A stretch of DNA of 64,000 nucleotides from Candidatus Doudnabacteria bacterium RIFCSPHIGHO2_01_FULL_46_14 (lineage in GTDB: Bacteria > Patescibacteriota > Doudnabacteria > UBA920 > 2-01-FULL-46-14). Shown piece after piece: positions 1-64,000 of the stretch. The stretch spans positions 142,504 through 206,503 of the forward strand of contig MFEK01000016.1 of assembly GCA_001779925.1 (NCBI GenBank), read 5' to 3'. Both the position numbers and the translations under genes were made by a program. A model generated the notes under the pieces. That model was not told the origin of the DNA, made no database searches, and was given only the letters and a program-made list of their open reading frames with translations. The first letter of the stretch is position 1. Every line of letters begins with the position of its first letter.

Positions 1-48
1 TTTAGAATACTGATTATTGAAGCTAGAATATGGAATGAGAGACAAGAC

Positions 49-95
49 CTCCTCTTTCTTCTCCCCCTCGTGTGAGGGAGAATAAGAGGGGGTTA
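49..95. repeat. GC-rich palindromic repeat (subtype TCTCCCCCTCGTG..AGGGGGAGA..AGAGGGGGTT). Lies in the recF 5' leader and supplies its RBS
   Basis: Inverted C-tract/G-tract arms. Near-identical copies at 2381-2422 and 29061-29097. Confidence 0.7.
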
Positions 96-101
96 TAGTT
101 T

Positions 102-1271
102 ATGCACATAAATAAAGTTAGTTTTCAAAATTTCCGCAACTTTGGCAGACTGGAATTAAAATTTAATCCTGGTTTTATCGTGCTTGCCGGGCCAAACGGC
201 ATGGGTAAAACAAATTTTTTGGAAGGGCTTTATTGGGGGGCGGTCCTGCGGCGCTTTCCAGGAACAAAACTTGGCCAGCTAATGCGCGACAATGAACTAT
301 TTTACAAAATAAATTTACAGTTTCATTCTAAAGATGAAGAAATATTAGAGATCGTTTCTGAAAGAGAGGGAGAGAAATATTCGGCCCAAGGCCGACCAGC
401 CTCGGGCTGGAAATTTACCTACAGATACAATAACCTCGCTGTGCCGCGCGCGAAATTTGCCGGTCATCTGCCAGTGATTAGCTTTTTGCCGGAAGATTTG
501 AACCTGCTCGGGCACTCACCTGCTGGACGCAGAAGATATTTAAATGAAACCCTCTCTACTACCTCTGCGGAATATCGCCGCAATCTATCAGAGTATGAAA
601 AAACTCTCAAACAGCGAAACGAGCTCCTGCAAAATCTCGAGTCAGAATCAAACAGCGGACAGGACGAGATCTGGAACGAGCGGCTGGCAGAGTACGGCAG
701 TTTGATCATCGCGGAGCGCCAAAAGTTTTTAGAATTCGTAAAAGAAAGATTCGAGGCGGCAACCACAGCGCTGTCGCCAGAATTAACCGGAAGCATGATT
801 GATTATCGTTTTTCCGGAAGCCCTGACAGGCAAGGATTTCTGGCAGAAATCAGCGGGCTGGGAGCGCGTGAAAAAGAAGCTCATGGAACTTTAATCGGCC
901 CGCATAAAGATGATTTTCGCCTCTCCTGGCTTGACCGCGAGGTGATTGGTTATGTGTCGCGCGGCCAGCTCAGAAGCTATACTTTGGCCCTAAAAATCCT
1001 GGAGCGGGAATACATAAAAGACAAGCTCTCTGCCCAGCCGGTCATGCTTCTCGACGATGTGTTTTCCGAATTTGACGAGGCTCACCAGCGCGCGCTTATT
1101 GATTTCCTGCAAACTTTTGACCAGGTATTTTTGACCACAGCACATTTGAAAGAAGTCCAACCCTTTCTCCCGGTAAATTCACAAGTGTACAATGTAAATG
1201 ACGGTACTATTATTCCCTCTCCGTTTCCGCATTTCCCTCCCCTTGAGGGGGAGGGATTAAGGGAGGGGTGA
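102..1271 (+). CDS. recF: DNA replication and repair protein RecF. The C-terminal ~20 aa are read through a GC-rich repeat copy
   Basis: Walker A GPNGMGKTNFLEGL. MHINKVSFQNFRNF N-terminus typical of RecF. SMC-like C-terminal motifs. Tail PLEGEGLREG encoded by repeat 1221-1270. Confidence 0.9.
   Translation: MHINKVSFQNFRNFGRLELKFNPGFIVLAGPNGMGKTNFLEGLYWGAVLRRFPGTKLGQLMRDNELFYKINLQFHSKDEEILEIVSEREGEKYSAQGRPASGWKFTYRYNNLAVPRAKFAGHLPVISFLPEDLNLLGHSPAGRRRYLNETLSTTSAEYRRNLSEYEKTLKQRNELLQNLESESNSGQDEIWNERLAEYGSLIIAERQKFLEFVKERFEAATTALSPELTGSMIDYRFSGSPDRQGFLAEISGLGAREKEAHGTLIGPHKDDFRLSWLDREVIGYVSRGQLRSYTLALKILEREYIKDKLSAQPVMLLDDVFSEFDEAHQRALIDFLQTFDQVFLTTAHLKEVQPFLPVNSQVYNVNDGTIIPSPFPHFPPLEGEGLREG
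1221..1270. repeat. GC-rich palindromic repeat (CCCTCCCCTTGAGGGGGAGGGATTAAGGGAGGGGTG)
   Basis: Near-identical copy at 1569-1613. The two copies bracket the DUF721 gene. Confidence 0.8.
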
Positions 1272-1278
1272 AAAATTT

Positions 1279-1566
1279 ATGTTCAACAGCCTCAGCAAAC
1301 TCCTTGGCGATAAATTTTCCCGCAAGGACGATCTCTCAAAGCAAATCGAGATCGTCAAGGTTTTTGACGTGTACCGCGAGGAAATGAAAAACCTCTTCCC
1401 CGAAGAAGAGATTACTGTGGTGAGCCTGAAAGACAAAACTCTTTTGATTCAGCTTAATAACTCTGTCCTGGCAAATGAACTGCGTCTGCGCGAATGGAAC
1501 ATCATCTCCAAAATCAACGCCACCATGAGCAAAGAGGTGGTAAAGAAAATTATTTATCGCTTCTAG
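1279..1566 (+). CDS. DUF721 (DciA/YaaB-like) small protein, in the position downstream of recF that is conserved across bacteria
   Basis: 95-aa basic protein immediately after recF, as in the dnaN-recF-DUF721-gyrB neighbourhood. Product assigned from position and size. Confidence 0.55.
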   Translation: MFNSLSKLLGDKFSRKDDLSKQIEIVKVFDVYREEMKNLFPEEEITVVSLKDKTLLIQLNNSVLANELRLREWNIISKINATMSKEVVKKIIYRF

Positions 1567-2371
1567 TTCCCGTTTTTCCCTCCCCTTGAGGGGGAGGGAT
1601 TAAGGGAGGGGTGATGGATTCGTAGACGTATTCAAACAGTTTTTTCATAGTCTTCGCGATATTATTGTCTTCAATGATAACCGCGATTGGTTCTTTTTCT
1701 GAGAAAGACATGATCGCGGTTTTATTATCATAGACATCTATTTCTGTATCAAACGCGAATTGCTCAGGAATCAATTTCGTCTCTCGCAGGAGTTCTTTAT
1801 CGCGTGTCTGGCTTTTGCGCGACCATTCGGTGTCCGGCGCAATATCTAAACATTTGATTCCGCTTCTCGCGCGTTTTTGCAGATAATATTCTACCCACTC
1901 GTGCGGCATTTCGCGAAAGATCGCATCCGTACCGGTAAAATCGCGCAGGGTTTTTTCCTCGTTATTTATCAGTGTGTCTTCGTAGGCTTGTTTGATCCCC
2001 TCGATTCCTTCAAAAAACTGAATCCGCGGAAAAACGCTTTTTTGCCGGCGCAGGCGGGAAAGCTGCGGTAGAATGGATTTGATTTCTTTTTTTGTTTCGG
2101 AAAGATTTGATTCCAGCCGCTCTACATAGTTAATCAGGTGAGCTGGCTCAATTGACTGAAACATAAGCACGCCCTTTTCTTTGGTCTGAGACACGAGCCC
2201 GCGGTTCATGAGGGTTTTTAAAATTCCGTAAGCCGTGGTCCGGTTGATCTTGGCAAATTTCGCAATATCACGCACCCGCAGTTTTCCCTCCTCCAAAAGG
2301 AGAATAAGCACTGCGGTTTCTTTTTGATCGAGATTGAGGCTTTGGAGAATTTTATGAAGTTCAGCAATCAT
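1550..2371 (-). CDS. TrmB-family transcriptional regulator (paralog 1)
   Basis: N-terminal wHTH LRVRDIAKFAKINRTTAYGILKTLMNRGLV typical of TrmB. The C-terminal tail PPQGEGKTGT is encoded by a repeat. Confidence 0.8.
   Translation of the reverse strand: MIAELHKILQSLNLDQKETAVLILLLEEGKLRVRDIAKFAKINRTTAYGILKTLMNRGLVSQTKEKGVLMFQSIEPAHLINYVERLESNLSETKKEIKSILPQLSRLRRQKSVFPRIQFFEGIEGIKQAYEDTLINNEEKTLRDFTGTDAIFREMPHEWVEYYLQKRARSGIKCLDIAPDTEWSRKSQTRDKELLRETKLIPEQFAFDTEIDVYDNKTAIMSFSEKEPIAVIIEDNNIAKTMKKLFEYVYESITPPLIPPPQGEGKTGTRSDK
1569..1613. repeat. GC-rich palindromic repeat, second copy bracketing the DUF721 gene. It also encodes the C-terminal tail of the minus-strand TrmB regulator
   Basis: 36/36 identity of core with 1235-1270. 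Confidence 0.8.
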
Positions 2372-2380
2372 GTTCAGCTA

Positions 2381-2422
2381 TTTTCTCCCCCTCGTGAGGG
2401 GGAGATGAAGAGGGGGTTAATT
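2381..2422. repeat. GC-rich palindromic repeat in the 5'UTR of TrmB paralog 1
   Basis: TCTCCCCCTCGTGAGGGGGAGA is a perfect 9-bp-arm palindrome. Same subtype as 49-95. Confidence 0.7.
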
Positions 2423-2444
2423 AAATTAGTGAATATATAAGGCT

Positions 2445-2473
2445 ATTATACACCTGTTGTCGAAAAATGTCAA
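2445..2473 (-). promoter_or_regulatory. Near-consensus sigma70 promoter for TrmB paralog 1 (TTGACA-N17-TATAAT on the minus strand). An ~40-bp block here is conserved with the paralog 2 promoter
   Basis: Reverse complement reads TTGACAtttttcgacaacaggtgTATAAT. The motif TGTTGTCGAAAnAAnGTCAACA plus GGCTAAA is shared with 25335-25375. Confidence 0.6.
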
Positions 2474-2576
2474 CAATAGGGCTAAACCATTGACTTTTAA
2501 CCTCTTTTAATATAAGCTATAAGGTGTTTAAATTTCTAAACATAATAGCAATTTAACAATTTGAGCGGAGGAGCAC

Positions 2577-3302
2577 ATGAGTCACTTAGCAAAAGCCCAA
2601 CAGTATGTGAAAGAGATGTTTGAAGTTTGGAAAGATGATACTACAGGAAAAAGAATGAGCAGAGGGGAAAGCTGGGTCATCGGAGAGGCGATAGGTTATT
2701 TTGTACTAGGCTTTCGGGAATATCCGGCTGAGTTACTCAGTCTGACGCTGGAAATTTTGGTGAAGAATGGTGTTGATTCGCGTTATTGCCGGTGGCTCCT
2801 TGATTACGTACAGAATGGTCCATTGTTTTTCCCTGAAATCTTTGATTGGGATTCAATCGCAAAATTTGAGGACCGCCTCGCAGCACATTGGCCGTGTACC
2901 AGTCCAGCGCGCTATGTCTTTGCCCAGGAGTATTGGCTTGCCAACAGCGAAATCCAGACTGATCCATCGAGAACAATTTCCGCTCTTCACCTGAACAGTA
3001 TTGTCGGATCCATGACCACCAAGGAAGAGAAGATGTGGTACTCAGAATATTTCCACGGCGAGCACTTTCTGCTTCCTTATCCTCAGGGGATTGCTTCTAG
3101 ACTTCAGGATTTAATCCAAAGCGTGAACAAGCTGACTACGGACATAAAATCCCAAACTGCTGATCTCGCAGTTGTGACTATTCTCGTCCGGCAGAAGCGG
3201 GAAGCTGATAAAGCTTTTCTGGAAACCGTATACTACAACATCGCAAAGCCATTTCTCCGCGGAGAATCATTCCCCTACCCAGGAAGAAAAACAGAAGTTT
3301 GA
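2577..3302 (+). CDS. Hypothetical protein (241 aa), divergent from TrmB paralog 1
   Basis: Long ORF with RBS GGAGG at 2567-2571. No recognisable motif. Confidence 0.5.
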   Translation: MSHLAKAQQYVKEMFEVWKDDTTGKRMSRGESWVIGEAIGYFVLGFREYPAELLSLTLEILVKNGVDSRYCRWLLDYVQNGPLFFPEIFDWDSIAKFEDRLAAHWPCTSPARYVFAQEYWLANSEIQTDPSRTISALHLNSIVGSMTTKEEKMWYSEYFHGEHFLLPYPQGIASRLQDLIQSVNKLTTDIKSQTADLAVVTILVRQKREADKAFLETVYYNIAKPFLRGESFPYPGRKTEV

Positions 3303-3332
3303 CATCTCTCATAGAGAAAGGAGGTGAGAAGG

Positions 3333-3701
3333 ATGATAAACAGGGTGTTTGAATTTACACATCCAGCGCTTCCCGGCGTGTCTGTATTTGCGCTTGGGAC
3401 GGAGACGGAAATCGGAAAGAGGCAGGAGGTGTTGGTTTGTATCCCGCCTAATGGCACTATTCCGCTTCACAAACACAGCGTTGATGCGGAAATGTACATT
3501 GTGCATGGTACTGCGACTTTGCTTTCTGATGATTCGGAGCTGGACGGTGCTGTTGTGGCAACCGGGACTCGTGTATTTTTCCAAAAGTCCATGAACCACG
3601 GCTTCAAGGCTGGTGACAAAGGAATGAAGTTTATTTCCCGTAATAACGGCATAGTGAATGCGGATTCGCAGAAATGGGACATCGAGTTTGCCGCCGTGTA
3701 A
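3333..3701 (+). CDS. Cupin-domain protein
   Basis: Cupin motif PLHKHSVDAEMYIVHG...G. RBS AAGGAGG 8 nt upstream of ATG at 3333. Confidence 0.65.
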   Translation: MINRVFEFTHPALPGVSVFALGTETEIGKRQEVLVCIPPNGTIPLHKHSVDAEMYIVHGTATLLSDDSELDGAVVATGTRVFFQKSMNHGFKAGDKGMKFISRNNGIVNADSQKWDIEFAAV

Positions 3702-3747
3702 AAGGCTGGGGAAAAATCGAAAACGGAGGGAGGTGATAAAAAAGCAA

Positions 3748-3781
3748 GACCGACGAATGAAACATTCGCCGGTCTTTTTGT
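3748..3781. terminator. Bidirectional rho-independent terminator
   Basis: GACCGACGAATG-aaac-CATTCGCCGGTC followed by TTTTTG. Confidence 0.6.
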
Positions 3782-3796
3782 TGCGAGTAGACTTGC

Positions 3797-4495
3797 TTAA
3801 GCAACGAGGTGCAGACGACGCGCAAAGCCGCGGAGTCTGATGAGCGCCCTAGCATTGGAATTCCGAGGTGTAAGGTAATACGTGCGGAATTCAATCAGTG
3901 TCAGTGATGCTGGACAGAAGATTGAGAGATCTTCGGTAAACAACCACCATAGCCAGGTTGTTGCGATAGTTGCTCCCAGATGTAGGAAATGCCAGTCGTC
4001 TTTGACGCCGAGGATAACCGGCCAAGTTTTCATGGCATCATATCTGTCAGCATTCACATCGCGCCAGTCTCCAAGTGCGTTTCTAATTGCAGTCGCTATC
4101 GCAGCGACAACAGAAAACCTGAAATCCGCAAAGGGAGATGTAAGGGCAAACACCTGTGCCCCTCGGAAAAATGGAGAAAGCAGACCCCAGCGCCCATCTT
4201 TCTTGCGAGCATATTGAATGGAACAGCAGAGATACAAGACAATCTCGTTTTGGTGATGGGCGCCAAAGTATGTCCCGCCAATGAGTACACATAAAGCCCA
4301 AGGTAGATCTCCAATCACCGGTTCTCTTCCAGGCTGTTTGTGTCGGGACTCCAGAAATGCGAGGAATCCAACATGCAGCATCACTGCACCAAATATTGGA
4401 CCAAGAGGCGCCGTCGCTGCGAACATCATTAGTATGAGGTCCACGAGCGAGTAAAGCCTGAGCTGGCCTAAATAATTCTTAAGCTTACTTTTCAT
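3797..4495 (-). CDS. Polytopic membrane protein with a UbiA-like Asp-rich motif (divergent or truncated prenyltransferase?)
   Basis: Hydrophobic throughout. Motif NALGDWRDVNADRYDAMKTWPVILG resembles the UbiA first motif NDxxDRxxDxxxKRT..RPLxxG, but its position and the short C-terminus are atypical. Start taken at MKSKL after RBS GGAGG. Confidence 0.4.
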   Translation of the reverse strand: MKSKLKNYLGQLRLYSLVDLILMMFAATAPLGPIFGAVMLHVGFLAFLESRHKQPGREPVIGDLPWALCVLIGGTYFGAHHQNEIVLYLCCSIQYARKKDGRWGLLSPFFRGAQVFALTSPFADFRFSVVAAIATAIRNALGDWRDVNADRYDAMKTWPVILGVKDDWHFLHLGATIATTWLWWLFTEDLSIFCPASLTLIEFRTYYLTPRNSNARALIRLRGFARRLHLVA

Positions 4496-4620
4496 CTCGA
4501 GACCTCCTAAGTCTTTTTGAGTGTTCGAACCTGCAATAGTAATAAAAAATTCCGAAGCTGTCAATGCTTCGGAATAGAAAAGGGCACGGACCTTGAGGTC
4601 GAGTGCCCGATTCAGAGTGG

Positions 4621-5745
4621 TTATTCGACAGTCACCACGAATGCCGTGGTGAAATCATGAGTCTCGTTGTTCGCCGCGGGAGGAATCCCCACGGTAAGGA
4701 AGACAAGCTGTTCGCCGCGGCACGGACCTGTGAGTTCAAACACGCATCTGAGCTGCTCATTGAGGCGGTTCCAGCTTTGACATCCCTTGTCACGAGGTTC
4801 GAGGTCATTACCCTCAATAACTTTGACGTCCTCAAACCCCTCAGCGCGGCAGGTGATCATCATCCATTCGAGTCCAGAGCGGTTAAACTTGAGGTTTGCT
4901 GGCGGGTGGATTTGGACGCCGACGAACAGAGAATCCCCGACCTTGATTTTACTACTTGTGTGGATGACTCCCATTCGTACGGGGCCGACTTTGTCTTGCA
5001 GGCGGGCGTTAGCGTCTTTAATAAATTTCTCATAGCTTACGCTAGATTTCATACCCTGCAAGCGCTTGATCCCGGTGTTCAGAAAAGCTAGGTTTTCCGC
5101 CAGCGCGAATTCATCCATGTGTCGTACGGGGTTGTCGGACTGCAAAGCATCTCGGATAGAGGTGAGGTCGGGAAGCAGAGTGAAGTCTCCTGCCTCATGA
5201 ATGAGTTTGATGCCTCGTTTAGCCAGAAACCAGCTGCCGTCCGAATACGGATGGTCGCCTTGACCTGGATCAATTTCGCCAATGAGCTGCCGGCAGAAGT
5301 TTTGTATATTCTCAATCCGCCAGTAATCGAGATTGAAAATTGATTGCATCAGGACGGAGCTTACCTTGGCAAGCGCAAATTTGCGGTCCCCGAGATTCTC
5401 GTAGCCTTCCAAGGCGATTCGGACGGCCTCCTTCATGGCCCAGAAGCGAATTTCATTGGGTCGCGGGTGGCGGCAGCAGGACAGCAGGAGTCGTTCCGCG
5501 AATTTATTCGGATCGTTGTACATGATCAGGTCCGGCAGTCGGTTGATAATCCAGTTCACGAAATCCTTGTCAGCCGGCCAAGCCCGCGGGCCAGTGTACT
5601 TTTCCATGACCGAAACTGCTGCTTCCCATTCTTCGATTGTTCGGCCTGTATCAAAGGCTAGCTGCGGGTGTTCCTCAGCTGTTTTGATGAAACTGGACAG
5701 TGGATAGGGGCGAGCCAAAAAATGGTGTCTGTTCGAAATGTGCAT
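4621..5745 (-). CDS. Hypothetical protein (374 aa), soluble, with its own promoter and palindromic leader
   Basis: Long ORF with RBS AGAGGG. No recognisable catalytic motif. Confidence 0.5.
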   Translation of the reverse strand: MHISNRHHFLARPYPLSSFIKTAEEHPQLAFDTGRTIEEWEAAVSVMEKYTGPRAWPADKDFVNWIINRLPDLIMYNDPNKFAERLLLSCCRHPRPNEIRFWAMKEAVRIALEGYENLGDRKFALAKVSSVLMQSIFNLDYWRIENIQNFCRQLIGEIDPGQGDHPYSDGSWFLAKRGIKLIHEAGDFTLLPDLTSIRDALQSDNPVRHMDEFALAENLAFLNTGIKRLQGMKSSVSYEKFIKDANARLQDKVGPVRMGVIHTSSKIKVGDSLFVGVQIHPPANLKFNRSGLEWMMITCRAEGFEDVKVIEGNDLEPRDKGCQSWNRLNEQLRCVFELTGPCRGEQLVFLTVGIPPAANNETHDFTTAFVVTVE

Positions 5746-5761
5746 ATACCCTCTTTCGTCC

Positions 5762-5838
5762 GCGCCGGGCGCGGTATTGTGAAATTCCTGTCTGAGACAG
5801 GTAGCATAATTTTAGTCGTTAGAGGCAAGTTGGTCAAC
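5762..5838 (-). promoter_or_regulatory. Promoter (TTGACC-N17-TAAAAT on minus) plus two perfect palindromes (CCGCGCCgGGCGCGG, CCTGTCTgAGACAGG) in the leader of the 374-aa gene
   Basis: Reverse complement of 5810-5838 gives TTGACCaacttgcctctaacgacTAAAAT. Palindromes at 5762-5776 and 5788-5802. Confidence 0.4.
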
Positions 5839-5854
5839 CGATTAACATTCATAA

Positions 5855-5895
5855 AAAAACACGCCTCGGTCTCAAGGAATAAGACCGAGGCGGCG
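5855..5895 (-). terminator. Rho-independent terminator downstream of the flippase gene
   Basis: 11-bp stem CGCCTCGGTCT/AGACCGAGGCG with a T-run on the minus strand. Confidence 0.6.
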
Positions 5896-5990
5896 AATGT
5901 AAATATTGTCAAAGCTTCAATATTTTTTATTATTCCCAAATTAATACAAATGTATAAAATTGGGAATAAATCGAGTATGTGGCTTGGATT

Positions 5991-7412
5991 CTAGTTTGGT
6001 TCGAGGAATAATATCTCGCGGACGAATGAAAGGGGTACGGCTTTGAATAGAATCAGAAGTAATATATATATCGTGCCGCCGAGAGCGATTTCGAGGATCC
6101 ATGGAAGATTTATAAAATAAAAAAACGCAGTCATGCTGAGGATGGCTGGAATTGACTTTGCGAGAATATTGAAAGATAGCCCTTGGCCGCTCTTCTTTTT
6201 TACCAGGTTATAAGCATACAGTGCCACAACCAGTTCCGTTGCGACTGTGCCCCAGGCAGCTCCCCAATACCCAAAGTTCGGAATAAGCGTAAAATATAAA
6301 ACTAATCCCAATATTGCGCCGAGCAGGTAGCCGCGTACCATAGCGCGCTGCTCATTTACTGCCACGACTGCATAACCAAACAGCGTGCCGCAGAAAATAA
6401 TCATGACCGCAATGATGAGGATTTGCAGAAGACCTGCGCTGTCGGCAAAGCCTTGGCCGCGCTCCAGTAGATTGATGATTTCTCGGGCAAAAAATTCAAA
6501 CACAGCAATCACCAGAATGCCCATGAGAAGCAGGGCATCAAAGGATCGCTGCAAAGTTTTCTGAAATTCCGGCCAGCTGACAGAAGCCGTGCGCGAGAGA
6601 ATAGGCATAACCAAACCCACAAACATGGCCGGGAACGAGAGCAGGCCTTCGAGAAGCTTGTAGGGAAGAGAGTAAACTCCGACTGCCTCCTGCGATCTGT
6701 ACCACGAGAGGATGATCGTGTCGGTTTTGAAATATAAAAGGTTCAAAATCACGCTGAATACGAGCGGCCAGGAATCTCGGAGAATTTGTTTCCAAATTGT
6801 AAAATCAAATTCGATTCCGAATCGTTCATATTTGCGGGCCCAGAGAAAGGTCAGCAGAAAAGTGGTGGCATTGCCAAGAATCAGGGCGACTATAAAAACA
6901 GATAGCGGTAAATCGTTTTTGATTGCATAGTAAATTACTGCCAGGTTGACCACTCTGCCTAAAGTTTCGGAAACGACCACGAGATACTGCACTAGGTGTT
7001 TTTGAAAAACACCGATCAGCACCTGATTTAGCGACATAAACAATAATGCAGCAATTCCCACAAACATGGTCTTTTTCACGAGCGGATCATAGGGCAACGC
7101 CTGCGCGATCAGTGCGCCTGTTATCAGGAGTATGAGCGAAGTAGTGAGGCGCAAGCCAAAAATATTGCTGAGAATCTTTTGGTGATCAGTCCCCTCTTTT
7201 GATATTTCCCGCACTCCATAAAGGTACAGACCAAAATCCGCCAGCACTGCGAAAAATCCGAGGTAAGCAGTAATAGTCGAGTATTGCCCAAAGCCATGCT
7301 CTCGCAAATGTTGGGAGAGAACCGCGACTGTTAATAAACCGATAAGCGCGGCGAATATTTTTCCCGCGCTTTGCATGACTGTGTTATAGAAGATTCGGCG
7401 AACCGTGCTCAT
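5991..7412 (-). CDS. Polysaccharide biosynthesis protein / MOP-family flippase (Wzx/MurJ-like)
   Basis: 473 aa, ~12-14 TM helices, typical Wzx-like architecture. Confidence 0.7.
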   Translation of the reverse strand: MSTVRRIFYNTVMQSAGKIFAALIGLLTVAVLSQHLREHGFGQYSTITAYLGFFAVLADFGLYLYGVREISKEGTDHQKILSNIFGLRLTTSLILLITGALIAQALPYDPLVKKTMFVGIAALLFMSLNQVLIGVFQKHLVQYLVVVSETLGRVVNLAVIYYAIKNDLPLSVFIVALILGNATTFLLTFLWARKYERFGIEFDFTIWKQILRDSWPLVFSVILNLLYFKTDTIILSWYRSQEAVGVYSLPYKLLEGLLSFPAMFVGLVMPILSRTASVSWPEFQKTLQRSFDALLLMGILVIAVFEFFAREIINLLERGQGFADSAGLLQILIIAVMIIFCGTLFGYAVVAVNEQRAMVRGYLLGAILGLVLYFTLIPNFGYWGAAWGTVATELVVALYAYNLVKKKSGQGLSFNILAKSIPAILSMTAFFYFINLPWILEIALGGTIYILLLILFKAVPLSFVREILFLEPN

Positions 7413-7858
7413 TGTTTTTGAGCATCACTTGCTTTTTTTGTAAGTACAGAAGAGCTTTGGACTTTCTGTCCACCTACATTATAAATCATTTCAATTCCCA
7501 GCTTGCGGCACAGTTCAACTTCTGGAACAGGGTCCAGGTCTGGTCTTCTATCGCCACCGTTAAAAAAATGAGTTGGTTTAAGTCTTTCTAATTCCTTGCA
7601 GACTGACATATCAGAGGGTTTTGCTTGATGAGAGGTTATAACAACATCATCTACATACTTAGTAGCCCGTAAGACGGCTTCACGTTCCTTTTCAGGCATA
7701 AACGTAAATCCCTTTTTAGCTCGTAGCCAATTATCATTGTTTAAAATTACTAGTAATTTGCCATTATGTGCGTTTGCAAAGTGTTTCGCTTCGCGTAGCA
7801 GGTTGATGTGGCCGACATGCAGGGGATCAAACCCGCCAGAAACCGCGACAATCGTCAT
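7409..7858 (-). CDS. Cytidylyltransferase-like nucleotidyltransferase (HIGH-motif family, RfaE-II/TagD-like)
   Basis: VSGGFDPLHVGHINLL HxGH motif. Start overlaps the flippase stop. Confidence 0.7.
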   Translation of the reverse strand: MTIVAVSGGFDPLHVGHINLLREAKHFANAHNGKLLVILNNDNWLRAKKGFTFMPEKEREAVLRATKYVDDVVITSHQAKPSDMSVCKELERLKPTHFFNGGDRRPDLDPVPEVELCRKLGIEMIYNVGGQKVQSSSVLTKKASDAQKQ

Positions 7859-8424
7859 TGCTTTTGTCCTTTCAATCCCCTTTGCTGGAGCGGTACTTGC
7901 TTGTAAAGATCCAGGACCTGTTTTACTACCGCGTTGGGATCAGGGATATAATCAAATTCAAATCGGGTTTTGGTACCCGCGGTCTGCACATAGACATGGC
8001 CGTAGTTAAAAAGATTCCCCAGGACGCCTTTGATCTCCGAGCTGACATCTTCGATCTGCGCAATATGGATTTCCGTGGTGGAATGGAACAGGAGATTTTT
8101 TTGATCAACGTCTACAAGCCGCTCATTGGTAATGATTTGATAATTTAAGTAGTAAAGAATCCAAATAGTCATGATTCCAGCCATGAGATACATGAGATAA
8201 ACGCTTTTTACAAAATTGGCAATTTTTACGGCCTGCGGCGTGTCCAAAATCGGGAACTCGTTTACGATAAAGCCGTCATAAAAAAATAGGATGCCGACAA
8301 ATATCAGCCAGACAAATATTTCCTTGGCCAGCACCATCCAGTGCTTCCTGGTAACCAGATAAATGCGTTCATCAGGACGCTGTCCGGGGAACAGAAAAGA
8401 TGGGGAGAGAAAATTAAATTTCAT
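7855..8424 (-). CDS. Membrane protein with bacterial PH domain (bPH_2, YdbT-like)
   Basis: Two N-terminal TM helices followed by a ...ITNERLV...GHVYVQTAG... bPH_2-like segment. Confidence 0.5.
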   Translation of the reverse strand: MKFNFLSPSFLFPGQRPDERIYLVTRKHWMVLAKEIFVWLIFVGILFFYDGFIVNEFPILDTPQAVKIANFVKSVYLMYLMAGIMTIWILYYLNYQIITNERLVDVDQKNLLFHSTTEIHIAQIEDVSSEIKGVLGNLFNYGHVYVQTAGTKTRFEFDYIPDPNAVVKQVLDLYKQVPLQQRGLKGQKQ

Positions 8425-8638
8425 AAAGATTGAAATCCGGGAATGATAATGCAGAAAAATTAGCCAAAGCGGCCGCGTAAAGCGTGGTCATGATAATGGC
8501 GTAAAGCGCGCACACAGTGAGGCTGAGGATTTTTGATTTTCCGTAGTGAAGCAAAATATAGACCATAACCAGGCTATAAATCGCATGAATGCCCAGGAGG
8601 ATGTAAAAGACAGTTTGGACGATCAGTTTGATGATCAT
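8414..8638 (-). CDS. Small membrane protein (74 aa)
   Basis: Two hydrophobic helices. Overlaps neighbours by a few nt, as in operons. Confidence 0.35.
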
Positions 8639-9678
8639 ATTAAGGTGTTCATTTGTGATTTTTGTTGGGCGATGCCGAGGTGTTCATAAGCCAGCGCGGT
8701 CGCGACTCGGCCTTTTGGGGTGCGATCCAAAAACCCCAGGCGCATCAGGTATGGCTCGTAAATATCGGCAATGGTTTGTTCTTCCTCGCTGGTCGCGGCT
8801 GCCAAAGTGTTTATACCCACTGGTCCGCCCTGGAATTTTTCAATGAGCGCCAGCAAAATAGAGCGGTCATTGCGATCAAGGCCGAGAGCATCCACCTCCA
8901 GCATGTCGAGAGCCTGCCGGGCAAGCTCGTTGGTGATTTTGCCGTTAGAACGAACCTCGGCAAAATCGCGCACGCGCCGTAGGAGGCGGTTTGCGATTCT
9001 CGGAGTTTTGCGCGCGCGTTTGGCGATTTCTTGGCCGGCCAGAGACTCCATGCCAATGTCGAGAATTTTTGCACTGCGCGTCACAATCTTTTCAATTTCT
9101 TCTTCGCCGTAAAAATCAAGCCGCACGGTAACGCCGAAGCGATCACGAAGCGGACCGGAGAGGAGGCCGATGCGGGTGGTAGCGCCGATGATGGTAAAGC
9201 GCGGCAGATCAAGACGCACGGACCGCGCGCCCGGCCCTTTGCCGAGAACTATATCAAAAGCAAAATCTTCCATGGCCGGATAGAGAATCTCTTCCACGAC
9301 TTTGGGAAGACGGTGGATTTCGTCGATAAACAAGATGTCATTATTTTGCAGGTTGGTCAGAAGGCTGGCGAGGTCGCCCGCGCGTTCAATAGCCGGCCCA
9401 GAGGTCATTTTGATCTGCACTCCGGTTTCATTCGCGAGCACAAAGGCCAGGGTGGTTTTCCCAAGTCCCGGCGGGCCATAGAGGAGTACATGCTCGATTG
9501 GCTGTTTTCTTTTTTTGGCAGCCTCCAACAGAATCTTGAGATGCTCTTTGTTTTTCTCCTGGCCGATATAGTCACGCAAAGTTTTCGGCCGCAAAGTCAG
9601 ATCCAACCGCTCTTCTTCCGAGGCTTGCGGTTTGACTACTCTTTCTTGCTCTTTTTTTTCTGAGGTTTTCTCGATCAT
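8635..9678 (-). CDS. ruvB: Holliday junction DNA helicase RuvB
   Basis: Walker [12 protein letters not shown], Walker [11 protein letters not shown], RuvB C-terminal wHTH. Confidence 0.9.
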
Positions 9679-9684
9679 TGGTTA

Positions 9685-9718
9685 CTCCCTCTCTTAAGTT
9701 AAGAGAGGGTAGGGTGAG
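9685..9718. repeat. Perfect palindrome CCCTCTCTTAAGTTAAGAGAGGG (GC-rich family variant) overlapping the ruvB RBS
   Basis: 11-bp arms with no loop. Related to the ..CCCCTTAAGATAAGGGG.. copies at 24030-24113. Confidence 0.55.
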
Positions 9719-9862
9719 TTATGAATCACTAATTCAATTTTACCATTCTCAACCAGCATTGACAAAAGCCCTATTTTATGCAAAAATGGGTTGCCGCATT
9801 ATGGGACGATGTCAGCAAAGCTGGCGCGGAAACCCTGAGCGGACTTACGGAGGTATAGTGTG

Positions 9863-10414
9863 ATGAGTATGACTATTATTTGGTTGACGAGTGAAGGAAA
9901 AGACATTTTGCAGAGGTTTGGTGAAGCCAAGGGGGATTTGAAGAAGGCAAAATTCGAGAATTCGCATTGGCACAACTTTTTGTACGATTTCTCGCATGGA
10001 GAGAATCCTCTGCGATCGCTGCTTGGTGACTTTACCCTGCGAAAGATCCAGCCTTATGACATGCAGGCTCTTATCTGCGATGCTGGACCGCTCGGCATTT
10101 TAGACCCGACTGTTGTCGAGCCTGCATTGCCCATGGGACTTCCAGAGTATTGGGTGGAGAAGGTCACGATGCGAACAACGATCGTAGACAATTTCCGCAA
10201 GGACGGTCGATACAGGTGTCAGAATGGCACAATTGTGGCGATGCAAGATTATGTCTATTCGCCGAATTCCATCGATCTAGTCCAACGACTCTCTGTCCAG
10301 GCCAACACCGTCGCCGCTGCTAAGGATATTCTCCGAGCTTTCTTGGCGGGGGAGTTGTTTCCAGAAGCCGGTGAAGACTTCACTGCGCCACAACAAGAAC
10401 GACCGAATAATTAG
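9863..10414 (+). CDS. Hypothetical protein (183 aa)
   Basis: RBS GGAGG 9 nt upstream of ATG 9863. Ends at a clean terminator. Confidence 0.5.
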   Translation: MSMTIIWLTSEGKDILQRFGEAKGDLKKAKFENSHWHNFLYDFSHGENPLRSLLGDFTLRKIQPYDMQALICDAGPLGILDPTVVEPALPMGLPEYWVEKVTMRTTIVDNFRKDGRYRCQNGTIVAMQDYVYSPNSIDLVQRLSVQANTVAAAKDILRAFLAGELFPEAGEDFTAPQQERPNN

Positions 10415-10425
10415 TCAGCCTCGAA

Positions 10426-10456
10426 CCGACAGACCTGTACAGTCTGTCGGTTTTTT
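10426..10456. terminator. Bidirectional rho-independent terminator
   Basis: CCGACAGAC-ctgtacagt-CTGTCGG followed by TTTTTT. Confidence 0.7.
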
Positions 10457-10463
10457 GCTTTAT

Positions 10464-11942
10464 TTACTTCCTAAACCGTTTCAAAAACTCGATCACCAGT
10501 CGGACCGAGGTGCCGGTGGCGCCTTTGGGGCGGTAGGGTTTTTCGCGAGTGGCCCAGGCTACGCCCGCGATGTCCAGGTGCATCCAGGGGTAATCAACAA
10601 AATGCCGGAGAAAATTGGCGGCGTGGATTGAATCGCCGTAGCGCATGGTGCCGGTGTTCCGCAGATCCGCGAAATCGCTTTTGATGAAAATTTCATAATT
10701 TTTTTCCAGAGGCATTGGCCAGATTTTCTCGCCAGTGGCTTTGGCCGCGGCTTTGAGTGCAGTAAGATGTTTGTCAGTGTTGCCGAAAGCCCCGATAATG
10801 TCATCTCCAAGGGCGACCACGATGGCGCCGGTGAGCGTGGCAAAATCAATTACGAGATCGGGCTCATATTTTTTGGCGTAATCAAGCGCATCTGAGAGAA
10901 TCATTCTTCCTTCCGCGTCTGTGTTTACAATCTCAACTGTTTTGCCGGAGCGGGTGGTAACAATGTCCCCGGGTTTGATAGCCGCGCCGGACGGCAGATT
11001 CTCCGAAGCAGGAATAAGCCCAATCAGATTTACCGGCAATTTCAGCATGGCCGCAGCCTCGATCACTGCCATCACGTCTGCTCCGCCTGACATATCATAT
11101 TTCATTTCTTCCATTTTGTCTGAGGGTTTGATGGAAATGCCGCCGGAATCAAAAGTCAGGCCTTTGCCTACCAGCACCACTGTCGGCAATGATTTTTTTG
11201 GCAGGTATTCAAGAATGATAAATTTCGGCTCCTCATTTGAGCCCTGGGACACGGCGAGCAGACCGCCCATTTTTTCTTTTTCAATGTCTTTTTTTTCGAG
11301 AATATTGACTTTGATCTGAGGGAACTGCTTGCCAATAGCCCTTGCATGTTTGGCTAAATGTTCCGGGGTCGCCACATTCGCCGGATGATTGCCGAGATCC
11401 CGGGCAGTAATCACACTGTTGGCAATCATCCGCCCTTCGGTCAGCCCTTTGTCCGCGCCGCGCTTATCCTTTGCTGCAACCAAGAGTTCAATGTCATCAA
11501 ATTTCGGTTTGTTCTGTTTACTTGTTTTGTAATAGGGAAATTCATAGGCAGCCAAAATCAAAGATTCGCTGATTGCTCGGGCAACCTCATCTGGAGAGGC
11601 TTTAGGAATTTTTGGCATCATTATGGATACTCGCGTGACTGGCAAGGTTTTCAGGGTTTGGGCAGTGATTGAGCATGCTTCGCGCAGTTTTTCCAGGGTC
11701 AGGTCAGCGTTTTTGCCGAGTCCGACGAGAATCATGCGTGGCAGATTTTCCAAACCAAACAGCAGCCGCACTTTGGAGGCTTCGCCGGAAAAATCGCCGG
11801 ACTCGCGCATTTTTTTGATTTGATTAGCGCAAAGCGCGTCGATGATTTTTTCTTCCGGCACGGTTTCTTCCTGCCTCAAAAAAATTATCAGGGCATCGCA
11901 GGTTGTTTGATTTGGTTTTTTCGTTGTCGCGGTAAAATTCAT
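10464..11942 (-). CDS. pepA: Leucyl aminopeptidase (M17 family)
   Basis: NTDAEGRMILSDAL signature plus M17 metal ligands. Confidence 0.85.
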   Translation of the reverse strand: MNFTATTKKPNQTTCDALIIFLRQEETVPEEKIIDALCANQIKKMRESGDFSGEASKVRLLFGLENLPRMILVGLGKNADLTLEKLREACSITAQTLKTLPVTRVSIMMPKIPKASPDEVARAISESLILAAYEFPYYKTSKQNKPKFDDIELLVAAKDKRGADKGLTEGRMIANSVITARDLGNHPANVATPEHLAKHARAIGKQFPQIKVNILEKKDIEKEKMGGLLAVSQGSNEEPKFIILEYLPKKSLPTVVLVGKGLTFDSGGISIKPSDKMEEMKYDMSGGADVMAVIEAAAMLKLPVNLIGLIPASENLPSGAAIKPGDIVTTRSGKTVEIVNTDAEGRMILSDALDYAKKYEPDLVIDFATLTGAIVVALGDDIIGAFGNTDKHLTALKAAAKATGEKIWPMPLEKNYEIFIKSDFADLRNTGTMRYGDSIHAANFLRHFVDYPWMHLDIAGVAWATREKPYRPKGATGTSVRLVIEFLKRFRK

Positions 11943-11957
11943 ATTTATGTATAGTTG

Positions 11958-13280
11958 TTAATTGATAGGAAGAGGAGGTGCAGCAGCCGGAAGTTCAAAT
12001 GTCTGCTCAGCCACTTTGGGCGGGATATAGGAGGAGTTAAAAGTGATCTCACGGGTTTCCCCATTTTGGATAACCTTACGGCTGACTGTTGATTTTACCG
12101 CGCCGCTTGCCTTTCTGTCAAAGGGGTGAGGCCCGTCAACTATTACCTGCCGGTCGTCTTTGGTCCCGTAAAAATCAAAATACAGCCTTTTGCCTTCGAT
12201 CCTTGTCCAGACAAGCAGGGCGCCCGGCGTGTCATTTACAAATTTCATGTCTTGATAAGGCGAATAGATGGTGGCGTCCAAACCAACCGCGCGCGGCTGG
12301 TCATCGGAAATCCATTCATAATAGTGGACTGCATAAGAATGATTGCGCCGCTGGGTGATCGGCAGTCCGCCAAAAAACGCGGCCCGGAATGCCGTGGTGG
12401 ATACTTGGCAGAGTCCCCCGCCAAACTCCGGGGTGGCACCCTCCGGCTTGATTACCAGTTCCGGTTTAAAGCCATGCTCCGCGTCCACCGGGCCAAGGTA
12501 TTTATTGAAAGAGAATTCCTTCCCCGGCTTGATGATCACGCCATTGTATTTGGAAGCGCCAACGCGAACATTGTTTATGCGCGCCGCGCTGGAACCGGTA
12601 AAATCTGTTTGTCCTGTGGAAACGAGTGTCTTTATGCCAAGGTTATTTAAATCGCCAAGACGAATTTTGGGAGAGCTCTGCTTCATAGGCAGGGAGAATT
12701 CCCTACCTCCTGACAGCAGAGTTTTTTTCAAACCCAAAAGAGCCGCGGCCCGGTCAAGGGTGTAACCGTTTTGGTCTGTAATGAATTTTATTGCCCGCTC
12801 ATCTTCGATGATGAGCTCGGCATCCCGGGCTTCTCGATTGAGCGCTTCCGCTCTTTTAGTAATCCAATCTCCTATCCCTGCGCTGTCGAGATTCTGGCCT
12901 CGGACCACAGCGCGGAAACTATAAGCTGTCCAGGGATGAGCGATGCCGGTTTCGCTAAAAAAATAATTTATTACTGATGACTGGACAATTGGCTTGGCAC
13001 TAATCGTTTGTTTATGCTTCCAAGACTCAAACAGATCTTGCTTGAGCTCGGTTTTTTTGCCTGCTTCGATAACGGTCAGCTGGGACTGTGAATCTTGCAA
13101 GAGAATTTTTCTGCCTGCCGGCGCATCATAGTCCTCATTGTTTTTCGGGGAGCGCAGCCTTACCTCAATATTAAGGCTGATTGTGAGAGCGAGCACAGTC
13201 ATAGCCAAACCCAAGGCTCCGAGCGGGGCGATTATTTTATAGGCTTTCAATGATTCTGTTGTTGGGCTGTTTTTTGACAT
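11958..13280 (-). CDS. VanW-like protein (N-terminal TM anchor, VanW domain)
   Basis: Conserved VanW core GGGLCQVSTTAFRAAFFGGLP. Confidence 0.75.
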   Translation of the reverse strand: MSKNSPTTESLKAYKIIAPLGALGLAMTVLALTISLNIEVRLRSPKNNEDYDAPAGRKILLQDSQSQLTVIEAGKKTELKQDLFESWKHKQTISAKPIVQSSVINYFFSETGIAHPWTAYSFRAVVRGQNLDSAGIGDWITKRAEALNREARDAELIIEDERAIKFITDQNGYTLDRAAALLGLKKTLLSGGREFSLPMKQSSPKIRLGDLNNLGIKTLVSTGQTDFTGSSAARINNVRVGASKYNGVIIKPGKEFSFNKYLGPVDAEHGFKPELVIKPEGATPEFGGGLCQVSTTAFRAAFFGGLPITQRRNHSYAVHYYEWISDDQPRAVGLDATIYSPYQDMKFVNDTPGALLVWTRIEGKRLYFDFYGTKDDRQVIVDGPHPFDRKASGAVKSTVSRKVIQNGETREITFNSSYIPPKVAEQTFELPAAAPPLPIN

Positions 13281-13662
13281 GAGTGAAATTTATATGTTTT
13301 GTGTTCGCCGGCAAAAATTTTTTGGCGATTTTCGGCCATTCTATGGCCACAATATTTTTTCTATTTTTTATTATTTCCGGGAAGCCCAAATCCTCAAGCT
13401 CAGCAGCGCTGCGGAGGCGGTATAAATCAAAATGATAAAACCGAAAAAAGGTTTTGGGTATAGGATAGCTATGGAAAATTACAAAAGTAGGGCTTTTTAT
13501 TTTGTGGTTGAGACCGAGACCGCGGGCCAGTCCCTTTACGAAAGTTGTTTTGCCGGAGCCGAGATCGCCCCAAAGAGCGAAGATTCGCCCGCTTTTTATC
13601 GTCTTTCCGATGCCCTCGGCGTAACGCTTGGTGGCTAGTCCGGAAGCCGTAATTTTCTTCAC
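13237..13662 (-). CDS. tsaE: tRNA t6A37 biosynthesis ATPase TsaE
   Basis: GDLGSGKTTFVKGLARGLG P-loop typical of YjeE/TsaE. Confidence 0.8.
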   Translation of the reverse strand: MKKITASGLATKRYAEGIGKTIKSGRIFALWGDLGSGKTTFVKGLARGLGLNHKIKSPTFVIFHSYPIPKTFFRFYHFDLYRLRSAAELEDLGFPEIIKNRKNIVAIEWPKIAKKFLPANTKHINFTHVKKQPNNRIIESL

Positions 13663-13772
13663 ACCGTTAGCATTAATTTCATTAATTATGAAGGATTTTT
13701 TTACATTCCGTTTAGTACAGAAAATTTCCAGCCGGTGAATCAGTTGTTTAATTTTACCAGAAAAGGTCGCCC

Positions 13773-13801
13773 TTGACGAGACCCCGGAACTTTATTATAG
13801 T
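13773..13801 (+). promoter_or_regulatory. Sigma70-like promoter TTGACG-N17-TATAGT for the DHH gene
   Basis: Hexamers and spacing seen directly. Confidence 0.45.
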
Positions 13802-13825
13802 AACCAGATAATTTAATAATTAGAA

Positions 13826-14971
13826 ATGGAACAAAGCCCGCAAAAATCAGTTTTTGACAGTATCAATAAAGCACACCGGATCCTCATCGCTCTGCCGAGC
13901 AATGCAAACGGCGACGCGGTCGGGTCAGGGCTGGCTTTGTATTCGTTCGCCAAAAAACTTGATAAAGAGCCGGAGATTGTGACTGCCAGCCAAACTCTGG
14001 AGCAGTTTTCTTTTCTGCCGCACATCTCCGAGGTGAAGCATGAACTGGAGGCCCAGCAAAGTTTTGTCATCTCTGTGAATACCAGCCAGGCGCCGCTTGA
14101 TGAGCTGTCATATGAGGGGAAGCCGGACCGCGTGGATATTTTCCTCAAACCGAAGACTGGAAAGTTTTCGGCCACTGACGTGAGTTTTAAAAATGCCAGG
14201 TTTCCTTACGAATTGATTATTACTCTGCATGCTCCATCCCTCGATAACCTTGGGGAGATTTACGAAAAAAATACTGATCTATTTTTTGAAACGCCGATCA
14301 TTAATATTGACCATCATCCCAACAATGAATATTATGGCGAGATTAACCACGTTGATCTGACCGCGACCTCGACTGCGGAAATCGTCGCCAGCCTCATTGA
14401 AGAGTTTGAAAGCGGATTGATGGACGAACACATTGCCACCAGCTTGCTCACCGGCATCATCGTCGAGACCAACAGTTTTCAACACATGAAAACCACGCCG
14501 AAAGCTTTTCTCAAAGCTTCTCAGCTCATTGCCCAGGGCGGACGGCATCAGGATATCATCCGTGAACTTTATAAAACGAAGAGCATTTCGCTTTTGAAGC
14601 TTTGGGGCCGAGCTTTGGCCAGGCTGCGCGAGATCAAGGAACTCTCAATGTCCTATTCCTTGGTTAATTTCCAGGACATTGAAAAAACCGCGAGCAAACC
14701 CGAGGATGTTTCCGGAGTGATGAAAGAGCTGATAGCGAACCTCACTGGTTCCAGGATCATTTTGTTTTTGGCGGAAACTGCGCCTCAGCAGATTACGGGG
14801 TATTTTCATCTGCATCCTAGCATCAAAACTCAAATTTTTGCATCTGCCCTTTCCGCGCAAATGCTGAACGGTTCGTTCGGAAAATTTACCCTCAAAGACG
14901 TGGGTTTGCTTGAAGCCGAGAAGGACATTCTCGAGAAACTGACGAAGATAAAAGACCAAATCGCTGCGTAG
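13826..14971 (+). CDS. DHH-family phosphoesterase (NrnA-like oligoribonuclease/pAp phosphatase)
   Basis: DHH motif INIDHHPNNEYYG with DHHA1-like C-terminus. AATTAGAAATG start context. Confidence 0.8.
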   Translation: MEQSPQKSVFDSINKAHRILIALPSNANGDAVGSGLALYSFAKKLDKEPEIVTASQTLEQFSFLPHISEVKHELEAQQSFVISVNTSQAPLDELSYEGKPDRVDIFLKPKTGKFSATDVSFKNARFPYELIITLHAPSLDNLGEIYEKNTDLFFETPIINIDHHPNNEYYGEINHVDLTATSTAEIVASLIEEFESGLMDEHIATSLLTGIIVETNSFQHMKTTPKAFLKASQLIAQGGRHQDIIRELYKTKSISLLKLWGRALARLREIKELSMSYSLVNFQDIEKTASKPEDVSGVMKELIANLTGSRIILFLAETAPQQITGYFHLHPSIKTQIFASALSAQMLNGSFGKFTLKDVGLLEAEKDILEKLTKIKDQIAA

Positions 14972-15052
14972 CGCAAAGCTTATAACTCAGATGTCAGAAC
15001 TACGAACGGTTCTGAGTTTTGCGTTTTTAGTTTTGAGTTGTATACTCAATTC

Positions 15053-16696
15053 ATGGATGAAAAACTAAAAAGTCCGCAAGAAAAAGCGGAAAAAATAAAA
15101 GAAGTCTTTGGCGAGCTCAATAAGAAATTTGAGGAAAATGAGGCTGTGCGTCAGGCCAAAACCTTGCAGGTGCCATATTTTGATCTTCGCCATTTCCCCA
15201 TCGACGAAAATGTGCTCATGGCTGTGCCGGAAGAAGTGGCGGTGGCAGCCAGGGCAGTTCCTTTTTATAAGGAAATCAAAACCCTGAAAATTGGTTTTGT
15301 TGACCCGACCAATAAACATTTGGATACGCTGGTTGGCGATTTGAAAAAGAAAGGGCTTGAGGTGGAACTGTATATGATTTCCGCCAGTGCTTTGGAATTT
15401 GCACTCACACAATACCGCAGGATTTTAAGTACTGCCCCTCATCATGAAAAAGAAATCGAGATTCGGCCCACGGAGGAAAGCACTGCGACCTTGCGCGCTT
15501 TGGACAAGGCTGCGGTATTTCCCGATACTACGGAATTGCTGTCTCTCATCATCGCCGCGGCGATAAGCGCCGGCAGCTCGGACATTCATTTGGAACCGGA
15601 GAAAGAAGTTTTGAAAATCCGTTTTCGCATGGATGGGGTTTTGCAGGAAATTACAAATCTGCCGATGTCTGTTTACCAGCACTTGCTTTCGCGTATCAAG
15701 CTTGCCTCGAATCTTAAACTCAATGTCACGAACGTGCCGCAGGACGGCAGGTTTAGCGTGCACCGCGGTACAAAGAACATCGATTTGCGCATCTCCATTA
15801 TTCCGTCTGCTTACGGCGAATCGATTGTGATGAGGGTTTTGGGAGCCGAAGAGATTTCTGTGGACATTGAAAATCTGGGATTGTCGAAACGCGATATGGA
15901 TCTCTTGCTTGCTGAACTCGACAAGCCGAACGGCATGATTTTAACAACCGGCCCTACTGGGTCAGGGAAAACAACCACGCTTTACGCATTTTTGCGCTAT
16001 CTTAATCGCGGCGGCGTAAAAATTATCACTTTGGAAGATCCGGTGGAATACCAGATTGAAGGCATCACTCAGACACCGATTGATCATGGGGCGGGCATGG
16101 ATTTTGCCAAAGGTTTGCGTTCTATACTCCGGCAGGACCCGGACATTGTCATGGTCGGGGAAATCCGCGATTTGGAAACTGCGGAGACTGCGGCGCAGGC
16201 CGCGCTCACCGGGCATCAGGTTTTATCGACCCTGCACACCAATGATGCGGCTGGCGCCATCCCACGCTTTCTTGACCTCGGAGTAAAGGCCGTGACTCTT
16301 GCGCCAGCTCTCAGCGCGCTCATTGCCCAGCGCCTCCTGCGTAAAATTTGCCAGAAATGTAAAGAAATTTACAAACCGGATAACAAGGAACTTGATCGCA
16401 TTAAGCTCACGATTGCCACAGTTCCGAAAGACCGCATGCCCGAGCATTTAACGTTTTATCAGAGTAAGGGCTGTGAATTTTGTCACAAAATTGGCTATAA
16501 AGGTAGAGTCGGCGTATTTGAAGTTTTTGCCGTAGACGACGCCATCGAGAAATTAATTTACGAATCCGCCTCATCTCAGGATATCAAAAAAGCCGCGCTC
16601 AAAGCCGGCATGATAACCATGCAGCAAGACGCGATCCTTAAAGCCGCTTATGGATTAACAGATTTGGCGGAGGTGTGGAGAGTCACCGAGGAATAG
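15053..16696 (+). CDS. Type II secretion / type IV pilus assembly ATPase (GspE/PilB family)
   Basis: Walker A TGPTGSGKTTTLYAFL, N-terminal GSPII_E_N-like domain, C-terminal tetracysteine CxxC...CxxC. Confidence 0.85.
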   Translation: MDEKLKSPQEKAEKIKEVFGELNKKFEENEAVRQAKTLQVPYFDLRHFPIDENVLMAVPEEVAVAARAVPFYKEIKTLKIGFVDPTNKHLDTLVGDLKKKGLEVELYMISASALEFALTQYRRILSTAPHHEKEIEIRPTEESTATLRALDKAAVFPDTTELLSLIIAAAISAGSSDIHLEPEKEVLKIRFRMDGVLQEITNLPMSVYQHLLSRIKLASNLKLNVTNVPQDGRFSVHRGTKNIDLRISIIPSAYGESIVMRVLGAEEISVDIENLGLSKRDMDLLLAELDKPNGMILTTGPTGSGKTTTLYAFLRYLNRGGVKIITLEDPVEYQIEGITQTPIDHGAGMDFAKGLRSILRQDPDIVMVGEIRDLETAETAAQAALTGHQVLSTLHTNDAAGAIPRFLDLGVKAVTLAPALSALIAQRLLRKICQKCKEIYKPDNKELDRIKLTIATVPKDRMPEHLTFYQSKGCEFCHKIGYKGRVGVFEVFAVDDAIEKLIYESASSQDIKKAALKAGMITMQQDAILKAAYGLTDLAEVWRVTEE

Positions 16697-16777
16697 ATTT
16701 GGCCCCCGCCCGCAACGCCTGAGCAAGCTCATGCTTGCGATGGCGGGCGGGGAAGTCTGGAGAGTGACTGAGGAATA
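16697..16777. repeat. Structured ~55-bp hairpin insertion followed by a 26-bp duplicate of the pilB-like gene 3' end (including its stop)
   Basis: 16666-16696 GTGTGGAGAGTCACCGAGGAATAG versus 16752-16777 GTCTGGAGAGTGACTGAGGAATAA. Between them lies a CCCCGCCCGC...GCGGGCGGGG 10-bp stem enclosing GCAAGCtcatGCTTGC. Confidence 0.6.
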
Positions 16778-16789
16778 AATCGAAAGCAG

Positions 16790-16823
16790 ACTCCCCTCCT
16801 CGTGAGGAGGGGTTAGGGGAGGT
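16790..16823. repeat. GC-rich palindromic repeat (CCCCTCCTCgtgAGGAGGGGttAGGGGAGG)
   Basis: Member of the dispersed family. Confidence 0.65.
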
Positions 16824-17023
16824 CTAGCGAACGGCTAAACACGTCTGAGCCGTTCACCCCGACATACGTCGGGGTTGACTTTTTTGCGTTTTAACAGTAA
16901 ATTGAACTGCTACGTTTCGCTGTAGCATCACTCGCCAGCAAGCGGCGTGTAGAACAATAGCTTGCAAGGGAAGTAGGTAGCTTATCTCAAAGACCGAACC
17001 CGAGAAAGAAAAAGGGGGCAGTT

Positions 17024-17638
17024 GTGAAAACTATCATCGAAGTCGTCGATGAAACTCAAATCAGATCAAAACTCGAAGAACGTATTAAGGGACCGCAGTT
17101 CCCGTTTTTGAGACTAAACCAGGTTCGGATTCGCGAGAACGATCTGCAGAAAACGGATCTATCATTCGTCCAAGCTGCATTTTGTTTGTCGCAGAGAACC
17201 GATACCGTTAGCGAGGATAATTTTTTATTCCTGGCCGGCAGAATCTTGGAAACACCTGATTTCCTCTGTCTTGACATCGCTGAAAATGGAATGCGATTGC
17301 CAGAAAGTACCGAATGGGCGACCATGCTCGGTGCCCTCGTGATGAGCAAGGGGAATATCACTACTGAAGTGAAAACAGATCCTGCTTTAGTCGCAGACAT
17401 ATTCCGGTCACAGGAGTTTCTCTTCCCCGCGCCTGGCTTGGGTCAGGTCGGAAGAAGCATTCAGGAACAAATCCTTCTTGCGAAGAGTTTTGTCTGGACA
17501 TTGGAAAAAGCCGCGATCCAGTTCGCCAGCATTCTTAGTCTCTATGAGAGTGAAAAAGAGGTGATGCTCGAGATCGCGTCTCGCCTCTGGCCCTACACGA
17601 AATTCGGGCAGCTCTTGACTAAGGCTCATTTGCAATGA
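17024..17638 (+). CDS. Hypothetical protein (204 aa, GTG start)
   Basis: RBS AAAGGGGG upstream of GTG. Terminator follows. Confidence 0.45.
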   Translation: MKTIIEVVDETQIRSKLEERIKGPQFPFLRLNQVRIRENDLQKTDLSFVQAAFCLSQRTDTVSEDNFLFLAGRILETPDFLCLDIAENGMRLPESTEWATMLGALVMSKGNITTEVKTDPALVADIFRSQEFLFPAPGLGQVGRSIQEQILLAKSFVWTLEKAAIQFASILSLYESEKEVMLEIASRLWPYTKFGQLLTKAHLQ

Positions 17639-17674
17639 GCTTTTTCCATATATGATCCATTGACGATTAAAACC

Positions 17675-17710
17675 CCCAAGGAACTTCGTGCGTCCTTGGG
17701 TGGTTTTTAT
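17675..17710 (+). terminator. Rho-independent terminator
   Basis: CCCAAGGAacttcgtgcgTCCTTGGG followed by TGGTTTTT. Confidence 0.65.
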
Positions 17711-17744
17711 TTCATGAGCCGCACCCTCGCATTTGCGCATTTTT

Positions 17745-17800
17745 TCAAATCATACTACCATATACTCATAGGATTCTCGGCCGCGAAGTCTGTGAGTAGT
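17745..17800. repeat. Palindromic direct repeat (copy 1) upstream of the PaaX-like regulator: TACTCATAGGATTCTCGGCCGCGAAGTCTgTGAGTAGT
   Basis: Near-identical copy at 18382-18427. Internal 9-10 bp inverted arms ACTCATAG/CTATGAGT. Confidence 0.75.
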
Positions 17801-17825
17801 AGATGAATTAAGATCCTTAGTAATC

Positions 17826-18398
17826 ATGAATAAAACTCTCAAGCGTATATTAGGCGGGACGGGCAGCCTAGCCCGAGACATTATTGAGTATCTTCGGGAA
17901 GCTCATGAAATGAGCGCTGAAGTGTGTTTTTCCACAACTTTTGGTGCGCGTCCTGGGCGCGCTTATTATAAGAGGCAATCGGTTTACAACACGTTCTCAC
18001 GATTGCAAAAGCAAGGTTATCTGCGAAAGGAAAGGCGAGCTGGTAAGAAGGCAGTCTATAAGCTGCCTACAGTTGTGCGAAAAGAACTGGAGGCATTTGA
18101 AAGATTGACATTAAAGCATCGATCATCAGCCAATTGGGATCGGCGTTGGAGATTGGTGTCATTTGATATTCCAGAAACTCAACATAAATACCGCGATACT
18201 TTGCGCTGGAAATTAAAACGGCTGGGTTTAGAAAAATTTCAACAGAGTATTTGGCTTACCCCGTATCCGCTGGAGGATGATTTTCAACAAATCATTGCCG
18301 AGGGTGGCCTACAAGATTGTGTGTTCATTATTGATACAGACCGTATTCCAAATGAGATAAAATGGCGTCGCTGTTTTCAGCTTACTAACTACTCATAG
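17826..18398 (+). CDS. PaaX-like transcriptional regulator (N-terminal wHTH, C-terminal Cas2-like fold)
   Basis: C-terminal WRLVSFDIPE...QQSIWLTPYP resembles the PaaX C-terminus/Cas2-like motif. The stop codon lies inside repeat copy 2. Confidence 0.5.
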   Translation: MNKTLKRILGGTGSLARDIIEYLREAHEMSAEVCFSTTFGARPGRAYYKRQSVYNTFSRLQKQGYLRKERRAGKKAVYKLPTVVRKELEAFERLTLKHRSSANWDRRWRLVSFDIPETQHKYRDTLRWKLKRLGLEKFQQSIWLTPYPLEDDFQQIIAEGGLQDCVFIIDTDRIPNEIKWRRCFQLTNYS

Positions 18399-18427
18399 GA
18401 TTCTCGGCCGCGAAGTCTATGAGTAGT
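18382..18427. repeat. Palindromic direct repeat (copy 2), overlapping the regulator stop and upstream of polA
   Basis: 37/38 identity with 17763-17800. Confidence 0.75.
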
Positions 18428-18460
18428 TAAATTATGTTAGGATAAGTAGGATAAAGGGCT

Positions 18461-21292
18461 ATGGGAAAAGATAAAGAAGAGAAAAAAGATATATTGCTTT
18501 TGGTGGATGGGAATGCGCTCATACACCGGGGGTTTCATGCGATTCCGCATTTGTCTACGAAAGCGGGCGAGCCGACCAATGGCGTGTATGGTTTTACGGT
18601 GTTGTTTTTGCGCGCCCTCAAAGAGCTGGCGCCACGGTATGTGGCGGTGGCCTTTGATCTGCCTGGCGGTACGTTTCGCGATAAGCTCTACGATGCTTAC
18701 AAGGCCAAGCGAGTCGCGGCGCCTGCTGAACTGTATTCGCAGATCCCGCGCGTAAAAGAATTGGTGCAAGCCATGAACGTGCCAACATTTGAACTTGAGG
18801 ACTATGAAGCGGATGATATTATCGGTTCACTGGCTGAGCTTGGTAAACGTGAGCAGAATTTGGAAACTATTATTTTGACTGGCGATCTGGATGCTTTGCA
18901 GCTCGTGGATGACAATGTAAAAGTTTTCACGCCAAAGCAGGGACTCAGTGAGACAATGATTTATGATCGAAAGGCTGTGGAGGTTCGCTATGGAATAGCG
19001 CCCGAGCAGATCGTGGATTACAAAGCTTTGCGAGGGGACGCTTCTGATAACATTCCGGGCGTCAAAGGCATTGGCGAGAAAACTGCGACCGAGTTGCTGC
19101 AAAAATTTGGAACTTTGAAAGGAATTTATGAGGTTTTGACTTCACCCCTCCCTAACCCTCCCCCTCAAGGGGAGGGAATAAGACCGAAAGTTGCGCAATT
19201 ATTACTCCTGCATCGGCAGGACGCCGAGATTTCGCAAAAATTGGCGCAGATTGTGCGCGATCTGCCGATCAAACTCGACCTGAAAAAGGCAGAACTCGCG
19301 GATTATGACGCTGAGCCGGTTGTAAAAATGTTTCAGGAGCTGGAGTTTCGAAGCTTGATTGATAAGCTGCCGAAGAATAACCCCCCTCAATCCCCCCTTA
19401 GTTTAAGGGGGGAAGAAAATGCGGATCAGGGGGAGGAAAAACTTACGAAAAGTGTAATTCAGTCCAATTATGAATTAGTCGATTCGAAAAAGGAATACGA
19501 GGCTCTGATAAAGGGATTAAAGGGAGTAAAGGAAATCGCGATTGATACGGAAACAACCTCGATTCATCCGGTGCAGGCCGAGCTTCTCGGTTTGGGAATT
19601 GGCTGGGAAGAGGGAAAGGCGTTTTACGTTCTTAGAAACTTTGTGGGACCGGAATTGATCTCCATTCTCGAGAACTCTGGCGTCAAAAAGATCGGGCACA
19701 ATATAAAATATGATTATCTGGTTTTAAAACAGGCAAGAATCAAATTGGCCGGTATGAATTTTGATACCATGATCGCGGCTTATTTGCTCAATCCAGGGGC
19801 GCGCAATTTTGATCTCGACAGTTTGAGTTTCAACGAATTCGGGATCCGCAAGATTTCCATTACCAGTCTGATTGGCCCCTCACCCTTAGTAAAGGGTGTA
19901 GGGGGCAAAAAACAGATTAATATGAGAGAGGTTGATCCTGAGCGAGTGGCTGAATATTGCGGCGAAGATGTAGACTGCACTTGGCGGCTCAAACAGAAAC
20001 TGGAAACAGAATTAAAAAACAAGAATCTGGAAAAAGTTTTTTATGAGATAGACATGCCGCTCGTTGCCGTGCTTGCGGAAATGGAACACTCGGGCATTAA
20101 GATTGATACGAAATATTTAAAAGAGCTTTCTGCGAAAGCTGAGCAAGAAGCTGACAAAATTCAGAAACAAATCTGGAAATTGGCCGGCGAAGAGTTCAAT
20201 ATCGGCAGCCCGATTCAACTTAAGAAAATACTTTTTGAAAAGCTGGGGATTCCGAGCGATGAACTAAAAAAAGGCAAAACCGGCCTCTCGACCGCGGCCC
20301 AGGAGCTCGAAAAACTGCGCGGCCTGCATCCGATTGTGGATCTGATTTTCGACTGGCGGGAAATCACAAAGCTCAAAAACACTTATCTTGATGCTCTGCC
20401 GGATCTGGTTTACAAAAAAACAGGGAGACTGCACACGAGTTTCAACCAAACTATTGCCGCTACCGGCCGACTGTCATCGTCTGATCCGAATCTGCAGAAT
20501 ATTCCGATTCGCACAGAACTCGGACGCGAGGTGCGTAAAGCCTTTGTGGCGGAAAAAAGCTGCAAATTGGTTTCCATAGACTATTCGCAGATCGAATTGC
20601 GACTTGCTGCTCACATTTCCGGGGATCCGAAAATGATTGAGGTATTTCGGAGCGGCGGAGATATCCATGAGGCTACTGCAAGAGACATCTTTAACCTCAC
20701 CCCAGCCCTCTCCTCACGAGGAGAGGGAGCAGAAGTCACTCCTGATATGCGGCGGGCAGCCAAGACTATAAATTTTGGCGTGCTCTATGGCCTGTCTGCG
20801 TATGGACTTAAATCCCGAATTCCAGGAGTGTCGGTGGGAGTAGCGGAAGATTTTATTAATAAATATTTTGCAACCTACAAACGCCTCGCTGACTATCTCG
20901 ACGAGGTTGTTGAAGAAACAAAAAAGACTGGCTATGTTCATAATGAACTGGGACGACTCCGGTTTCTGCCGGAGATCAATTCGTCCCAGTTTCAGGTGCG
21001 CTCTGCGGCAGAGCGCGCGGCCATCAATATGCCGTTTCAGTCCCTGTCCGCGGACATTATCAAAATGGCTATGAATAAATTGGCGGAAAAGAATTTAATA
21101 ACCCAGCCTGATTGCAGGCTTCTCTTGCAGGTTCATGACGAACTCGTATTTGAAATCGCGGAAAATAAAATCGAGAAATACGTGCCAGAGATCGTAAAGA
21201 TCATGCAGAATATTTATAAGCTGAAAGTTCCCTTGGTGGTTGATGCCAAAGCCGGAGAGAACTGGGAAGTCATGGAAAAGCTGGCCGTTTAG
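18461..21292 (+). CDS. polA: DNA polymerase I (5'-3' exo, 3'-5' exo and polymerase domains) carrying four in-frame GC-rich repeat insertions
   Basis: LLVDGNALIHRGFHA 5' nuclease N-terminus. Polymerase motifs DYSQIELR, RRAAKTINFGVLYG, QVHDELVFE. Inserts at 19143-19182, 19381-19440, 19874-19906, 20694-20730. Confidence 0.9.
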   Translation: MGKDKEEKKDILLLVDGNALIHRGFHAIPHLSTKAGEPTNGVYGFTVLFLRALKELAPRYVAVAFDLPGGTFRDKLYDAYKAKRVAAPAELYSQIPRVKELVQAMNVPTFELEDYEADDIIGSLAELGKREQNLETIILTGDLDALQLVDDNVKVFTPKQGLSETMIYDRKAVEVRYGIAPEQIVDYKALRGDASDNIPGVKGIGEKTATELLQKFGTLKGIYEVLTSPLPNPPPQGEGIRPKVAQLLLLHRQDAEISQKLAQIVRDLPIKLDLKKAELADYDAEPVVKMFQELEFRSLIDKLPKNNPPQSPLSLRGEENADQGEEKLTKSVIQSNYELVDSKKEYEALIKGLKGVKEIAIDTETTSIHPVQAELLGLGIGWEEGKAFYVLRNFVGPELISILENSGVKKIGHNIKYDYLVLKQARIKLAGMNFDTMIAAYLLNPGARNFDLDSLSFNEFGIRKISITSLIGPSPLVKGVGGKKQINMREVDPERVAEYCGEDVDCTWRLKQKLETELKNKNLEKVFYEIDMPLVAVLAEMEHSGIKIDTKYLKELSAKAEQEADKIQKQIWKLAGEEFNIGSPIQLKKILFEKLGIPSDELKKGKTGLSTAAQELEKLRGLHPIVDLIFDWREITKLKNTYLDALPDLVYKKTGRLHTSFNQTIAATGRLSSSDPNLQNIPIRTELGREVRKAFVAEKSCKLVSIDYSQIELRLAAHISGDPKMIEVFRSGGDIHEATARDIFNLTPALSSRGEGAEVTPDMRRAAKTINFGVLYGLSAYGLKSRIPGVSVGVAEDFINKYFATYKRLADYLDEVVEETKKTGYVHNELGRLRFLPEINSSQFQVRSAAERAAINMPFQSLSADIIKMAMNKLAEKNLITQPDCRLLLQVHDELVFEIAENKIEKYVPEIVKIMQNIYKLKVPLVVDAKAGENWEVMEKLAV
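19143..19182. repeat. GC-rich palindromic repeat in frame within polA (encodes SPLPNPPPQGEGIRP)
   Basis: CCCTCCCCCTCAAGGGGAGGG hairpin. Confidence 0.75.
19381..19440. repeat. GC-rich palindromic repeat in frame within polA (encodes NPPQSPLSLRGEEN..QGEE)
   Basis: CCCCCCTTAGTTTAAGGGGGG hairpin plus GGGGGAGG. Confidence 0.7.
19874..19906. repeat. GC-rich palindromic repeat in frame within polA (encodes GPSPLVKGVGGK)
   Basis: CCCCTCACCCTTAGTAAAGGGTGTAGGGGG. Confidence 0.65.
20694..20730. repeat. GC-rich palindromic repeat in frame within polA (encodes TPALSSRGEGAE)
   Basis: CCCTCTCCTCACGAGGAGAGGG palindrome. Confidence 0.7.
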
Positions 21293-21332
21293 TATTGACG
21301 GGCATCAATTTTATTGTTAAAGTATCAGAACT

Positions 21333-21596
21333 ATGCCAACAACCAAATCAGCAATCAAAGCCATGCGGGGAAGCGCCAGAAAGCGCAAAGTTAACCTGGT
21401 GACGATCAGCAAATACAAAGAGGCCATCAAAGCCGTGCGTAAAGCCCTCACCGGCAAGAAAAAAGATGAAGCAGTCAAACTGCTCTCGGGCGCTTACAGC
21501 CAGCTTGATAAAGCCGTGAAAAAGCATGTCATCAAAAAGGGCAAATCCATGCGGCTCAAATCAAGGCTTGCGAAAGCGATCGCCAAGATACAGTAA
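21333..21596 (+). CDS. rpsT: 30S ribosomal protein S20
   Basis: MPTTKSAIKAMRGSARKRKVNL with a basic helical protein, typical of S20. Confidence 0.85.
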   Translation: MPTTKSAIKAMRGSARKRKVNLVTISKYKEAIKAVRKALTGKKKDEAVKLLSGAYSQLDKAVKKHVIKKGKSMRLKSRLAKAIAKIQ

Positions 21597-21597
21597 G

Positions 21598-21627
21598 TTG
21601 CCTGCCTGCCGGCGAGGCAGGCAAGTA
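21598..21627 (+). terminator. Terminator-like hairpin after rpsT
   Basis: CCTGCCTGCCggcgaGGCAGGCAAG. A second hairpin AAACCCAGAcctagaTCTGGGTTTCTTTT at 21643-21675. Confidence 0.5.
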
Positions 21628-21651
21628 GTAAGAAAACAGCGAAACCCAGAC

Positions 21652-21864
21652 CTAGATCTGGGTTTCTTTTGGTAAAAATGGGTCGTGGATTGGGAAGTCA
21701 AAGACATTGACCTGTTTTAGGCCAGCTTCGTCTATTTGGGCGAAAACCCAGACAAAGCTCTCAAAGCCTGGAACAGGTTCAGACCTTTTCGTTTGCCAAT
21801 CCAGAAGTTGATATTGTTCAGCAGGCATGGTGCCGATCAAAAATTCCCCAAGTCCTATGCTCAT
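21652..21864 (-). CDS. Small hypothetical protein (70 aa)
   Basis: RBS AGGAGG 4 nt upstream of ATG. Not overlapped by a longer ORF. Uncertain. Confidence 0.3.
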   Translation of the reverse strand: MSIGLGEFLIGTMPAEQYQLLDWQTKRSEPVPGFESFVWVFAQIDEAGLKQVNVFDFPIHDPFLPKETQI

Positions 21865-22036
21865 GATTCCTCCTCACAAGAGGAGATAATAATACGGCTG
21901 GCTGCAAAAATCAAATTTTATGCTTTTTGCGCTTTAAACTTTTATCGATGTCAATGATCTGATCGCGAAGGAGCGCAGCTTTTTCGTCCCAGTAGTAGAG
22001 CCGATCCGGGTCGGCTCACTACGGGACTTCGCCGTT

Positions 22037-24022
22037 CTATTTCTTTCTATGTAGCCTTTGGTATTGTTGGATTCGGATTATCTCATCTCTTAAGTGTGCT
22101 GCCCGCTCGAATTCTAAATTTTTACTCGCCAGGTCCATGCGGTCCTTGAGTTCTTCGAGGAAATACCGCACCTCTTTTTTGTCGAGCTTGGCAATGTCGA
22201 ATTCTTGTTTAGGCACCTCTAACGCTTTAGCTCCAGCCAGGCGAGATTCGCTGATGGCTTTCTGAATGGTTGTGGGAGTAATGCCGTGTTTTTTGTTGTA
22301 TTCGGTCTGGATTTTCCTGCGCCTTTCAACTTCATCAATGGCTTCCTTCATAGAGCGGGTTTCTCGGTCTGCATACATGATCACGCGGCCCTCAGAATGA
22401 CGCGCAGCCCGGCCCATGATTTGCAGGAAAGACGTTTTTGATCGCAGGAATCCTTCTTTATCTGCATCGAGAATGGCGACCAGGGAAACCTCAGGCAGAT
22501 CGAGGCCTTCTCTGAGCAAATTTATGCCAACGATCACATCATAAATCCCGAGCCTGAGATCGCGCAGAATCTCGAGACGCTCAAATGTATCTACCTCGCT
22601 GTGCAGGTAGTGGGATTTTACACCATTTTCTTTCAGAAACTCGGCCAGTTCCTCAGCCATGCGTTTGGTCAGGGTCGTTGCCAGCACGCGCTGGTTTTTT
22701 TTGACGCGTTTCTGGATCTCTTCCATCAGATTATCAATCTGATATTTCGTGGGCCGGACCTCGATTTCCGGATCGAGAAGGCCAGTGGGGCGGATGAGCT
22801 GTTCTGCGACGGTTTTGGATAGACCGATTTCATAGGGCGAGGGGGTAGCGGAAACAAAAATTGCATTATTGATTTTTTTGAGGAATTCCTGGTACCGGAG
22901 AGGCCGGTTGTCCATGGCCGAGGGCAGGCGAAAGCCGTAATCAACCAGGGTCTGTTTGCGGGATTTGTCGCCCTCATACATGGCACCTATCTGCGGCACA
23001 GTCATATGCGATTCATCTATAAAAAGTAAAAAATCATCAGGGAAATAATCAAGCAAGGTAGAAGGTGGTTCGCCAGCTTTGCGAAAATCCATCTGGCGTG
23101 AATAGTTTTCAATGCCGTTGACATAGCCGGTCTCAAGGAGCATTTCGATATCAAAATTGGTGCGTTGCTCGATGCGCTGGGCTTCCAGTAGCTTCTCCTG
23201 CGCCTTAAATTTTTTGAGCTGGAGCCGCAGTTCTTCGCGGATATTTTCTACCGCGAGATGGATCTTGTCCTGATCTGTGACGAAATGCTTGGCTGGAAAA
23301 ATGCGGTACGAAGAATGCGTTTTCTCATCCTCGCCAGTCAGCGCGTCAAACTCAGTCATCTTTTCCAGAGTGTCGCCAAAAAAATCCATGCGCACCACCC
23401 GATCCTCATGTGCGGGCACGATCTCGAGCACATCGCCGCGGATGCGAAATGTACCCCGCCTGAGGTCCAGATCATTGCGAATGAATTGGAGGTCAACCAA
23501 TCTTCTCAGAAGCTTGTCGCGTTTGTAATCTTTTCCGACTTCTAATTCCAATGACAACTCTAAATAATTAGCCGGGTTACCCAAGCCATAAATGCAGGAT
23601 ACTGACGCGACAATGATTACGTCCTTGCGGGACAGCAGACTCTGGGTGGCTGCGTTTCGCAGCCGATCTATCTCCTCATTAATATCCGTTTCCTTCTCTA
23701 TATATGTATCTGATCTTGGGATATAAGCTTCTGGCTGGTAATAGTCATAGTAAGACACAAAATAATGCACAGCATTGTCTGGAAAAAATTCTTGAAATTC
23801 CGATGCCAGCTGTGCGGCCAGGGTTTTGTTATGGGAAATGACGAGTGTGGGTTTCTGAATTTCTTGAATCACATTAGCCATAGTAAAAGTCTTTCCCGAA
23901 CCCGTCACCCCAAGCAGGGTTTGGAAATCGTGATCTTTTTTCACCCCCGCGACCAGTTTTTTAATCGCGTCCGGCTGGTCCCCTGTTGGTTGGAATTTTG
24001 AAACAAGTTTAAATTGATCCAT
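22037..24022 (-). CDS. uvrB: Excinuclease ABC subunit B
   Basis: [15 protein letters not shown] Walker A, UvrB helicase motifs, C-terminal UVR domain. Confidence 0.9.
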
Positions 24023-24029
24023 GTATTTA

Positions 24030-24113
24030 CCCTCCCCTTAAGATAAGGGGAGTTGGAGGGGTTATGAAAATTTAATAACTCCCCTAGCCCCTCTTAATTT
24101 AAGAGGGGAATTA
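24030..24113. repeat. Two adjacent GC-rich palindromic repeats (CCCTCCCCTTAAGATAAGGGGAG.. and CCCCTCTTAATTTAAGAGGGG) in the uvrB 5' leader
   Basis: Inverted arms seen directly. Confidence 0.65.
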
Positions 24114-24189
24114 ATGCCGCAAACTTCATTTTAGCAGATTGACCAAATTTCGTTCAATAGGCATAATTTGGAAAATAAGGAGGGTTTCT

Positions 24190-24381
24190 ATGAGTGCAAT
24201 CCTACCGTCGCAGAGATGGCGCAACAACGACCAGGACAGACGGCTGAAGCCATTGCCTGATATTGTTTACCGTTGTACCAATTGTGGTCATGAGCAGGGC
24301 GAGCCGCGTTCCAGTTATTCAAAATACAATGACTGGCGGTGCGATAAATGCGGTGGCCGGGTTTCCCACCGAAAGAAATAA
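24190..24381 (+). CDS. Small zinc-ribbon protein (63 aa)
   Basis: CTNCGH...CDKCGG double CxxC. RBS AAGGAGGG 6 nt upstream of ATG 24190. Terminator follows. Confidence 0.45.
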   Translation: MSAILPSQRWRNNDQDRRLKPLPDIVYRCTNCGHEQGEPRSSYSKYNDWRCDKCGGRVSHRKK

Positions 24382-24390
24382 GGATTAAAG

Positions 24391-24430
24391 GCGTTTCGAA
24401 TCTTGCAGTATCGAAGCGCCTTTGTTGTTT
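24391..24430. terminator. Bidirectional terminator hairpin
   Basis: AAGGCGTTTCGAatcttgcagtaTCGAAGCGCCTT followed by TGTTGTTT. Confidence 0.55.
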
Positions 24431-25226
24431 ACACAATAGCCGTCCAGCTATTTTTTTGTTTTGGTTTCAAATCCATTGTGTTCCAAATTCCTTTGAACAC
24501 CTCGCGTAGATTGTGGGCCAACACTTGATCGTGAATTTCCACGAGATAGTGCGGACGGGCGTCAGCCACAATCATCACTACATAATCGCCAAGGATCCAG
24601 GTTGTGGCTTGGAAATTGTGGCTTTGGTCCCAGAAGCGGATATCGCGCTGGGCGAATTTTTTCTTTTTGATTTTTTCCGCGGACTCGTTGGAGAGCAATC
24701 GCAGAGAAATCCCCGGCTTGGCGCACTCTTCCCAGTACCAGTCAATCCATTTTTCATAGGCTCCGACAAACGCATGATCCTGAAAGCCCCACCAGATGCC
24801 GTCATACTGCAGCATACTGTCATCCCAAATCGGTGACTGTTTATGTAAATGATTTTCCAGTTCATCCTCAGCCACAAACACGATTTTCGGCACAGAGTAT
24901 TTTACATTTTTGGCTAAAGCCTGAAGTTCTTGGATGGCGTCTGGCAGGGACGCTTTTTTCTTTTGCAAAAGTTTTTCTTGTTTCGTGACAACATGCTGCA
25001 AATCCGCAGGGGGGCGAGCCACTACATACATATTGGTACTGCCGAGGTCCTGCGCCACAACCCCCTTTTCTACCAGCTCATTGATAACGCTATAGCAGGT
25101 GGTGCGGTTGATGCCGGCGATGCGCGCGAGTGCTCCAGGCGTGATTTTGCCGTGCTGAAGAACTGCAAGATAAACCGCGATTTCTTTGTCGCCAAAGCCG
25201 AGGGATTTGAGAGTGTCTTGAATCAT
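24429..25226 (-). CDS. TrmB-family transcriptional regulator (paralog 2)
   Basis: wHTH ITPGALARIAGINRTTCYSVINELVEKGVV. Confidence 0.8.
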   Translation of the reverse strand: MIQDTLKSLGFGDKEIAVYLAVLQHGKITPGALARIAGINRTTCYSVINELVEKGVVAQDLGSTNMYVVARPPADLQHVVTKQEKLLQKKKASLPDAIQELQALAKNVKYSVPKIVFVAEDELENHLHKQSPIWDDSMLQYDGIWWGFQDHAFVGAYEKWIDWYWEECAKPGISLRLLSNESAEKIKKKKFAQRDIRFWDQSHNFQATTWILGDYVVMIVADARPHYLVEIHDQVLAHNLREVFKGIWNTMDLKPKQKNSWTAIV

Positions 25227-25237
25227 AATTCTCTTTT

Positions 25238-25322
25238 TCCCCTCCCTTGAGGGGAGGGGGCTGGGGGAGGGTGGAATATTACCACCCCCACCTAACCTCC
25301 CCCCTCAAGGGGGAGGAATAAT
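25238..25322. repeat. Composite GC-rich palindromic repeats in the 5'UTR of TrmB paralog 2
   Basis: CCCTCCCTTGAGGGGAGGG plus GGGTGGaatattaCCACCC plus CACCCCCACCTAACCTCCCCCCTCAAGGGGGAGGAAT. The last block is near-identical to 27877-27915. Confidence 0.75.
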
Positions 25323-25334
25323 ACTGATGGTTGT

Positions 25335-25363
25335 ATTATATACCGTTGTCGAAACAAAGTCAA
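25335..25363 (-). promoter_or_regulatory. Near-consensus promoter TTGACT-N17-TATAAT (minus) for TrmB paralog 2, in a block conserved with 2445-2487
   Basis: Reverse complement reads TTGACTttgtttcgacaacggtaTATAAT. Confidence 0.6.
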
Positions 25364-25426
25364 CAGTATTTTTAGGCTAAAATTAGAGAAAATATGATAA
25401 TTTTAACCTAAATCGTCGAAAAAGTA

Positions 25427-25455
25427 TTGACATTTAAGCGATTTTGAGCTAATAT
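25427..25455 (+). promoter_or_regulatory. Sigma70-like promoter TTGACA-N17-TAATAT for the 25506 gene
   Basis: Hexamers and spacing seen directly. Confidence 0.55.
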
Positions 25456-25505
25456 CCCTGATTACGCTAGAAATGGTTTCTGGCTAACAAACAATGGGAG
25501 GAATT

Positions 25506-26096
25506 ATGCAGAGTAGGTCCACGGCACTAGTTGATGTAATCCTGGCTTTGATCGGATACATTGTCGGTATGAGTATCGTTCTGTTACTAAACAGTGCAAC
25601 GGCTCATGGTCAAACAGTAGGCTGGGTGGAAGAACGATCGTTTTTCAAAGAAGGGCAGACTATCCAGCGCGTTGATGGTCTGGTAAACGGCACTATCAAC
25701 GAACGCATTGGGACATTTGTCTGGTTTCAAATCGATCCGGGTTACGCTCAAGCTTATGGCGGACTGACTTGGTCGCCAAAACCATGGGTGCAGTTCGCCG
25801 GTGGTCCTGGATTGGAACAGGCAAAAAAATCCGCGCGAGTTGGCGGGTATGTCTGGCTCGGTAAAGGCAAAACCGCCTTCTTGTTTGTTCCCGAATACGG
25901 CGGCAGTGGGTTTTGGGCCAAGGCAGAGTTTAATCAATCAGTCGGAAAGCGATTCGGGATTGGCGCAATATCTGAACGCTATAAAGGCACTGGCCCAAAA
26001 GCAGAAGTGAATATTTCAAAGTTGAAATTTTGGGGAGCGCCGCTGTGGCAGGATGGCAAGATAAACGGTTTAGTGGGCGTCAGATATAAATTCTGA
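25506..26096 (+). CDS. Secreted/envelope protein: signal anchor plus a Gly/aromatic-rich beta-rich domain ending in ...VRYKF
   Basis: RBS GGGAGG upstream. N-terminal hydrophobic segment. Alternating beta-strand-like pattern and a C-terminal aromatic residue. Confidence 0.5.
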   Translation: MQSRSTALVDVILALIGYIVGMSIVLLLNSATAHGQTVGWVEERSFFKEGQTIQRVDGLVNGTINERIGTFVWFQIDPGYAQAYGGLTWSPKPWVQFAGGPGLEQAKKSARVGGYVWLGKGKTAFLFVPEYGGSGFWAKAEFNQSVGKRFGIGAISERYKGTGPKAEVNISKLKFWGAPLWQDGKINGLVGVRYKF

Positions 26097-26226
26097 TCAA
26101 ACAGCATCATCAAATGGAGGTGTGCATGAAATTACCACTGACGGGCAGCAGTATATCTGCCCTATTTTTTATGGTAAAAAAATCGGCACCCTACCCTATA
26201 AGGTGCCGTGAATCGCGAGTAACGCG

Positions 26227-26535
26227 TCACATCGGCAGTTCCCGATCTCGCAGATTTTTTTGCGCGTCGTCGAGGACTGCTTTCATAAACTGATCAAACT
26301 CGTCCTCCTGCTTTATGCAGGTGCAGGTTGAACAGTGAGGACGGGGTTTCGGTTGCAGCCAGCCCGCAATGATGCCGAGTGCTGTGCCTATCAGGGAAAA
26401 AGGTAGCACAATTTCCAGGTTGTCAAGGAAGAAGAAGCTAAACATTTTTCGCCCGGCCGGGTCGAGGAACATGAGCGCCGTGCCTGATCCCAGCACTGAT
26501 AAGCCACTCACGATCAGTAATCTTTTCAATTTCAT
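26227..26535 (-). CDS. Small membrane protein (102 aa) with a CxxC..C cluster
   Basis: Two TM helices. PHCSTCTC motif. Confidence 0.4.
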   Translation of the reverse strand: MKLKRLLIVSGLSVLGSGTALMFLDPAGRKMFSFFFLDNLEIVLPFSLIGTALGIIAGWLQPKPRPHCSTCTCIKQEDEFDQFMKAVLDDAQKNLRDRELPM

Positions 26536-26608
26536 GTGAGCCTCCTTGAGTTTTTCTGTATTATAAATGCTTTGAGTTTTGTGGTAAAATGAGGATATTC
26601 ATAGGCGA

Positions 26609-26647
26609 CCTCTCCCTTAATCCCTCCCCACGCCTGGGGAGGGAAAC
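26609..26647. repeat. GC-rich palindromic repeat in the ruvA 5' leader
   Basis: CCCTCCCCACGCCTGGGGAGGG hairpin. Confidence 0.65.
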
Positions 26648-26657
26648 TAAATATAAT

Positions 26658-27224
26658 ATGATTTCATTTTTGGATGGGACAATCAAGGCCATTCGCAAGA
26701 ATTACCTGATAGTCATGACTGACTATGTTGGTTACAAGGTTTTTGTGACGCCGCAGATTTTGCTGAATGTCCAGCCCGCGCAAAAGACTTCGCTTTTTAC
26801 TTTTACCTATGTGCGGGAGGACCAGCTTGCGCTTTACGGATTTTCTACATTGAATGAGCTGGAGTTTTTTGAACAGCTCATTGGCGTGTCCGGCATTGGC
26901 CCGAAATCCGCTCTCGCCATCATGTCTGTGGGGACGCTCGATGTAATTAAAAGCGGCATTTTAAATGGTGATGTTTCGCTGTTCACGCAAGTTTCGGGTG
27001 TAGGGCGCAAGACCGCAGAAAGGCTCATCCTAGAGCTCAAAGAAAAAATTGCCTCGAGTCCTGAGGAGCTGGCAGCTCCCCGGCATTCGGATGTGATTGA
27101 CGTGCTCATGGCTCTGGGGTATTCGCGCACAGAAGCGCGGGAGGCGCTGGCCCAAGTCCCTGCAGATTTGAAGGATTCGGAGGATAAGATACGATTCGCT
27201 CTAAGATCGTTAGCTAAGCAGTAA
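26658..27224 (+). CDS. ruvA: Holliday junction DNA helicase RuvA
   Basis: MISFLDGTI N-terminus, HhH motifs GIGPKSALAIM / VSGVGRKTAERL, C-terminal domain III. Confidence 0.8.
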   Translation: MISFLDGTIKAIRKNYLIVMTDYVGYKVFVTPQILLNVQPAQKTSLFTFTYVREDQLALYGFSTLNELEFFEQLIGVSGIGPKSALAIMSVGTLDVIKSGILNGDVSLFTQVSGVGRKTAERLILELKEKIASSPEELAAPRHSDVIDVLMALGYSRTEAREALAQVPADLKDSEDKIRFALRSLAKQ

Positions 27225-27339
27225 ACAATTTCTAAATAATGACCAAAACCCAAGAGATTCTTCGGAGTACCTCAGAATGACAGATTGGTTATTGGGATTT
27301 GTTTAGGTCAATTAGTAATTAGAGCAATTAGAAATTTTC
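27225..27339. repeat. AT-rich intergenic repeat (copy 1): box AATTTCTAAATAATG ... box GTTTAGGTCAATTAGTAATTAGAGCAATTAGAAAT, abutting the ATG of the Mur ligase gene
   Basis: Both boxes recur at 30100-30217. The ends are inverted (ATTTCTAA / TTAGAAAT). Confidence 0.65.
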
Positions 27340-28743
27340 ATGATCGATTTCCTACGCCAAATTCTCGGTCAACGAATCCTTAATTACTACCACCTTGTTT
27401 GCGCTATAATCGCTAACATTCTTTATGGTTTCCCTTCACGCAAGCTACATGTCATCGGGGTGACTGGCACGGATGGAAAAACTACGACCGTAAATATGAT
27501 TGCCAGTATTCTGCGCGCGGCAGGGCTGCCAACCGCGCATCTCTCCACTGTGAATGCGCAGATCGGCGATAAAGTTTATGACACCGGTCTTCATACGACA
27601 ACTCCCAGTCCGTTTCTACTTCAGAAACTAATTCGCAGAGCAGTCAATGCTGCATCATTTTTTTTGGTGCTAGAGGTGACCTCGCACGCGCTTGATCAAT
27701 ATCGGACCTGGGGAATAAAATTTGAAACTGCGGTCATCACCAATATCAGCCATGAACATTTGGATTATCACAAGGGTTTATCAAGTTATATGGCGGCGAA
27801 AGGGAGAATTTTTAAGAATGTGGAATATGGAATATTGAATATGGATGATGGGAGTTATGAATATTTTTCAAAGATTCACCCCCACCTAACCTCCCCCCTC
27901 GAGGGGGAGGAATTAAAACGCGAGCAGCTATTGACCTATGGACTGACTGCAAATGCCAAAGTCTGGGCGGATAATATTGAGGAAAGTCTGATTGCTACAA
28001 AATTTAGAGTACACCCGCCAGACAGCAAGGCAGGTGCTATGGCAGAAACGATTTCGATTGAGTTAAACCTGCCCGGCAAATTTAATGTTTATAATGCGCT
28101 GGCGGCGATTAGCGTGGGGGTAAATTATAATGTTGCTCCAGAGGCAATCCAAAAGGGATTAAGGGGAGTAAGTCGGATTCCTGGACGGCTGGAATTCATC
28201 ACCCCTCCCTCAGTCCCTCCCCATCAAGCCTACCCCAAAAGCGAGTACGCTTTCGGGGGACCCCGGCAAGGGGAGGGAAGAATGCGGGTCATGGTGGATT
28301 TTGCGCATACGCCGAATGCGATTGAAAATCTGATGCAGTTTCTGCGGCCGAAAATCAGCGGGAAGATTATCCACGTGTTCGGCAGTGCCGGAGAGCGCGA
28401 TGTTACAAAGCGGCCGCTCATGGGCGCGGCTTCTGATAAATATGCGGACATCATTGTCCTGACGCGCGAGGATAATCGAAGCGAGCAAGTCCAAGATATC
28501 TGCGTGCAAATCGCGCAAGGGATTACGCGCAAGCAGAATGGCAAAGAATACTTTATAATTCCGGATAGGCGGGAAGCGATCAGAACCGCCCTTCGACTGG
28601 CTCAGGGCAGTGACGATTTGATAATCGTCACTGGCAAAGGCCACGAGCAGAGTTTGAATGTGGGTGGCGTGGAAACTCCGTGGGATGATAGGGAAATAGT
28701 TAGAGAAGTCGCCTCTTCGGCGACCAGCCGAGGAGGCGGGTAA
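27340..28743 (+). CDS. Mur ligase family protein (MurE/MurF-like) with two in-frame GC-rich repeat insertions
   Basis: VIGVTGTDGKTTT P-loop and Mur ligase middle/C-terminal domains. Inserts at 27877-27915 and 28198-28285. Confidence 0.75.
   Translation: MIDFLRQILGQRILNYYHLVCAIIANILYGFPSRKLHVIGVTGTDGKTTTVNMIASILRAAGLPTAHLSTVNAQIGDKVYDTGLHTTTPSPFLLQKLIRRAVNAASFFLVLEVTSHALDQYRTWGIKFETAVITNISHEHLDYHKGLSSYMAAKGRIFKNVEYGILNMDDGSYEYFSKIHPHLTSPLEGEELKREQLLTYGLTANAKVWADNIEESLIATKFRVHPPDSKAGAMAETISIELNLPGKFNVYNALAAISVGVNYNVAPEAIQKGLRGVSRIPGRLEFITPPSVPPHQAYPKSEYAFGGPRQGEGRMRVMVDFAHTPNAIENLMQFLRPKISGKIIHVFGSAGERDVTKRPLMGAASDKYADIIVLTREDNRSEQVQDICVQIAQGITRKQNGKEYFIIPDRREAIRTALRLAQGSDDLIIVTGKGHEQSLNVGGVETPWDDREIVREVASSATSRGGG
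27877..27915. repeat. GC-rich palindromic repeat in frame in the Mur ligase gene (encodes HPHLTSPLEGEEL)
   Basis: 37/39 identical to 25285-25322. Confidence 0.8.
28198..28285. repeat. Composite GC-rich repeat in frame in the Mur ligase gene (encodes PPSVPPHQAYPKSEYAFGGPRQGEGR)
   Basis: CCCTCCCTCAGTCCCTCCCC ... GGGGGACCCCGGCAAGGGGAGGGAAG. Confidence 0.65.
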
Positions 28744-28745
28744 GT

Positions 28746-29186
28746 ATGGAACTATATATAGATACAACAGAGCAAGGGGTTATCAAGCTACAATTATACA
28801 GTGGTGAGAAAGTTATAGGGAAATCAAGAAAGCAAACTTTGAAAATTTCCGAATCATTACTTCCGGAGATTGAAAAATTGTTAAAAAAACATGGAGTTAA
28901 ATTTGTAGACTTGAAAAAAATTTCGGTTAATCCGGGTCCGGGAGGTTTTTCTTCAACGCGCACTGGGGTGGCTACTGCCAACGCTTTGAATTATGCTTTA
29001 GGGGTTAATAAAATAGTTTTGTCCGTTTATGACAAGGAACCGAATATAACAAAAGCAAAGCTTCTCCCCCTCATGAGGGGGAGACAGAGAGGGGGTCGTA
29101 GAATTAGAATTAACAAGACCTCACCTAAGCCCTCCTCCCAGCCTATGCCAGAGGCTTCGGCGGGCACAGCACGAGGAGGGGGATAA
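28746..29186 (+). CDS. Truncated TsaB-like protein (YeaZ N-terminal half) with a repeat-encoded C-terminal tail
   Basis: NPGPGGFSSTRTGVATANALNYALGV matches the TsaB GPGSFTGxRIG motif. The last ~40 aa are encoded by GC-rich repeats 29061-29186. Confidence 0.5.
   Translation: MELYIDTTEQGVIKLQLYSGEKVIGKSRKQTLKISESLLPEIEKLLKKHGVKFVDLKKISVNPGPGGFSSTRTGVATANALNYALGVNKIVLSVYDKEPNITKAKLLPLMRGRQRGGRRIRINKTSPKPSSQPMPEASAGTARGGG
29061..29186. repeat. Two GC-rich palindromic repeats (TCTCCCCCTCATGAGGGGGAGA.. and CCCTCCTCCC..GAGGAGGGGG) forming the 3' end of the TsaB-like ORF
   Basis: Subtype shared with 49-95 and 2381-2422. Confidence 0.7.
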
Positions 29187-29190
29187 TACC

Positions 29191-30099
29191 ATGGCCGTCA
29201 TTGAAGTAAAAAATTTAAAAAAATCTTTTGCCAATGTTGAGGCTGTAAAAGGCCTTAGTTTTGAGGTCAAAGAAGGAGAAATTTTCGGACTCTTAGGGCC
29301 GAATGGCGCTGGCAAAACTACAACTCTGGAAATTCTCGAGGGCTTGAAAGATCCTGACAGCGGTGAGGTTAAAATTTTTAATCATGAAGGAAATAGCGCC
29401 AGTGCGCGTGATAAGATCGGCATAGTTCTACAGCAGAGCGGGTTTTTCGAGTATTTGACCATTGAGGAACTGCTCAGATTGTTTGCGTCTTTTTATAAAA
29501 AAACCGTGCCGCTCGCAGATTTGATTGAGCAGTTTGAACTCGGCAAGATTTTGCACAGCAGGTATCATGAACTTTCCGGGGGGCAAAAACAGAGGTTTGT
29601 TTTGGCCATCGCGCTTATTCACCAGCCCAAACTCTTGTTTTTGGATGAGCCGACCATAGGTCTCGATCCGCAAGTCCGGCAAAAATTTTGGGACATCATT
29701 ATCAACCTTCAAGAAAATGGGATGACCATTATTTTGACCACACATTATATGGAAGAAGCAGAGATACTTTGTGACAGAGTCGCCATTATAGACAAAGGCA
29801 AGATCATTGCCTCAGACCGGCCCGTGAAACTCATCAATTCTCTGGGGATTGTGTCGCGCATCAAATTTATGTCCTCCAAACCGATCAATGTCGCAGAACT
29901 CGAAGATCTTTCCGGAGTTTTGAATGCACGCCGCGACCGCTATACTTATGATCTCGAGACAGACAAGCCAGAGGTAGCATTGCGGGAGCTGCTCGAATGG
30001 GAAAAACAGTACAATGGCAAGATTTTTAATCTGCAGGTTCAACAAGCAACATTAGAAGACGTTTTTTTAAAGCTCACAGGCCATTCGTTAGGAGAGTGA
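29191..30099 (+). CDS. ABC transporter ATP-binding protein (ABC-2 type)
   Basis: Walker A GLLGPNGAGKTTT, signature LSGGQKQR, Walker B LLFLDEPT. Confidence 0.85.
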   Translation: MAVIEVKNLKKSFANVEAVKGLSFEVKEGEIFGLLGPNGAGKTTTLEILEGLKDPDSGEVKIFNHEGNSASARDKIGIVLQQSGFFEYLTIEELLRLFASFYKKTVPLADLIEQFELGKILHSRYHELSGGQKQRFVLAIALIHQPKLLFLDEPTIGLDPQVRQKFWDIIINLQENGMTIILTTHYMEEAEILCDRVAIIDKGKIIASDRPVKLINSLGIVSRIKFMSSKPINVAELEDLSGVLNARRDRYTYDLETDKPEVALRELLEWEKQYNGKIFNLQVQQATLEDVFLKLTGHSLGE

Positions 30100-30217
30100 A
30101 ATTTCTAATCGACCTAATTATTCTAATTTCTAAATAATGTTTAAGCTCCAATTCCCAAATAAAAATTTAGACATTAATCTTCAGTGTTTTTAGGTTAATT
30201 AGAGTAATTAGAAATCC
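30100..30217. repeat. AT-rich intergenic repeat (copy 2) abutting the ATG of the ABC-2 permease
   Basis: AATTTCTAAATAATG and TTTAGGTTAATTAGAGTAATTAGAAAT boxes. An extra AATTTCTAAT at 30100. Confidence 0.65.
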
Positions 30218-30961
30218 ATGAATTTATTGGTTCTCACTTTTCTAAAAATTTTTTTCCGCAACCGGCGGGCAATATTTTTTGTGCTGCTGCTGCCGGCCGG
30301 AATTTTCCTCATCCTTTCGTTCATGCGCGTCGAGCAGATTATCCAGTTTGATATCGGCCTTCCTTATACGGATTTTTTGCTTGCCGGTATCATGGCGTAC
30401 GCCATCATGCAGATGGGAATCTATACTGTTTCGTATTCATTCATTGATTATAGAAAACAAACGGTTCTGAAACGTTTATCCGTGACACCGCTTTCCAGCA
30501 AGCAGTTTCTGCAGGCCCACAGCGTGGCTCGGTTTATAGTTGCGCTGATCCAGGTCGCGCTCCTGTTCGGCATTGGCATGATTGCGTTCGGTTCGCGGCC
30601 GAGCGGTAGTATTTGGTTTCTACCGCTGGTTATCCTTTTAGGGAGCGTGGCATTTCTCAATTTTGGTTATGTGATCTCTTCCTTGGCCAGAGATTATGAA
30701 GAAGCGGCCCCTTATACGGCTATAGTTGGGCTGGGCCTGGGATTTTTAGGGGATGTATTTTTTCCTGTCGCCAATTTGCCCATATTTCTGCAAAACATTG
30801 CTCAGATCCTACCCATGGCTGCATTATCCGGCGCAATGCGCTATAGTTTATATGGCATCCAGGGCGAACAGTTTGTCTACAATTTGTTGGTTCTGACAGG
30901 CTGGTTTATTCTCGGAACCGCAGCGGCCAATGCCATTTTTGCAAAAAGAGCTTATAAATAA
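30218..30961 (+). CDS. ABC-2 family transporter permease
   Basis: Six TM helices, follows the ABC ATPase. Confidence 0.7.
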   Translation: MNLLVLTFLKIFFRNRRAIFFVLLLPAGIFLILSFMRVEQIIQFDIGLPYTDFLLAGIMAYAIMQMGIYTVSYSFIDYRKQTVLKRLSVTPLSSKQFLQAHSVARFIVALIQVALLFGIGMIAFGSRPSGSIWFLPLVILLGSVAFLNFGYVISSLARDYEEAAPYTAIVGLGLGFLGDVFFPVANLPIFLQNIAQILPMAALSGAMRYSLYGIQGEQFVYNLLVLTGWFILGTAAANAIFAKRAYK

Positions 30962-30970
30962 TTTTTTCTC

Positions 30971-31621
30971 ATGACCCCGCATTTTCTCATTGTTCACCAT
31001 TCGTTCACCCCAAAAGATCTGCCCGCCAATCAGGCGGAAAACTCTTTTAATAATACCCATAAAAATCGGGGCTTCCCTGTTTCTTCCATGGGCTGGTATG
31101 TTGGGTACCACTATGTGATTTATGGCAACGGCGAACTGCGGCAATATCGCGGCGATAAAGAGATCGGCGCTCACTGCAAAGAGCAAAGCATGAATTTCCA
31201 GAGTTTGGGAATTTGTTTGTCAGGAAATTTTGATACTGAAATACCCAATCCTCTGCAGACGGAAACGTTGCGTACCCTGCTCCAGCAAAAATCAGCCGAA
31301 TGGGGCATCGCGTCTGCCAATATTTATCCGCATCGAAAATTCGCGCCTTATAAATCCTGTTATGGCACCAAGCTCGCTGATGATTGGGCGAGGAATTTAA
31401 TTGTTAGCGTTAATCCAATTAATCAAGGAGAAAACAGAGCTGTGATTATCAAAAAACAAGGAGAACCCGCGCTTTATATTCTCGAAGGAAATGTTGCCTT
31501 GCCGTTCGGGGTAGATTTTACTACATATCAGCAGGATTTTGGCGGGGCTACGGTCGTGGAACTCGCCTCTTTCGAGTTTGCCAAACTGAAAATTTCTGTA
31601 ATGAAGATTGTAAAGGCATGA
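30971..31621 (+). CDS. N-acetylmuramoyl-L-alanine amidase (Amidase_2/PGRP domain)
   Basis: HHSFTP...GYHYVI...H...C Amidase_2 zinc-ligand pattern. Confidence 0.7.
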   Translation: MTPHFLIVHHSFTPKDLPANQAENSFNNTHKNRGFPVSSMGWYVGYHYVIYGNGELRQYRGDKEIGAHCKEQSMNFQSLGICLSGNFDTEIPNPLQTETLRTLLQQKSAEWGIASANIYPHRKFAPYKSCYGTKLADDWARNLIVSVNPINQGENRAVIIKKQGEPALYILEGNVALPFGVDFTTYQQDFGGATVVELASFEFAKLKISVMKIVKA

Positions 31622-31938
31622 TTTCCTACGAGGATTTTCAAAAACTGGAAATAAAAATCGGCAAGATCGAGGCTGCGGAAAGAATTATTGGCTCAGACAA
31701 GCTTTTGAAGCTTCAGGTTGACCTTGGGGACAGTCAGCGCCAGATCATTGCCGGCATAGGCCGATTTCACGATCCGGAGGATATCATTGGGCATGAGATT
31801 GTAGTTTTAACCAATTTGGAACATCGCACTTTGATGGGTTTTGAATCGCAAGGCATGCTCCTGGCCGCAGATACAGAAGAGGGGTCGGTTTTGCTGCGCC
31901 CTGACAGAGAAGTCCCGCCGGGAACAGGGATAAAGTAA
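31618..31938 (+). CDS. tRNA-binding domain protein (CsaA/Trbp111/EMAP-like)
   Basis: KIGKIEAAERIIGSDKLLKLQVDLGD..RQIIAGI is a typical OB-fold tRNA-binding signature. Confidence 0.7.
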   Translation: MISYEDFQKLEIKIGKIEAAERIIGSDKLLKLQVDLGDSQRQIIAGIGRFHDPEDIIGHEIVVLTNLEHRTLMGFESQGMLLAADTEEGSVLLRPDREVPPGTGIK

Positions 31939-31971
31939 ACTGATAACTCATAATTCAGAACTCATAATCTC

Positions 31972-32421
31972 ATGAAGGCCAGACTCACAATTATATTTAC
32001 GCTGATTGCATTGCTTGTTATTGGCGTGCTCTGGTCGGTTGTCAGAAAATCTGCACCAAATGAAAATAATAATCCTGAACCGGACAAGGATGTTGCAGCC
32101 AACGGGAATATCAAACTGTTTTCTCCGCTTCCGAACGGTGTGATTCATAGTCCAGTCTCGGTGCGCGGAGAAGCGCGCGGCAACTGGTATTTTGAGGCGA
32201 GTTTTCCTGTCAGGCTTGAGGATGCGAATGGCAAAATTATTATTCAAACCCATGCTGAGGCTAAGGGAGACTGGATGACCACAAATTTTGTGCCATTTGA
32301 ACTCGATTTGAGCTTTGGCGCCCCACAGACTGACACTGGATTCTTGGTTTTGGAAAACGATAACCCGTCCGGCTTGCCAGAAAACCATAAGGAACTGCGA
32401 ATCCCTGTAAGATTCAAATAA
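31972..32421 (+). CDS. Secreted Gmad2-like immunoglobulin-fold protein
   Basis: Signal peptide. Pattern SPVSVRGEARGNWYFEASFPVRLEDANG matches the Gmad2 family. Confidence 0.55.
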   Translation: MKARLTIIFTLIALLVIGVLWSVVRKSAPNENNNPEPDKDVAANGNIKLFSPLPNGVIHSPVSVRGEARGNWYFEASFPVRLEDANGKIIIQTHAEAKGDWMTTNFVPFELDLSFGAPQTDTGFLVLENDNPSGLPENHKELRIPVRFK

Positions 32422-32515
32422 CCCACAAGCCTTTTTAAGGGAAGGTTTTGCACTATGAAACCTCGCTTATAATTGAAAAGCGCCGCGGTAGAGTCTCTCG
32501 CGACGCTTTTTTGGG

Positions 32516-32767
32516 TCAGCCCTTGGGGGCAAAATCTCTCCCCTCTGCCGGTGTGAATTTTCCCGCTCTGACAGCTTCCTTATCCGGATAGACAGTAATT
32601 GTGCCATGCAAGAAACGTCGAAAATCCTCAACAAACCCATCGTATCGTTTGGCGCGCTCCCAGTCGCTTCGAGCGATGGCTCTGTTACGCAGCTTTTCAT
32701 ACCGCTGCCGTTCGATACCGGCCGCCGCAAAATCATTCATGTGTTTCAGATCTCCAAGACCTCTCAT
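32516..32767 (-). CDS. Small hypothetical protein (83 aa)
   Basis: RBS AGGAGG upstream. No known motif. Confidence 0.35.
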   Translation of the reverse strand: MRGLGDLKHMNDFAAAGIERQRYEKLRNRAIARSDWERAKRYDGFVEDFRRFLHGTITVYPDKEAVRAGKFTPAEGRDFAPKG

Positions 32768-32882
32768 GAACTCCTCCTAATTTGATTTAATTGTTTGTAT
32801 TTCTTGAATCGCCGATTGCAGCCGTTCGAGCACGAAAAGATTGTTACTTAACTGGTACACTATCTTCGTTTCGATTCGAGAA

Positions 32883-33233
32883 CTAATGTTTATGTTCATG
32901 AGGCTCCATCGCTTTGGTAAGGTAGGCGACCAGCATTTCGCTGAACAAATTTTGCGCATCCACAATGATGCACCAGCAGAGTCTGGACCTTCTTTGTCGC
33001 AGTTGGTGTTGTTCGTTGAGTCGGTCTTGTAATATGTTGATGGTTTCTCGCGCTGGGCCGGTTAGGTTGAGCGGCGCATCTAGCTCTTTTACTTTTTGGT
33101 CTATTTCCAAAACCTCTCTTGCCATTCTGGCAAGGTCGGACTGGCCAGCAATGTCTTCAATAGACAATTTTCGCAAACCTTCAAGAATCGTCTCTTGAAA
33201 CGCTAACGTCGACGCTTCGACTAAGGGTCTCAT
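32883..33233 (-). CDS. Small hypothetical protein (116 aa), possibly frameshifted. The overlapping ORF 32777-32965 continues a coiled-coil-like sequence
   Basis: Two overlapping minus-strand ORFs in different frames. Confidence 0.3.
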   Translation of the reverse strand: MRPLVEASTLAFQETILEGLRKLSIEDIAGQSDLARMAREVLEIDQKVKELDAPLNLTGPARETINILQDRLNEQHQLRQRRSRLCWCIIVDAQNLFSEMLVAYLTKAMEPHEHKH

Positions 33234-33389
33234 GGGTTCTCCTTTTTTGATGTTAATGAACTTTTATGACTATACACCGCGACAAGATTATGGTAAATTA
33301 ACATTGAAAATATTTTCTTTGGGCATATATATTTGCCTTATTTAAGGGATTTTTTGAGTAAATATTTCGTCAAAAATAATTGACAAATA

Positions 33390-34139
33390 ATGAAAAATAA
33401 TTTGATATCATGGCTGCAAGCCACCGGATTGGATGAACAAAGGGCTAATATTTATTTAACTCTTTTGGGCCAGGGGGAGGCTACAGCCAAGCAAATTGCA
33501 GAACTTGTAAATGTAGGGAGAACGGCGGTGTATGATAATCTCCGAGTTTTGCAGAATCACGGATATGTAAATATGGTGCGGCAAGGCAGGCGGCAAATTT
33601 ATTTGCCTTTGCATCCCGATGAGCTTTATAGAAAATTTGAAAGTCAAAAACAGCAGCTAAAAGACTTGTTGCCGGATTTTTTGTCACTGTATGCGGAAAA
33701 AGACTCCCGGCCGTTTGTCCAAGCTTTTCAAGGGCATTTTGCGGCCAGAGAGGTTTATGAAGATATCTTGCGAGTGGCCGAAAAGGAATATATTTACGTT
33801 TCTCCTTCTGAATTGACTTTGCAAGTAGTGGATCGGCGCTTCATCGAAGATTGGATAAAGCGCCGGGTCGCCAAAGGCATTCACAGTAGGTCACTGCGGG
33901 TAAAAGCCAAAATAGTTCCGAATCAGGCAATTTTTAATGACGAGGCAAAGTATTTGCGCCAGATCCGTTATTTGCCTAGCTACGTTGATTTACTGGCTTC
34001 TGTTTATGTTTACGGCAATAATATTGGAGTGATTTCTACAAAAAGAGAAGGGAGTGCTTTTATCATCCATTCCCCAGATTTCGCTTTTACCTTGCGCCAG
34101 GTTTTTGATTTTTTGTGGACTATCTCCAGCAAGTCATAA
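33390..34139 (+). CDS. TrmB-family transcriptional regulator (paralog 3), immediately upstream of rpoB
   Basis: wHTH TAKQIAELVNVGRTAVYDNLRVLQNHGYV. Upstream palindrome GTCAAaaataaTTGAC at 33364-33379. Confidence 0.75.
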   Translation: MKNNLISWLQATGLDEQRANIYLTLLGQGEATAKQIAELVNVGRTAVYDNLRVLQNHGYVNMVRQGRRQIYLPLHPDELYRKFESQKQQLKDLLPDFLSLYAEKDSRPFVQAFQGHFAAREVYEDILRVAEKEYIYVSPSELTLQVVDRRFIEDWIKRRVAKGIHSRSLRVKAKIVPNQAIFNDEAKYLRQIRYLPSYVDLLASVYVYGNNIGVISTKREGSAFIIHSPDFAFTLRQVFDFLWTISSKS

Positions 34140-34384
34140 CGCCAGCCTCGGGAGCGCTTGACTGGCCTTGACCCACCTCCGCCAAGGCTAGAGCGGGCAG
34201 GCAAGCGTTCACTTGACAAATTTTTTTAGACGAGTAAGATCAAGATATGGACAATACGGTGATACGGTAAGCCATTTAATTGGCCCTTTTTGTTTGTTGT
34301 ACAAAAGGGCATATTTTTGCGCCCCCAAGTCTAAAAAACCCCAATTTTATTAGGTAATTTTGTCAAGTAGGCAAATCTCTACAA

Positions 34385-37300
34385 ATGGCCAAAAAATCGT
34401 TATCCCAAAAATTACCGCAGAATTTGCCGATCAGAAAGAGTGAATCGGCAAAACGCAAGCGCTTTACCTCTGCGCCTGATGCCATGGATTTGCCCAATCT
34501 TATCGAGATGCAAACCCAGTCTTATCGGTGGTTTTTTGAGCATGGCCTTTCAGAACTGTTTGCGGAAATAAGCCCGGTCAAGGACTTCACTAGCAAAAAT
34601 TTGGAACTGCATTTTGGCAATTACTTTTTGGATCAGCCGAAATTTACAGAACTCGTTGCCAAGGAGCGCAACACTACCTTTGAAGCGCCACTTTATGTGC
34701 AGGTCAAACTGATAAACAAACCCAACAACAAAACAAAGACTCAGGATGTGTATCTCGGCGATTTCCCGCTCATGACTAACCGCGGTACATTTGTGATCAA
34801 TGGCGTGGAACGAGTCGTGGTCTCCCAGCTTATCAAATCGCCAGGCGTATTTTTCAGCTCCGCTTATTCGCGCGGCAGAAATTATTATGGCGGCAAGATT
34901 ATCCCGAATCGTGGAGCTTGGCTGGAACTCGACACAGACCTCAATGGCGTGATTGGCGTAAAGATTGACCGCAAACGCCGCATTCCGATTACTGCTTTAC
35001 TGCGCGTATTTGGTTTGACCTCCAATGAGGATATCTTGGCTGCGTTTGCAGATGTAGACACCAATCCGGACATGAAATACATTGAGACGACCCTGGAAAA
35101 GGATCCTTCGAAAAATCCTGACGAAGGATTCAAAGAGGTTTACAAAAGAATCCGTCCCGGGGATCTGGCCACAGTGGATAATGCAAGGTCGCTTATCGAG
35201 GCCATGTTTTTCAATTTTGATCGTTATGATCTCTCGCTTGTCGGGCGTTATAAATTCAATCAGCGCCTCAAGGTAGAGAAACGCGAGGATCGCATTTTAA
35301 CGAAAGAAGATCTTGTGGCTGTAGTTCGGGAAATTATCAGGCTTAACAACAGTCAGGAGCCAGCTGATGACATTGACCACCTTGCCAACCGCCGAGTACG
35401 CGCGGTCGGAGAGCTTATTCAGAGCAAATTCCGAGTGGGACTGCAGCGTATGTCCCGGATCGCCAAAGACCGAATGTCGCTTGCCGATTTGGATACAGTC
35501 ACGCCAGCCCAGCTCATTCATGTCCGGCCGATTGTCGCTGTAATGCAGGAGTTTTTCTCTTCATCCCAGCTCTCGCAGTTTATGGACCAGACCAATCCAC
35601 TCGCTGAGCTGGAGCACAAACGCCGCCTCTCTGCCATGGGTCCGGGCGGGTTGTCGCGTGAACGCGCCGGGTTTGAGGTTCGAGATGTGCACCGTTCCCA
35701 TTATGGCCGGCTTTGCCCGATTACTACGCCGGAAGGCCCGAACATCGGCTTGGTGGCCCACCTCGCAAGTTACGCGCGCATCAACGAATTTGGGTTTATT
35801 GAAACCCCATACCGCAAAGTCATCAAAGACGGCGACAAGGTTCAAGTTACTGACAATATAGAGTATTTGGATGCTTTCGAAGAAAGTCGGTTTATCATTG
35901 CCCAGGCTAACACTCCTTATGATGAAGCAGGTATTCTTACGGGCTTGCGGACGTCCGTGCGAATCCACGGCGAACCATCCATGACGCCGATTTCGGAAAT
36001 TGATTACATGGATGTTTCTCCCAAGCAAATCGTTTCCATTACCACTTCGCTCATTCCTTTCCTCGAGCATGATGACGCGAACCGCGCACTCATGGGTTCG
36101 AACATGCAACGACAGGCTGTGCCGTGCATTCGCCCGCAAGCTCCGATCGTCGGTACTGGCGTGGAAGAAAAAGCTGCTTTTGATTCTGGACAAGTCATTG
36201 TTTGCGAAGGCAGCGGCACAGTTTACAGTGTTACCGGCGACAAAATCATTGTGGCTGAGGATGACGGCAAGAAACGCGAATATTTGCTTAAAAAGTTTTT
36301 ACGTTCCAATACCTCGACCAGCATCAACCAAAAAACTATCGTGAAGCGCGGTGAAAAGGTTTTGCGCGGGCAGGCCTTGGCGGATGGTCCGGCTACGGAA
36401 AACGGAGAAATCGCTTTGGGTCAAAACGTGCTTGTGGCTTTCCTCTCCTGGAGCGGTTATAACTACGAAGATGCGATTATTATTTCTTCCCGGCTTGTGG
36501 AGCAGGATCGATTCAGTTCGATTCATATCGAAGATTTTAAAATTGATGTGCGCGATACCAAGCTTGGTCCGGAAATCGTGACGCGCGATATTCCGAATGT
36601 CGGCGAAGAAAAACTCAAAGACCTTGATGAAAATGGGGTTATCCGCATTGGTGCGCAGGTCAAAGCCGGCGATATTTTAGTAGGTAAGATTACACCGAAG
36701 GGCGAAACAGATTTGACTGCTGAGGAAAAACTCCTTCGAGTGATTTTTGGAGAGAAGGCGCGTGATGTTAAAGATACTTCGCTAAGCTTGCCGCACGGAG
36801 AGTATGGCAAAGTCGTGAACATTCGGGAGTTCTCCCGAGAAAAAGGCGACAAGCTCTCCTCCGGCGTGATCCGTTCGATTCAGGTTTCTGTTGCAGTCAT
36901 CCGCAAAGTCACAATGGGCGATAAAATGGCGGGCCGGCACGGTAACAAAGGGGTTATTTCTAAAATCGTGCCAATAGAGAATATGCCATTTATGGAGGAC
37001 GGTACGCCGATCGACATCATTCTCAATCCGTTGGGCGTGGCCTCACGTATGAACCTCGGTCAGATTCTGGAAACTCATTTGGGATTGGCAGCAAGCAAGC
37101 TTGGCTACAAAGCCGCTAGCCCGGTTCTGGACGGCGTGCCTGAAGAAATTATAAAAGAGGAGCTTGCCAAGGCTGGGTTCCCGCAGGACGGAAAGGTCCG
37201 CCTTTATGACGGCCGCACTGGCACTGCCTTCGATAATAAAGTCACGGTCGGCTACATTTATATCATGAAACTGCATCACCTTGTGGACGACAAGATGCAT

Positions 37301-37702
37301 GCGAGATCCACAGGGCCTTACTCGCTTATCACCCAGCAGCCGCTCGGCGGCAAAGCTCAGTTTGGCGGCCAGCGGTTTGGAGAAATGGAAGTCTGGGCGC
37401 TTGAAGGATATGGCGCGGCCCATACTCTGCAGGAAATGCTGACCATTAAATCTGACGATGTGGTGGGGCGGTCCAAGACCTATGAATCAATTGTTAAAGG
37501 CGAACCAATAAAAACTCCAAACGTCCCGGAATCTTTCCGCGTGCTGGTCAAAGAATTGCAGTCATTGTGTCTGGATGTGAATCTTGTAGAAGAGCAGGTC
37601 GCTGGCGATAGTGCTGGGGAAATCGGTGAGCTAACAAGCCCTGAACAGCAAGCAGTGGAAGAAGAGTTGCGAGAATTAAAACCCGAGAAAGCGAAAACCT
37701 AA
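34385..37702 (+). CDS. rpoB: DNA-directed RNA polymerase subunit beta
   Basis: Full-length conserved RpoB motifs (e.g. [25 protein letters not shown]). Confidence 0.95.
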
Positions 37703-37705
37703 TAT

Positions 37706-40700
37706 ATGTTTACCAAAAGCGCTGAATTTAAAGCGGTACAGGTCAAAATCGCCTCTAGCGAGCAGATTTTAAATTGGTCTTACGGCGAGGTTACCAAGCC
37801 GGAGACCATTAACTACCGTACCCAGCGTCCGGAAAAAGACGGTCTATTTGACGAGAAAATTTTTGGACCGGTACGCGATTGGGAGTGCTACTGTGGTAAA
37901 TATAAACGCATCCGCTACAAAGGCATTATTTGTGACAAATGCGGGGTTGAAGTCACTAGGGCGCAGGTTCGCCGCGAGCGCATGGGACATATCAAACTGG
38001 CCGTGCCGGTGGCGCACATTTGGTTTTTGCGCGGCGTGCCATCCAGGCTCGGTTTGACTTTAAATCTTTCTGTCCAGGAATTGGAAAAAGTTATTTATTT
38101 TGCCTCCTACGTTATTACCGAGGTTCGCGAAGACATCCGTACCGAAACCCTCGATCAGATTGAAAAAGAGTTTAAGATCAAAAAAAAGGAAATCGAAAGC
38201 AAATACGAAAAATTGATTGCCAAAGCTAGAACCGCCAAGCCTGCGGCCGGGCAGAATGCGGATGTTTTTGCCGCACAGATCGACACTGATCTTGCCAAGC
38301 TTCAGGAAAATCTCAAGCACGACATTTCCGCTCTGGAAAAAATCCGCGATTTGGCGCGTTCAGAGCTCAAATCCTTGAAAAAAATGCAGGTTATCTCAGA
38401 GTTGGAATATCGGGATTTGTCTCTGAAATACGGTCCGGTTTTCAAAGCCGGCATCGGCGCGGAAGCGATTTTCAATCTTGTTAAAAGCGTGGATATGGAA
38501 AAGCTCATTATTGAGCTTGAGGCCGAGGTGCTGAATACTGAAGGAGCGGCTTACCGCAAAGCCATAAAAAGGTTGAAACTGATAAAATCTTTGGTCAAAG
38601 GCGGTATGCGCCCCGAGTGGATGATGATTTCCAATTTGCCGGTTATCCCTCCGGATCTGCGGCCCATGGTCCAGCTCGACGGCGGCCGGTTTGCGGCTTC
38701 AGATCTCAATGATCTTTACCGCCGGGTCATAAACCGCAACAACCGTCTCAAGCGTCTTTTGGAAATAAATGCGCCTGAGGTCATCACTAGAAACGAAAAA
38801 CGCATGCTTCAGGAAGCGGTTGACGCGCTTATCGACAACTCGGTGCGGCACGGTAAAGAAGTAACGGCTTCTACTGGCCAGCGCCGCAAACTGCGTTCGC
38901 TTGCGGACATGCTCAAAGGCAAACAAGGCCGGTTCCGCCAAAACCTCTTGGGCAAGCGCGTGGATTATTCCGGGCGCAGTGTTATTGTGGTTGGACCAGA
39001 GCTCAAATTGCATCAGTGCGGCTTGCCGAAGCGCATGGCCTTGGAGCTTTTTAAACCGTTTGTTATTTCCAAACTCATCGCCCGCGAATTTGCGCATAAT
39101 GTACGCTCGGCAAACCGGCTCATTGAACAGGAACGGGCTGAAGTTTACGATATCCTGGAAGAAGTCACTAAGGATCACTATGTCCTCCTAAACCGCGCTC
39201 CTACCCTGCATCGTTTGGGTTTTCAGGCTTTCCAACCAGTGCTCATTGAAGGTAAAGCTATTCAGATCCACCCCATGGTTTGTCAGGCGTTTAATGCGGA
39301 TTTTGACGGCGACCAAATGGCTGTGCATGTGCCGCTGACCAGCCAGGCGCAGTTTGAAGCCAAAGAAATGATGTCCTCCTCCCGCAATTTGTTAAAACCG
39401 GCTTCCGGCGAACCGATCATGACCCCGGATAAAGACGTAGTGCTCGGCTGTTATTATATTACGAGGATGCAGGATGGACTTGTCGGCGAGGGTAAAATTT
39501 TTGCTGACCCGCAGGAAGCGATTCTTGCTGAAAAATCCGGAATTATTTCCATCAAAGCGAAGGTCAAGGTGAGAATGAATGGTAAAATCGTGGAAACATG
39601 CGTGGGCCGGATTTTGTTCAACCAGATTTTACCTGAGGAAATGCAGTTCTTAAACGAAGTCATGGACAAAAAGCGCTTGCGTAATGTTCTGCGCGAATGT
39701 TACCGCCAGTTTGGCACTGACCGGACCGCAGTGCTCATTGATGACATTAAGCAAATGGGGTTTGCCCACCTGACCGTTTCCGGCCTTTCCTGGGGCATGG
39801 ATGACCTCCAAGTCCCAGCCATGAAAAAGGGCCTTCTGGATAAAGCCGATGAAGAAGTGCAGCGTACCTATGACCAATACCGCGAAGGGCTTTTGACTGA
39901 ATCAGAGCGCTACAATCGAGTGGTAGAGATTTGGGCGGAGGTTAGAGACAAGGTTACAGACGAGGTCAGCCGTTCGCTTGATCAAAATGGCTCAGTGTTT
40001 TCCATGGTGTCCTCGGGCGCCAGAGGTTCTCTCTCTCAGGTTTCCCAGATGACAGGAATGAAGGGGCTCGTGGTTAACCCGGCCGGGGATGTTATTGAAC
40101 TGCCGGTCCGAGACAGCTTTAAAGAAGGCCTTTCGATTTTGGAATATTTTATTTCCACTCACGGCTCGCGAAAAGGCATGTCAGACACAGCTCTGCGTAC
40201 TGCGGATGCCGGATATTTGACACGCCGCCTCGTGGACGTTTCACAGGACGTTGTGGTAAACGAAGAAGACTGTGGCACCCGAGAGGGCGTTACCATTACC
40301 CGTAAGGAAACCGAAGAGGTTGGTAAAGGCCTTGGGGAAAGGATTTTCGGACGCGTTTTGGCAGTCGATATGGTAGATGAAAAGACCAAAAAAGCGGTAC
40401 TGAAGCGCGGCCAGGTTATAGATGATACTTTGGTTAAAACCGTAGATTCTGCAAATGTGAGCGAGGTGCTGGTGCGCTCGGTTATGAACTGCACGCTCAA
40501 ACGCGGCGTATGCGCGGCGTGTTACGGCTTTGATCTCGGGTTTAACAAAATGGTCAATCTCGGAGCCGCGGTTGGGATCGTGGCGGCGCAGGCCATTGGT
40601 GAACCAGGCACCCAGTTGACCATGAGAACTTTCCATACTGGTGGCGTAGCCGGGCTAGACATCACCCAAGGTCTGCCGCGCGTCGAGGAACTATTTGAAG

Positions 40701-41599
40701 CGCGCGATCCGAAAGGCCAGGCAGTCATTTCCGAAATAGATGGCATTGTTTACATTAGCCGACCTAACAGCAAAGAGATTATTTTGCGTGTGGATGCTGA
40801 GAATATCAAGAAAGATGAATACCTCCTGCCGACTGGCCAGGCTATCCAGCTGACGGAAGGCGAAAAGGTGAAAAAAGGCGAGCCGATCGCCATAGATGCA
40901 GATGGCAAGACCATGAAAGCCAAAGAATCGGGTATTGTGCGCATTGAAATGACAGAGGATGGGGGTAAAAAGATCGTGGTAGTTAGGGAGAATGAGAATT
41001 TCAACGAATACATTATTCCTTCCGCCATGCACCTTACTGTCAAAGACGGCGATCTGGTAATCCGCGGGCAGCAGCTTACTGAGGGAAACCTCAACCTGCA
41101 TCAGCTTATGCAGCTTCGAGGCACGCTGGAATGCCAAGCATATATAATCCGCGAGGTGCAAAAAATATATTCTTCCCAAGGCCAAAACATTGCTGACAAG
41201 CACGTGGAAATCATTGTCCGGCAAATGTTTTCCAAACTGCGCATTACGGATTCCGGGGATTCGGATTTCCTGGTCGGCGACGTTGTCGATCGCCTGCGCC
41301 TCGATGCGGTAAACGAACAGCTTGTCAGCCGCGGCGTAAAAAAAGCCGCTGCAGAACAGCTACTTATGGGGATTACCAAATCCTCGCTCAATACAGAATC
41401 ATTCCTCGCGGCCGCGTCTTTCCAGGAAACCACTCGCGTGTTAATAGAAGCTGCGGTGAGCGCGAAAACCGATTATCTGCGCGGCCTGAAGGAAAACGTG
41501 ATTATCGGCAAGCTCATCCCGGCCGGCACCGGTTTTTCCAAAGACCGCCTCATCGACCCCGGCGCCCTCGACGAAACTGTGATCAATACTGAAGAATAA
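37706..41599 (+). CDS. rpoC: DNA-directed RNA polymerase subunit beta'
   Basis: Zn-finger CYCGKYKRIRYKGIICDKCGVEV and catalytic NADFDGD. Confidence 0.95.
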   Translation: MFTKSAEFKAVQVKIASSEQILNWSYGEVTKPETINYRTQRPEKDGLFDEKIFGPVRDWECYCGKYKRIRYKGIICDKCGVEVTRAQVRRERMGHIKLAVPVAHIWFLRGVPSRLGLTLNLSVQELEKVIYFASYVITEVREDIRTETLDQIEKEFKIKKKEIESKYEKLIAKARTAKPAAGQNADVFAAQIDTDLAKLQENLKHDISALEKIRDLARSELKSLKKMQVISELEYRDLSLKYGPVFKAGIGAEAIFNLVKSVDMEKLIIELEAEVLNTEGAAYRKAIKRLKLIKSLVKGGMRPEWMMISNLPVIPPDLRPMVQLDGGRFAASDLNDLYRRVINRNNRLKRLLEINAPEVITRNEKRMLQEAVDALIDNSVRHGKEVTASTGQRRKLRSLADMLKGKQGRFRQNLLGKRVDYSGRSVIVVGPELKLHQCGLPKRMALELFKPFVISKLIAREFAHNVRSANRLIEQERAEVYDILEEVTKDHYVLLNRAPTLHRLGFQAFQPVLIEGKAIQIHPMVCQAFNADFDGDQMAVHVPLTSQAQFEAKEMMSSSRNLLKPASGEPIMTPDKDVVLGCYYITRMQDGLVGEGKIFADPQEAILAEKSGIISIKAKVKVRMNGKIVETCVGRILFNQILPEEMQFLNEVMDKKRLRNVLRECYRQFGTDRTAVLIDDIKQMGFAHLTVSGLSWGMDDLQVPAMKKGLLDKADEEVQRTYDQYREGLLTESERYNRVVEIWAEVRDKVTDEVSRSLDQNGSVFSMVSSGARGSLSQVSQMTGMKGLVVNPAGDVIELPVRDSFKEGLSILEYFISTHGSRKGMSDTALRTADAGYLTRRLVDVSQDVVVNEEDCGTREGVTITRKETEEVGKGLGERIFGRVLAVDMVDEKTKKAVLKRGQVIDDTLVKTVDSANVSEVLVRSVMNCTLKRGVCAACYGFDLGFNKMVNLGAAVGIVAAQAIGEPGTQLTMRTFHTGGVAGLDITQGLPRVEELFEARDPKGQAVISEIDGIVYISRPNSKEIILRVDAENIKKDEYLLPTGQAIQLTEGEKVKKGEPIAIDADGKTMKAKESGIVRIEMTEDGGKKIVVVRENENFNEYIIPSAMHLTVKDGDLVIRGQQLTEGNLNLHQLMQLRGTLECQAYIIREVQKIYSSQGQNIADKHVEIIVRQMFSKLRITDSGDSDFLVGDVVDRLRLDAVNEQLVSRGVKKAAAEQLLMGITKSSLNTESFLAAASFQETTRVLIEAAVSAKTDYLRGLKENVIIGKLIPAGTGFSKDRLIDPGALDETVINTEE

Positions 41600-41602
41600 T
41601 CA

Positions 41603-41632
41603 AATCCCCTCGCAAGAGGGGATTTTTTACGC
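41603..41632 (+). terminator. Rho-independent terminator after rpoC
   Basis: AAATCCCCTCgcaaGAGGGGATTTTTT. Confidence 0.75.
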
Positions 41633-41674
41633 AGGCTCTTGACAAAATGGTGAACAATCGTTTACCATAAAAAT

Positions 41675-42679
41675 ATGAAGAATCAAGAGAAACCAAAAGG
41701 TGAAATCATCATTTATAAGGCTGCGACCGGCCCAGAAATTCAAGTAAAACTTGAGAATGATACTGTTTGGCTGTCCCAAAAGCAAATAGCAGGTCTTTTT
41801 GGCACAGAGCGATCAGTTATTACAAAACACCTTAGAAATATCTTTAAAACCGCAGAATTAAGCCAAAATTCAGTATGTGCATTTTTTGCACATACTGCCG
41901 CGGATGGGAAAACTTATAAAACTCAATATTACAATTTGGACGCTGTTATATCTGTTGGCTATCGGGTCAATTCCAAGCTGGCTACAGAGTTTCGTATTTG
42001 GGCTACCCAACGGTTGCGCGACTATATCATCAAAGGGTTTGTTATAAACGAGAAACGTCTCCCAGAGGCGCATGTCACCAAGCTCAAAGAGCTTGAGACT
42101 GCCCACAAACTCATCCAGCAAGCTTTGGAATCCAAGCGTTCCAAGGGATATGAGCGGGAATTGCTGAACATCATTTCTGATTATGCCAATACCTGGTTTG
42201 TTTTGAATTTGTACGATGAACAGAAGCTGAAGATCGAAAATGTCACTGAGAAAAAGAGCAGAGGGTTGGTCTATGATGAAGTGCTCGGTAATATTAAAAA
42301 ATTCCGCGCTCGTCTACAGGCGCAAAAGCAAGCCACGGATTTGTTCGGGGTGGAGGTCAGCCACAAGCTGTCCTCGATCGTTGGCGGCATTGAGCAGACG
42401 TTCGGCGGCAAATCACTTTATAAGAGCCTGGAAGAGAAAGCCGCGCACCTGCTGTATTTCGTGATCAAAGACCACCCGTTTGTGGACGGCAATAAGCGTA
42501 TTGGCTCTTTGTTGTTTTTGCTGTACCTCATTCAAAACCACATGTTCTATAACCGCCGCGGCGAACGCAAAATCAATGACACGGCACTGGTTGCTTTGGC
42601 ATTGCTTATCGCCGAATCCAAACCCGAGCAAAAAGACATCATGGTAAAGCTTGTGGTAAATTTGATAAATAAGAAATAA
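41675..42679 (+). CDS. RhuM-like / Fic(DOC)-family protein
   Basis: N-terminal RhuM-type region. Canonical Fic motif HPFVDGNKRIG in the C-terminal half. Confidence 0.75.
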   Translation: MKNQEKPKGEIIIYKAATGPEIQVKLENDTVWLSQKQIAGLFGTERSVITKHLRNIFKTAELSQNSVCAFFAHTAADGKTYKTQYYNLDAVISVGYRVNSKLATEFRIWATQRLRDYIIKGFVINEKRLPEAHVTKLKELETAHKLIQQALESKRSKGYERELLNIISDYANTWFVLNLYDEQKLKIENVTEKKSRGLVYDEVLGNIKKFRARLQAQKQATDLFGVEVSHKLSSIVGGIEQTFGGKSLYKSLEEKAAHLLYFVIKDHPFVDGNKRIGSLLFLLYLIQNHMFYNRRGERKINDTALVALALLIAESKPEQKDIMVKLVVNLINKK

Positions 42680-42683
42680 ATTT

Positions 42684-42977
42684 ATGCTCAAATTTATTTT
42701 AGGAATCATAATCGGCGCGGTTATTGTCTGGTTTCTTTTTAAGAAGTCCGCGGCAGGCAAGGCTGTGAACCCAGAGCAGATCGAGGAGAAACAAAAGAAC
42801 CTGGAAAAGATAATGGACATGGCCCATGCCCGCGGCAAGGTTGCCAACGATGAAGTAGAAAAAGCCTTAGGCATTTCCGATCGGACCGCGACCAGGTATC
42901 TGGAGGAGCTCGAAAGCCAAGGCAAGATCCAGCAAGTCGGCCGTACTGGCAAATCCGTCACCTACCGCCCCCGCTAA
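42684..42977 (+). CDS. Small membrane-anchored wHTH protein, partner of the Fic gene
   Basis: N-terminal TM. C-terminal ISDRTATRYLEELESQGKIQQVGRTGKSVTYR wHTH. Starts 5 nt after the Fic stop. Confidence 0.5.
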   Translation: MLKFILGIIIGAVIVWFLFKKSAAGKAVNPEQIEEKQKNLEKIMDMAHARGKVANDEVEKALGISDRTATRYLEELESQGKIQQVGRTGKSVTYRPR

Positions 42978-43053
42978 ACCCGCCAACCGCACTTGGCGGG
43001 TTAAAGGTGGCCCAAAAGCCATCTTTCATTTTGGCCTATTTGCAAAAAAGCTG

Positions 43054-43082
43054 TTGACGGAAACGCTAAAACATGCGATAAT
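43054..43082 (+). promoter_or_regulatory. Sigma70-like promoter TTGACG-N17-GATAAT for the PpnP-like/rSAM operon
   Basis: Hexamers and spacing seen directly. Confidence 0.5.
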
Positions 43083-43162
43083 TGGGTGTCTTTTTCAATC
43101 CTGAAATTTGACGATACCCTAGCCACGGGCAGTGGTAATTTCAGTATGAATTTGGAGGATTC

Positions 43163-43465
43163 ATGGGACAAATTGGAAACGATCGAAAGATTGAGACCAA
43201 GAGCTTTTTTAAGGGCAAACTTCGGAGTGTCGGACCGATCGGTGCTGATGGATTGAAGCGTTATACGGTCGGCATATTTCTGCCGCGCCAATATGAGTTC
43301 ACAGCAGACACACGGGGCGAAACTATCGTCATCGTGGACGGAACCTGCACTATCAATGGTCAGGTGCTGAAAGCCGGCGAGAAGATTTTCATTTCCGGTG
43401 GCGAGAAGGTTGTAATCGAAGCCACGGAAACCTGCGCATACTTCTGCTGGTTCGGCCAGCGATAA
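43163..43465 (+). CDS. PpnP-like protein (DUF1255 cupin-fold pyrimidine/purine nucleoside phosphorylase family)
   Basis: Aligns along its length with E. coli YaiE/PpnP (FFKGKLRSVG...GVF..GEYxF.T...E...I.G.......AG..F........IEA.E...Y.C.F). RBS GGAGG. Confidence 0.65.
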   Translation: MGQIGNDRKIETKSFFKGKLRSVGPIGADGLKRYTVGIFLPRQYEFTADTRGETIVIVDGTCTINGQVLKAGEKIFISGGEKVVIEATETCAYFCWFGQR

Positions 43466-43497
43466 CAGTCCGGATATCAAACCGGAAAGGAGAAATC

Positions 43498-44967
43498 ATG
43501 AAAGTTGTTTTTGTTGAACATCCTTGTCCGGTTCTGCTCCTCGGCAACGAGCCTTGGAGTCCGGTCCGGACAAATACCTGGCCGCAAAGCCAAATGACGC
43601 TTGCGGCAGCGATCGCGAACGAACATGATGTTTCGATTCTCGATTTGCGTAGCCTGGAGTCACCAGCCGATTGGCGTCGACAAATCGGTCCAGAGTATTT
43701 GGAACCGATTCGCTACAGTGAATCCATTCTCCTTACCCGGCACCTTATAGGTGACTGCAAACGGATTTCGGATCATCCAGCCGACGCATTTGTTTTTACG
43801 GCGAATTTCACATCGGAAGCGAATGCGGTAGTAGAAGCAATTCGAACTGCGAAACTTAGCTGGCCTGAAGCGCTCATCCTCGTCGGAGGAAGCGACGCGA
43901 GTCCGGAAGAGAGGCATGCGTTTTATTTTAATGCAGGAGCTGATTACATCGGCGTCGGAGACGGGGATACAGCGTTGCCGGTATTTCTCGATCAAATCAA
44001 GAAAGGCCATCGTCCGAACGAGAGAATCATCAGGGGAGGCTCAGCTGGCGTTAACCTGTTAAACTCTAATTTCTCGTTAGTGCAAAAAGCACGATATGTG
44101 GAAAGCGGCGGCGGGCCAATTCATCCGGGCATTTTTCGAAATGGCGGATTTGCAGTTTACACAGAAATTTCCCGAGGTTGTTCTCGTGAATGCTGGTTCT
44201 GTTCGGCAAGAATGACTGATCTCTGGTCTCCGCCCATTGACGAGGTCCTGAAACATTTGGATCATATCATCGACAGCGGCTGTCGATTGCTTATGTTCAG
44301 TGATGACAATCTGCTACTGGCTCGCAAGACCGAAGAACTCGTAACGATTTTCAGGCATATCCGAGAAAGACGGATCGCCTGGGAATTTCCAAACGGTTTG
44401 GAAGTCGGACTACTGATTGATTCCAAGAGAGGAGGTTTCAGCAAAGAGTTGTTTGAAACGCTCTTCTGGAATTCTGAAAGTTTGTCATTCTTCGGTGCCC
44501 ACCGGTTGCTCGTACCAATTGAGGATGCGCTTTTGCACAGGAGCGCGCTCAGAAAGCTCAAAAACGTTCAAGTGCAGATACGCGGGTTGCTTGAGCGGTT
44601 GCTCGATACGGGGATTCCGTTTTTGAACCTCGCCATTATGATTGGCGGTGTTCAAGAATCGCGAGATGACCGCGAGCGCTTGGAAGATAGTCTGGAGTTG
44701 ATTAACAGATGGACCCATAGCTCAAAAACCCGAGTCAATTTTTCGATCTTCTGCACAAGCCCGCTCCCTGGGACAGGACTCGGAAGAGCCGCGCTGAAAT
44801 CAAAGAAGCGTCTCTCTCATAACATTGAGGAAGCCCCTGAACTCTGGACAGTCTTCGCTTCGATTCTCAACGGGGACAATTTCACTGCCGAGCAGACAAC
44901 ACAGTATCGGCGAAAATTGCTCCGACGTTTCCACATGTCACAAGATGAAGGCAAGGTCAGGTCATAA
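43498..44967 (+). CDS. B12-binding domain / radical SAM domain protein (class-B-like rSAM)
   Basis: N-terminal MKVVFVEHP... Rossmann-like B12-binding region. CxxxCxxC at SRGCSRECWFCS. RBS AAAGGAG. Confidence 0.75.
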   Translation: MKVVFVEHPCPVLLLGNEPWSPVRTNTWPQSQMTLAAAIANEHDVSILDLRSLESPADWRRQIGPEYLEPIRYSESILLTRHLIGDCKRISDHPADAFVFTANFTSEANAVVEAIRTAKLSWPEALILVGGSDASPEERHAFYFNAGADYIGVGDGDTALPVFLDQIKKGHRPNERIIRGGSAGVNLLNSNFSLVQKARYVESGGGPIHPGIFRNGGFAVYTEISRGCSRECWFCSARMTDLWSPPIDEVLKHLDHIIDSGCRLLMFSDDNLLLARKTEELVTIFRHIRERRIAWEFPNGLEVGLLIDSKRGGFSKELFETLFWNSESLSFFGAHRLLVPIEDALLHRSALRKLKNVQVQIRGLLERLLDTGIPFLNLAIMIGGVQESRDDRERLEDSLELINRWTHSSKTRVNFSIFCTSPLPGTGLGRAALKSKKRLSHNIEEAPELWTVFASILNGDNFTAEQTTQYRRKLLRRFHMSQDEGKVRS

Positions 44968-44981
44968 CCTGACAGCCATGC

Positions 44982-45012
44982 ATCAAAAGCTCGACGATTC
45001 GTTCGCCGAGCT
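44982..45012 (+). terminator. Rho-independent terminator after the rSAM gene
   Basis: AAGCTCGacgattcgttcgcCGAGCTT followed by TTTTTT. Confidence 0.6.
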
Positions 45013-45041
45013 TTTTTTATTCCAGCTTTTTTGAGTTTGGC

Positions 45042-45332
45042 CTATTTCACGAACAGTCCGGGGAGAGGGAGAAAAATTGGGAAAGTGATAAGGATAAACA
45101 CTGCGACCGCAATGGCCAAAGATTTACGATCGTTATGGCTCAATGCGAGTATTGCCGTTACTGCGCACATGAGCCAGCCGGCTAGTTGCGCGGCAATGAC
45201 TAGGATCCACAAAATGACCCCTGGCCCTCCATCTATAACCGGAGTATACCCTCCAAGCAAGAGATTGCCTGCGATATGGATAATGAATACAACGACTCCC
45301 GCTACGACAAGCCTTTTCTGTGTTTTGTTCAT
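45042..45332 (-). CDS. Small membrane protein (96 aa)
   Basis: Three TM helices. Ends 8 nt before the valS stop. Confidence 0.4.
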   Translation of the reverse strand: MNKTQKRLVVAGVVVFIIHIAGNLLLGGYTPVIDGGPGVILWILVIAAQLAGWLMCAVTAILALSHNDRKSLAIAVAVFILITFPIFLPLPGLFVK

Positions 45333-45339
45333 AGAAAAT

Positions 45340-48015
45340 TTATTTTAATTGTTTGACTTTGGCTTTGAGGGTTTTGACTTTGGTTTCGGCGGCTGACAGG
45401 TCTGCCTGCATTTTTTCTACTATTTCTTTCGGGGCTTTTTTCAGAAAGCCTTTATTTTTTACCTGAGTAGAGATTTTTTTGACATAGCTTTCTGCCTCTT
45501 TGAGCTGTTTTTCTGTGAGGGCGGCTTCTTTTTTGGAATCAAAATTGGGGATGACAAGGTAAATGCGGACGCCTTCCCAAAGAAAATACGGCATTTTGTG
45601 GGCATGGTCCATCACGGCAAAATTGAGCTTGGTTCTGGTGAGCTTTTCGATAACTGGGGTGTGATCTTTTATCCATTCGAGATCTTTGGGAATTTCTAAA
45701 TAGCTTGAATAAATTGGGGTGGACCCCAGACGGTATTCTGCCCGCAGGTTGCGCAGGCCAGTCACGAGTTCGCGCATAGCTTCAAAGAGCGGGCGGGCCG
45801 CGAATTTTTCTATTTTCTCCGGAACATGGGGGTAATCATCCACCATTAGCAGGCTTTTGGCCATCTGCGACCAGATGTGCTCAGTGACGAAAGGAATGAA
45901 AGGATGCCACAGTTTTAGAATATTAACCAGGAGGACATCGAGAACTTCTTTTTTATTGCCTTCGATTTTGGCAATTTCCAAATACCAATCCGCCAGATCA
46001 TCCCAGGTAAACCGCTGGAGTTCTTCCGCGGCTTGGCCATATTGGGAGTTTTCAAAATGGCGGTTGACCGCGGCTACTGTTTCATCCAGGCGATCAAGAA
46101 TCCAATGATCGGCAAGCGTTGATAACCCTCCCCCACCTCCCCTTACCTTAAGGGGAGGAGTCGAGAGAATGAATCTCGAGATATTCCAGAGCTTATTGAC
46201 GAAATTGCGGCCAGCCTCCACTTTGATTTCCGAAAATTTCATGTCATTTCCCGGCGTGTTGCCGAGCACCAGTGACAACCGCAGCGCGTCAGTGCCGTAT
46301 TTGGCCTGGATATCCAGCGGATCAATGCGATTGCCGCTCGATTTACTCATTTTTTTGCCCTCAATGTCGCGCACCAGCCCGTGCAGGTAGACGGTTTTGA
46401 AAGGAATATCGTTTAATAGAAACCCGGTCATCAGAACCATGCGCGCTACCCAGAAAAACAAAATATCATAGGCGGTTTCCAATACCACGGTAGGGTGATA
46501 GGTTTTTAAATCCGAGGTTTCCTGAGGCCAACCCAGCGTGGAAAAGGTCCATAGCCCGGAAGAAAACCAGGTATCAAGCGTGTCCTCGTCCTGTTTGAGG
46601 TTTGCGCCCTGGCATTTTGTGCAGGAAGCTGGGGGCTCCACGGCCACGATGGTTTCGGTGCAGTCCGGGCAGTACCAGACCGGAATGCGGTGGCCGTACC
46701 AGATTTGCCGCGAGATGGTCCAATCCCGCAGATTTTTCATCCACTCAAAATAGATTTTCTCGAAATGCTTGGGCACGATTTTGATAGCGCCCGATTTCAC
46801 CGCCGCAGTCATCATTTCCTTGAGGGTCGTCTTTTCCGGCAGTCTCAGATTTTTACTAAATTCTTTATTCTCTATTTTAAATTCTGCATTCACATTCACA
46901 AACCACTGCTTTGAAACAACCGGTTCCACCACAGTGCCGCAGCGGTAGCAGGTGCCGACGCGATGCTCAATCTCTTCGGTTTTTTCGATGAACTCCTTTT
47001 CATGGAGTTCCTGCACGATGCGGTTAAGCGCATCCTCTTTCGTAAGTCCCGCATAGTCGTCAAACCCATGATCCGCGGCTTCCTGCGCATCGATTTTGCC
47101 GTCTGCCGTGTAGAGGTGAATCATTTCCAGGCCGTGGCGTTTGGCAATTTCAAAATCATTATGGTCATGGCCGGGTGTGACTTTCATAGCTCCAGTGCCG
47201 AACGCTTTATCAATATGATCATCCGCGATAACCGGCACCTCGCGGTTCAAAAGCGGGAGCATGATGATCTTGCCGACATATTTTTTGTAGCGCGAATCGC
47301 CTGGGTTAACGGCCACGCCAGTGTCGCCAAGCATAGTTTCCGGACGGTTTGTCGCTACAACCAGGTAGTCTTCACTGTCTTTTACGGGATAACGCAGATA
47401 AAACATGTGACCTTTGGCTTGTTTGAAGCTGACCTCATCATCGGCCAGAGTCGAGCCGCAACGCGGGCACCAATTAACCATGCGTTCGCCGCGGTAGATG
47501 AGTCCGGCGTCATGCATTTTTTTGAAAGCCGTACGCACTGCCAGTGACAGCTCCGGGGACAACGTAAATTTTTCGCGCGTCCAATCGCAGGACGAGCCCA
47601 TTTTGCGGATCTGGTTTTGGATGCGCCCTTGGGTATGACTGACAAATTCTTCGATGCGCCTCAGAAGCTGCTCTCGGCCCAGGTCAGTCCGGGTTTTTTT
47701 CTCTTCTTCGAGAATTTTGCGTTCCACAACATTTTGGGTGGCAATGGCTGCGTGGTCAGTACCCGGTAGCCACAGAGCCTTGCGGCCCCGCATGCGCGCA
47801 TGGCGGGTCATAATATCCTGCAGAGTGATGAACAGGGCGCTTCCCAGGTGCAGTTCGGCTGTAACATTGGGCGGCGGCATGGCAATGGAGAACGGTTCGG
47901 CATTCCAAAACCGGTCCCCGGCTTTTTCTAGATTATCAGGATTGAAAAAGCCCGATTTTTCCCATTTCTCGTAGATTTTATCCTCAAATTCTTGTGGATT
48001 ATAGGCTTTGCTCAT
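45340..48015 (-). CDS. valS: Valyl-tRNA synthetase, with one in-frame GC-rich repeat insertion
   Basis: HIGH-like PPNVTAELHLGSALF, KMSKS, editing domain, C-terminal coiled coil. Insert at 46124-46166. Confidence 0.9.
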   Translation of the reverse strand: MSKAYNPQEFEDKIYEKWEKSGFFNPDNLEKAGDRFWNAEPFSIAMPPPNVTAELHLGSALFITLQDIMTRHARMRGRKALWLPGTDHAAIATQNVVERKILEEEKKTRTDLGREQLLRRIEEFVSHTQGRIQNQIRKMGSSCDWTREKFTLSPELSLAVRTAFKKMHDAGLIYRGERMVNWCPRCGSTLADDEVSFKQAKGHMFYLRYPVKDSEDYLVVATNRPETMLGDTGVAVNPGDSRYKKYVGKIIMLPLLNREVPVIADDHIDKAFGTGAMKVTPGHDHNDFEIAKRHGLEMIHLYTADGKIDAQEAADHGFDDYAGLTKEDALNRIVQELHEKEFIEKTEEIEHRVGTCYRCGTVVEPVVSKQWFVNVNAEFKIENKEFSKNLRLPEKTTLKEMMTAAVKSGAIKIVPKHFEKIYFEWMKNLRDWTISRQIWYGHRIPVWYCPDCTETIVAVEPPASCTKCQGANLKQDEDTLDTWFSSGLWTFSTLGWPQETSDLKTYHPTVVLETAYDILFFWVARMVLMTGFLLNDIPFKTVYLHGLVRDIEGKKMSKSSGNRIDPLDIQAKYGTDALRLSLVLGNTPGNDMKFSEIKVEAGRNFVNKLWNISRFILSTPPLKVRGGGGGLSTLADHWILDRLDETVAAVNRHFENSQYGQAAEELQRFTWDDLADWYLEIAKIEGNKKEVLDVLLVNILKLWHPFIPFVTEHIWSQMAKSLLMVDDYPHVPEKIEKFAARPLFEAMRELVTGLRNLRAEYRLGSTPIYSSYLEIPKDLEWIKDHTPVIEKLTRTKLNFAVMDHAHKMPYFLWEGVRIYLVIPNFDSKKEAALTEKQLKEAESYVKKISTQVKNKGFLKKAPKEIVEKMQADLSAAETKVKTLKAKVKQLK
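46124..46166. repeat. GC-rich palindromic repeat in frame within valS (encodes PLKVRGGGGGLS on the minus strand)
   Basis: CCTCCCCTTACCTTAAGGGGAGG. Confidence 0.7.
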
Positions 48016-48986
48016 TTGGTTATTTTAACATAATTTCCATGCTTTCGCCTGGCAATGAATTGCTGTAAATTTTTCGCAAATTCTTCGTCAATTTCCGAGA
48101 GTTTGTTTAGTTGTCCGGCAATCAAAACAGGCGGATCCACGTAGCGGACCTTGGCATTGAGGTGCAGGTCGTGCGGACTGCCTGGTTCGACCTCTGTTAA
48201 ATGAAGTTTTGTTAAGTCCGCTACTTCCTGCCTCGTTTCCTTGCTCAATTTATCCATAAGCTCTTTATCAGTTGTAAAAAAATCATCAAACGTAATCTCG
48301 CCTCGGTCGTGAGCTTTTTTTAGGATCTGGGAAAAGAGATGATAAATTGTATTTCCAATATAACTGCCGCCCCATCGCTCTTTGTCCCCTCTGATAAACA
48401 GATCAGCGAACTGCCTCGCGAAAGTTTTAGTCTGAAAAACGATTTGCCCCTGGAACACGGTCAGGTCGGCAAGCATTTCCTTGAGCAGAGAGAGCGGCAC
48501 ATCAAAACTTGTCAGAAATGTCTTTAAAGCATAATCGACGCGATCCGCGCATAAAGCAGGGAGAGGCTGTTCCAGAATGGAAAAATTATGATGATCTAAA
48601 ACATGGTCAGTCTCAAAACCGTAGCGCCTCAGAATTTCCGGGATATTTGATTTGTTCACGATTCGCAAGAGATGCTTTTCGTGAAAATCCTGAGTCTCGG
48701 CCGCGCCAAAAGCAAAATCCATGGCGTGTGAGAATGCGGTATGAGAAATATCATGCACCAACCCGGCAATTTGTTCCTCGATTGAGCCGCCAAGCCTTTT
48801 GATAAGGCTCATCACTCCGACGCAGTGGTTAAACCTTGAAAATCTACCCCAGGAAATCTCCACTATCCCCGCTACCGCGTTTTGATCCACGCCTTTGAGC
48901 CTCTGCATGGCCGAGGTTTCAATAAGCTCCAGAATCACCGGCTCAGTAATTTCAATCCCGCCGTAAATTGTGTCATGTATTATCAT
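48012..48986 (-). CDS. HD-domain phosphohydrolase
   Basis: AGLVHDISHTAFSH HD motif. Confidence 0.7.
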   Translation of the reverse strand: MIIHDTIYGGIEITEPVILELIETSAMQRLKGVDQNAVAGIVEISWGRFSRFNHCVGVMSLIKRLGGSIEEQIAGLVHDISHTAFSHAMDFAFGAAETQDFHEKHLLRIVNKSNIPEILRRYGFETDHVLDHHNFSILEQPLPALCADRVDYALKTFLTSFDVPLSLLKEMLADLTVFQGQIVFQTKTFARQFADLFIRGDKERWGGSYIGNTIYHLFSQILKKAHDRGEITFDDFFTTDKELMDKLSKETRQEVADLTKLHLTEVEPGSPHDLHLNAKVRYVDPPVLIAGQLNKLSEIDEEFAKNLQQFIARRKHGNYVKITK

Positions 48987-49861
48987 GCTGTTTGCGATAA
49001 GGCAATGAACAGAACCCCTGCGAACATAATTATCGCTCCGGCGATCCGGGTCCTAAAGGATTGATCCTTGAAGATCGCGTAACCCATCAGTACTGCAAGT
49101 ACTATGCTAAATCTTTTTATGGAAATAACATAAATAACCAAAGTTAGGCTAATGGCTGTAGTTTGGCAGATAAACACGAGACTATTCACGAATCCGATTA
49201 GGGACATGAACTTTATATTCTGTAGGATTTGTGAACCAGCCTTTTTAACTGTAGCGAGGCAGATAATAAGCAAAGCTATCGCCATAAAACTCGATCCAGC
49301 AACCGACCAAAATAGAGGCGAGGACTGACTAATGCCGATTTTTTCTAGATTTGAAGTAATGCTCCAGATTGCAGCAGTTCCTAGAACAAACCGAGGCCCT
49401 TTTTCTCGCAATATTGTTTTAAATGGGCCCAATATTCCACCATGTTCGCCTCCGAGATTTAGGACATATGATCCAATAGTGATGAGGAGCACACCGGCAA
49501 GCCCCAATGCAGGCGGGAACTCACCAATAATAAGAGGCGAAGTGATGAGCAAAAACGCTGGAGTAAAAGCCAAGAAAGGTATGACCTTTGACAGCTCCCC
49601 TGCATTGATTCCTTTGACAAGCAAGACTGTCGCGATTAGGTTGAGAGACCAGGTGCCAAATAAATATTTCCAAAAATCTGGACCAAGCTCTGGAAGATGT
49701 CCGCTCAGGACGAGGTATAGGATGAGAAATGGCATAGCGAATAGGTAGAATGAAAGACTGACAACCAGCTCATCAATTCTGCGGTTTAGTCCATATTTGC
49801 TTAGGACGTTTTTTGTTCCTTCTGCGAGTGCGGCTCCAAAAGCTATAAGAATTCCGAGCAT
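48983..49861 (-). CDS. EamA/DMT-family transporter
   Basis: 10 TM helices with duplicated EamA-like halves. Confidence 0.7.
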   Translation of the reverse strand: MLGILIAFGAALAEGTKNVLSKYGLNRRIDELVVSLSFYLFAMPFLILYLVLSGHLPELGPDFWKYLFGTWSLNLIATVLLVKGINAGELSKVIPFLAFTPAFLLITSPLIIGEFPPALGLAGVLLITIGSYVLNLGGEHGGILGPFKTILREKGPRFVLGTAAIWSITSNLEKIGISQSSPLFWSVAGSSFMAIALLIICLATVKKAGSQILQNIKFMSLIGFVNSLVFICQTTAISLTLVIYVISIKRFSIVLAVLMGYAIFKDQSFRTRIAGAIIMFAGVLFIALSQTA

Positions 49862-50998
49862 TTATTTCCAACTCCTTAATTCCCAGTTGGGATTGACCTT
49901 GATTTTTTTTATTGGTGTGCCGCGGTTGCCAGCTGAGTATTGGTAAAATGCGGCCATGGTGATCATGCCAGCGTTGTCAGTAGTGAGATTGGAATGTGGA
50001 ATATGGAATGTTGAATGTGGAAGGGATTTTTTGATGGCCGAAGCTAGTTGTTTGCGTAGTTTTTCATTAGCGGAAACGCCGCCGCCGAGAAGAATGGTTT
50101 TTACTTTGTATTGTTTGGCAGATCTGATGGTTTTTGAAACAAGTACGTCAACGATGGCTTGTTCTACGCTGGCAGCCACGTTGGCGACTTGCGATTGGCG
50201 ATTGGCGACCAGCAAGGATTGCCAGTGGTAAAGCACTGCGGTCTTCAGGCCGGAAAAGGAAAAGTCATAATTTTTAGAATCCATCATCGGCCTTGGGAAA
50301 TCAAAAGCCTGGGGTTTGCCTTTCTTCGCGAGTTTTGAAATTTCCGGCCCGCCAGGGTAAGGCAGACCCATGATTTTCGCGACCTTATCAAAGCATTCGC
50401 CTGCCGCGTCATCAACTGTTTCGCCCAATATTTTGTATTTCCCAATTTTTTCGACAAGGACCAACATCGTGTGGCCCCCCGACACTACCAAGCCTAATGC
50501 TGGAAACTTCACCCTCCCCTTACCCCTCCCCTCAAGGGAGGGGAATTCCTCCCCCTTGAGGGGGGAGGATAAAGGTGGAGGTGACTCATTCGCCAAGGCG
50601 GAAAGCAAATGTCCTTCCATATGGTTAATCGGCAGGATGGGGATCTGCAACGCAAACGCCAAAGCTTTGGCAGTATCTACGCCAATCATCAAAGAGGTGA
50701 CAAGGCCCGGCCCAGCAGTAACTGCGATCGCGTTAATATCTTTGAGCTGGACCCCCGCTTTCGCGAGGGCTTGTGCGATTACGGGCAAGATTTTCAAGAT
50801 ATGATTGCGTGCGGCAACCTCCGGGACAATTCCTCCGGTTTTTTGGTGGATATTGATCTGTGAATAGATGATATTCGAAAGAAGCCGGAACTTCCGACTT
50901 TTTGTCTCACCTTCCAGAACAGCCGCGCTCGTCTCGTCAGCGGAGGATTCAATGGCGAGAATGTGTGTCACCCCTGCACCAGATTTAAACCAATTCAT
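49862..50998 (-). CDS. tsaD: tRNA t6A37 threonylcarbamoyltransferase TsaD (Kae1/YgjD) with a ~30-aa in-frame repeat insertion
   Basis: ILAIESSADETSAAV N-terminus and HMEGHL metal-binding motif. Insert at 50509-50583. Confidence 0.85.
   Translation of the reverse strand: MNWFKSGAGVTHILAIESSADETSAAVLEGETKSRKFRLLSNIIYSQINIHQKTGGIVPEVAARNHILKILPVIAQALAKAGVQLKDINAIAVTAGPGLVTSLMIGVDTAKALAFALQIPILPINHMEGHLLSALANESPPPLSSPLKGEEFPSLEGRGKGRVKFPALGLVVSGGHTMLVLVEKIGKYKILGETVDDAAGECFDKVAKIMGLPYPGGPEISKLAKKGKPQAFDFPRPMMDSKNYDFSFSGLKTAVLYHWQSLLVANRQSQVANVAASVEQAIVDVLVSKTIRSAKQYKVKTILLGGGVSANEKLRKQLASAIKKSLPHSTFHIPHSNLTTDNAGMITMAAFYQYSAGNRGTPIKKIKVNPNWELRSWK
50509..50583. repeat. Tandem GC-rich palindromic repeats in frame within tsaD (encode SPPPLSSPLKGEEFPSLEGRGKGRVK on the minus strand)
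   Basis: CCCTCCCCTCAAGGGAGGGG and CCTCCCCCTTGAGGGGGGAGG. Confidence 0.75.
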
Positions 50999-51038
50999 AG
51001 ATGCTTTCTTTTTCGCGTGTTAAATTGGTGCGGGGGTA

Positions 51039-51293
51039 TCACTGTCGCGCGGAATTTATAGATTTAGAAAGCCCGTCAAGGCTCTGTAGAGCACTATTGA
51101 AAGTTTTATCGAGGCCTGAAGCCTTGAGAAAATAAACTGAGATTCCGAGGATCAAAGCCAATCCCACAGTCGCCCCAAGCCCGCGGCCAAGTCCCCAGAG
51201 AAAGCCTCGCCAAAACATGCGGCCCGGGCGAGTATAGGCTCGGTTTATGGTTTCTACCAGACGATCAATGGTTTTTTGTTCTTCTGGGGTCAT
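51039..51293 (-). CDS. Small membrane protein (DUF5665-like)
   Basis: FWRGFLWGLGRGLGATVG plus one TM helix. Confidence 0.45.
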   Translation of the reverse strand: MTPEEQKTIDRLVETINRAYTRPGRMFWRGFLWGLGRGLGATVGLALILGISVYFLKASGLDKTFNSALQSLDGLSKSINSARQ

Positions 51294-51388
51294 GGCCTGA
51301 TTATATCATAGGGGTTGACATTCTTAGAAAAATCAGTATAATGACAAGTCACTAATTGATCCCAATTCCAACGATAAGGAGGACAGCA

Positions 51389-51841
51389 ATGTCCAAACAT
51401 CTGTTAGTTTCAGTGTTCATGGTTCTCGTATTCAGTGTAGTCAATGGGCAGTCAGTATCGGAATCACGAAAGATTGCGGATTTCATTCACGACTCTGCCA
51501 ACGCAAAGAAATTTCTGTCCCGAGAAGTCGATCGCAACGCCATCCAAGTTGTGTTTGTTTTCGAAGGCAAACGGTACACAGTGAATGCCGGAAATGGGCA
51601 CAGCGTCCTTTCTTACTGGGTTCGTCCTTCCGGCACAGTTTCGTCAGATCGTGTTTCTCTATCAATTTTTTATGACACGGATGTCGACGGTGTCGTTGAT
51701 TTCGGCACGAAAGGCGTCACTGAAGACCATCTTTTCAACCGGAATTCGAATAGAGGCATAGAACACATCCCATACTGGCAAGAGCAGTATCGATCCGCTG
51801 TCGTTCAGACTCTCCGGTTTATCGCCAGCAAGCAACCATAG
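51389..51841 (+). CDS. Secreted hypothetical protein (signal peptide)
   Basis: RBS AAGGAGG with ATG at 51389. N-terminal signal peptide. Terminator at 51851-51885. Confidence 0.45.
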   Translation: MSKHLLVSVFMVLVFSVVNGQSVSESRKIADFIHDSANAKKFLSREVDRNAIQVVFVFEGKRYTVNAGNGHSVLSYWVRPSGTVSSDRVSLSIFYDTDVDGVVDFGTKGVTEDHLFNRNSNRGIEHIPYWQEQYRSAVVQTLRFIASKQP

Positions 51842-51936
51842 ATGTATTCCTACAAGAGGCCGTACTCCCGCAGCCTCTTGTTTGTATTTTAGGATCGTTT
51901 AACCCGGCAGTAGAGGTTCAATTTATTGAACTTTCA

Positions 51937-53709
51937 CTACCCGGCAAAGCCGCCGGCCTGGATGTTCCAAAGGCGCTGGTAAGTGCCGTCTTTGGCTTTG
52001 ACCAGCTCCTTATGTTTACCTTCTTCCAAAATGTGCCCTCCTTCAATCACTACAATGCGATCCATTTGCATGATCGTGGACAAGCGGTGGGCGATAACGA
52101 TCGTGGTATGGCCGCGCATCAGATTTTTTAGGGCATCCTGGATGAGATATTCTGATTCGGAATCAAGGCTGGAGGTCGCTTCGTCCAAAACCAGAATCGG
52201 TGCGTTTTTGAGAATCGCCCGGGCAATCGCCACGCGCTGACGCTCGCCTCCCGAGAGCTTGATACCGCGCTCCCCAGTAAATGTGTTGTAGCCGTGGGTG
52301 AGTTTGCTGATAAATTCATCAGCATGCGCGAGCCTGGCTGCCTCGATGACTTCCTGGTCGCTGGCTTTGGGTTTGGCATAGCGAATGTTATCAAACAGAC
52401 TCCTATGGAAGAGAATCGGATCTTGAGGCACAAAAGCAATATTCTCTCGCAAAGAATCTTGTGTTACGCTCGTGATATCCTGGCTATCAATATTGATTTG
52501 TCCTCCCTGAATGTCATAAAAACGGAGAATCAGTTTTACGATCGTGGATTTGCCGCCGCCCGACGGACCCACCAGAGCCACGCGCTCTCCGGGTTTGATG
52601 CTGAGATTGAAATTACTCAGGATTTCCAAACCCTCATGGTAGCCGAAATTTACATTCTGAAACTCGATCGCGCCTTTTTTCACGCGCAAGACTTTGGCGT
52701 TTTTACTATCTTGAATCTCGTGCTCCGCGATCAGAATTTCCGTCATCTCGTTGGCATCAGCGATCGCCTCGTAGATGAGGCGAATATATTTTCCCGTATC
52801 CCACAGTTGGTCAAATACTCTGAACAGATACGCTTGGATCAGGGCAATATCCCCGACAGTGGCGAGCCCTTTCTGCCAAAGATTGATAACAAAATAAAGC
52901 ATTCCGAATTCCAAAGTGATCATGTATAAGCCCTGGAATAGTTCGGAAAACGTGCCGATATTATAGGACTTTTTTCGCGCGCGGAATTGGTTTTCTATGA
53001 CTTTTTTAAAACGTTTGAATTCAAAAATATAGCCAGAGAATATTTTGATGTTAAAATTATTAGTCATTGTATCCGCCAGCTGACCAGTAGTTTCCGAATC
53101 AGTAGCCGCGCGTCGGGTGTCGTAAGGAAATCTGTAGCGAGCGAATAAATAAACTATGCCCACATAGGTAATTACCCACCCTAGCATCAAAAATCCGAAC
53201 AGCAGTGAGCGCCAGAATAAAATCACCACAATCACAACTACATCGACAGCGCTGCGGCCCATTTGAGTAAAAGCTTGGTCGGAGAGCTGTTCAAAGGCCC
53301 TTTCAAAACGTTTGACCTTGGTTACCAGGCTGCCGATGAAATTTGAGTTAAAAAAACCAATAGAATGTTTTTGCAGATGTTCATAACAGGTTTGCATGAG
53401 GTCTGCCATGACTCGGGCCTGAAAAAAATTGTTTATGAAATTCAGGCCACGCCAGACGATGATGCGAATAATGTTGAGGGTGAACGCGAGGGTTATGAGA
53501 CCGATCGCAGTTTTCACTGCGTTTGGCACAGGCGCGCTCGCCAAAAGATCAATCACCCGGCGGTAAAGAAGCGGGGGAATGTTGCGCATCAGGGTCACCC
53601 CAGCCATGCCAAAGAAAATTACATACGGCATCCAGGTATAGCGCTTGGCGTGCTGCCAGAAGATTTTTATGGTTTGGCGAGTCAAGGACTGCATTTCTGA
53701 ATTATACAC
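51937..53709 (-). CDS. ABC transporter permease/ATP-binding protein (MsbA-like exporter)
   Basis: Six-TM domain plus GPSGGGKST, LSGGERQR, LVLDEATS. Confidence 0.85.
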   Translation of the reverse strand: MYNSEMQSLTRQTIKIFWQHAKRYTWMPYVIFFGMAGVTLMRNIPPLLYRRVIDLLASAPVPNAVKTAIGLITLAFTLNIIRIIVWRGLNFINNFFQARVMADLMQTCYEHLQKHSIGFFNSNFIGSLVTKVKRFERAFEQLSDQAFTQMGRSAVDVVVIVVILFWRSLLFGFLMLGWVITYVGIVYLFARYRFPYDTRRAATDSETTGQLADTMTNNFNIKIFSGYIFEFKRFKKVIENQFRARKKSYNIGTFSELFQGLYMITLEFGMLYFVINLWQKGLATVGDIALIQAYLFRVFDQLWDTGKYIRLIYEAIADANEMTEILIAEHEIQDSKNAKVLRVKKGAIEFQNVNFGYHEGLEILSNFNLSIKPGERVALVGPSGGGKSTIVKLILRFYDIQGGQINIDSQDITSVTQDSLRENIAFVPQDPILFHRSLFDNIRYAKPKASDQEVIEAARLAHADEFISKLTHGYNTFTGERGIKLSGGERQRVAIARAILKNAPILVLDEATSSLDSESEYLIQDALKNLMRGHTTIVIAHRLSTIMQMDRIVVIEGGHILEEGKHKELVKAKDGTYQRLWNIQAGGFAG

Positions 53710-53788
53710 TAAGGTTTAATAAAAAAAGAGAGACCTGACAGGCCTCATTGGTGAGATTTGTGAGGGTAACCTGTCAGGTTTGGCGGGA

Positions 53789-54130
53789 TCACTTTTTGTT
53801 GCCGAAAGAAAAGCGGGATGGCAGGGAAAACAATTTTTGAAGTTTCCCCTTCGAGTTCTGGATGAGGGGTATTTTTGGCTGAACTGTTGGTGTTTGCCGC
53901 GTCCTAGTTTCCTCTGTTTTTACCTGTGTCGGTTGCTTATTTATAGTGGCTATCAAACTGGCTATGCTGTTTTTTGCAGGGATCGTTTCCGCAATCGCGA
54001 AAGACGGCATTTCAGCCTGGGCCTGTGTAGGAACTGCGCGGAGAGCAGGCACGTCGGTTGAGAATGCGCTGGGCGCGAGCGCGAGCACCAGCATCAATAC
54101 GAGCAGTCCGACAGCAAACTTATTACTCAT
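53789..54130 (-). CDS. Small secreted protein (signal peptide)
   Basis: RBS GGAGG. MSNKFAVGLLVLMLVLALAPSAFS signal peptide. Confidence 0.4.
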   Translation of the reverse strand: MSNKFAVGLLVLMLVLALAPSAFSTDVPALRAVPTQAQAEMPSFAIAETIPAKNSIASLIATINKQPTQVKTEETRTRQTPTVQPKIPLIQNSKGKLQKLFSLPSRFSFGNKK

Positions 54131-54280
54131 CGAGGACCTCCTTGTGGCTCTGTTTCTGTGTTTTTTGATTCTCCCATTTAGAGTAGGGAGGTTATTCCAA
54201 GTATAAGATTGAATGCCTACAGCGTCAACAAAAAACGTCCCGATCAAATCGGGACGTTTTTTGTGGCTTGCTTTTGTAAA

Positions 54281-54529
54281 TTACATTCCAGACTGTTGCG
54301 GCATACTGCCATCAGGCTTGCACAGTTTGCAGGTCTTACCGTGGCAGGCGATCTCATAGACCGCTGACAAACCTACGAGTATATAAATAATCTTGGAAAT
54401 GGTTTCGTCCATTCCCCCGAAAATACTGCCGATCTCCCAGCCAGTGATCGCGAAAATACCCCAGTTCAAACCGCCGACAGCCAGCAGTATGAAAGTAATC
54501 ATGTGTATACCCTTATGTTTTCCCATCAT
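54281..54529 (-). CDS. DUF378-family small membrane protein
   Basis: LAVGGLNWG...YILVGLSAVYE is typical of DUF378. Confidence 0.55.
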   Translation of the reverse strand: MMGKHKGIHMITFILLAVGGLNWGIFAITGWEIGSIFGGMDETISKIIYILVGLSAVYEIACHGKTCKLCKPDGSMPQQSGM

Positions 54530-54560
54530 TTTATTTCACCGCCTCTCAAAAGATTAATTT

Positions 54561-54935
54561 TTACTGCGTCAGTTCCTGAAGCTGTTTGAGGTCAATATTT
54601 TGGATTTGCTGCAGTTCGGGTGAAGCAGAAAGAATCGCGCTGGTCAGCCACCAGACCGCAGCTATGGCGATTACTGTCAGCGCCAGAGCAGTCCAGGCAA
54701 GTTTTTTGGCCTGGGCATTGTCTTGGATAATAAATTTTACGAAATAGTAGAGGCCGAAAGGTGGGAACAAAAGGCTGACCAGATAGGCGCGTGTTTTTTG
54801 CCCGGCAGGAATATTTTCTTCGCGGTTTTGCGCCAGCACATTGGCGATCAGAGCGGTCGTATCAATATCTTTGTTTTCTTTATGGAGATCGGAAATCCGC
54901 TGGATCTCCGCGGCGAGTTTTTCCTCGTTGTTCAC
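54561..54935 (-). CDS. Hypothetical membrane protein (124 aa)
   Basis: Two TM helices. No known motif. Confidence 0.4.
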   Translation of the reverse strand: MNNEEKLAAEIQRISDLHKENKDIDTTALIANVLAQNREENIPAGQKTRAYLVSLLFPPFGLYYFVKFIIQDNAQAKKLAWTALALTVIAIAAVWWLTSAILSASPELQQIQNIDLKQLQELTQ

Positions 54936-55022
54936 CCTGTTAGAAATCCTTGAGGTTAATGGCTAATATTTGTGTCATTTTGATGCGTGTGCCTGTTAAG
55001 ATTTTTAATGAGGGGGTCATGA

Positions 55023-56171
55023 TTACGTTATGCTTTGCTCTTCGGTTTGCAGATGCTCCCTTGCGAGCCGCAGTACCGCGCCGAATGAGATGAGCCACAA
55101 AATGGCGCATACCAGGAATCCAATGAACGGAATGATTTTTAGTATCAGGAGGACGACCGCGCCGGTGACTAAAACTGTCCATTTCAGGCCATTATATTTG
55201 TTCAGTTTCTTGAGGATCGCCGCGCCAAAGAATACAATCGCAATAATGTTCAGATACAGATAGAGAATAGCCAGCCACGCTAGTATCATCAGCCCGGCAT
55301 AAAATCCAATTACTGTTAACAGAAGCAGGACTGCCACTACAGGAATCACAATTGCCGCTACCAGACCGGTGCCGAGATTGGCCCATGGTTTGTCGAAAGT
55401 TTTTTCAACGACGCGGTTCATTTTTTTCGGGAAGAATCTGAGAAGCAAAAGTCCGGCGATTACTAAACCGATAGACCAGATGAGCTTGCCTGCAAAGCCA
55501 AATCCTTTATAAAGTGTTTTGGCGCCTTTGCGGTCGATTTTTTGAAAATCAATAGCAGAAATCTGAGCACCTGCCTGCACTACGGCCTCTCTTTTTCCTT
55601 TGTAGGTGATTTCCCCTGCTACCATACTGTCCGGTCCAAATGTGAGCTTGTCACTCATGACCCAAACCTCGCGCCCAACTTTACTATTGAGGTTTACTGT
55701 TCCTCCGCCGATGCGCACTGACCCAGCTATGGGCGCTTCGATTACAATATTCCCGCTGCCCACAACCAGGTCGCCGGAAATTTCCGCGGTTTTGGCAATC
55801 GTCACGTTCCCGCCGCCAACGAGCACGTCGCCGCGGACCGGACCAGTAATCGTTACATTCCCACCGCCCAGTCTGGCGTCGCCTCCGACTGTTCCGTTAA
55901 TCACCAGCGTGCCGCCGCCAGCCATGAGGTCATCTTCAACATTGCCCTGCACTACTACATTCCCGCCGCCAGCCATGAGGTCTCCTGCGATATTGCCTGT
56001 AACAGTGATATTTCCGCCAGCAGCGTAGACATTTCGGTGCCCGTCCCCGGAAATGATGGTATTGCCGCTGTCATTGGGTTTAATAAATTCCGCAGCCGCT
56101 GCAGTCTGAGCCGCAAACAGCAAGGTTAGCACCGGGGCTACAAAAATGATTTTTTTAAATTTCGTTCGCAT
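55023..56171 (-). CDS. Bactofilin-like (polymer-forming, DUF583-type beta-helix) domain fused to a C-terminal polytopic membrane domain, with an N-terminal signal peptide
   Basis: Repeats GNITVTGNIAGDLMAGGGNVVVQGNVEDDL... typical of bactofilin/CcmA. Five C-terminal TM helices. Confidence 0.55.
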   Translation of the reverse strand: MRTKFKKIIFVAPVLTLLFAAQTAAAAEFIKPNDSGNTIISGDGHRNVYAAGGNITVTGNIAGDLMAGGGNVVVQGNVEDDLMAGGGTLVINGTVGGDARLGGGNVTITGPVRGDVLVGGGNVTIAKTAEISGDLVVGSGNIVIEAPIAGSVRIGGGTVNLNSKVGREVWVMSDKLTFGPDSMVAGEITYKGKREAVVQAGAQISAIDFQKIDRKGAKTLYKGFGFAGKLIWSIGLVIAGLLLLRFFPKKMNRVVEKTFDKPWANLGTGLVAAIVIPVVAVLLLLTVIGFYAGLMILAWLAILYLYLNIIAIVFFGAAILKKLNKYNGLKWTVLVTGAVVLLILKIIPFIGFLVCAILWLISFGAVLRLAREHLQTEEQSIT

Positions 56172-56235
56172 AATGTTTATAATTAATAATCCAAGTTGTT
56201 ACTATATTCATTATACTCTTTCTCTTGACCGCAAA

Positions 56236-56266
56236 CAAAAAACCCGCCGATTCGGCGGGTTTTTTG
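56236..56266 (-). terminator. Rho-independent terminator downstream of csp
   Basis: AAAAAACCCGCCGAttcgGCGGGTTTTTT. Confidence 0.75.
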
Positions 56267-56276
56267 TAAAAGACCA

Positions 56277-56474
56277 TTAGACGCGCTTTACGTTGGTCGC
56301 GTTCTTGCCTTTTGGGGAATCTTCAACGTCAAAGCTGACGTTGTCGCCCTCTTGCAGTTCGTCAAAAGTGACGCCTACGAGAGAGTTACTGTGGAAGAAC
56401 AAATCTTTGTCCTGTCCTTCAACAGTGATGAACCCAAAACCTTTGTCAGTCTTTTTCTTTATGACACCATTCAT
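56277..56474 (-). CDS. Cold-shock protein (CspA family)
   Basis: GVIKKKTDKGFGFITVEG RNP1 motif. Confidence 0.85.
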   Translation of the reverse strand: MNGVIKKKTDKGFGFITVEGQDKDLFFHSNSLVGVTFDELQEGDNVSFDVEDSPKGKNATNVKRV

Positions 56475-56615
56475 GGTTTATATGAGTTTAATGAATTAAG
56501 CGCAAAATTGAATTACTTTTGTGAAGCTCGACGATTTTTCTAAAGATAAATATTTTTGCCAAACTAGTATAGCATGTATTCGTAATAATGTCCAGAGGCG
56601 ACTATAATAGATAAT

Positions 56616-57596
56616 ATGGACATTATCTATAGTACGAGTTTGATTTTATTGAGCATTCTGCTCATCGGCAAGGGCTCTGACTGGCTGACAGATTCGCTCA
56701 TCCCGGTGGCTAAACGCCTGGGTGTTTCCGGAGTGTCAGTCGGGCTGATTCTTGTATCCATAGCAGTCAGTTTGCCGGAAATTTTAGTTGCGGTTTATAC
56801 AACCTTGAAGGGTTTTTCTGATGTCACGCTTGGAGTGATACTTGGCTCGATATTTGTGAATATCGGACTGATGACCGGATTGTCAGCTATGGTCCGTCCG
56901 CTTAAAGTCACAAAAAATCTGATACTGCGGGATGGGGTTTTTTCTTTGGTGGTGCCGATCCTGGTTTTGGCCGTAGGACTGCAAGGAGAGATTACCCGCG
57001 CGGAAGGGTTTGCGTTTGTGCTGTTGTTTATTCCTTATTCGATAAATGTTTTTCTGCAGGAACGGCAAAAGACCAGTGAGCAGCGCAGCCAGGACGTCAA
57101 AGAGGTTGAGATCTCCCTGGATTTACTCGGTTTTGACATAGGAAAAATAAAATCCGGCTGGCTGTCGTTCATTTTGGGGGTCGGCGTGTTGCTCGCAGGA
57201 GCGCAGTTGTTCGGCAGTCAGCTCATCAGCATTGTGGAGGAGTTCCATGTCAATCAGCTGATAATCGGTTTTACGCTGGGCGCGTTCGGTCCGTCCATAC
57301 CAAATATTATGGCGGCTTACAAAGCCGCAAAAAAAGATATGGGAGAGATTGCCGTTTCGGAAACATTGGGGTCAAATATCTTTACGCTTCTCGTAACCCT
57401 GGGAATCACTGCTATGCTGTCGCCAATCAGTTTGGCGCCGCAATGGATAAAATTTGATCTCCCCGCTTTGCTGGTCCTCAGCGCCATGCTGTTTTTTTTC
57501 ACCATTACCAAGCGGGCGATTTCCCGTTTCGAAGGCGCTGTCCTCCTCTTTTCGTATCTTATAATCGTAACGGTTCAGATTGTATTGGCAGGCTGA
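56616..57596 (+). CDS. Na+/Ca2+ exchanger family (CaCA, YrbG-like) membrane protein
   Basis: Two alpha-repeat regions (GSSLPEI.. / GSNIFTLL..). Confidence 0.7.
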   Translation: MDIIYSTSLILLSILLIGKGSDWLTDSLIPVAKRLGVSGVSVGLILVSIAVSLPEILVAVYTTLKGFSDVTLGVILGSIFVNIGLMTGLSAMVRPLKVTKNLILRDGVFSLVVPILVLAVGLQGEITRAEGFAFVLLFIPYSINVFLQERQKTSEQRSQDVKEVEISLDLLGFDIGKIKSGWLSFILGVGVLLAGAQLFGSQLISIVEEFHVNQLIIGFTLGAFGPSIPNIMAAYKAAKKDMGEIAVSETLGSNIFTLLVTLGITAMLSPISLAPQWIKFDLPALLVLSAMLFFFTITKRAISRFEGAVLLFSYLIIVTVQIVLAG

Positions 57597-57687
57597 GCCT
57601 GTTAATCTCCTCAGAAAACTAAAAAACGCCCTATCAACATTGGCGATTTTTAGTTTAAGTTCGATTGGCCCGCCAGAGGCGGGTAAA

Positions 57688-57759
57688 CAGTCCCACGGGG
57701 AATCGAACCCCGATTCACAGCTTGAAAAGCTGTTGTCCTAACCGTTAGACGATGGGACC
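57688..57759 (-). tRNA. tRNA-Glu (anticodon TTC). No encoded CCA
   Basis: Reverse complement GGTCCCATCGTCTAACGGTTAGGACAACAGCTTTTCAAGCTGTGAATCGGGGTTCGATTCCCCGTGGGACTG folds as a cloverleaf. Anticodon loop TTTTCAA. T-loop GGTTCGATTCC. Confidence 0.85.
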
Positions 57760-58013
57760 ATGTTAACAGAGTTATGAATCCGTTTGAAAAGAAATTCTTT
57801 TTGCTGACTATTGTTTTTTAATTCTATTTCTCTCTTCCTTGCGTCCGTTTTATCAAGATATGCTTCGTAATAGATCAAAGTAAAAGGTCGATAGAACTGC
57901 GTTGATTTTACCTTACCAGTTTGATGTTGTGCAAACCTGGTTTTTAAGTCATCTGTGCAACCAGTATAAATCCATTTTTGTTTTTGACTATGCAAGACGT
58001 AAACGTAATACAT
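57738..58013 (-). CDS. GIY-YIG nuclease domain protein (UPF0213-like)
   Basis: YYVYVLHS...WIYTGCTDDLKTRFAQHQTG GIY-YIG motif. The 3' end overlaps the tRNA 5' end. Confidence 0.6.
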   Translation of the reverse strand: MYYVYVLHSQKQKWIYTGCTDDLKTRFAQHQTGKVKSTQFYRPFTLIYYEAYLDKTDARKREIELKNNSQQKEFLFKRIHNSVNMVPSSNG

Positions 58014-58155
58014 ATTTTTTGTTTTTAGGTAGTTAGTGACCCTGCGGGTCATCACCCGAAGGGTGAACGATGGGACCTCAAAAGCTCACTTAATTTATCA
58101 AAAATAGTAGAGTTGGTCAATAAAAGAAGCCAGAAATAAATCTGACTTCTGGACC

Positions 58156-58962
58156 CTATTTTTGGTATGGGTCCCGAAACCTTTTCTTTATAAATTCCAC
58201 GAACAATGGACAGCTTGGATCATCCTTGCAGCCGCGTAAAATGCCGTCCGCCTCAATGTCGTCATTGTTCAAGGGCTGACCTACCACTCGGAGCGGCCTA
58301 ATGACATTGATGATCATTATTGGCCAAACGCGAAGCTCTTCTTTTAGCCGCTCCTCGTAAACCCTTTGTGTGTCGGTAGAGTTTTCCGAAAAATCGAAAA
58401 ACTCTTTTTTTTGTCCTCGCAGATGAAGGGCTTCATGTACCATACCGTTCATGAACGTGTGCTTTGCGACTCGCGAGTCGTATTTTGTGACCGGATAATC
58501 CACGTTCACGAAGCCCCACAATTTGAGGAGCGAAATCTCGATCTCCATCTTTTGTCCATTATAGCCAGAAGCCATCAACGTTGAGCTTGCACCGGGAAAG
58601 GTGGTCACTGGGGTGATGAGCAGCTCGCCTTTTTTGTTAGCCTCTACGATTCCTCGAAGCCACGCTATGCCGAACGGCGGGTAATATTTATTGCCGATAA
58701 AGAAGGGGTCTGACTCTCCCATTAGTCTTTCAAATATCTGCGCGCCTTCTTTGATTTTTTGCTCCGAGGTCTTTTCGGGGATTGGGATAGGCGAAGGCAG
58801 AACAATGCGGGGGACTGGCTGTGCAGGATACGTTATTCTTTCCTGGCGCAGCGGCTGGGGCTGGGTTATAAAATAGGTGACTGCGATGGCCAGCAGAAGC
58901 ACTGACCACATCCACCAAGCGCGGGCTGAACTGCGGCTATGGTTCCTTATGTTTTTGGGCAT
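58156..58962 (-). CDS. Membrane-anchored putative zinc metallopeptidase (HExxH)
   Basis: N-terminal TM. VHEALHL motif. RBS AGGAGG. Confidence 0.45.
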   Translation of the reverse strand: MPKNIRNHSRSSARAWWMWSVLLLAIAVTYFITQPQPLRQERITYPAQPVPRIVLPSPIPIPEKTSEQKIKEGAQIFERLMGESDPFFIGNKYYPPFGIAWLRGIVEANKKGELLITPVTTFPGASSTLMASGYNGQKMEIEISLLKLWGFVNVDYPVTKYDSRVAKHTFMNGMVHEALHLRGQKKEFFDFSENSTDTQRVYEERLKEELRVWPIMIINVIRPLRVVGQPLNNDDIEADGILRGCKDDPSCPLFVEFIKKRFRDPYQK

Positions 58963-59065
58963 GATTTCCTCCTTGTGGAAACGCTATCTTAGCGGTTATT
59001 GCTCGAAAAGTAAAGAAGCGCCGTTCTGGTTAGAACAACGCTTTAGTGTTGCAAGTCTACGACCT

Positions 59066-59491
59066 TCACCCGGGATTTTCTGCCGGTGCGGTGCTGTCTT
59101 CGCTAACTGCGCCGCTCGCCGGTCTGCCCCGGTTTATAACGGCGGGGAAACTGCGAAGCGCGCTGTCTTGGTCTTCGAAAATGTCGAATACTGTGTCGAG
59201 CTTTACCCCTTTCAGGTAGTCGCGAAGTTTTGGAGTTAGTGCGACGATTTTTAGATTACCCCCTTTGCCGCACACCGTGGTGTAGGCTGATACCAGCTCG
59301 CCCATCCCGCTAGAATCAACGTAAGGGACTTCTGCCATGGTGATTACCACGTTTTTGCATTCGTGCCTCAGTATTTCCCTGATAGCCTCGCGAAGCTCCA
59401 GGCATGGCCCTCCGATAATCAGTCGGCCAATTGGAGTCAACACGTGAGCCCGCCGTCCTTCCGATTCAACGAACCGTTTCGTGATTTGCAT
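59066..59491 (-). CDS. STAS-domain protein (anti-sigma factor antagonist, SpoIIAA-like)
   Basis: ...VVITMAEVPYVDSSGMGELVSAY... STAS core with the conserved Ser. Confidence 0.6.
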   Translation of the reverse strand: MQITKRFVESEGRRAHVLTPIGRLIIGGPCLELREAIREILRHECKNVVITMAEVPYVDSSGMGELVSAYTTVCGKGGNLKIVALTPKLRDYLKGVKLDTVFDIFEDQDSALRSFPAVINRGRPASGAVSEDSTAPAENPG

Positions 59492-59831
59492 GTTCCCTCC
59501 TCTGAATTTGATTCCTCAGAATAACATGCGCAATTATTCGGGTCAATCGCTGGACGAATGACCAATTTTATTAATAAAACTCGCTATTATCCACGTTTGA
59601 TTTGCGGGGTTTACTAATCCCTAAGGCAGGGGCACAAATTGAACAGTAGAATCTGCTACAAACTTGGGACAAAACACAACGCGGCCCTGCCTGATATTCT
59701 TTATATTCTCTTTACACGACTAGTCAGACTGGTCACGTGTTTAATCATTAATGTTTCATGCGGGGGAGGTGACACAACAAATGGTGCAGCAAAATCAGGT
59801 CCAATAAAATAATGGCCAGGATTGTTCTTGA

Positions 59832-59885
59832 AAAAACTCCCGGGACTCTAATTTAGGAAGAAAGAGTAGAATCCCGGGAGTTTAA
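59832..59885 (-). terminator. Terminator hairpin downstream of the PBP1A gene
   Basis: ACTCCCGGGA...TCCCGGGAGT 10-bp stem followed by a T-run on the minus strand. Confidence 0.5.
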
Positions 59886-59919
59886 ATTAATATGGTTTGA
59901 ATTTATTTAAAAGTTTTCT

Positions 59920-62445
59920 TTAGGGGGCAGTTGGATCAGGCGGCGTGTAAATGGGGTTGTTGTCGACTATTGTCCCGACCGGAGTCGGGGCCCCGGCAGG
60001 GGACGGGGCAGGTAAAGGTGGAGGACTTTGCAGGGCAAATTCTAGCGGAATAATCGTGGTTTGTTTCTGGCCTTGGTCTGTTGTAACCTCAACAGTCATA
60101 AAATGCATTCCGTCAGCATACCGATTTTGACTCACATGATAAATTTCGTTTGCATTTGCCGTAGTCTCTGTTTGTTCATCGACCTTCACAATTATCTGGG
60201 ATACCGGGAAAATCGAAGCAGTCTGGACTGCAAAACTCCACGGCACTGCGGAAATCCGAGGACTGACCCGGACATTGACTGAGATATCTGATTCTTCGCC
60301 GCCGCCAAGGTCTGCATTTTCCACTGGTTCGTTTGCAATATACGTGCCATTACTAAATCCATAGCCGTGGGCAATAGCGTAGGCGCGAACCGGCTCGTCC
60401 CAGGCGGGGTCTCCGGGTTTTTCTGAGCGAAGGATTGACACCACGCGTCCATTTCTGGCTATATGAAAATCGTCTTCAGTAACCGGAACGTTGAAATCCA
60501 GGGCAAAGATTTCGGTTTTGGTTTGCGGGGTGTTCGAGGTGGGCAGTTTGCCGGAGAGTTTATCAACTGCGAGTTCTACTATGCCGGGCGGGCGGGTAAA
60601 TATTTCTACCGGAGTATCTTGCAGAGCGCGGCTTATAAATTCATTCCAGATTGGAGCCGCGACGTAGAGTCCATCGGCGCCGTAGCGCATGGGCGCGTTG
60701 TCATTGTTGCCCACCCAGACCCCTACGGAAATGCTTGGAGTGTAGCCCACAGTCCAGGCATCGCGGAATTCCTGCGTAGTTCCGGTTTTTACAGCCACCG
60801 GCCGTCCGTCCGGCAATGTCAGTTTGTTTTTGCGGTTGGAGAAAATAAACATCCGCGCTTCATTATCAGACAGCACATTAGTGATTTGGTAAGCGATCTG
60901 GGGGTGGATGGCCTGGCGTCCTTTATCGCGATTCAATACCTCGATTATCTTGCCGCTGTGGTCAGTGATTTCCAAAATGGGCGTTGTTTCATAGAGCTTC
61001 CCGCCGGCGCCGAATGCGCCGAATGCCGCTGTATGCTCCAAAAGTTTGACCTCTGCGCCGCCTAGGACCAAAGCCGGCCCATAACGGGAACGGTTTGTCA
61101 GGGTGCTCAGACCCATGCTTTCTGCAGTATCAACCGCGTCATTGATTCCGACCAGCATGAGGGTTTTGACCGCCGGAACATTGAGGGAACCTTGCAGAGC
61201 CTGGCGGATAGAGATAGGGCCATAGTTGCGTTTACTGTAGTTTTGCGGGACATAGTCGCGGGAGCCATAGCGGCCGAAATTGGTAGGTACGTCCATAACA
61301 AGCGAGCCTGGAGACAACCCCTCTTTGAAAGCAGTGGCATACACGTAAGGCTTGAATGACGATCCGGGCTGGCGCGGCCGAAGGGCCACGTTAACCTCGC
61401 CGTCGTTTTCTTTTTCAAAATAATCCCGCCCGCCAACCATGGCTAACACCTCGCCTGTCCGCGGGTCTACGGCAACCAAAGCCGCGTTTTTGCCGCGCCA
61501 ATTTTTTTCGTTTGCCAGGGAGTGTTTGAGCACGGTCTCTTCGGCCAAGCGCTGGAGATTGAGGTCAAGCGTCGTTCGCACCCGCATGCCACCCTCTCGC
61601 GCGGCTTTTTCGCCGTATTTTTCTCGCAGGATATCCTGAACGTAAAACACGAAATGCGGGGCGATGATCGGAGCGGAGATTTTTTGAAATACGACTTTTT
61701 CGGCGCGTGCCTCGTCCACCTGAGACTGATTTATAAATCCCTGTTCCTGCATTTTCCTCAAAACAAGCAGGGCGCGCGTTTTCAGCTCATCGCTATGCGG
61801 GCCATAAGGCGAATAGTAGGTGGGAGCTTTGGGCAGGGCGGCAAGATGGGCAGCCTGCGCCAGGCTTAGGTCGCGGGCAGGTTTGCCGAAATACGCCTGG
61901 CTGGCCGCCTGGATGCCATAGAGGTTGGAGCCGTAAGGAATTTCGTTAAAATAAAGCTCGAGAATTTTCTCTTTCGGGTATTTGACCTCAAGGTTGAAGG
62001 CCAACACCAGTTCTTTGAATTTGCGCCTCCAGGTTTTTTCGCGGGTCAGCACGGCATTGCGCACAAACTGCTGGGTGATAGTAGAGGCGCCTTGGGTTTT
62101 GTCCCCGGTTTTCCAGTTAATATAGGAAGCGCGGGCAATGCCTTCCATGTCAAAGCCCATGTGTTTATAAAAATTTTTGTCTTCAATGGCAATCGCCGCC
62201 TGCCGGACCATCAGGGGAATCTCTCGCAGAGAGACTATGGTGCGTTTTGCGTCCCCGTGGAATTCATAGAGCAACGTCCCGTGCCGGTCATAAATTTTCG
62301 TGGATTCGGGGACATCACGGCTGACCAGCGCGTCTGCTCCGGGAAGAGTCGCGGAATAATAGAGAAACACCGCAATAATTGCGGCTGGTATGATTACTGC
62401 GAAAAACAACAGTAAAAATAAAAGAATTTTTCGCGTTTTCTTCAC
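59920..62445 (-). CDS. Penicillin-binding protein 1A (bifunctional transglycosylase/transpeptidase) with a Pro-rich C-terminal extension
   Basis: GT51 motifs (EDKNFYKH, RKMQ), transpeptidase SSFK, KTGTT. Confidence 0.85.
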   Translation of the reverse strand: MKKTRKILLFLLLFFAVIIPAAIIAVFLYYSATLPGADALVSRDVPESTKIYDRHGTLLYEFHGDAKRTIVSLREIPLMVRQAAIAIEDKNFYKHMGFDMEGIARASYINWKTGDKTQGASTITQQFVRNAVLTREKTWRRKFKELVLAFNLEVKYPKEKILELYFNEIPYGSNLYGIQAASQAYFGKPARDLSLAQAAHLAALPKAPTYYSPYGPHSDELKTRALLVLRKMQEQGFINQSQVDEARAEKVVFQKISAPIIAPHFVFYVQDILREKYGEKAAREGGMRVRTTLDLNLQRLAEETVLKHSLANEKNWRGKNAALVAVDPRTGEVLAMVGGRDYFEKENDGEVNVALRPRQPGSSFKPYVYATAFKEGLSPGSLVMDVPTNFGRYGSRDYVPQNYSKRNYGPISIRQALQGSLNVPAVKTLMLVGINDAVDTAESMGLSTLTNRSRYGPALVLGGAEVKLLEHTAAFGAFGAGGKLYETTPILEITDHSGKIIEVLNRDKGRQAIHPQIAYQITNVLSDNEARMFIFSNRKNKLTLPDGRPVAVKTGTTQEFRDAWTVGYTPSISVGVWVGNNDNAPMRYGADGLYVAAPIWNEFISRALQDTPVEIFTRPPGIVELAVDKLSGKLPTSNTPQTKTEIFALDFNVPVTEDDFHIARNGRVVSILRSEKPGDPAWDEPVRAYAIAHGYGFSNGTYIANEPVENADLGGGEESDISVNVRVSPRISAVPWSFAVQTASIFPVSQIIVKVDEQTETTANANEIYHVSQNRYADGMHFMTVEVTTDQGQKQTTIIPLEFALQSPPPLPAPSPAGAPTPVGTIVDNNPIYTPPDPTAP

Positions 62446-62607
62446 CCCGTTAGAAATCCTATGATTAATTATTTCTGAAGTTCGTTATACAGCCTCCCCG
62501 TTGCTCTGAGATTTCTAACGAGGTTACATAGTGTCATTACAGCAGTTTATATGGTTTGTCAACATGGATTTTTAAACAATTAGTTGCAATAATCACTCAG
62601 AGAAATT

Positions 62608-63255
62608 ATGATTAAACCCATGTTTCATTTTGATTTAGTCGGACTAATCAAGACTGCCGGATACCTCGGTTTGTTTGCCATTATTTTTGCCGAGTCTGGG
62701 CTGTTTATCGGTTTTTTTCTGCCGGGTGACAGCCTGCTGTTTACCGCGGGGTTTTTAGCCTCACAAGGGTATTTGCATATCGAACTTTTGGCGACCCTCA
62801 TGGTTATTGCCGCTGTACTGGGGGATAATGTCGGTTATGCGTTTGGTCGCCGAATCGGTCCGAAGATTTTTTCCAAAGAACAGTCAATACTCTTCAGTAA
62901 AAAAAATTTACTTCGGGCTCAGAATTTTTTTGAAGAACATGGCCGCAAAACAATTATCCTGGCGCGTTTCATTCCGGCCGTCCGGACCTTCGTGCCGATT
63001 CTGGCCGGAGTCGGCCAGATGCAGTATCATGTATTTTTTGCCTTCAATATTGTCGGCGGACTCCTGTGGGCCGCAGGCCTCACTCTATTGGGATATTTTT
63101 TGGGCAGTACGATTCCGGACGTGGACCGCTATTTATTGCCGATAATTGGCGGCATTATCGCATTGTCCGTGCTGCCGACTATTATTCACATCATTCGTGA
63201 CAAAGAAACCCGAAAAGATATTATAGAGTTTATTCGTTCGCGCGGGAAGAGCTAA
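62608..63255 (+). CDS. DedA/SNARE-associated family membrane protein
   Basis: FLPGDSLLFTAGFLAS...ARFIPAVRTF signature. Confidence 0.75.
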   Translation: MIKPMFHFDLVGLIKTAGYLGLFAIIFAESGLFIGFFLPGDSLLFTAGFLASQGYLHIELLATLMVIAAVLGDNVGYAFGRRIGPKIFSKEQSILFSKKNLLRAQNFFEEHGRKTIILARFIPAVRTFVPILAGVGQMQYHVFFAFNIVGGLLWAAGLTLLGYFLGSTIPDVDRYLLPIIGGIIALSVLPTIIHIIRDKETRKDIIEFIRSRGKS

Positions 63256-64000
63256 GGTGGATATCCAGAAGGGCGAACAGCAGACTGACCACTAGGGGCC
63301 CCAGCACAAATCCAACCGGACCGAATAATGACAGCCCGCCGATCACGGAAAGCAGAATCAAAAACGGGTGAATCCGGATGCCGCGATTGATCAGGTATGG
63401 GCTTAGGAAATTGTCGATGAGTCCCACGGCCAGCACGCCCCAGATCGCAAGACCTATGGCGCGGCCGATTTCTCCCTCAAAATACAAATAGCCGATGGCC
63501 GGAAGCAGGACCATGGCTGTGCCAACGTTGGGGATGAGCGCGGCGATTGCCGCGGTGCCGGCCCATAACACGGGGTTGGGCACCCCAAAGATGGTCAGGC
63601 CAATGCCGGTGAGCAGTCCCTGGATAAGCGCGATGAGGAGCGCGCCTTTGATGACCGAGTTAATAGCGGTGTAGAGTCGAGATAAGATTTTTTCATCTTG
63701 CTGATCCGGAAGAGGGCTCAAGATTTTTAAATACGTCGCGAATTTTTTGCCATCCCGCAGGAAATAAAACAGGGAGATGAGAAACAGGAAGAAGCTCAGG
63801 GCTGTGCTAAACACGCTTGAGAAAATGCTGTTGAGGTTCTGCACGACCCAGTTGAGAACCTGTCTGCTTATGCGCTCGAAATCTGGAGAAAAATTGGGAA
63901 CGACCCGGGTGATTTGTTCACGGACGCTTTCCGGCAAAGCTTCTCTGCCTACCGTGTTTAGAGAATGAAAAAGACTTTGCGCTTCCTGGAAAATCTGGAA
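63230..64000 (-). CDS. AI-2E family transporter (partial; the N-terminus lies beyond the window end)
   Basis: C-terminal AI-2E-like TM helices GLIDNFLSPYLI.... The ORF remains open at 64000. Confidence 0.65.
   Translation of the reverse strand, partial: FQIFQEAQSLFHSLNTVGREALPESVREQITRVVPNFSPDFERISRQVLNWVVQNLNSIFSSVFSTALSFFLFLISLFYFLRDGKKFATYLKILSPLPDQQDEKILSRLYTAINSVIKGALLIALIQGLLTGIGLTIFGVPNPVLWAGTAAIAALIPNVGTAMVLLPAIGYLYFEGEIGRAIGLAIWGVLAVGLIDNFLSPYLINRGIRIHPFLILLSVIGGLSLFGPVGFVLGPLVVSLLFALLDIHLSSSRANE

What the first reader, a model, noticed from the sequence alone, without database searches (positions are those of the whole stretch)
43054..45012. PpnP-like cupin plus B12-binding radical SAM enzyme operon in the rpoC-valS gap
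A DUF1255/PpnP-like protein (nucleoside phosphorylase cupin family) is followed 32 nt later by a 489-aa protein with an N-terminal B12-binding-like Rossmann domain and a CxxxCxxC radical SAM site. They share a TTGACG-N17-GATAAT promoter and end at a strong terminator. Class-B rSAM enzymes do difficult methylations or rearrangements (RiPPs, nucleosides, lipids). Pairing with a nucleoside-phosphorylase-fold protein hints at a nucleoside or base modification or salvage step. No cobalamin biosynthesis or obvious precursor peptide is visible. A weak 12-bp repeat TTTGGCCTATTT lies at both ends of the block (43027-43038, 45038-45049).
Basis: partly seen in the sequence, partly recalled or inferred. 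Interest (0 to 1): 0.65.

Follow-up and report, generated by a model that had tools for sequence, protein, structure and literature searches.

The report
Cupin plus B12-type radical SAM operon
A tiny symbiotic-type bacterium (Candidatus Doudnabacteria) carries a real two-gene operon pairing a small nucleoside-phosphorylase-like protein with an uncharacterised vitamin-B12-type radical enzyme; related genomes keep the pair together, so the two probably work together, but on what is unknown.

Summary
Window 43054-45020 holds a promoter, an 80-nt leader, a 100-aa PpnP/DUF1255 cupin, a 32-nt spacer with a ribosome-binding site, a 489-aa radical SAM protein and an intrinsic terminator. The 12-nt flanking repeat is exact, 2-3 nt from the stated coordinates.

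The radical SAM protein (OGE77918.1, annotated hypothetical) has an invariant CxxxCxxC and an N-terminal Rossmann domain. A confident AlphaFold model (pLDDT 90.8) is closest to the cobalamin-dependent C-methyltransferases CysS and TokK. It reaches no named subfamily. Its own family is small: 76 cluster representatives among 1.84 billion proteins.

Both refutation tests fail. A PpnP-like cupin lies next to the gene in 8 of 11 examined loci with at least 50% identity: seven upstream, one downstream, two with 4-nt overlaps. The pairing holds even where the cupin has diverged far more than its partner. More distant relatives (DPANN archaea, actinobacterial and other biosynthetic clusters) lack the cupin.

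Function is inferred only. Most likely the pair forms a cobalamin/radical-SAM C-methylation step coupled to glycosidic-bond phosphorolysis on a nucleoside-type metabolite. Rivals are by-product (5'-deoxyadenosine/SAH) clearance and a non-nucleoside substrate. This is a new variant of a known kind, of moderate interest.

The parts
42977..43002 (.). Perfect 10-bp-stem palindrome AACCCGCCAA-N6-TTGGCGGGTT. It is the terminator-like hairpin after the small HTH gene. The same palindrome lies on the other side of the operon in relative L064.
   Evidence: (I11)
43030..43041 (+). Left copy of the exact 12-nt direct repeat TTTGGCCTATTT (16 of 18 nt identical if extended to 43024-43041).
   Evidence: D4
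43043..43053 (+). Left arm of an 11-nt perfect inverted repeat, CAAAAAAGCTG. DNA homology to relative L058 starts at 43044.
   Evidence: (I8)
43054..43082 (+). Sigma-70-type promoter TTGACG-17-GATAAT with an extended -10 TG. It is conserved in L058 and L059.
43083..43162 (+). 80-nt 5' leader with two conserved hairpins. A third predicted hairpin carries the Shine-Dalgarno sequence (GGAGG, 43154-43158) in its loop and pairs the start codon. The leader is 80% identical to L059, although the cupin ORF that follows has no DNA similarity. It matches no Rfam family.
43163..43465 (+). 100-aa single-domain cupin of the PpnP/DUF1255 family (OGE77917.1).
43487..43492 (+). Ribosome-binding site AAGGAG, 5 nt before the radical SAM start codon.
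   Evidence: read from the sequence
43498..44967 (+). 489-aa radical SAM protein (OGE77918.1, UniRef A0A1F5NJX7). It has an N-terminal 5-strand Rossmann (cobalamin-binding-type) domain at about residues 1-180, with a conserved beta-hairpin insertion at 56-92. The radical SAM core carries C228/C232/C235, followed by a short C-terminal region.
44985..45020 (+). Intrinsic terminator: a 13-nt-arm hairpin plus a U run. It could work in both directions, since A-rich and T-rich runs flank the stem.
   Evidence: (I5)
45023..45033 (+). Right arm of the 11-nt inverted repeat, CAGCTTTTTTG. DNA homology to L058 ends at 45031.
   Evidence: (I8)
45036..45047 (+). Right copy of the 12-nt direct repeat. It overlaps the stop codon of the convergent 96-aa membrane-protein gene (45042-45332, minus strand).

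Best explanation
Shown: the block is a self-contained, vertically maintained two-gene operon of a Candidatus Doudnabacteria (CPR/Patescibacteria) genome. Gene 1 encodes a divergent member of the PpnP (DUF1255) cupin family, whose characterised members phosphorolyse nucleosides. Gene 2 encodes a compact member of a small, unnamed family of cobalamin-binding-domain radical SAM enzymes whose nearest solved relatives are the C-methyltransferases CysS and TokK. The gene pair is conserved in related CPR genomes.

Inferred: the two proteins act in one pathway, probably as a complex. The radical SAM enzyme reductively cleaves SAM at its [4Fe-4S] cluster, abstracts a hydrogen atom from an unactivated carbon and transfers a methyl group from methylcobalamin. 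Less likely, it catalyses a rearrangement as OxsB does. The cupin makes or breaks the N-glycosidic bond by phosphorolysis, so that the substrate or product is a nucleoside or nucleobase-type metabolite that these auxotrophic cells salvage or tailor.

The confidence given is for the nucleoside-coupled mechanism. The anatomy and the family assignments are about 0.9.
For: - Anatomy and expression signals.
- Cupin family. Pfam Ppnp is above gathering over the full profile. A profile of 8 partner cupins hits solved PpnP structures end to end (7eym E = 1.6e-10), with matches at the columns invariant in the 8 partner cupins (S22, G37, Y44, F46, E53, G60, Y93, C95). The model's best structural matches are PpnP crystal structures (TM about 0.6, rmsd 1.5-2.2 A).
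- Radical SAM protein. CxxxCxxC is invariant. The model has pLDDT 90.8 and pTM 0.91. The best Foldseek PDB hits are CysS and TokK, TMq 0.54-0.60 over more than 510 columns. The profile hits CysS and TokK from the Rossmann domain into the core. 21 of 27 relatives carry a precomputed PF02310 hit.
- Cobalamin site. An invariant N103-F104-T105 follows model strand 97-101. This is the loop after Rossmann strand 3, from which OxsB Asn186 and TsrM Arg69 reach under the corrin (PMC13331322).
- Linkage. A cupin lies next to the radical SAM gene in 8 of 11 loci of at least 50% identity: upstream in 7, downstream in 1, with a 4-nt overlap in L060 and L062. It is the most widely recurring neighbour family among the CPR-clade loci in an all-against-all neighbour clustering.
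- Partner divergence or exchange. Adjacency is kept even though cupin and radical SAM identities are incongruent: window to L059, 79% against 37%; window to L063, 54% against 51%.
- Nucleotide and B12 context. One relative (L004) sits beside a class II, B12-dependent ribonucleotide reductase and a PduO-type cobalamin adenosyltransferase.
Against: - Nothing shows the substrate.
- The cupin scores 25.5 bits against a cut-off of 143 for the NCBIfam PpnP equivalog, so phosphorylase activity cannot be transferred with confidence.
- The window protein's own B12-binding Pfam score is below gathering. MiaB and MtaB, which bind no cobalamin, are also good structural matches.
- Three CPR loci lack a nearby cupin (Jacksonbacteria L001, L061, L004). 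All relatives below 50% identity also lack it. Their neighbours point to amino-acid-derived or other secondary metabolites rather than nucleosides: MbtH, a CmlA-like protein and a glycosyltransferase; PhyH and a sulfotransferase; NRPS in Micromonospora.
- No B12 uptake or synthesis gene was found in the 64-kb window.
- OxsB, the one nucleotide-acting cobalamin radical SAM enzyme, is not among the PDB sequence hits.
Confidence: 0.35

Rival explanations
1. By-product clearance. The radical SAM enzyme acts on an unrelated substrate. The PpnP-like cupin is a dedicated phosphorylase that removes its inhibitory nucleoside by-products, 5'-deoxyadenosine and S-adenosylhomocysteine. This would replace the Pfs/MtnN or MtnP that a minimal CPR genome may lack.
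For: The cupin partner is seen only in CPR loci. It is absent from relatives in large genomes, such as Micromonospora and the loci with biosynthetic-cluster or ECF-sigma/TonB-type neighbours, which would have general nucleosidases. PpnP enzymes are described as broad-specificity nucleoside phosphorylases (PDB names; established knowledge). Class B methylases release both SAH and 5'-deoxyadenosine (established knowledge; PMC13331322).
Against: A general housekeeping nucleosidase need not be translationally coupled to one radical SAM gene, as the 4-nt overlaps suggest. Nor need it stay adjacent while cupin and radical SAM identities become incongruent. Other radical SAM genes in the same loci (L063, L061) have no such partner. 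Whether these genomes lack Pfs or MtnP could not be checked.
Confidence: 0.2
2. Non-nucleoside small-molecule (for example amino-acid-derived or lipid) C-methylation. The cupin serves as an accessory subunit or a different kind of enzyme (substrate-binding, isomerase-like), not as a nucleoside phosphorylase.
For: Relatives at 43-45% identity sit in secondary-metabolite-like contexts: MbtH, a CmlA-like hydroxylase, an aminotransferase and a glycosyltransferase; PhyH and a sulfotransferase. The weak NCBIfam hits are to lipid and phosphonate methylases (HpnR, the ladderane-type lipid enzyme, PhpK). Some family members carry a predicted membrane anchor, an N-terminal signal-like segment or a C-terminal TM segment. 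The cupin is only a distant PpnP relative. Small cupins are functionally very diverse; EutQ and others follow closely.
Against: The cupin keeps the residues conserved across solved PpnP proteins, and PpnP structures are its best matches. The neighbourhoods of distant relatives need not predict the CPR substrate.
Confidence: 0.25
3. A defence or antiviral-nucleoside module. The pair makes a modified nucleoside or nucleotide that blocks phage replication, in the way that viperins or the oxetanocin enzymes OxsB/OxsA make chain terminators.
For: The gene immediately upstream in the window is a strong match to the PADLOC candidate defence family PDC-S23 (E = 1.8e-120). The Jacksonbacteria relative lies near a restriction-modification pair and a transposase. 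L061 lies beside a reverse transcriptase. The operon is bracketed by repeats. The cupin evolves much faster than its partner.
Against: Neither protein matches any PADLOC model. No close relative was found in viral contigs. Most loci sit among housekeeping genes: rpoC, valS, TsaD, RuvB, EF-P and S18. The PDC-S23 gene is absent from L059, where the operon directly follows rpoC, so it is an independent insertion. The operon's GC content equals that of its flanks.
Confidence: 0.07
4. The cupin is the protein substrate of the radical SAM enzyme, modified post-translationally in the way Mmp10 methylates methyl-coenzyme M reductase.
For: The small partner is tightly and sometimes translationally coupled. 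No other candidate substrate gene lies in the operon.
Against: The cupin keeps a full, conserved enzyme-family fold and shows no leader/core organisation. Several family members have no cupin nearby. No auxiliary-cluster (SPASM or twitch) cysteines occur: only C228, C232 and C235 are invariant and C419 nearly so.
Confidence: 0.05
5. No functional link. The adjacency is inherited synteny between two unrelated genes.
For: The loci with a cupin all come from one radical SAM clade, and some share neighbours (rpoC in L059, valS/TsaD in L062).
Against: The order is inverted in L035. Flanking genes differ between loci. Overlapping stop and start codons occur in two loci. The radical SAM proteins in these loci have diverged to 52% identity, and the cupin identities do not track them.
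Confidence: 0.05

Closest known systems
TokK and CysS (class 1 cobalamin-dependent radical SAM C-methyltransferases; PDB 7kdx, 9n1b-d)
   Same: Same domain order: an N-terminal Rossmann cobalamin-type domain, then a radical SAM barrel with CxxxCxxC. They are the best Foldseek matches (E about 1e-10, TMq 0.54-0.60) and the best PDB profile matches (E = 1e-7 and 6e-7).
   Different: Only 12-14% identity. The window protein is about 135-190 residues shorter and lacks the large C-terminal domain. It has a conserved beta-hairpin insertion at residues 56-92 and family-specific invariant motifs: NFT 103-105, ESGGG 202-206, WEF 295-297 and PELW 447-450. The substrates of TokK and CysS are carrier-linked antibiotic intermediates, and neither has a cupin partner.
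OxsB/OxsA (oxetanocin A biosynthesis)
   Same: The only characterised cobalamin-dependent radical SAM enzyme that acts on a nucleotide, and it works with a small nucleotide-processing partner. An Asn in the loop after Rossmann strand 3 sits under the corrin (PMC13331322); the window family has an invariant Asn103 in that loop.
   Different: OxsB is not among the PDB sequence hits at E up to 1. It has an extra N-terminal domain. Its partner is an HD phosphohydrolase, not a cupin. It catalyses ring contraction, not methylation. The resemblance is one of logic, not of membership.
PpnP / YaiE (pyrimidine/purine nucleoside phosphorylase, PF06865; PDB 7eyj-7eyp, 2oyz)
   Same: Same length and single cupin domain. 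Pfam is above gathering, the profile hit is end to end with matches at the cupins' invariant columns, and these are the best structural matches.
   Different: 20-28% identity. It reaches 25.5 bits against a 143-bit cut-off for the NCBIfam equivalog. It lacks a six-residue insertion that the solved PpnP proteins have after the 'ING' strand. It is encoded in an operon with a radical SAM enzyme, an arrangement for which three literature searches found no report.
TIGR04013 (MJ_1487 family of B12-binding/radical SAM proteins), HpnR and other NCBIfam B12 radical SAM families
   Same: These are the best NCBIfam matches, and they span both the Rossmann domain and the start of the radical SAM core (residues 88-262).
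   Different: All are far below their cut-offs: 39 against 251 bits for TIGR04013 and 28.6 against 650 for HpnR. The window protein is not a member of any of them.
MiaB/MtaB/RimO methylthiotransferases
   Same: A flavodoxin-like N-terminal domain followed by a radical SAM core. Foldseek TMq is 0.50-0.51, and there are weak profile hits to the cluster region.
   Different: The three N-terminal cysteines of the second cluster are absent, and so is a TRAM domain. The only invariant cysteines are C228, C232 and C235.

Membership tests
Radical SAM superfamily (PF04055) | CxxxCxxC motif that binds the [4Fe-4S] cluster | tested here: met
   C228-x3-C232-x2-C235 is invariant in 26 aligned family members.
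Radical SAM superfamily (PF04055) | Profile match above Pfam gathering, and a partial TIM-barrel core | tested here: met
   33.0 bits against 29.5. The model has pLDDT 90.8 with alternating strands and helices from residue 218 to 419, and radical SAM enzymes are its structural matches.
Class B / class 1 cobalamin-dependent radical SAM enzymes | N-terminal five-stranded Rossmann cobalamin-binding domain before the radical SAM domain (PMC13331322) | tested here: met
   Model strands lie at 2-7, 44-49, 97-101, 126-130 and 150-153, with helices between them. CysS and TokK are the best matches over more than 510 columns. The profile aligns residues 88-283 to CysS 58-250. 21 of 27 relatives carry a PF02310 hit. 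Caveat: this protein's own PF02310 score, 27.9, is below the gathering score of 32.1.
Class B / class 1 cobalamin-dependent radical SAM enzymes | Cobalamin is actually bound and used, giving SAH plus 5'-deoxyadenosine per turnover | not testable with these tools
   This needs purified protein. The only indirect support is the invariant Asn103 in the loop after strand 3 and one relative that lies next to a PduO-type adenosyltransferase and a class II ribonucleotide reductase.
Named B12 radical SAM subfamilies (TIGR04013, HpnR, ladderane-type, PhpK, RiPP C-methyltransferase, etc.) | Score at or above the curated NCBIfam cut-off | tested here: not met
   The best is 39.1 bits against a cut-off of 251. 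All 14 hits are far below their cut-offs.
PpnP / DUF1255 (PF06865) | Single cupin domain of about 95 aa matching the family profile end to end | tested here: met
   35.3 bits against 25, covering profile positions 3-92 of 92. 6 of 8 partner cupins match at E < 0.01. The profile of the 8 hits PpnP structures at E = 1.6e-10. The fold matches come from a model that is confident only for residues 35-97.
PpnP / DUF1255 (PF06865) | Orthology with E. coli PpnP (NCBIfam equivalog NF007875) | tested here: not met
   25.5 bits against a cut-off of 143.
PpnP / DUF1255 (PF06865) | Nucleoside phosphorylase activity | not testable with these tools
   This needs an enzyme assay.
OxsB-like nucleotide-acting cobalamin radical SAM enzymes | Specific sequence relationship to OxsB, and an HD-domain partner | tested here: not met
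   OxsB is absent from the PDB profile hits at E up to 1. The partner here is a cupin. The HD-domain gene at 48012-48986 is on the other strand, in the valS gene string.
MiaB-type methylthiotransferases | Three conserved cysteines in the N-terminal domain for a second cluster | tested here: not met
   No cysteine column is conserved before residue 228.
RiPP maturase radical SAM enzymes | SPASM or twitch auxiliary-cluster cysteines, and an adjacent short precursor gene | tested here: not met
   No extra conserved cysteine motif occurs; only C419 is nearly invariant. No short conserved ORF recurs in the loci other than the cupin.
Known anti-phage defence systems (PADLOC-DB 2.0) | Match to a defence-system protein model | tested here: not met
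   Neither protein has a hit at E up to 0.1. Only the unrelated upstream gene matches, to PDC-S23.
Transposable or cassette-type mobile element | Terminal inverted repeats, flanking direct repeats, a recombinase, and an empty site in a relative | tested here: inconclusive
   A 12-nt direct repeat and an 11-nt inverted repeat bracket the block, and homology to L058 is confined to 43044-45031. Against mobility: there is no recombinase, GC equals that of the flanks, the position next to rpoC or the small membrane gene is shared with L059 and L064, and no empty site was found.

The most novel reading that the evidence does not exclude
The PpnP-type cupin and the compact cobalamin radical SAM enzyme form a dedicated two-enzyme route, specific to CPR bacteria. 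It would make or salvage a C-methylated (or ring-rearranged) nucleoside or nucleobase. That would be only the second nucleoside-directed cobalamin radical SAM chemistry after OxsB. It would also give the widespread PpnP/DUF1255 family a physiological role beyond the one assigned from in vitro assays. The product could be a salvage intermediate that bypasses a missing pathway in these auxotrophs, or an antiviral analogue.
Probability: 0.2. Interest if true: 0.75.

Novelty: new variant of a known kind. Interest (0 to 1): 0.5.

Why it matters
Cobalamin-dependent radical SAM enzymes perform some of the hardest methylations and rearrangements in biology, and few families have a known substrate. This family is small, compact (about 490 aa) and models with high confidence. 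It is found in CPR bacteria and DPANN archaea, alongside a minority of members in biosynthetic clusters.

Its conserved pairing with a PpnP-family cupin gives a concrete and cheap experiment: co-express two small genes and screen nucleosides. It also offers a possible physiological context for PpnP/DUF1255, whose cellular role is poorly understood.

If the substrate is a nucleoside, this would show how organisms without de novo nucleotide synthesis tailor what they scavenge. If the by-product-clearance reading is right, it would show how minimal genomes cope with 5'-deoxyadenosine toxicity.

Tried and rejected
- **Rosetta-stone fusion.** The homologues of about 600 aa (P0005, P0007, P0008, P0010) have a 105-aa N-terminal extension. 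It begins with a signal-like hydrophobic segment. It is not a cupin: no hit with the cupin HMM and no Pfam hit. The longer representatives P0030-P0039 carry TM or coiled-type tails, not cupins.
- **Riboswitch in the conserved leader.** No Rfam match at E up to 10 or at gathering threshold in 11 loci. The fold z-score is only -1.4. Three sequences give one compensatory pair. Relatives L060, L062, L032 and L063 have unrelated leaders.
- **Known defence system.** No PADLOC hit for either protein.
- **Phage-borne relatives.** Only two weak partial hits in viral contigs. The cupin alignment was too divergent to scan with.
- **Empty-site test for mobility.** Homologues of the 96-aa membrane protein were found only on 623-nt and 650-nt contigs, and both still carry the radical SAM 3' end. 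No empty site was seen.
- **Recent horizontal transfer.** GC content is 0.49-0.51 in the operon and in its flanks.
- **B12 genes in the window.** None among about 45 ORFs. The rest of the genome could not be read.
- **Literature.** Searches for PpnP or DUF1255 together with radical SAM or cupin, and for cobalamin radical SAM enzymes in CPR, found nothing on this pairing.
Full report
**1. What is in the sequence**

Window 43054-45020 is a compact transcription unit on the + strand. It contains, in order:

- **Promoter.** TTGACG-17-GATAAT with a TG before the -10, at 43054-43082. It matches 10 of 12 consensus positions.
- **Leader.** About 80 nt, 43083-43162.
- **First ORF.** 43163-43465, 100 aa, preceded by GGAGG.
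- **Spacer.** 32 nt, holding AAGGAG.
- **Second ORF.** 43498-44967, 489 aa.
- **Terminator.** A hairpin with 13-nt arms followed by a run of T, 44985-45020. The 81-nt stretch folds at -21.2 kcal/mol, z = -2.67.

The consensus scan missed the terminator because the stem has one internal mismatch. The same hairpin is present in relatives L058, L064 and L065. The promoter hexamers are conserved in position in L058 and L059. On its own the promoter scan is not above chance: 3 sites found against 2.6 expected. The conservation is what supports it.

The window comes from a Candidatus Doudnabacteria MAG of the RIFCSPHIGHO2_01_FULL series. The two proteins are OGE77917.1 and OGE77918.1, annotated as hypothetical; UniRef names the second a 'B12-binding domain-containing protein'.

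**2. The cupin**

- It matches Pfam PF06865 (Ppnp) at 35.3 bits, gathering 25, across the whole profile.
- A profile built from it and seven partner cupins from related loci hits the solved PpnP proteins end to end (7eym, E = 1.6e-10).
- The matches fall at the columns that are invariant in the eight partner cupins: S22, G37, Y44, F46, E53, G60, Y93 and C95.
- A single-sequence model is confident only for residues 35-97. Even so, its best structural matches are the four PpnP crystal structures and other DUF1255 proteins (TM about 0.6, rmsd 1.5-2.2 A).
- It is not an orthologue of E. coli PpnP by NCBI's criterion: 25.5 bits against a cut-off of 143.

So 'PpnP-like' is correct at the family and fold level. 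Enzymatic activity is not established.

**3. The radical SAM protein**

- Radical_SAM is above gathering (33.0 against 29.5). B12-binding is just below it (27.9 against 32.1).
- The best NCBIfam hits are all B12-binding/radical SAM families, and all are far under their cut-offs. The best is TIGR04013, at 39 against 251 bits.
- An alignment of 26 relatives shows C228, C232 and C235 invariant, with no other conserved cysteine motif. That excludes a methylthiotransferase-type or SPASM-type second cluster.
- The alignment also shows family-specific invariant motifs: NFT 103-105, ESGGG 202-206, WEF 295-297 and PELW 447-450.
- AlphaFold2 with this alignment gives pLDDT 90.8 and pTM 0.91. The model has a five-stranded Rossmann domain, a beta-hairpin insertion at 56-92, a radical SAM barrel and a short C-terminal region.
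- The best Foldseek PDB matches are the cobalamin-dependent methylases CysS and TokK (E about 1e-10, TMq 0.54-0.60 over more than 510 columns). MtaB and MiaB follow.
- The sequence profile also finds CysS and TokK first, aligned from the Rossmann domain into the core.
- A recent review defines class 1 cobalamin radical SAM enzymes by exactly this architecture. It notes that a residue from the loop after Rossmann strand 3 sits under the corrin: Asn186 in OxsB and Arg69 in TsrM (PMC13331322). The invariant Asn103 of this family lies in that loop. This is an inference, not a test.

**4. Size and spread of the family**

- The word-indexed search of 5.8 billion clusters found 27 relatives.
- The exhaustive HMM search of 1.84 billion representatives found 76 at E <= 1e-30, 569 at E <= 1e-10 and 8,259 at E <= 1e-3. 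The last number is essentially the wider B12 radical SAM class.
- Members at 50% identity or more come from CPR bacteria (Doudnabacteria, Jacksonbacteria, unclassified 'bacterium' MAGs).
- Members at 33-47% include DPANN archaea (Woesearchaeota, Micrarchaeota) and bacteria with larger genomes.
- Relatives at 27-28% sit in Micromonospora NRPS clusters.

**5. Does the gene pair recur?**

Yes. I used tblastn and then an HMM of the cupins against all ORFs of 63 fetched loci. A PpnP-like cupin lies directly next to the radical SAM gene in the following loci:

| Locus | Position of the cupin | Distance to the radical SAM gene |
|---|---|---|
| Window | upstream | 32-nt gap |
| L058 | upstream | 33-nt gap |
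| L059 | upstream | 38-nt gap |
| L032 | upstream | 35-nt gap |
| L060 | upstream | 4-nt overlap |
| L062 | upstream | 4-nt overlap |
| L063 | upstream | not measured |
| L035 | downstream | not measured |

- Three other CPR-clade loci have no cupin within the sequence available on each side (about 3-6 kb): Jacksonbacteria L001 and its duplicates, L061, and L004.
- None of the relatives below 50% identity has one.
- In an all-against-all clustering of neighbouring ORFs, the cupin is the most widely recurring neighbour family among the CPR-clade loci (8 loci). One larger cluster exists, an NRPS-like protein in 11 loci, but it is confined to the distant Micromonospora-type relatives.
- Pairwise identities are incongruent. 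Between the window and L059 the radical SAM proteins are 79% identical but the cupins 37%. Between the window and L063 the figures are 54% and 51%.
- At the DNA level the window and L059 match in the leader (80% over 72 nt) and from 35 nt before the cupin stop codon onward. They do not match across the cupin ORF.
- So the cupin was either exchanged or evolved very fast while the pairing was kept. That argues for a specific functional partnership rather than passive synteny.

**6. Context and the flanking repeats**

*Neighbouring genes*

- In the window the gap between rpoC (37706-41599) and valS (45340-48015, minus strand) holds four units besides each other:
  - a RhuM/Fic-DOC gene (41675-42679), a strong match to the PADLOC candidate defence family PDC-S23, E = 1.8e-120;
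  - a small HTH gene (42684-42977);
  - the operon;
  - a convergent 96-aa membrane-protein gene.
- In L059 the operon follows rpoC directly, without the Fic and HTH genes.
- In L064 and L065 the radical SAM 3' end converges on the same small membrane gene.
- In L062 the operon adjoins valS and TsaD from the other side.
- The operon is therefore a resident of this chromosomal neighbourhood in the lineage. Its GC content (0.49-0.51) equals that of its flanks.

*Repeats at the ends of the block*

- The 12-nt repeat TTTGGCCTATTT is exact and unique to the two ends.
- Just inside it lie perfect 11-nt inverted repeats (I8).
- DNA similarity to L058, which has different flanking genes, runs from 43044 to 45031 only.
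- In L059 the operon is bracketed by two copies of a 28-nt palindrome, and L058 has that palindrome upstream.
- In L064 the window's own upstream palindrome (42977-43002) and spacer lie downstream of the operon. Joining the window's left flank to its right flank reproduces the L064 junction.

*Reading*

The simplest reading is that a repeated palindrome-plus-spacer element flanks the operon, and that the window's right-hand copy has decayed to 12-18 nt. Insertion with a target duplication is not excluded. No recombinase and no empty site were found.

**7. How it most likely works**

*Shown*

- The operon exists, with its expression signals.
- Both proteins belong to the families named above.
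- The pairing is conserved.

*Inferred*

- The radical SAM enzyme uses its [4Fe-4S] cluster and SAM to make a 5'-deoxyadenosyl radical, and uses methylcobalamin to methylate an unactivated carbon. This is the dominant chemistry of its nearest relatives.
- The cupin handles an N-glycosidic bond by phosphorolysis, which places the substrate among nucleosides or nucleobases.
- Weak contextual support comes from one relative encoded beside a B12-dependent class II ribonucleotide reductase and a PduO-type adenosyltransferase.

I rate this mechanism at 0.35.

*Rivals*

| Rival | Confidence | Main point |
|---|---|---|
| The cupin clears 5'-deoxyadenosine and SAH for an enzyme that acts on something else | 0.20 | Fits the restriction of the cupin to minimal genomes, but not the tight coupling |
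| A non-nucleoside substrate, with the cupin as an accessory protein or a different enzyme | 0.25 | Fits the biosynthetic-cluster contexts of relatives at 43-45% identity and the membrane anchors of some members |
| An antiviral-nucleoside defence module | 0.07 | No PADLOC or viral support |
| The cupin is the protein substrate | 0.05 | |
| No functional link | 0.05 | |

**8. Comparison with what is known, and novelty**

- By fold and profile the enzyme is a class 1 cobalamin-type radical SAM protein closest to CysS and TokK. It shares 12-14% identity with them, is 135-190 residues shorter, has its own motifs, and belongs to no curated subfamily.
- OxsB/OxsA is the nearest analogy in logic: a cobalamin radical SAM enzyme plus a nucleotide-processing partner. 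It is not a detectable sequence relative.
- Seven literature searches found no report of a PpnP/DUF1255 and radical SAM pairing, or of this family.
- I therefore class it as a new variant of a known kind: an uncharacterised subfamily with a new, conserved partner.
- It is a good and cheap experimental target, but not something a specialist would find very surprising. Interest 0.5.
- The most novel reading not excluded is a nucleoside-directed cobalamin radical SAM pathway specific to CPR bacteria: probability 0.2, interest 0.75 if true.

Noticed in passing
window 41675-42977: The gene just upstream (334 aa, RhuM N-terminal region plus a Fic/DOC domain) matches the PADLOC candidate defence family PDC-S23 at E = 1.8e-120. 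A 97-aa protein with a TM segment and a winged HTH follows it, 4 nt downstream. Both genes are absent from relative L059, where the operon directly follows rpoC. They therefore look like a separate insertion between rpoC and the operon.
   Followed up: partly
window 42977-43053 and 45023-45047; L059 247-274 and 2341-2368; L058 about 1075-1105; L064 about 425-450: Repeats bracket the operon: an exact 12-nt direct repeat with an 11-nt perfect inverted repeat just inside it. Homology to L058 is confined to 43044-45031. In L059 a 28-nt palindrome lies on both sides of the operon. In L064 the window's upstream palindrome plus spacer lies downstream instead. This is either a repeated palindromic (REP-like or terminator) element or the trace of an insertion.
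   Followed up: partly
window 43083-43162; L058 1151-1229; L059 309-389: An 80-nt 5' leader is conserved: 80% nucleotide identity to L059, although the adjacent cupin ORF has no DNA similarity. It has two conserved hairpins and a third that pairs the start codon. It matches no Rfam family, the fold z-score is only -1.4, and there are too few sequences to test covariation. Other relatives have unrelated leaders.
   Followed up: partly
cupin genes of the window, L058, L059, L032, L035, L060, L062, L063: Cupin and radical SAM identities are incongruent. Window to L059: 79% for the radical SAM proteins, 37% for the cupins. Window to L063: 54% and 51%. L059 and L032 carry a longer cupin type (122 aa) with two insertions. 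This suggests partner exchange or very fast cupin evolution.
   Followed up: partly
P0005, P0007, P0008, P0010 (L001 6001-6310; L061 3282-3615): Jacksonbacteria-type homologues carry a conserved N-terminal extension of about 105 aa. It starts with a signal-peptide-like hydrophobic segment and matches no Pfam family (conserved motifs P[ND]W..Q.F..CL and ENWW.QETP). P0013 and P0030 instead have C-terminal extensions with a TM segment. Membrane anchoring would be unusual for this enzyme class.
   Followed up: partly
L004 5001-11069 (and L005): One CPR relative of the radical SAM gene is followed, on the same strand, by a class II (B12-dependent) ribonucleotide reductase and a PduO-type cob(I)alamin adenosyltransferase. 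RuvB lies upstream.
   Followed up: no
L063 3434-4798 (minus strand): A second, unrelated B12-binding/radical SAM gene (454 aa, both Pfam domains above gathering) converges on the cupin and radical SAM pair in this CPR MAG. A TrmB-family regulator lies next to it.
   Followed up: no
L006 6568-8516; L042 1659-2843: In two unrelated bacterial loci the family member (45% and 33% identity) lies next to a sulfotransferase. In L006 there is also a PhyH dioxygenase. This hints at a sulfated small-molecule product in those organisms.
   Followed up: no
L011, L043, L054, L055 (upstream, opposite strand): In four loci, at least one of them archaeal (L011, Micrarchaeota), with radical SAM relatives at 27-37% identity, a tandem-HTH Lrp/AsnC-type regulator of about 325 aa is divergently transcribed from the radical SAM gene.
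   Followed up: no
window 48012-48986 (minus strand): An HD-domain protein (324 aa) lies directly downstream of valS in the same gene string, followed by an EamA transporter and TsaD. The partner of OxsB is an HD phosphohydrolase, but nothing links this gene to the operon.
   Followed up: no
window 3324-3701; 1550-2371, 24429-25226, 33390-34139; 57688-57759: The window also holds another small cupin (Cupin_2, 125 aa), three TrmB-family regulators and one tRNA gene. The rest is typical CPR housekeeping: RuvA/B, UvrB, PolA, Mur ligase, TsaB/D/E, a type IV pilus ATPase and PBP1.
   Followed up: no
protein database entry for window 43498-44967: The 90%-identity cluster that holds this protein is represented by a 68-aa fragment (P0123). 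As a result the full-length protein did not appear among its own search hits. This is a database artefact, not a property of the gene.
   Followed up: yes

Follow-up and report, generated by a model that had tools for sequence, protein, structure and literature searches.

A minimal GIY-YIG nuclease gene and a double hairpin at a partly duplicated tRNA-Glu gene: a probable copy of a tRNA-gene cassette widespread in Patescibacteria

In Candidatus Doudnabacteria bacterium, a minimal GIY-YIG gene of the Slx1/UPF0213 type (80–95 residues across the family) and a 30-nt double hairpin form a cassette at a partly duplicated tRNA-Glu gene, with the intact tRNA copy downstream and a truncated copy at the original promoter. 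The architecture recurs at other loci, each time with the locus's own tRNA sequence; the hairpin structure is conserved, the association is with tRNA genes, and the nuclease gene is compositionally foreign with conserved catalytic residues. The region is probably one copy of a widespread family of ~0.3-kb cassettes of CPR/Patescibacteria. We favour, with somewhat better than even confidence, the reading that these are selfish endonuclease cassettes specialised on tRNA genes and accompanied by a double-hairpin element. Such a cassette would cleave DNA at a particular cut site, be copied by recombination and be co-transcribed with its tRNA, and its hairpins would have a function.

All parts of the cassette lie on the minus strand of the window, the 64-kb stretch of DNA that was analysed. 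In the direction of transcription, a terminator-like hairpin of the upstream gene (58125–58150) precedes a sigma-70-type promoter-like site (TTGACC-17 nt-TAAATT, 58092–58120; 9 of 12 matches, with an extended −10, that is, TG before the −10 element). This site ends 14 nt 5′ of G1 of a partial tRNA-Glu copy, whose first stretch, GGTCCCATCGT at 58067–58077, is identical to tRNA nt 1–11 at 57749–57759. The 30-nt double hairpin (58037–58066; TCACCC-TTC-GGGTGA, then TGACCC-GCA-GGGTCA) sits between nt 11 and 12 of the copy, which resumes past it with CTAAC (58032–58036), the same as tRNA nt 12–16. Next comes the stand-alone 91-aa GIY-YIG nuclease gene (57738–58013; Pfam PF01541, E = 4.8e-15), followed by an intact tRNA-Glu with anticodon UUC (57688–57759), reported by ARAGORN and matched over its full length by the Rfam tRNA model (63.3 bits, E = 2e-12). 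The last 22 nt of the ORF are nt 1–22 of this tRNA, and the TAG stop codon is tRNA nt 20–22; an earlier note on this DNA had already reported the overlap. The promoter-like site would be the original tRNA promoter, now driving the partial tRNA, the ORF and the tRNA as one transcript.

On the other side, 4 nt past the tRNA 3′ end, is a single 15-nt palindrome (CCCGCC-TCT-GGCGGG, 57669–57683, minus strand) whose format, by comparison with the hairpin alignment, is that of a single unit of the family's double hairpins; it may mark where the cassette ends on the right or be a processing or termination hairpin. A terminator-like inverted repeat with a T run (57616–57656, minus strand; 15-nt arms, 93% complementary) then separates the tRNA from a convergent Na/Ca-exchanger gene, which, with a 268-aa orphan without Pfam domain, makes up the neighbouring called genes. 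Directly past tRNA nt 72, a related contig (L003) parts from the window sequence, and its alternative 3′ flank is absent from the window and from all fetched loci.

The repeated part of the tRNA thus comprises 16 nt, split by the double hairpin; its exact 11-bp portion bounds a segment of 307 bp, with a start-to-start spacing of 318 bp. The earlier note was right that the first 11 nt of the tRNA recur upstream, although it placed the copy 10 nt off, at 58057–58067, and closed the element at 58070, within the copy as it actually lies. The distance to the ATG is 53 nt rather than about 45 bp, and the unit it put at about 310 bp measures 318 bp. It also saw the two small hairpins upstream, which are indeed present and which are not incidental: they are a conserved insert that splits the tRNA copy. 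Its proviso that the 11-mer might prove common does not apply within the 64-kb window, where ACGATGGGACC is found exactly twice. Alone, the window-wide count is weak evidence, 15 of 100 shuffles giving at least two matches at no more than one mismatch; the probability that an exact 11-mer recurs within ~400 nt is about 1e-4 by our own arithmetic.

Recurrence at other loci is decisive in placing the repeat beyond chance. The homologue P0002, whose protein is 72% identical and whose neighbour genes are different, repeats its own variant with the same boundaries as in the window: its locus reads GGCCCCATCGT, double hairpin, CTAGC, ORF and then its own tRNA-Glu starting GGCCCCATCGTCTAGC, and its second hairpin carries compensatory changes. 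At L005, CTAGC replaces CTAAC and corresponds to nt 12–16 of that locus's own tRNA. About 26 further loci have an upstream partial copy of their own downstream tRNA, repeating its 5′ end. Across the family the duplicated piece is 8 to ~60 nt long; it always begins near tRNA nt 1 or, in a mirror form, ends at the 3′ end. The 11-bp repeat is not a target-site footprint of fixed length. Flank bases, 2–7 nt, are often duplicated together with the tRNA piece in family loci, which fits local duplication or spread within a population better than import from a distant donor. In the window the two tRNA copies are identical, so neither is marked as imported; partial and intact copies differ in L029, L014 and L086.

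A tRNA intron, whether group I or bulge-helix-bulge, was considered and rejected, as the interrupted copy has no 3′ part and Rfam intron families are absent; at a permissive threshold Rfam returns the tRNA alone here, and neither a hairpin nor an intron family. A tRNA-like or hammerhead-like fold of the leader was likewise set aside by eye, since the leader lacks both a conserved core and a 3′ acceptor strand.

The double hairpin can be recognized without reference to its own pairing. When the insert is delimited by tRNA homology alone, it is a perfect 30–32-nt double palindrome in 19 of 24 tested loci, against 0 of 200 shuffles at each. Compensatory changes occur in 11 of 12 stem pairs among 40 hairpin copies; this set was picked by a hairpin finder, which makes its percentage of paired positions circular, and the definition by tRNA homology is independent of it. 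The window's double hairpin folds as DNA at −9.8 kcal/mol (z = −2.7), and only the register with 6-bp stems and 3-nt loops pairs throughout, which led us to drop a UUCG-tetraloop reading of the first hairpin. Folding of the leader as RNA yields as its minimum-free-energy structure an alternative, cross-paired hairpin instead of two hairpins; the hairpins may act as RNA or as DNA.

By our own arithmetic ~0.01 strict double palindromes are expected in the 64-kb window, and two are found. The second, also of 30 nt, lies on the plus strand inside recF (381–410; TCGGCC-CAA-GGCCGA, then CCAGCC-TCG-GGCTGG), where it is in frame and adds 10 codons (SAQGRPASGW); solved RecF homologues have a 10-residue gap near this position. 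Across 342 kb, ~48 of ~52 canonical double hairpins fall no more than 200 nt from a GIY-YIG ORF.

The motif residues, the Pfam match (56 bits against a cut-off of 22.6) and the fold all place the 91-aa protein in the GIY-YIG superfamily, and Y5, Y16, G18, R26 and E62 are invariant among 41 homologues. With a single domain, and nearer to UPF0213/Slx1 than to I-TevI, it belongs to the stand-alone Slx1-like/UPF0213 (YhbQ) clade. Sequence matches in the PDB are the UPF0213 proteins 1ZG2 (E = 2.5e-7) and 1YWL; the AF2 model (pLDDT 90.6) has its best fold matches in UPF0213 and Slx1, with 1ZG2 and Slx1 entries filling Foldseek places 1–10 at probability 1.00 and the I-TevI catalytic domain at 0.38. 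The last ~8 residues are tRNA read through, and the protein has no DNA-binding domain and no residues outside the catalytic domain, so sequence-specific homing of the I-TevI/SegB kind is not expected. The ORF has a GC content of 34.4%, more than 5 sd below the 48 ± 2.6% of host ORFs. The identical protein (P0001) is present on 7 contigs, and the family counts 5,449 clusters (50% identity, E ≤ 1e-10). PHROGs and NCBIfam return nothing for it, and PADLOC only a marginal match (E = 1e-3). Bacterial UPF0213 proteins have, to our knowledge, no established function, and a literature search of incomplete coverage found no report linking them to tRNA-gene cassettes or hairpin repeats.

Among 80 homologue loci, at least 51 are associated with a tRNA and 33 have a same-strand tRNA that starts between about −25 and +130 nt from the ORF end, the design of partial copy plus hairpin being present in most. 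The check that the earlier note had proposed, a search for copies beside other tRNAs, turned up relatives beside tRNAs for Glu, Ser, Cys, Asp, Trp, Arg, Ile and Pro, and the contexts of these are unrelated. The layout also varies. In a mirror form (L068, L064 and L022) an intact tRNA and the ORF are followed by a hairpin and a 3′ partial copy. At L036, L021 and L029, split tRNA halves flank the ORF and tRNA on both sides, and hairpin-bearing fragments also lie 3′ of them. L014, a tandem multiple invasion, combines two distinct ORFs and has hairpins at tRNA positions 11/12, 35/36 and 55/56. Hairpin position and tRNA type track the relatedness of the ORFs, nearest neighbours being concordant in 23 of 32 cases, a value reached in 0 of 2,000 permutations; this concordance of ORF lineage and insertion site is equally readable as vertical descent. 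Three of the 80 loci (L049, L061 and L073) are insertions in rRNA genes; inverted repeats, rather than hairpin-bearing partial gene copies, bracket these and the other members outside tRNA genes. The viral contigs searched held no copy of the cassette.

The note had also proposed a comparison of occupied with empty sites. Relatives identified by the flanking genes provide no empty site orthologous to this one: the 268-aa protein encoded upstream matches only itself, and contigs with the antiporter (the Na/Ca exchanger) at 84–91% identity have other neighbours and no tRNA-Glu and are not syntenic. At the level of the family, which is the level to which our occupancy estimate refers, a metagenome scan with the first 25 nt of the tRNA gave 46 tRNA-Glu genes outside marine contigs that share this 25-nt 5′ half, and in 43 of them no sign of a cassette was seen; none of the tRNAs in the scan is identical to the window's tRNA-Glu, the best match being 90%. 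On AT-rich marine contigs a YhbQ-type relative lies beside tRNA-Glu with conserved downstream genes and with neither repeats nor hairpins. These marine genes were not counted as the same element, and they make a non-selfish link between the GIY-YIG protein family and tRNA-Glu possible.

For the reading as a selfish tRNA-gene cassette speak the promoter-like site directly upstream of the partial copy, the outlying GC content of the ORF, the layout variants and the 43 of 46 unoccupied tRNA-Glu genes; against it speak the want of an orthologous empty site, of a DNA-binding domain and of any copy in viral contigs. Most likely, the tRNA promoter would transcribe the partial tRNA, hairpins, ORF and tRNA as one RNA. 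The nuclease would break an unoccupied tRNA gene, and repair of the break would copy an occupied locus. Homology would come from the tRNA sequence itself, with the partial copy as one arm and the intact copy as the opposite arm. If the intact tRNA is regenerated in this way, insertion would be harmless. It would also confer no immunity of the classical homing kind, as the regenerated tRNA would keep any target site that it bears, and tandem and nested invasions would be explained. The minimal GIY-YIG element of the earlier note is tied to a tRNA gene and leaves an intact tRNA behind, as it held, while the homing it assumed is something that we infer, for a protein without DNA-binding domain.

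A bolder version, to which we give only a minor chance, is that a domain-less Slx1-like nuclease and the double hairpin constitute a new homing system that recognises structure rather than sequence and carries portable tRNA homology arms. Its target would be DNA extruded as a cloverleaf or cruciform where tRNA genes are highly transcribed or, alternatively, would be specified by the pseudo-tRNA–hairpin transcript. Arms that are nearly universal among tRNAs would let a 0.3-kb element cross between distant bacteria and rebuild, every time, the gene that it breaks, and the 30-nt hairpin would be its cis site, which could spread alone, in frame, into protein genes.

Several observations could be arranged differently, so that mobility resides first of all in the 30-nt double hairpin, which would be the bacterial equivalent of the mitochondrial double-hairpin elements and GC clusters, and the Slx1-like nuclease is its helper. 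This structure-specific nuclease would cut extruded hairpins or cruciforms, and partial tRNA duplications would be by-products of repair that survive only where an intact tRNA is kept. The in-frame double hairpin in recF, far from any GIY-YIG gene, would fit, as would pseudo-tRNAs with several hairpin inserts (L015, L021, L026, L029 and L046) and hairpin-bearing tRNA fragments without ORF (L103 and L139). The inserts lie mostly at tRNA loop positions, the paired hairpins have near-identical stems that permit alternative branched pairings, and the closest solved folds of the protein are Slx1 nucleases of branched DNA. Yet the hairpins are concentrated beside the ORF and not dispersed, many members of the same clade lack them (having other inverted repeats, or lying in rRNA genes), and it would go unexplained why the duplicated piece always reaches the tRNA end; we hold this arrangement to be unlikely. 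Less probable again is a vertically inherited host operon, in which the GIY-YIG protein would be a housekeeping factor of tRNA or RNA metabolism co-transcribed with tRNA-Glu, and the partial tRNA and hairpins a cis-regulatory or processing leader (an RNase P decoy, or a folding or stability element). The many marine contigs with a YhbQ-type gene adjoining tRNA-Glu, conserved downstream genes and no repeats argue for it, as do the common promoter and predicted common transcript of ORF and tRNA, a noted fusion of a Slx1-like domain to a TrmH tRNA methylase (PMC1564403) and hairpins that covary as a folded strand would. It does not sit well with the involvement of at least 8 tRNA species, a layout in both orientations, different ORFs arrayed in tandem at one tRNA, hairpin-bearing fragments downstream of ORF and tRNA, members inside rRNA genes, a gene more than 5 sd below host genes in GC, the lack of a cassette in the majority of tRNA-Glu genes that share the 5′ half, or 3′-truncated tRNA pieces that are unable to fold as tRNA.

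The exact 11-bp direct repeat around 307 bp could also suggest the footprint of a classical transposon or integrase encoded elsewhere, as a target-site duplication or att repeat. We think this very improbable: the duplication varies from 8 to ~60 nt and is anchored at the tRNA end, the repeat runs 5 nt past the hairpin insert, terminal inverted repeats are lacking and no transposase or integrase is among the adjacent called genes. Integrase islands, moreover, use the tRNA 3′ end, whereas here the 5′ end is repeated around a 318-bp unit with a single 91-aa ORF. Hardly any credence is left for a coincidental repeat at an unrelated small ORF that abuts the tRNA; the window-wide 11-mer count at up to one mismatch, not significant alone, would allow it, and it is refuted by dozens of independent loci that show the design, each with a tRNA sequence of its own.

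A full-text literature search of incomplete coverage gave no description of such tRNA-gene cassettes, and an earlier description is possible. If the reading as a selfish tRNA-gene cassette is true, the elements, at ~320 bp and one 91-residue protein, would rank with the smallest known units of autonomous selfish DNA, and would show how a nuclease without a DNA-binding domain can still be targeted. They would explain why small genes labelled 'GIY-YIG' or 'excinuclease ABC C subunit domain' abound in CPR/Patescibacteria, and would bring into bacteria, and to RNA genes, a strategy known so far from fungal mitochondria, in which an endonuclease ORF and a gene-end duplicate occur alongside double-hairpin repeats. 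On the practical side, the cassettes produce pseudo-tRNA fragments and assembly breakpoints at tRNA genes, ORF calls are lengthened into tRNAs, and proteins acquire inserts of 10 residues through the 30-nt hairpin. As a tool, a mini-nuclease that is structure-specific or tRNA-directed could be of use.

Among known systems, the closest in host are the GIY-YIG ORFs that lie within non-intron insertions in the rRNA genes of CPR bacteria (PMC11270868, which does not mention tRNA), which share the host group and the kind of small ORF and to which 3 of our 80 loci correspond. The free-standing SegB of phage T4, from a tRNA gene cluster (PMC2330249), and I-TevI have the GIY-YIG catalytic domain in common with our protein; SegB is, moreover, a selfish gene at or among tRNA genes with a proposed spread by double-strand break and recombinational repair. 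Unlike the cassette, SegB and I-TevI have C-terminal DNA-binding modules, sit between genes or in introns and lack a target duplication. In sequence, fold and single-domain make-up the protein resembles Slx1/UPF0213 (YhbQ, COG2827; PMC1564403; 1ZG2, 1YWL, 6SEH and 7CQ2). Slx1 cuts branched DNA in a structure-specific manner, in keeping with a link to DNA that forms hairpins; the eukaryotic enzyme requires Slx4 and a RING/PHD domain.

For the hairpins, the nearest parallel comes from the mitochondrial DNA of fungi, whose double-hairpin elements (DHEs) and GC clusters (cited in PMC4618339 and PMC7218506) are short, GC-rich, repeated in the genome and regarded as mobile. Ours, too, consist of two adjacent stem-loops, kept by compensatory change. 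They differ from DHEs in being strictly 30 nt (two 15-nt palindromes), bacterial and concentrated in displaced tRNA fragments beside a GIY-YIG gene, and in that the unit can sit in frame in a protein gene, as in recF.

The layout as a whole is analogous to that of the mobile endonuclease ORFs (mORFs) of fungal mitochondria, which enter genes and bring a duplicate of the gene end with them, as in Allomyces atp6 and in Glomus atp6, atp9, cox2 and nad3, the atp9 case encoding a GIY-YIG enzyme (PMC3630166). In both, an endonuclease ORF lies within a gene and carries along a copy of the gene end, the intact gene persists and the displaced native fragment is left alongside as a pseudo-piece: here, partial tRNA nt 1–16 upstream and an intact tRNA downstream, in the window, in ~26 loci and, inverted, in the mirror forms. 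In both, the ORF may be in phase with or overlap the gene, and repeated invasions and reshuffling occur. The regenerated part of an mORF gene is foreign and diverges from the displaced part; the window's copies are identical, and those of L029, L014 and L086 diverge. The cassette is also set apart by its bacterial host, its tRNA-gene target and its enzyme of 85–95 aa that is a catalytic domain alone, and by a displaced fragment that is always marked by the 30-nt double hairpin and exists in both 5′ and 3′ versions.

On the minus strand of the window, a terminator-like hairpin (58125–58150) belonging to the upstream 268-aa gene is followed by a promoter-like site (58120–58092; TTGACC-17 nt-TAAATT, extended −10), and then by a partial copy of tRNA-Glu nt 1–11, GGTCCCATCGT (58077–58067). 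Next come a double hairpin of two perfect 15-nt palindromes, TCACCC-TTC-GGGTGA and TGACCC-GCA-GGGTCA (58066–58037), the pentamer CTAAC (58036–58032) and an A-rich spacer. The 91-codon open reading frame (ORF), with its ATG at 58013 and TAG at 57740–57738, encodes a GIY-YIG domain (Pfam E = 4.8e-15), and its final 22 nt are also nt 1–22 of an intact tRNA-Glu(UUC) (57759–57688, Rfam 63.3 bits). Because this tRNA starts with GGTCCCATCGT-CTAAC, the upstream element amounts to tRNA nt 1–16 split after nt 11 by an insert of 30 nt (site 11/12). The earlier note had proposed the 11-bp tRNA-Glu repeat as the footprint of a GIY-YIG homing element. The repeat is genuine, occurring only twice in the whole window, and does delimit a unit; its upstream copy lies at 58067–58077, 10 nt from where that note had placed it, so that the spacing is 318 bp instead of ~310 bp. 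GC content is 34.4% in the ORF versus 48 ± 2.6% in 30 host ORFs. The tRNA gene encodes no CCA past the discriminator base, and 4 nt beyond its 3′ end lies a single 15-nt palindrome, CCCGCC-TCT-GGCGGG (57669–57683, minus strand), in the format of one half of the cassette-family double hairpins.

The 91-aa protein, P0001, is found identical on seven contigs with the same neighbours. Its 72%-identical homologue, P0002, comes from the same samples and has different flanking genes; its locus runs GGCCCCATCGT, TCACCC-TAC-GGGTGA and CCACCC-GCA-GGGTGG, CTAGC, ORF and a tRNA-Glu starting GGCCCCATCGTCTAGC. At each of the two loci the repeat matches the locus's own tRNA on either side of the insert; between the loci, both strands of the second hairpin's stem are altered. 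Judged by these sequences and by the further loci below, the 11-bp repeat with a tRNA-linked ORF is neither chance nor a one-off.

We fetched 80 homologue-bearing loci, nearly all from metagenome-assembled genomes (MAGs) labelled Patescibacteria/CPR or from mislabelled bins. A same-strand tRNA begins no more than a few tens of bases from the end of the ORF at 33 of them: Glu in 16 cases, Ser in 6, Cys in 4, Asp and Trp in 2 each, and Arg, Ile and Pro in 1 each. At a further 11 a tRNA is called no more than ~600 nt from the ORF, in most cases directly 5′ of the ATG, and another 7 have partial tRNAs and hairpins with the contig end reached or the tRNA degenerate, giving tRNA association at 51 or more of the 80 loci. 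A partial copy of the same tRNA lies 40–125 nt 5′ of the ATG at ~26 loci. The duplicated piece spans 8 to ~60 nt, is anchored at the tRNA end and often includes 2–7 flank bases; its variable length and anchoring are unlike a transposase target duplication.

Inserts were also located by tRNA homology alone, as two tRNA-adjacent 5-mers separated upstream by 10–60 nt. Of 24 loci tested in this way, 19 have as their insert a perfect double palindrome of 30–32 nt, which none of 200 shuffles per locus matched. In a gapless alignment of 40 copies, compensatory double changes occur at 11 of the 12 stem pairs; this set was chosen by a hairpin finder, which leaves the covariation informative and the percentage paired not. 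The stems of paired hairpins are near-identical in most copies, making alternative cross-pairing possible: for the window copy, the RNA minimum free energy form is cross-paired and the DNA one is the two-hairpin fold. The insert site varies by lineage, being 8/9, 11/12 (window, P0002 locus and L014, a tandem tRNA-Glu locus), the D-loop, 25/26, 34/35 or 35/36 (within the anticodon) or 55/56 (within the T-loop). The site is shared between an ORF and its nearest neighbour in 23 of 32 cases, a level reached in 0 of 2000 permutations, which could reflect site-specific spread or descent. Across 342 kb of loci, ~48 of ~52 canonical double hairpins lie within 200 nt of a GIY-YIG ORF. The window holds a second one at 381–410 (plus strand), TCGGCCCAAGGCCGA then CCAGCCTCGGGCTGG, within recF (102–1271), where it supplies 10 in-frame codons, SAQGRPASGW, in an AT-richer stretch; solved RecF homologues have a 10-residue gap near this position. 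Another hairpin type, single and 21–22 nt long (CCTGCC-N9-GGCAGG), splits pseudo-tRNA D-loops in three contigs (L016, L045, L047), lies ~110 nt past tRNA-Glu in L120 and occurs in frame within a tsaD-like gene.

The layout itself varies. In a mirror form (L068, L064, L022), an intact tRNA precedes the ORF, a hairpin and a 3′ partial tRNA copy; the repeat in one example is 27 nt long, 7 nt of it being trailer. L036 reads (1–35)-hairpin-(36–41)-ORF-tRNA-(27–35)-hairpin-(36–76), in which a tRNA split at a single point surrounds a hairpin, the ORF, a complete tRNA and a second hairpin. L021 and L029 have a comparable layout. The L014 locus (2380–3200) holds two different tandem GIY-YIG ORFs and three double hairpins, at tRNA sites 11/12, 35/36 and 55/56, and is a tandem invasion; its last tRNA-like sequence has an aberrant D-arm and is not called by ARAGORN. 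L003, a contig of 710 nt obtained from a different sample, matches the window exactly (compared over 57600–58260) over the end of the upstream gene, the cassette and nt 1–72 of the tRNA. Beyond that point the two differ completely, L003 reading ACCA and another terminator. This puts a breakpoint exactly at the 3′ end of the tRNA, whether from a rearranged strain, a second locus for tRNA-Glu or a chimeric assembly. Non-tRNA members of the same GIY-YIG clade (L043, L044, L048, L051, L054, L058, L066, L067, L069, L070, L081, L083, L085) have inverted repeats, ACCC(G/C)CACAC.../...GTGTG(C/G)GGGT, on both sides of the ORF at ~2501, frequently with an extra copy pair further downstream, an arrangement suggestive of a second type of cassette. 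In L049, L061 and L073, a small GIY-YIG ORF lies within rRNA genes between CCCCACACCTTT/AAAGGTGTGGGG inverted repeats, consistent with non-intron CPR rRNA insertions (PMC11270868).

Residues Y5, Y16, G18, R26 and E62 do not vary among 41 homologues, and the family comprises 5,449 clusters (50% identity, E ≤ 1e-10). Among solved structures, sequence relatives are limited to two UPF0213 proteins, 1ZG2 and 1YWL. The AF2 model, a confident one (pLDDT 90.6), matches UPF0213 and the Slx1 nuclease domain with probability 1.00 (TM 0.6–0.66) and the I-TevI catalytic domain weakly (probability 0.38). Prokaryotic Slx1-like proteins are described as the minimal stand-alone version of the GIY-YIG domain (PMC1564403). 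The 91 residues hold no DNA-binding module. A search of viral contigs found no relatives.

A Candidatus Doudnabacteria MAG encodes a protein 100% identical to the Na/Ca exchanger whose gene adjoins the tRNA. Directly 5′ of the cassette, the 268-aa gene (58156–58962, minus strand) is an orphan that matches nothing in Pfam or NCBIfam and, among 5.8 billion proteins, only itself. Contigs with the exchanger at 84–91% identity are also not syntenic, and a search for an orthologous empty site through these two genes found none. Gene order near the exchanger is poorly kept even at 84% protein identity, and in Doudnabacteria relatives (L096–L098, 4022–4421) a tmRNA gene, not tRNA-Glu, follows it. A metagenome scan with the first 25 nt of the window tRNA returned 81 tRNA-Glu genes, all of which differ from that of the window. 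Only 3 of the 46 non-marine-type genes (L103, L139, L150) carry cassette traces, so occupation around site 11/12 is the exception. The other 35, AT-rich and marine-type, often have a YhbQ-type GIY-YIG gene (82–86 aa, GKGAKFTRGR motif) directly 3′, conserved genes next and no repeats or hairpins (L102, L108, L109, L128, L133, L136, L141, L143, L147, L148, L151, L152, L166–L168, L170, L177); L165 and L173 share the upstream context without this gene. We regard these genes as a separate and possibly host-integrated subfamily, and take them as a caution.

The region is probably a selfish endonuclease cassette that has specialised in tRNA genes, the partial duplication preserving the tRNA. The tRNA promoter would drive its expression, and it would spread by recombinational copying induced by a break, tRNA sequence supplying the homology at either side. 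In the main rival, which we regard as unlikely, it is the hairpin that moves, served by the Slx1-like enzyme as a structure-specific nuclease. That the arrangement is a housekeeping operon seems quite improbable given the many tRNA targets, the two orientations, the tandem arrays, the members borne in rRNA genes and the gene composition. A transposon or integrase footprint is effectively excluded by a duplicated piece that is variable and tRNA-end-anchored, as is a chance repeat by its tracking of each locus's own tRNA and by the number of loci with a partial copy.

Full-text literature searches, of incomplete coverage, returned no prior description of the tRNA-cassette arrangement; the CPR rRNA study reports GIY-YIG ORFs in non-intron insertions and never mentions tRNA (PMC11270868). 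Fungal mitochondrial mORFs are a close parallel in combining ORF insertion with a gene-end duplicate: they are inserted in atp6, atp9, cox2 and nad3 with a duplicate gene end, the native end being left as a pseudo-piece (PMC3630166). The cassette hairpin likewise parallels mitochondrial double-hairpin elements (PMC4618339, PMC7218506). Mobile endonuclease ORFs with gene-end duplication and double-hairpin repeats are already known; on the literature searched, the novelty lies in a bacterial host, tRNA genes as the target, an Slx1-like enzyme without further domains and a hairpin of strictly 30 nt.
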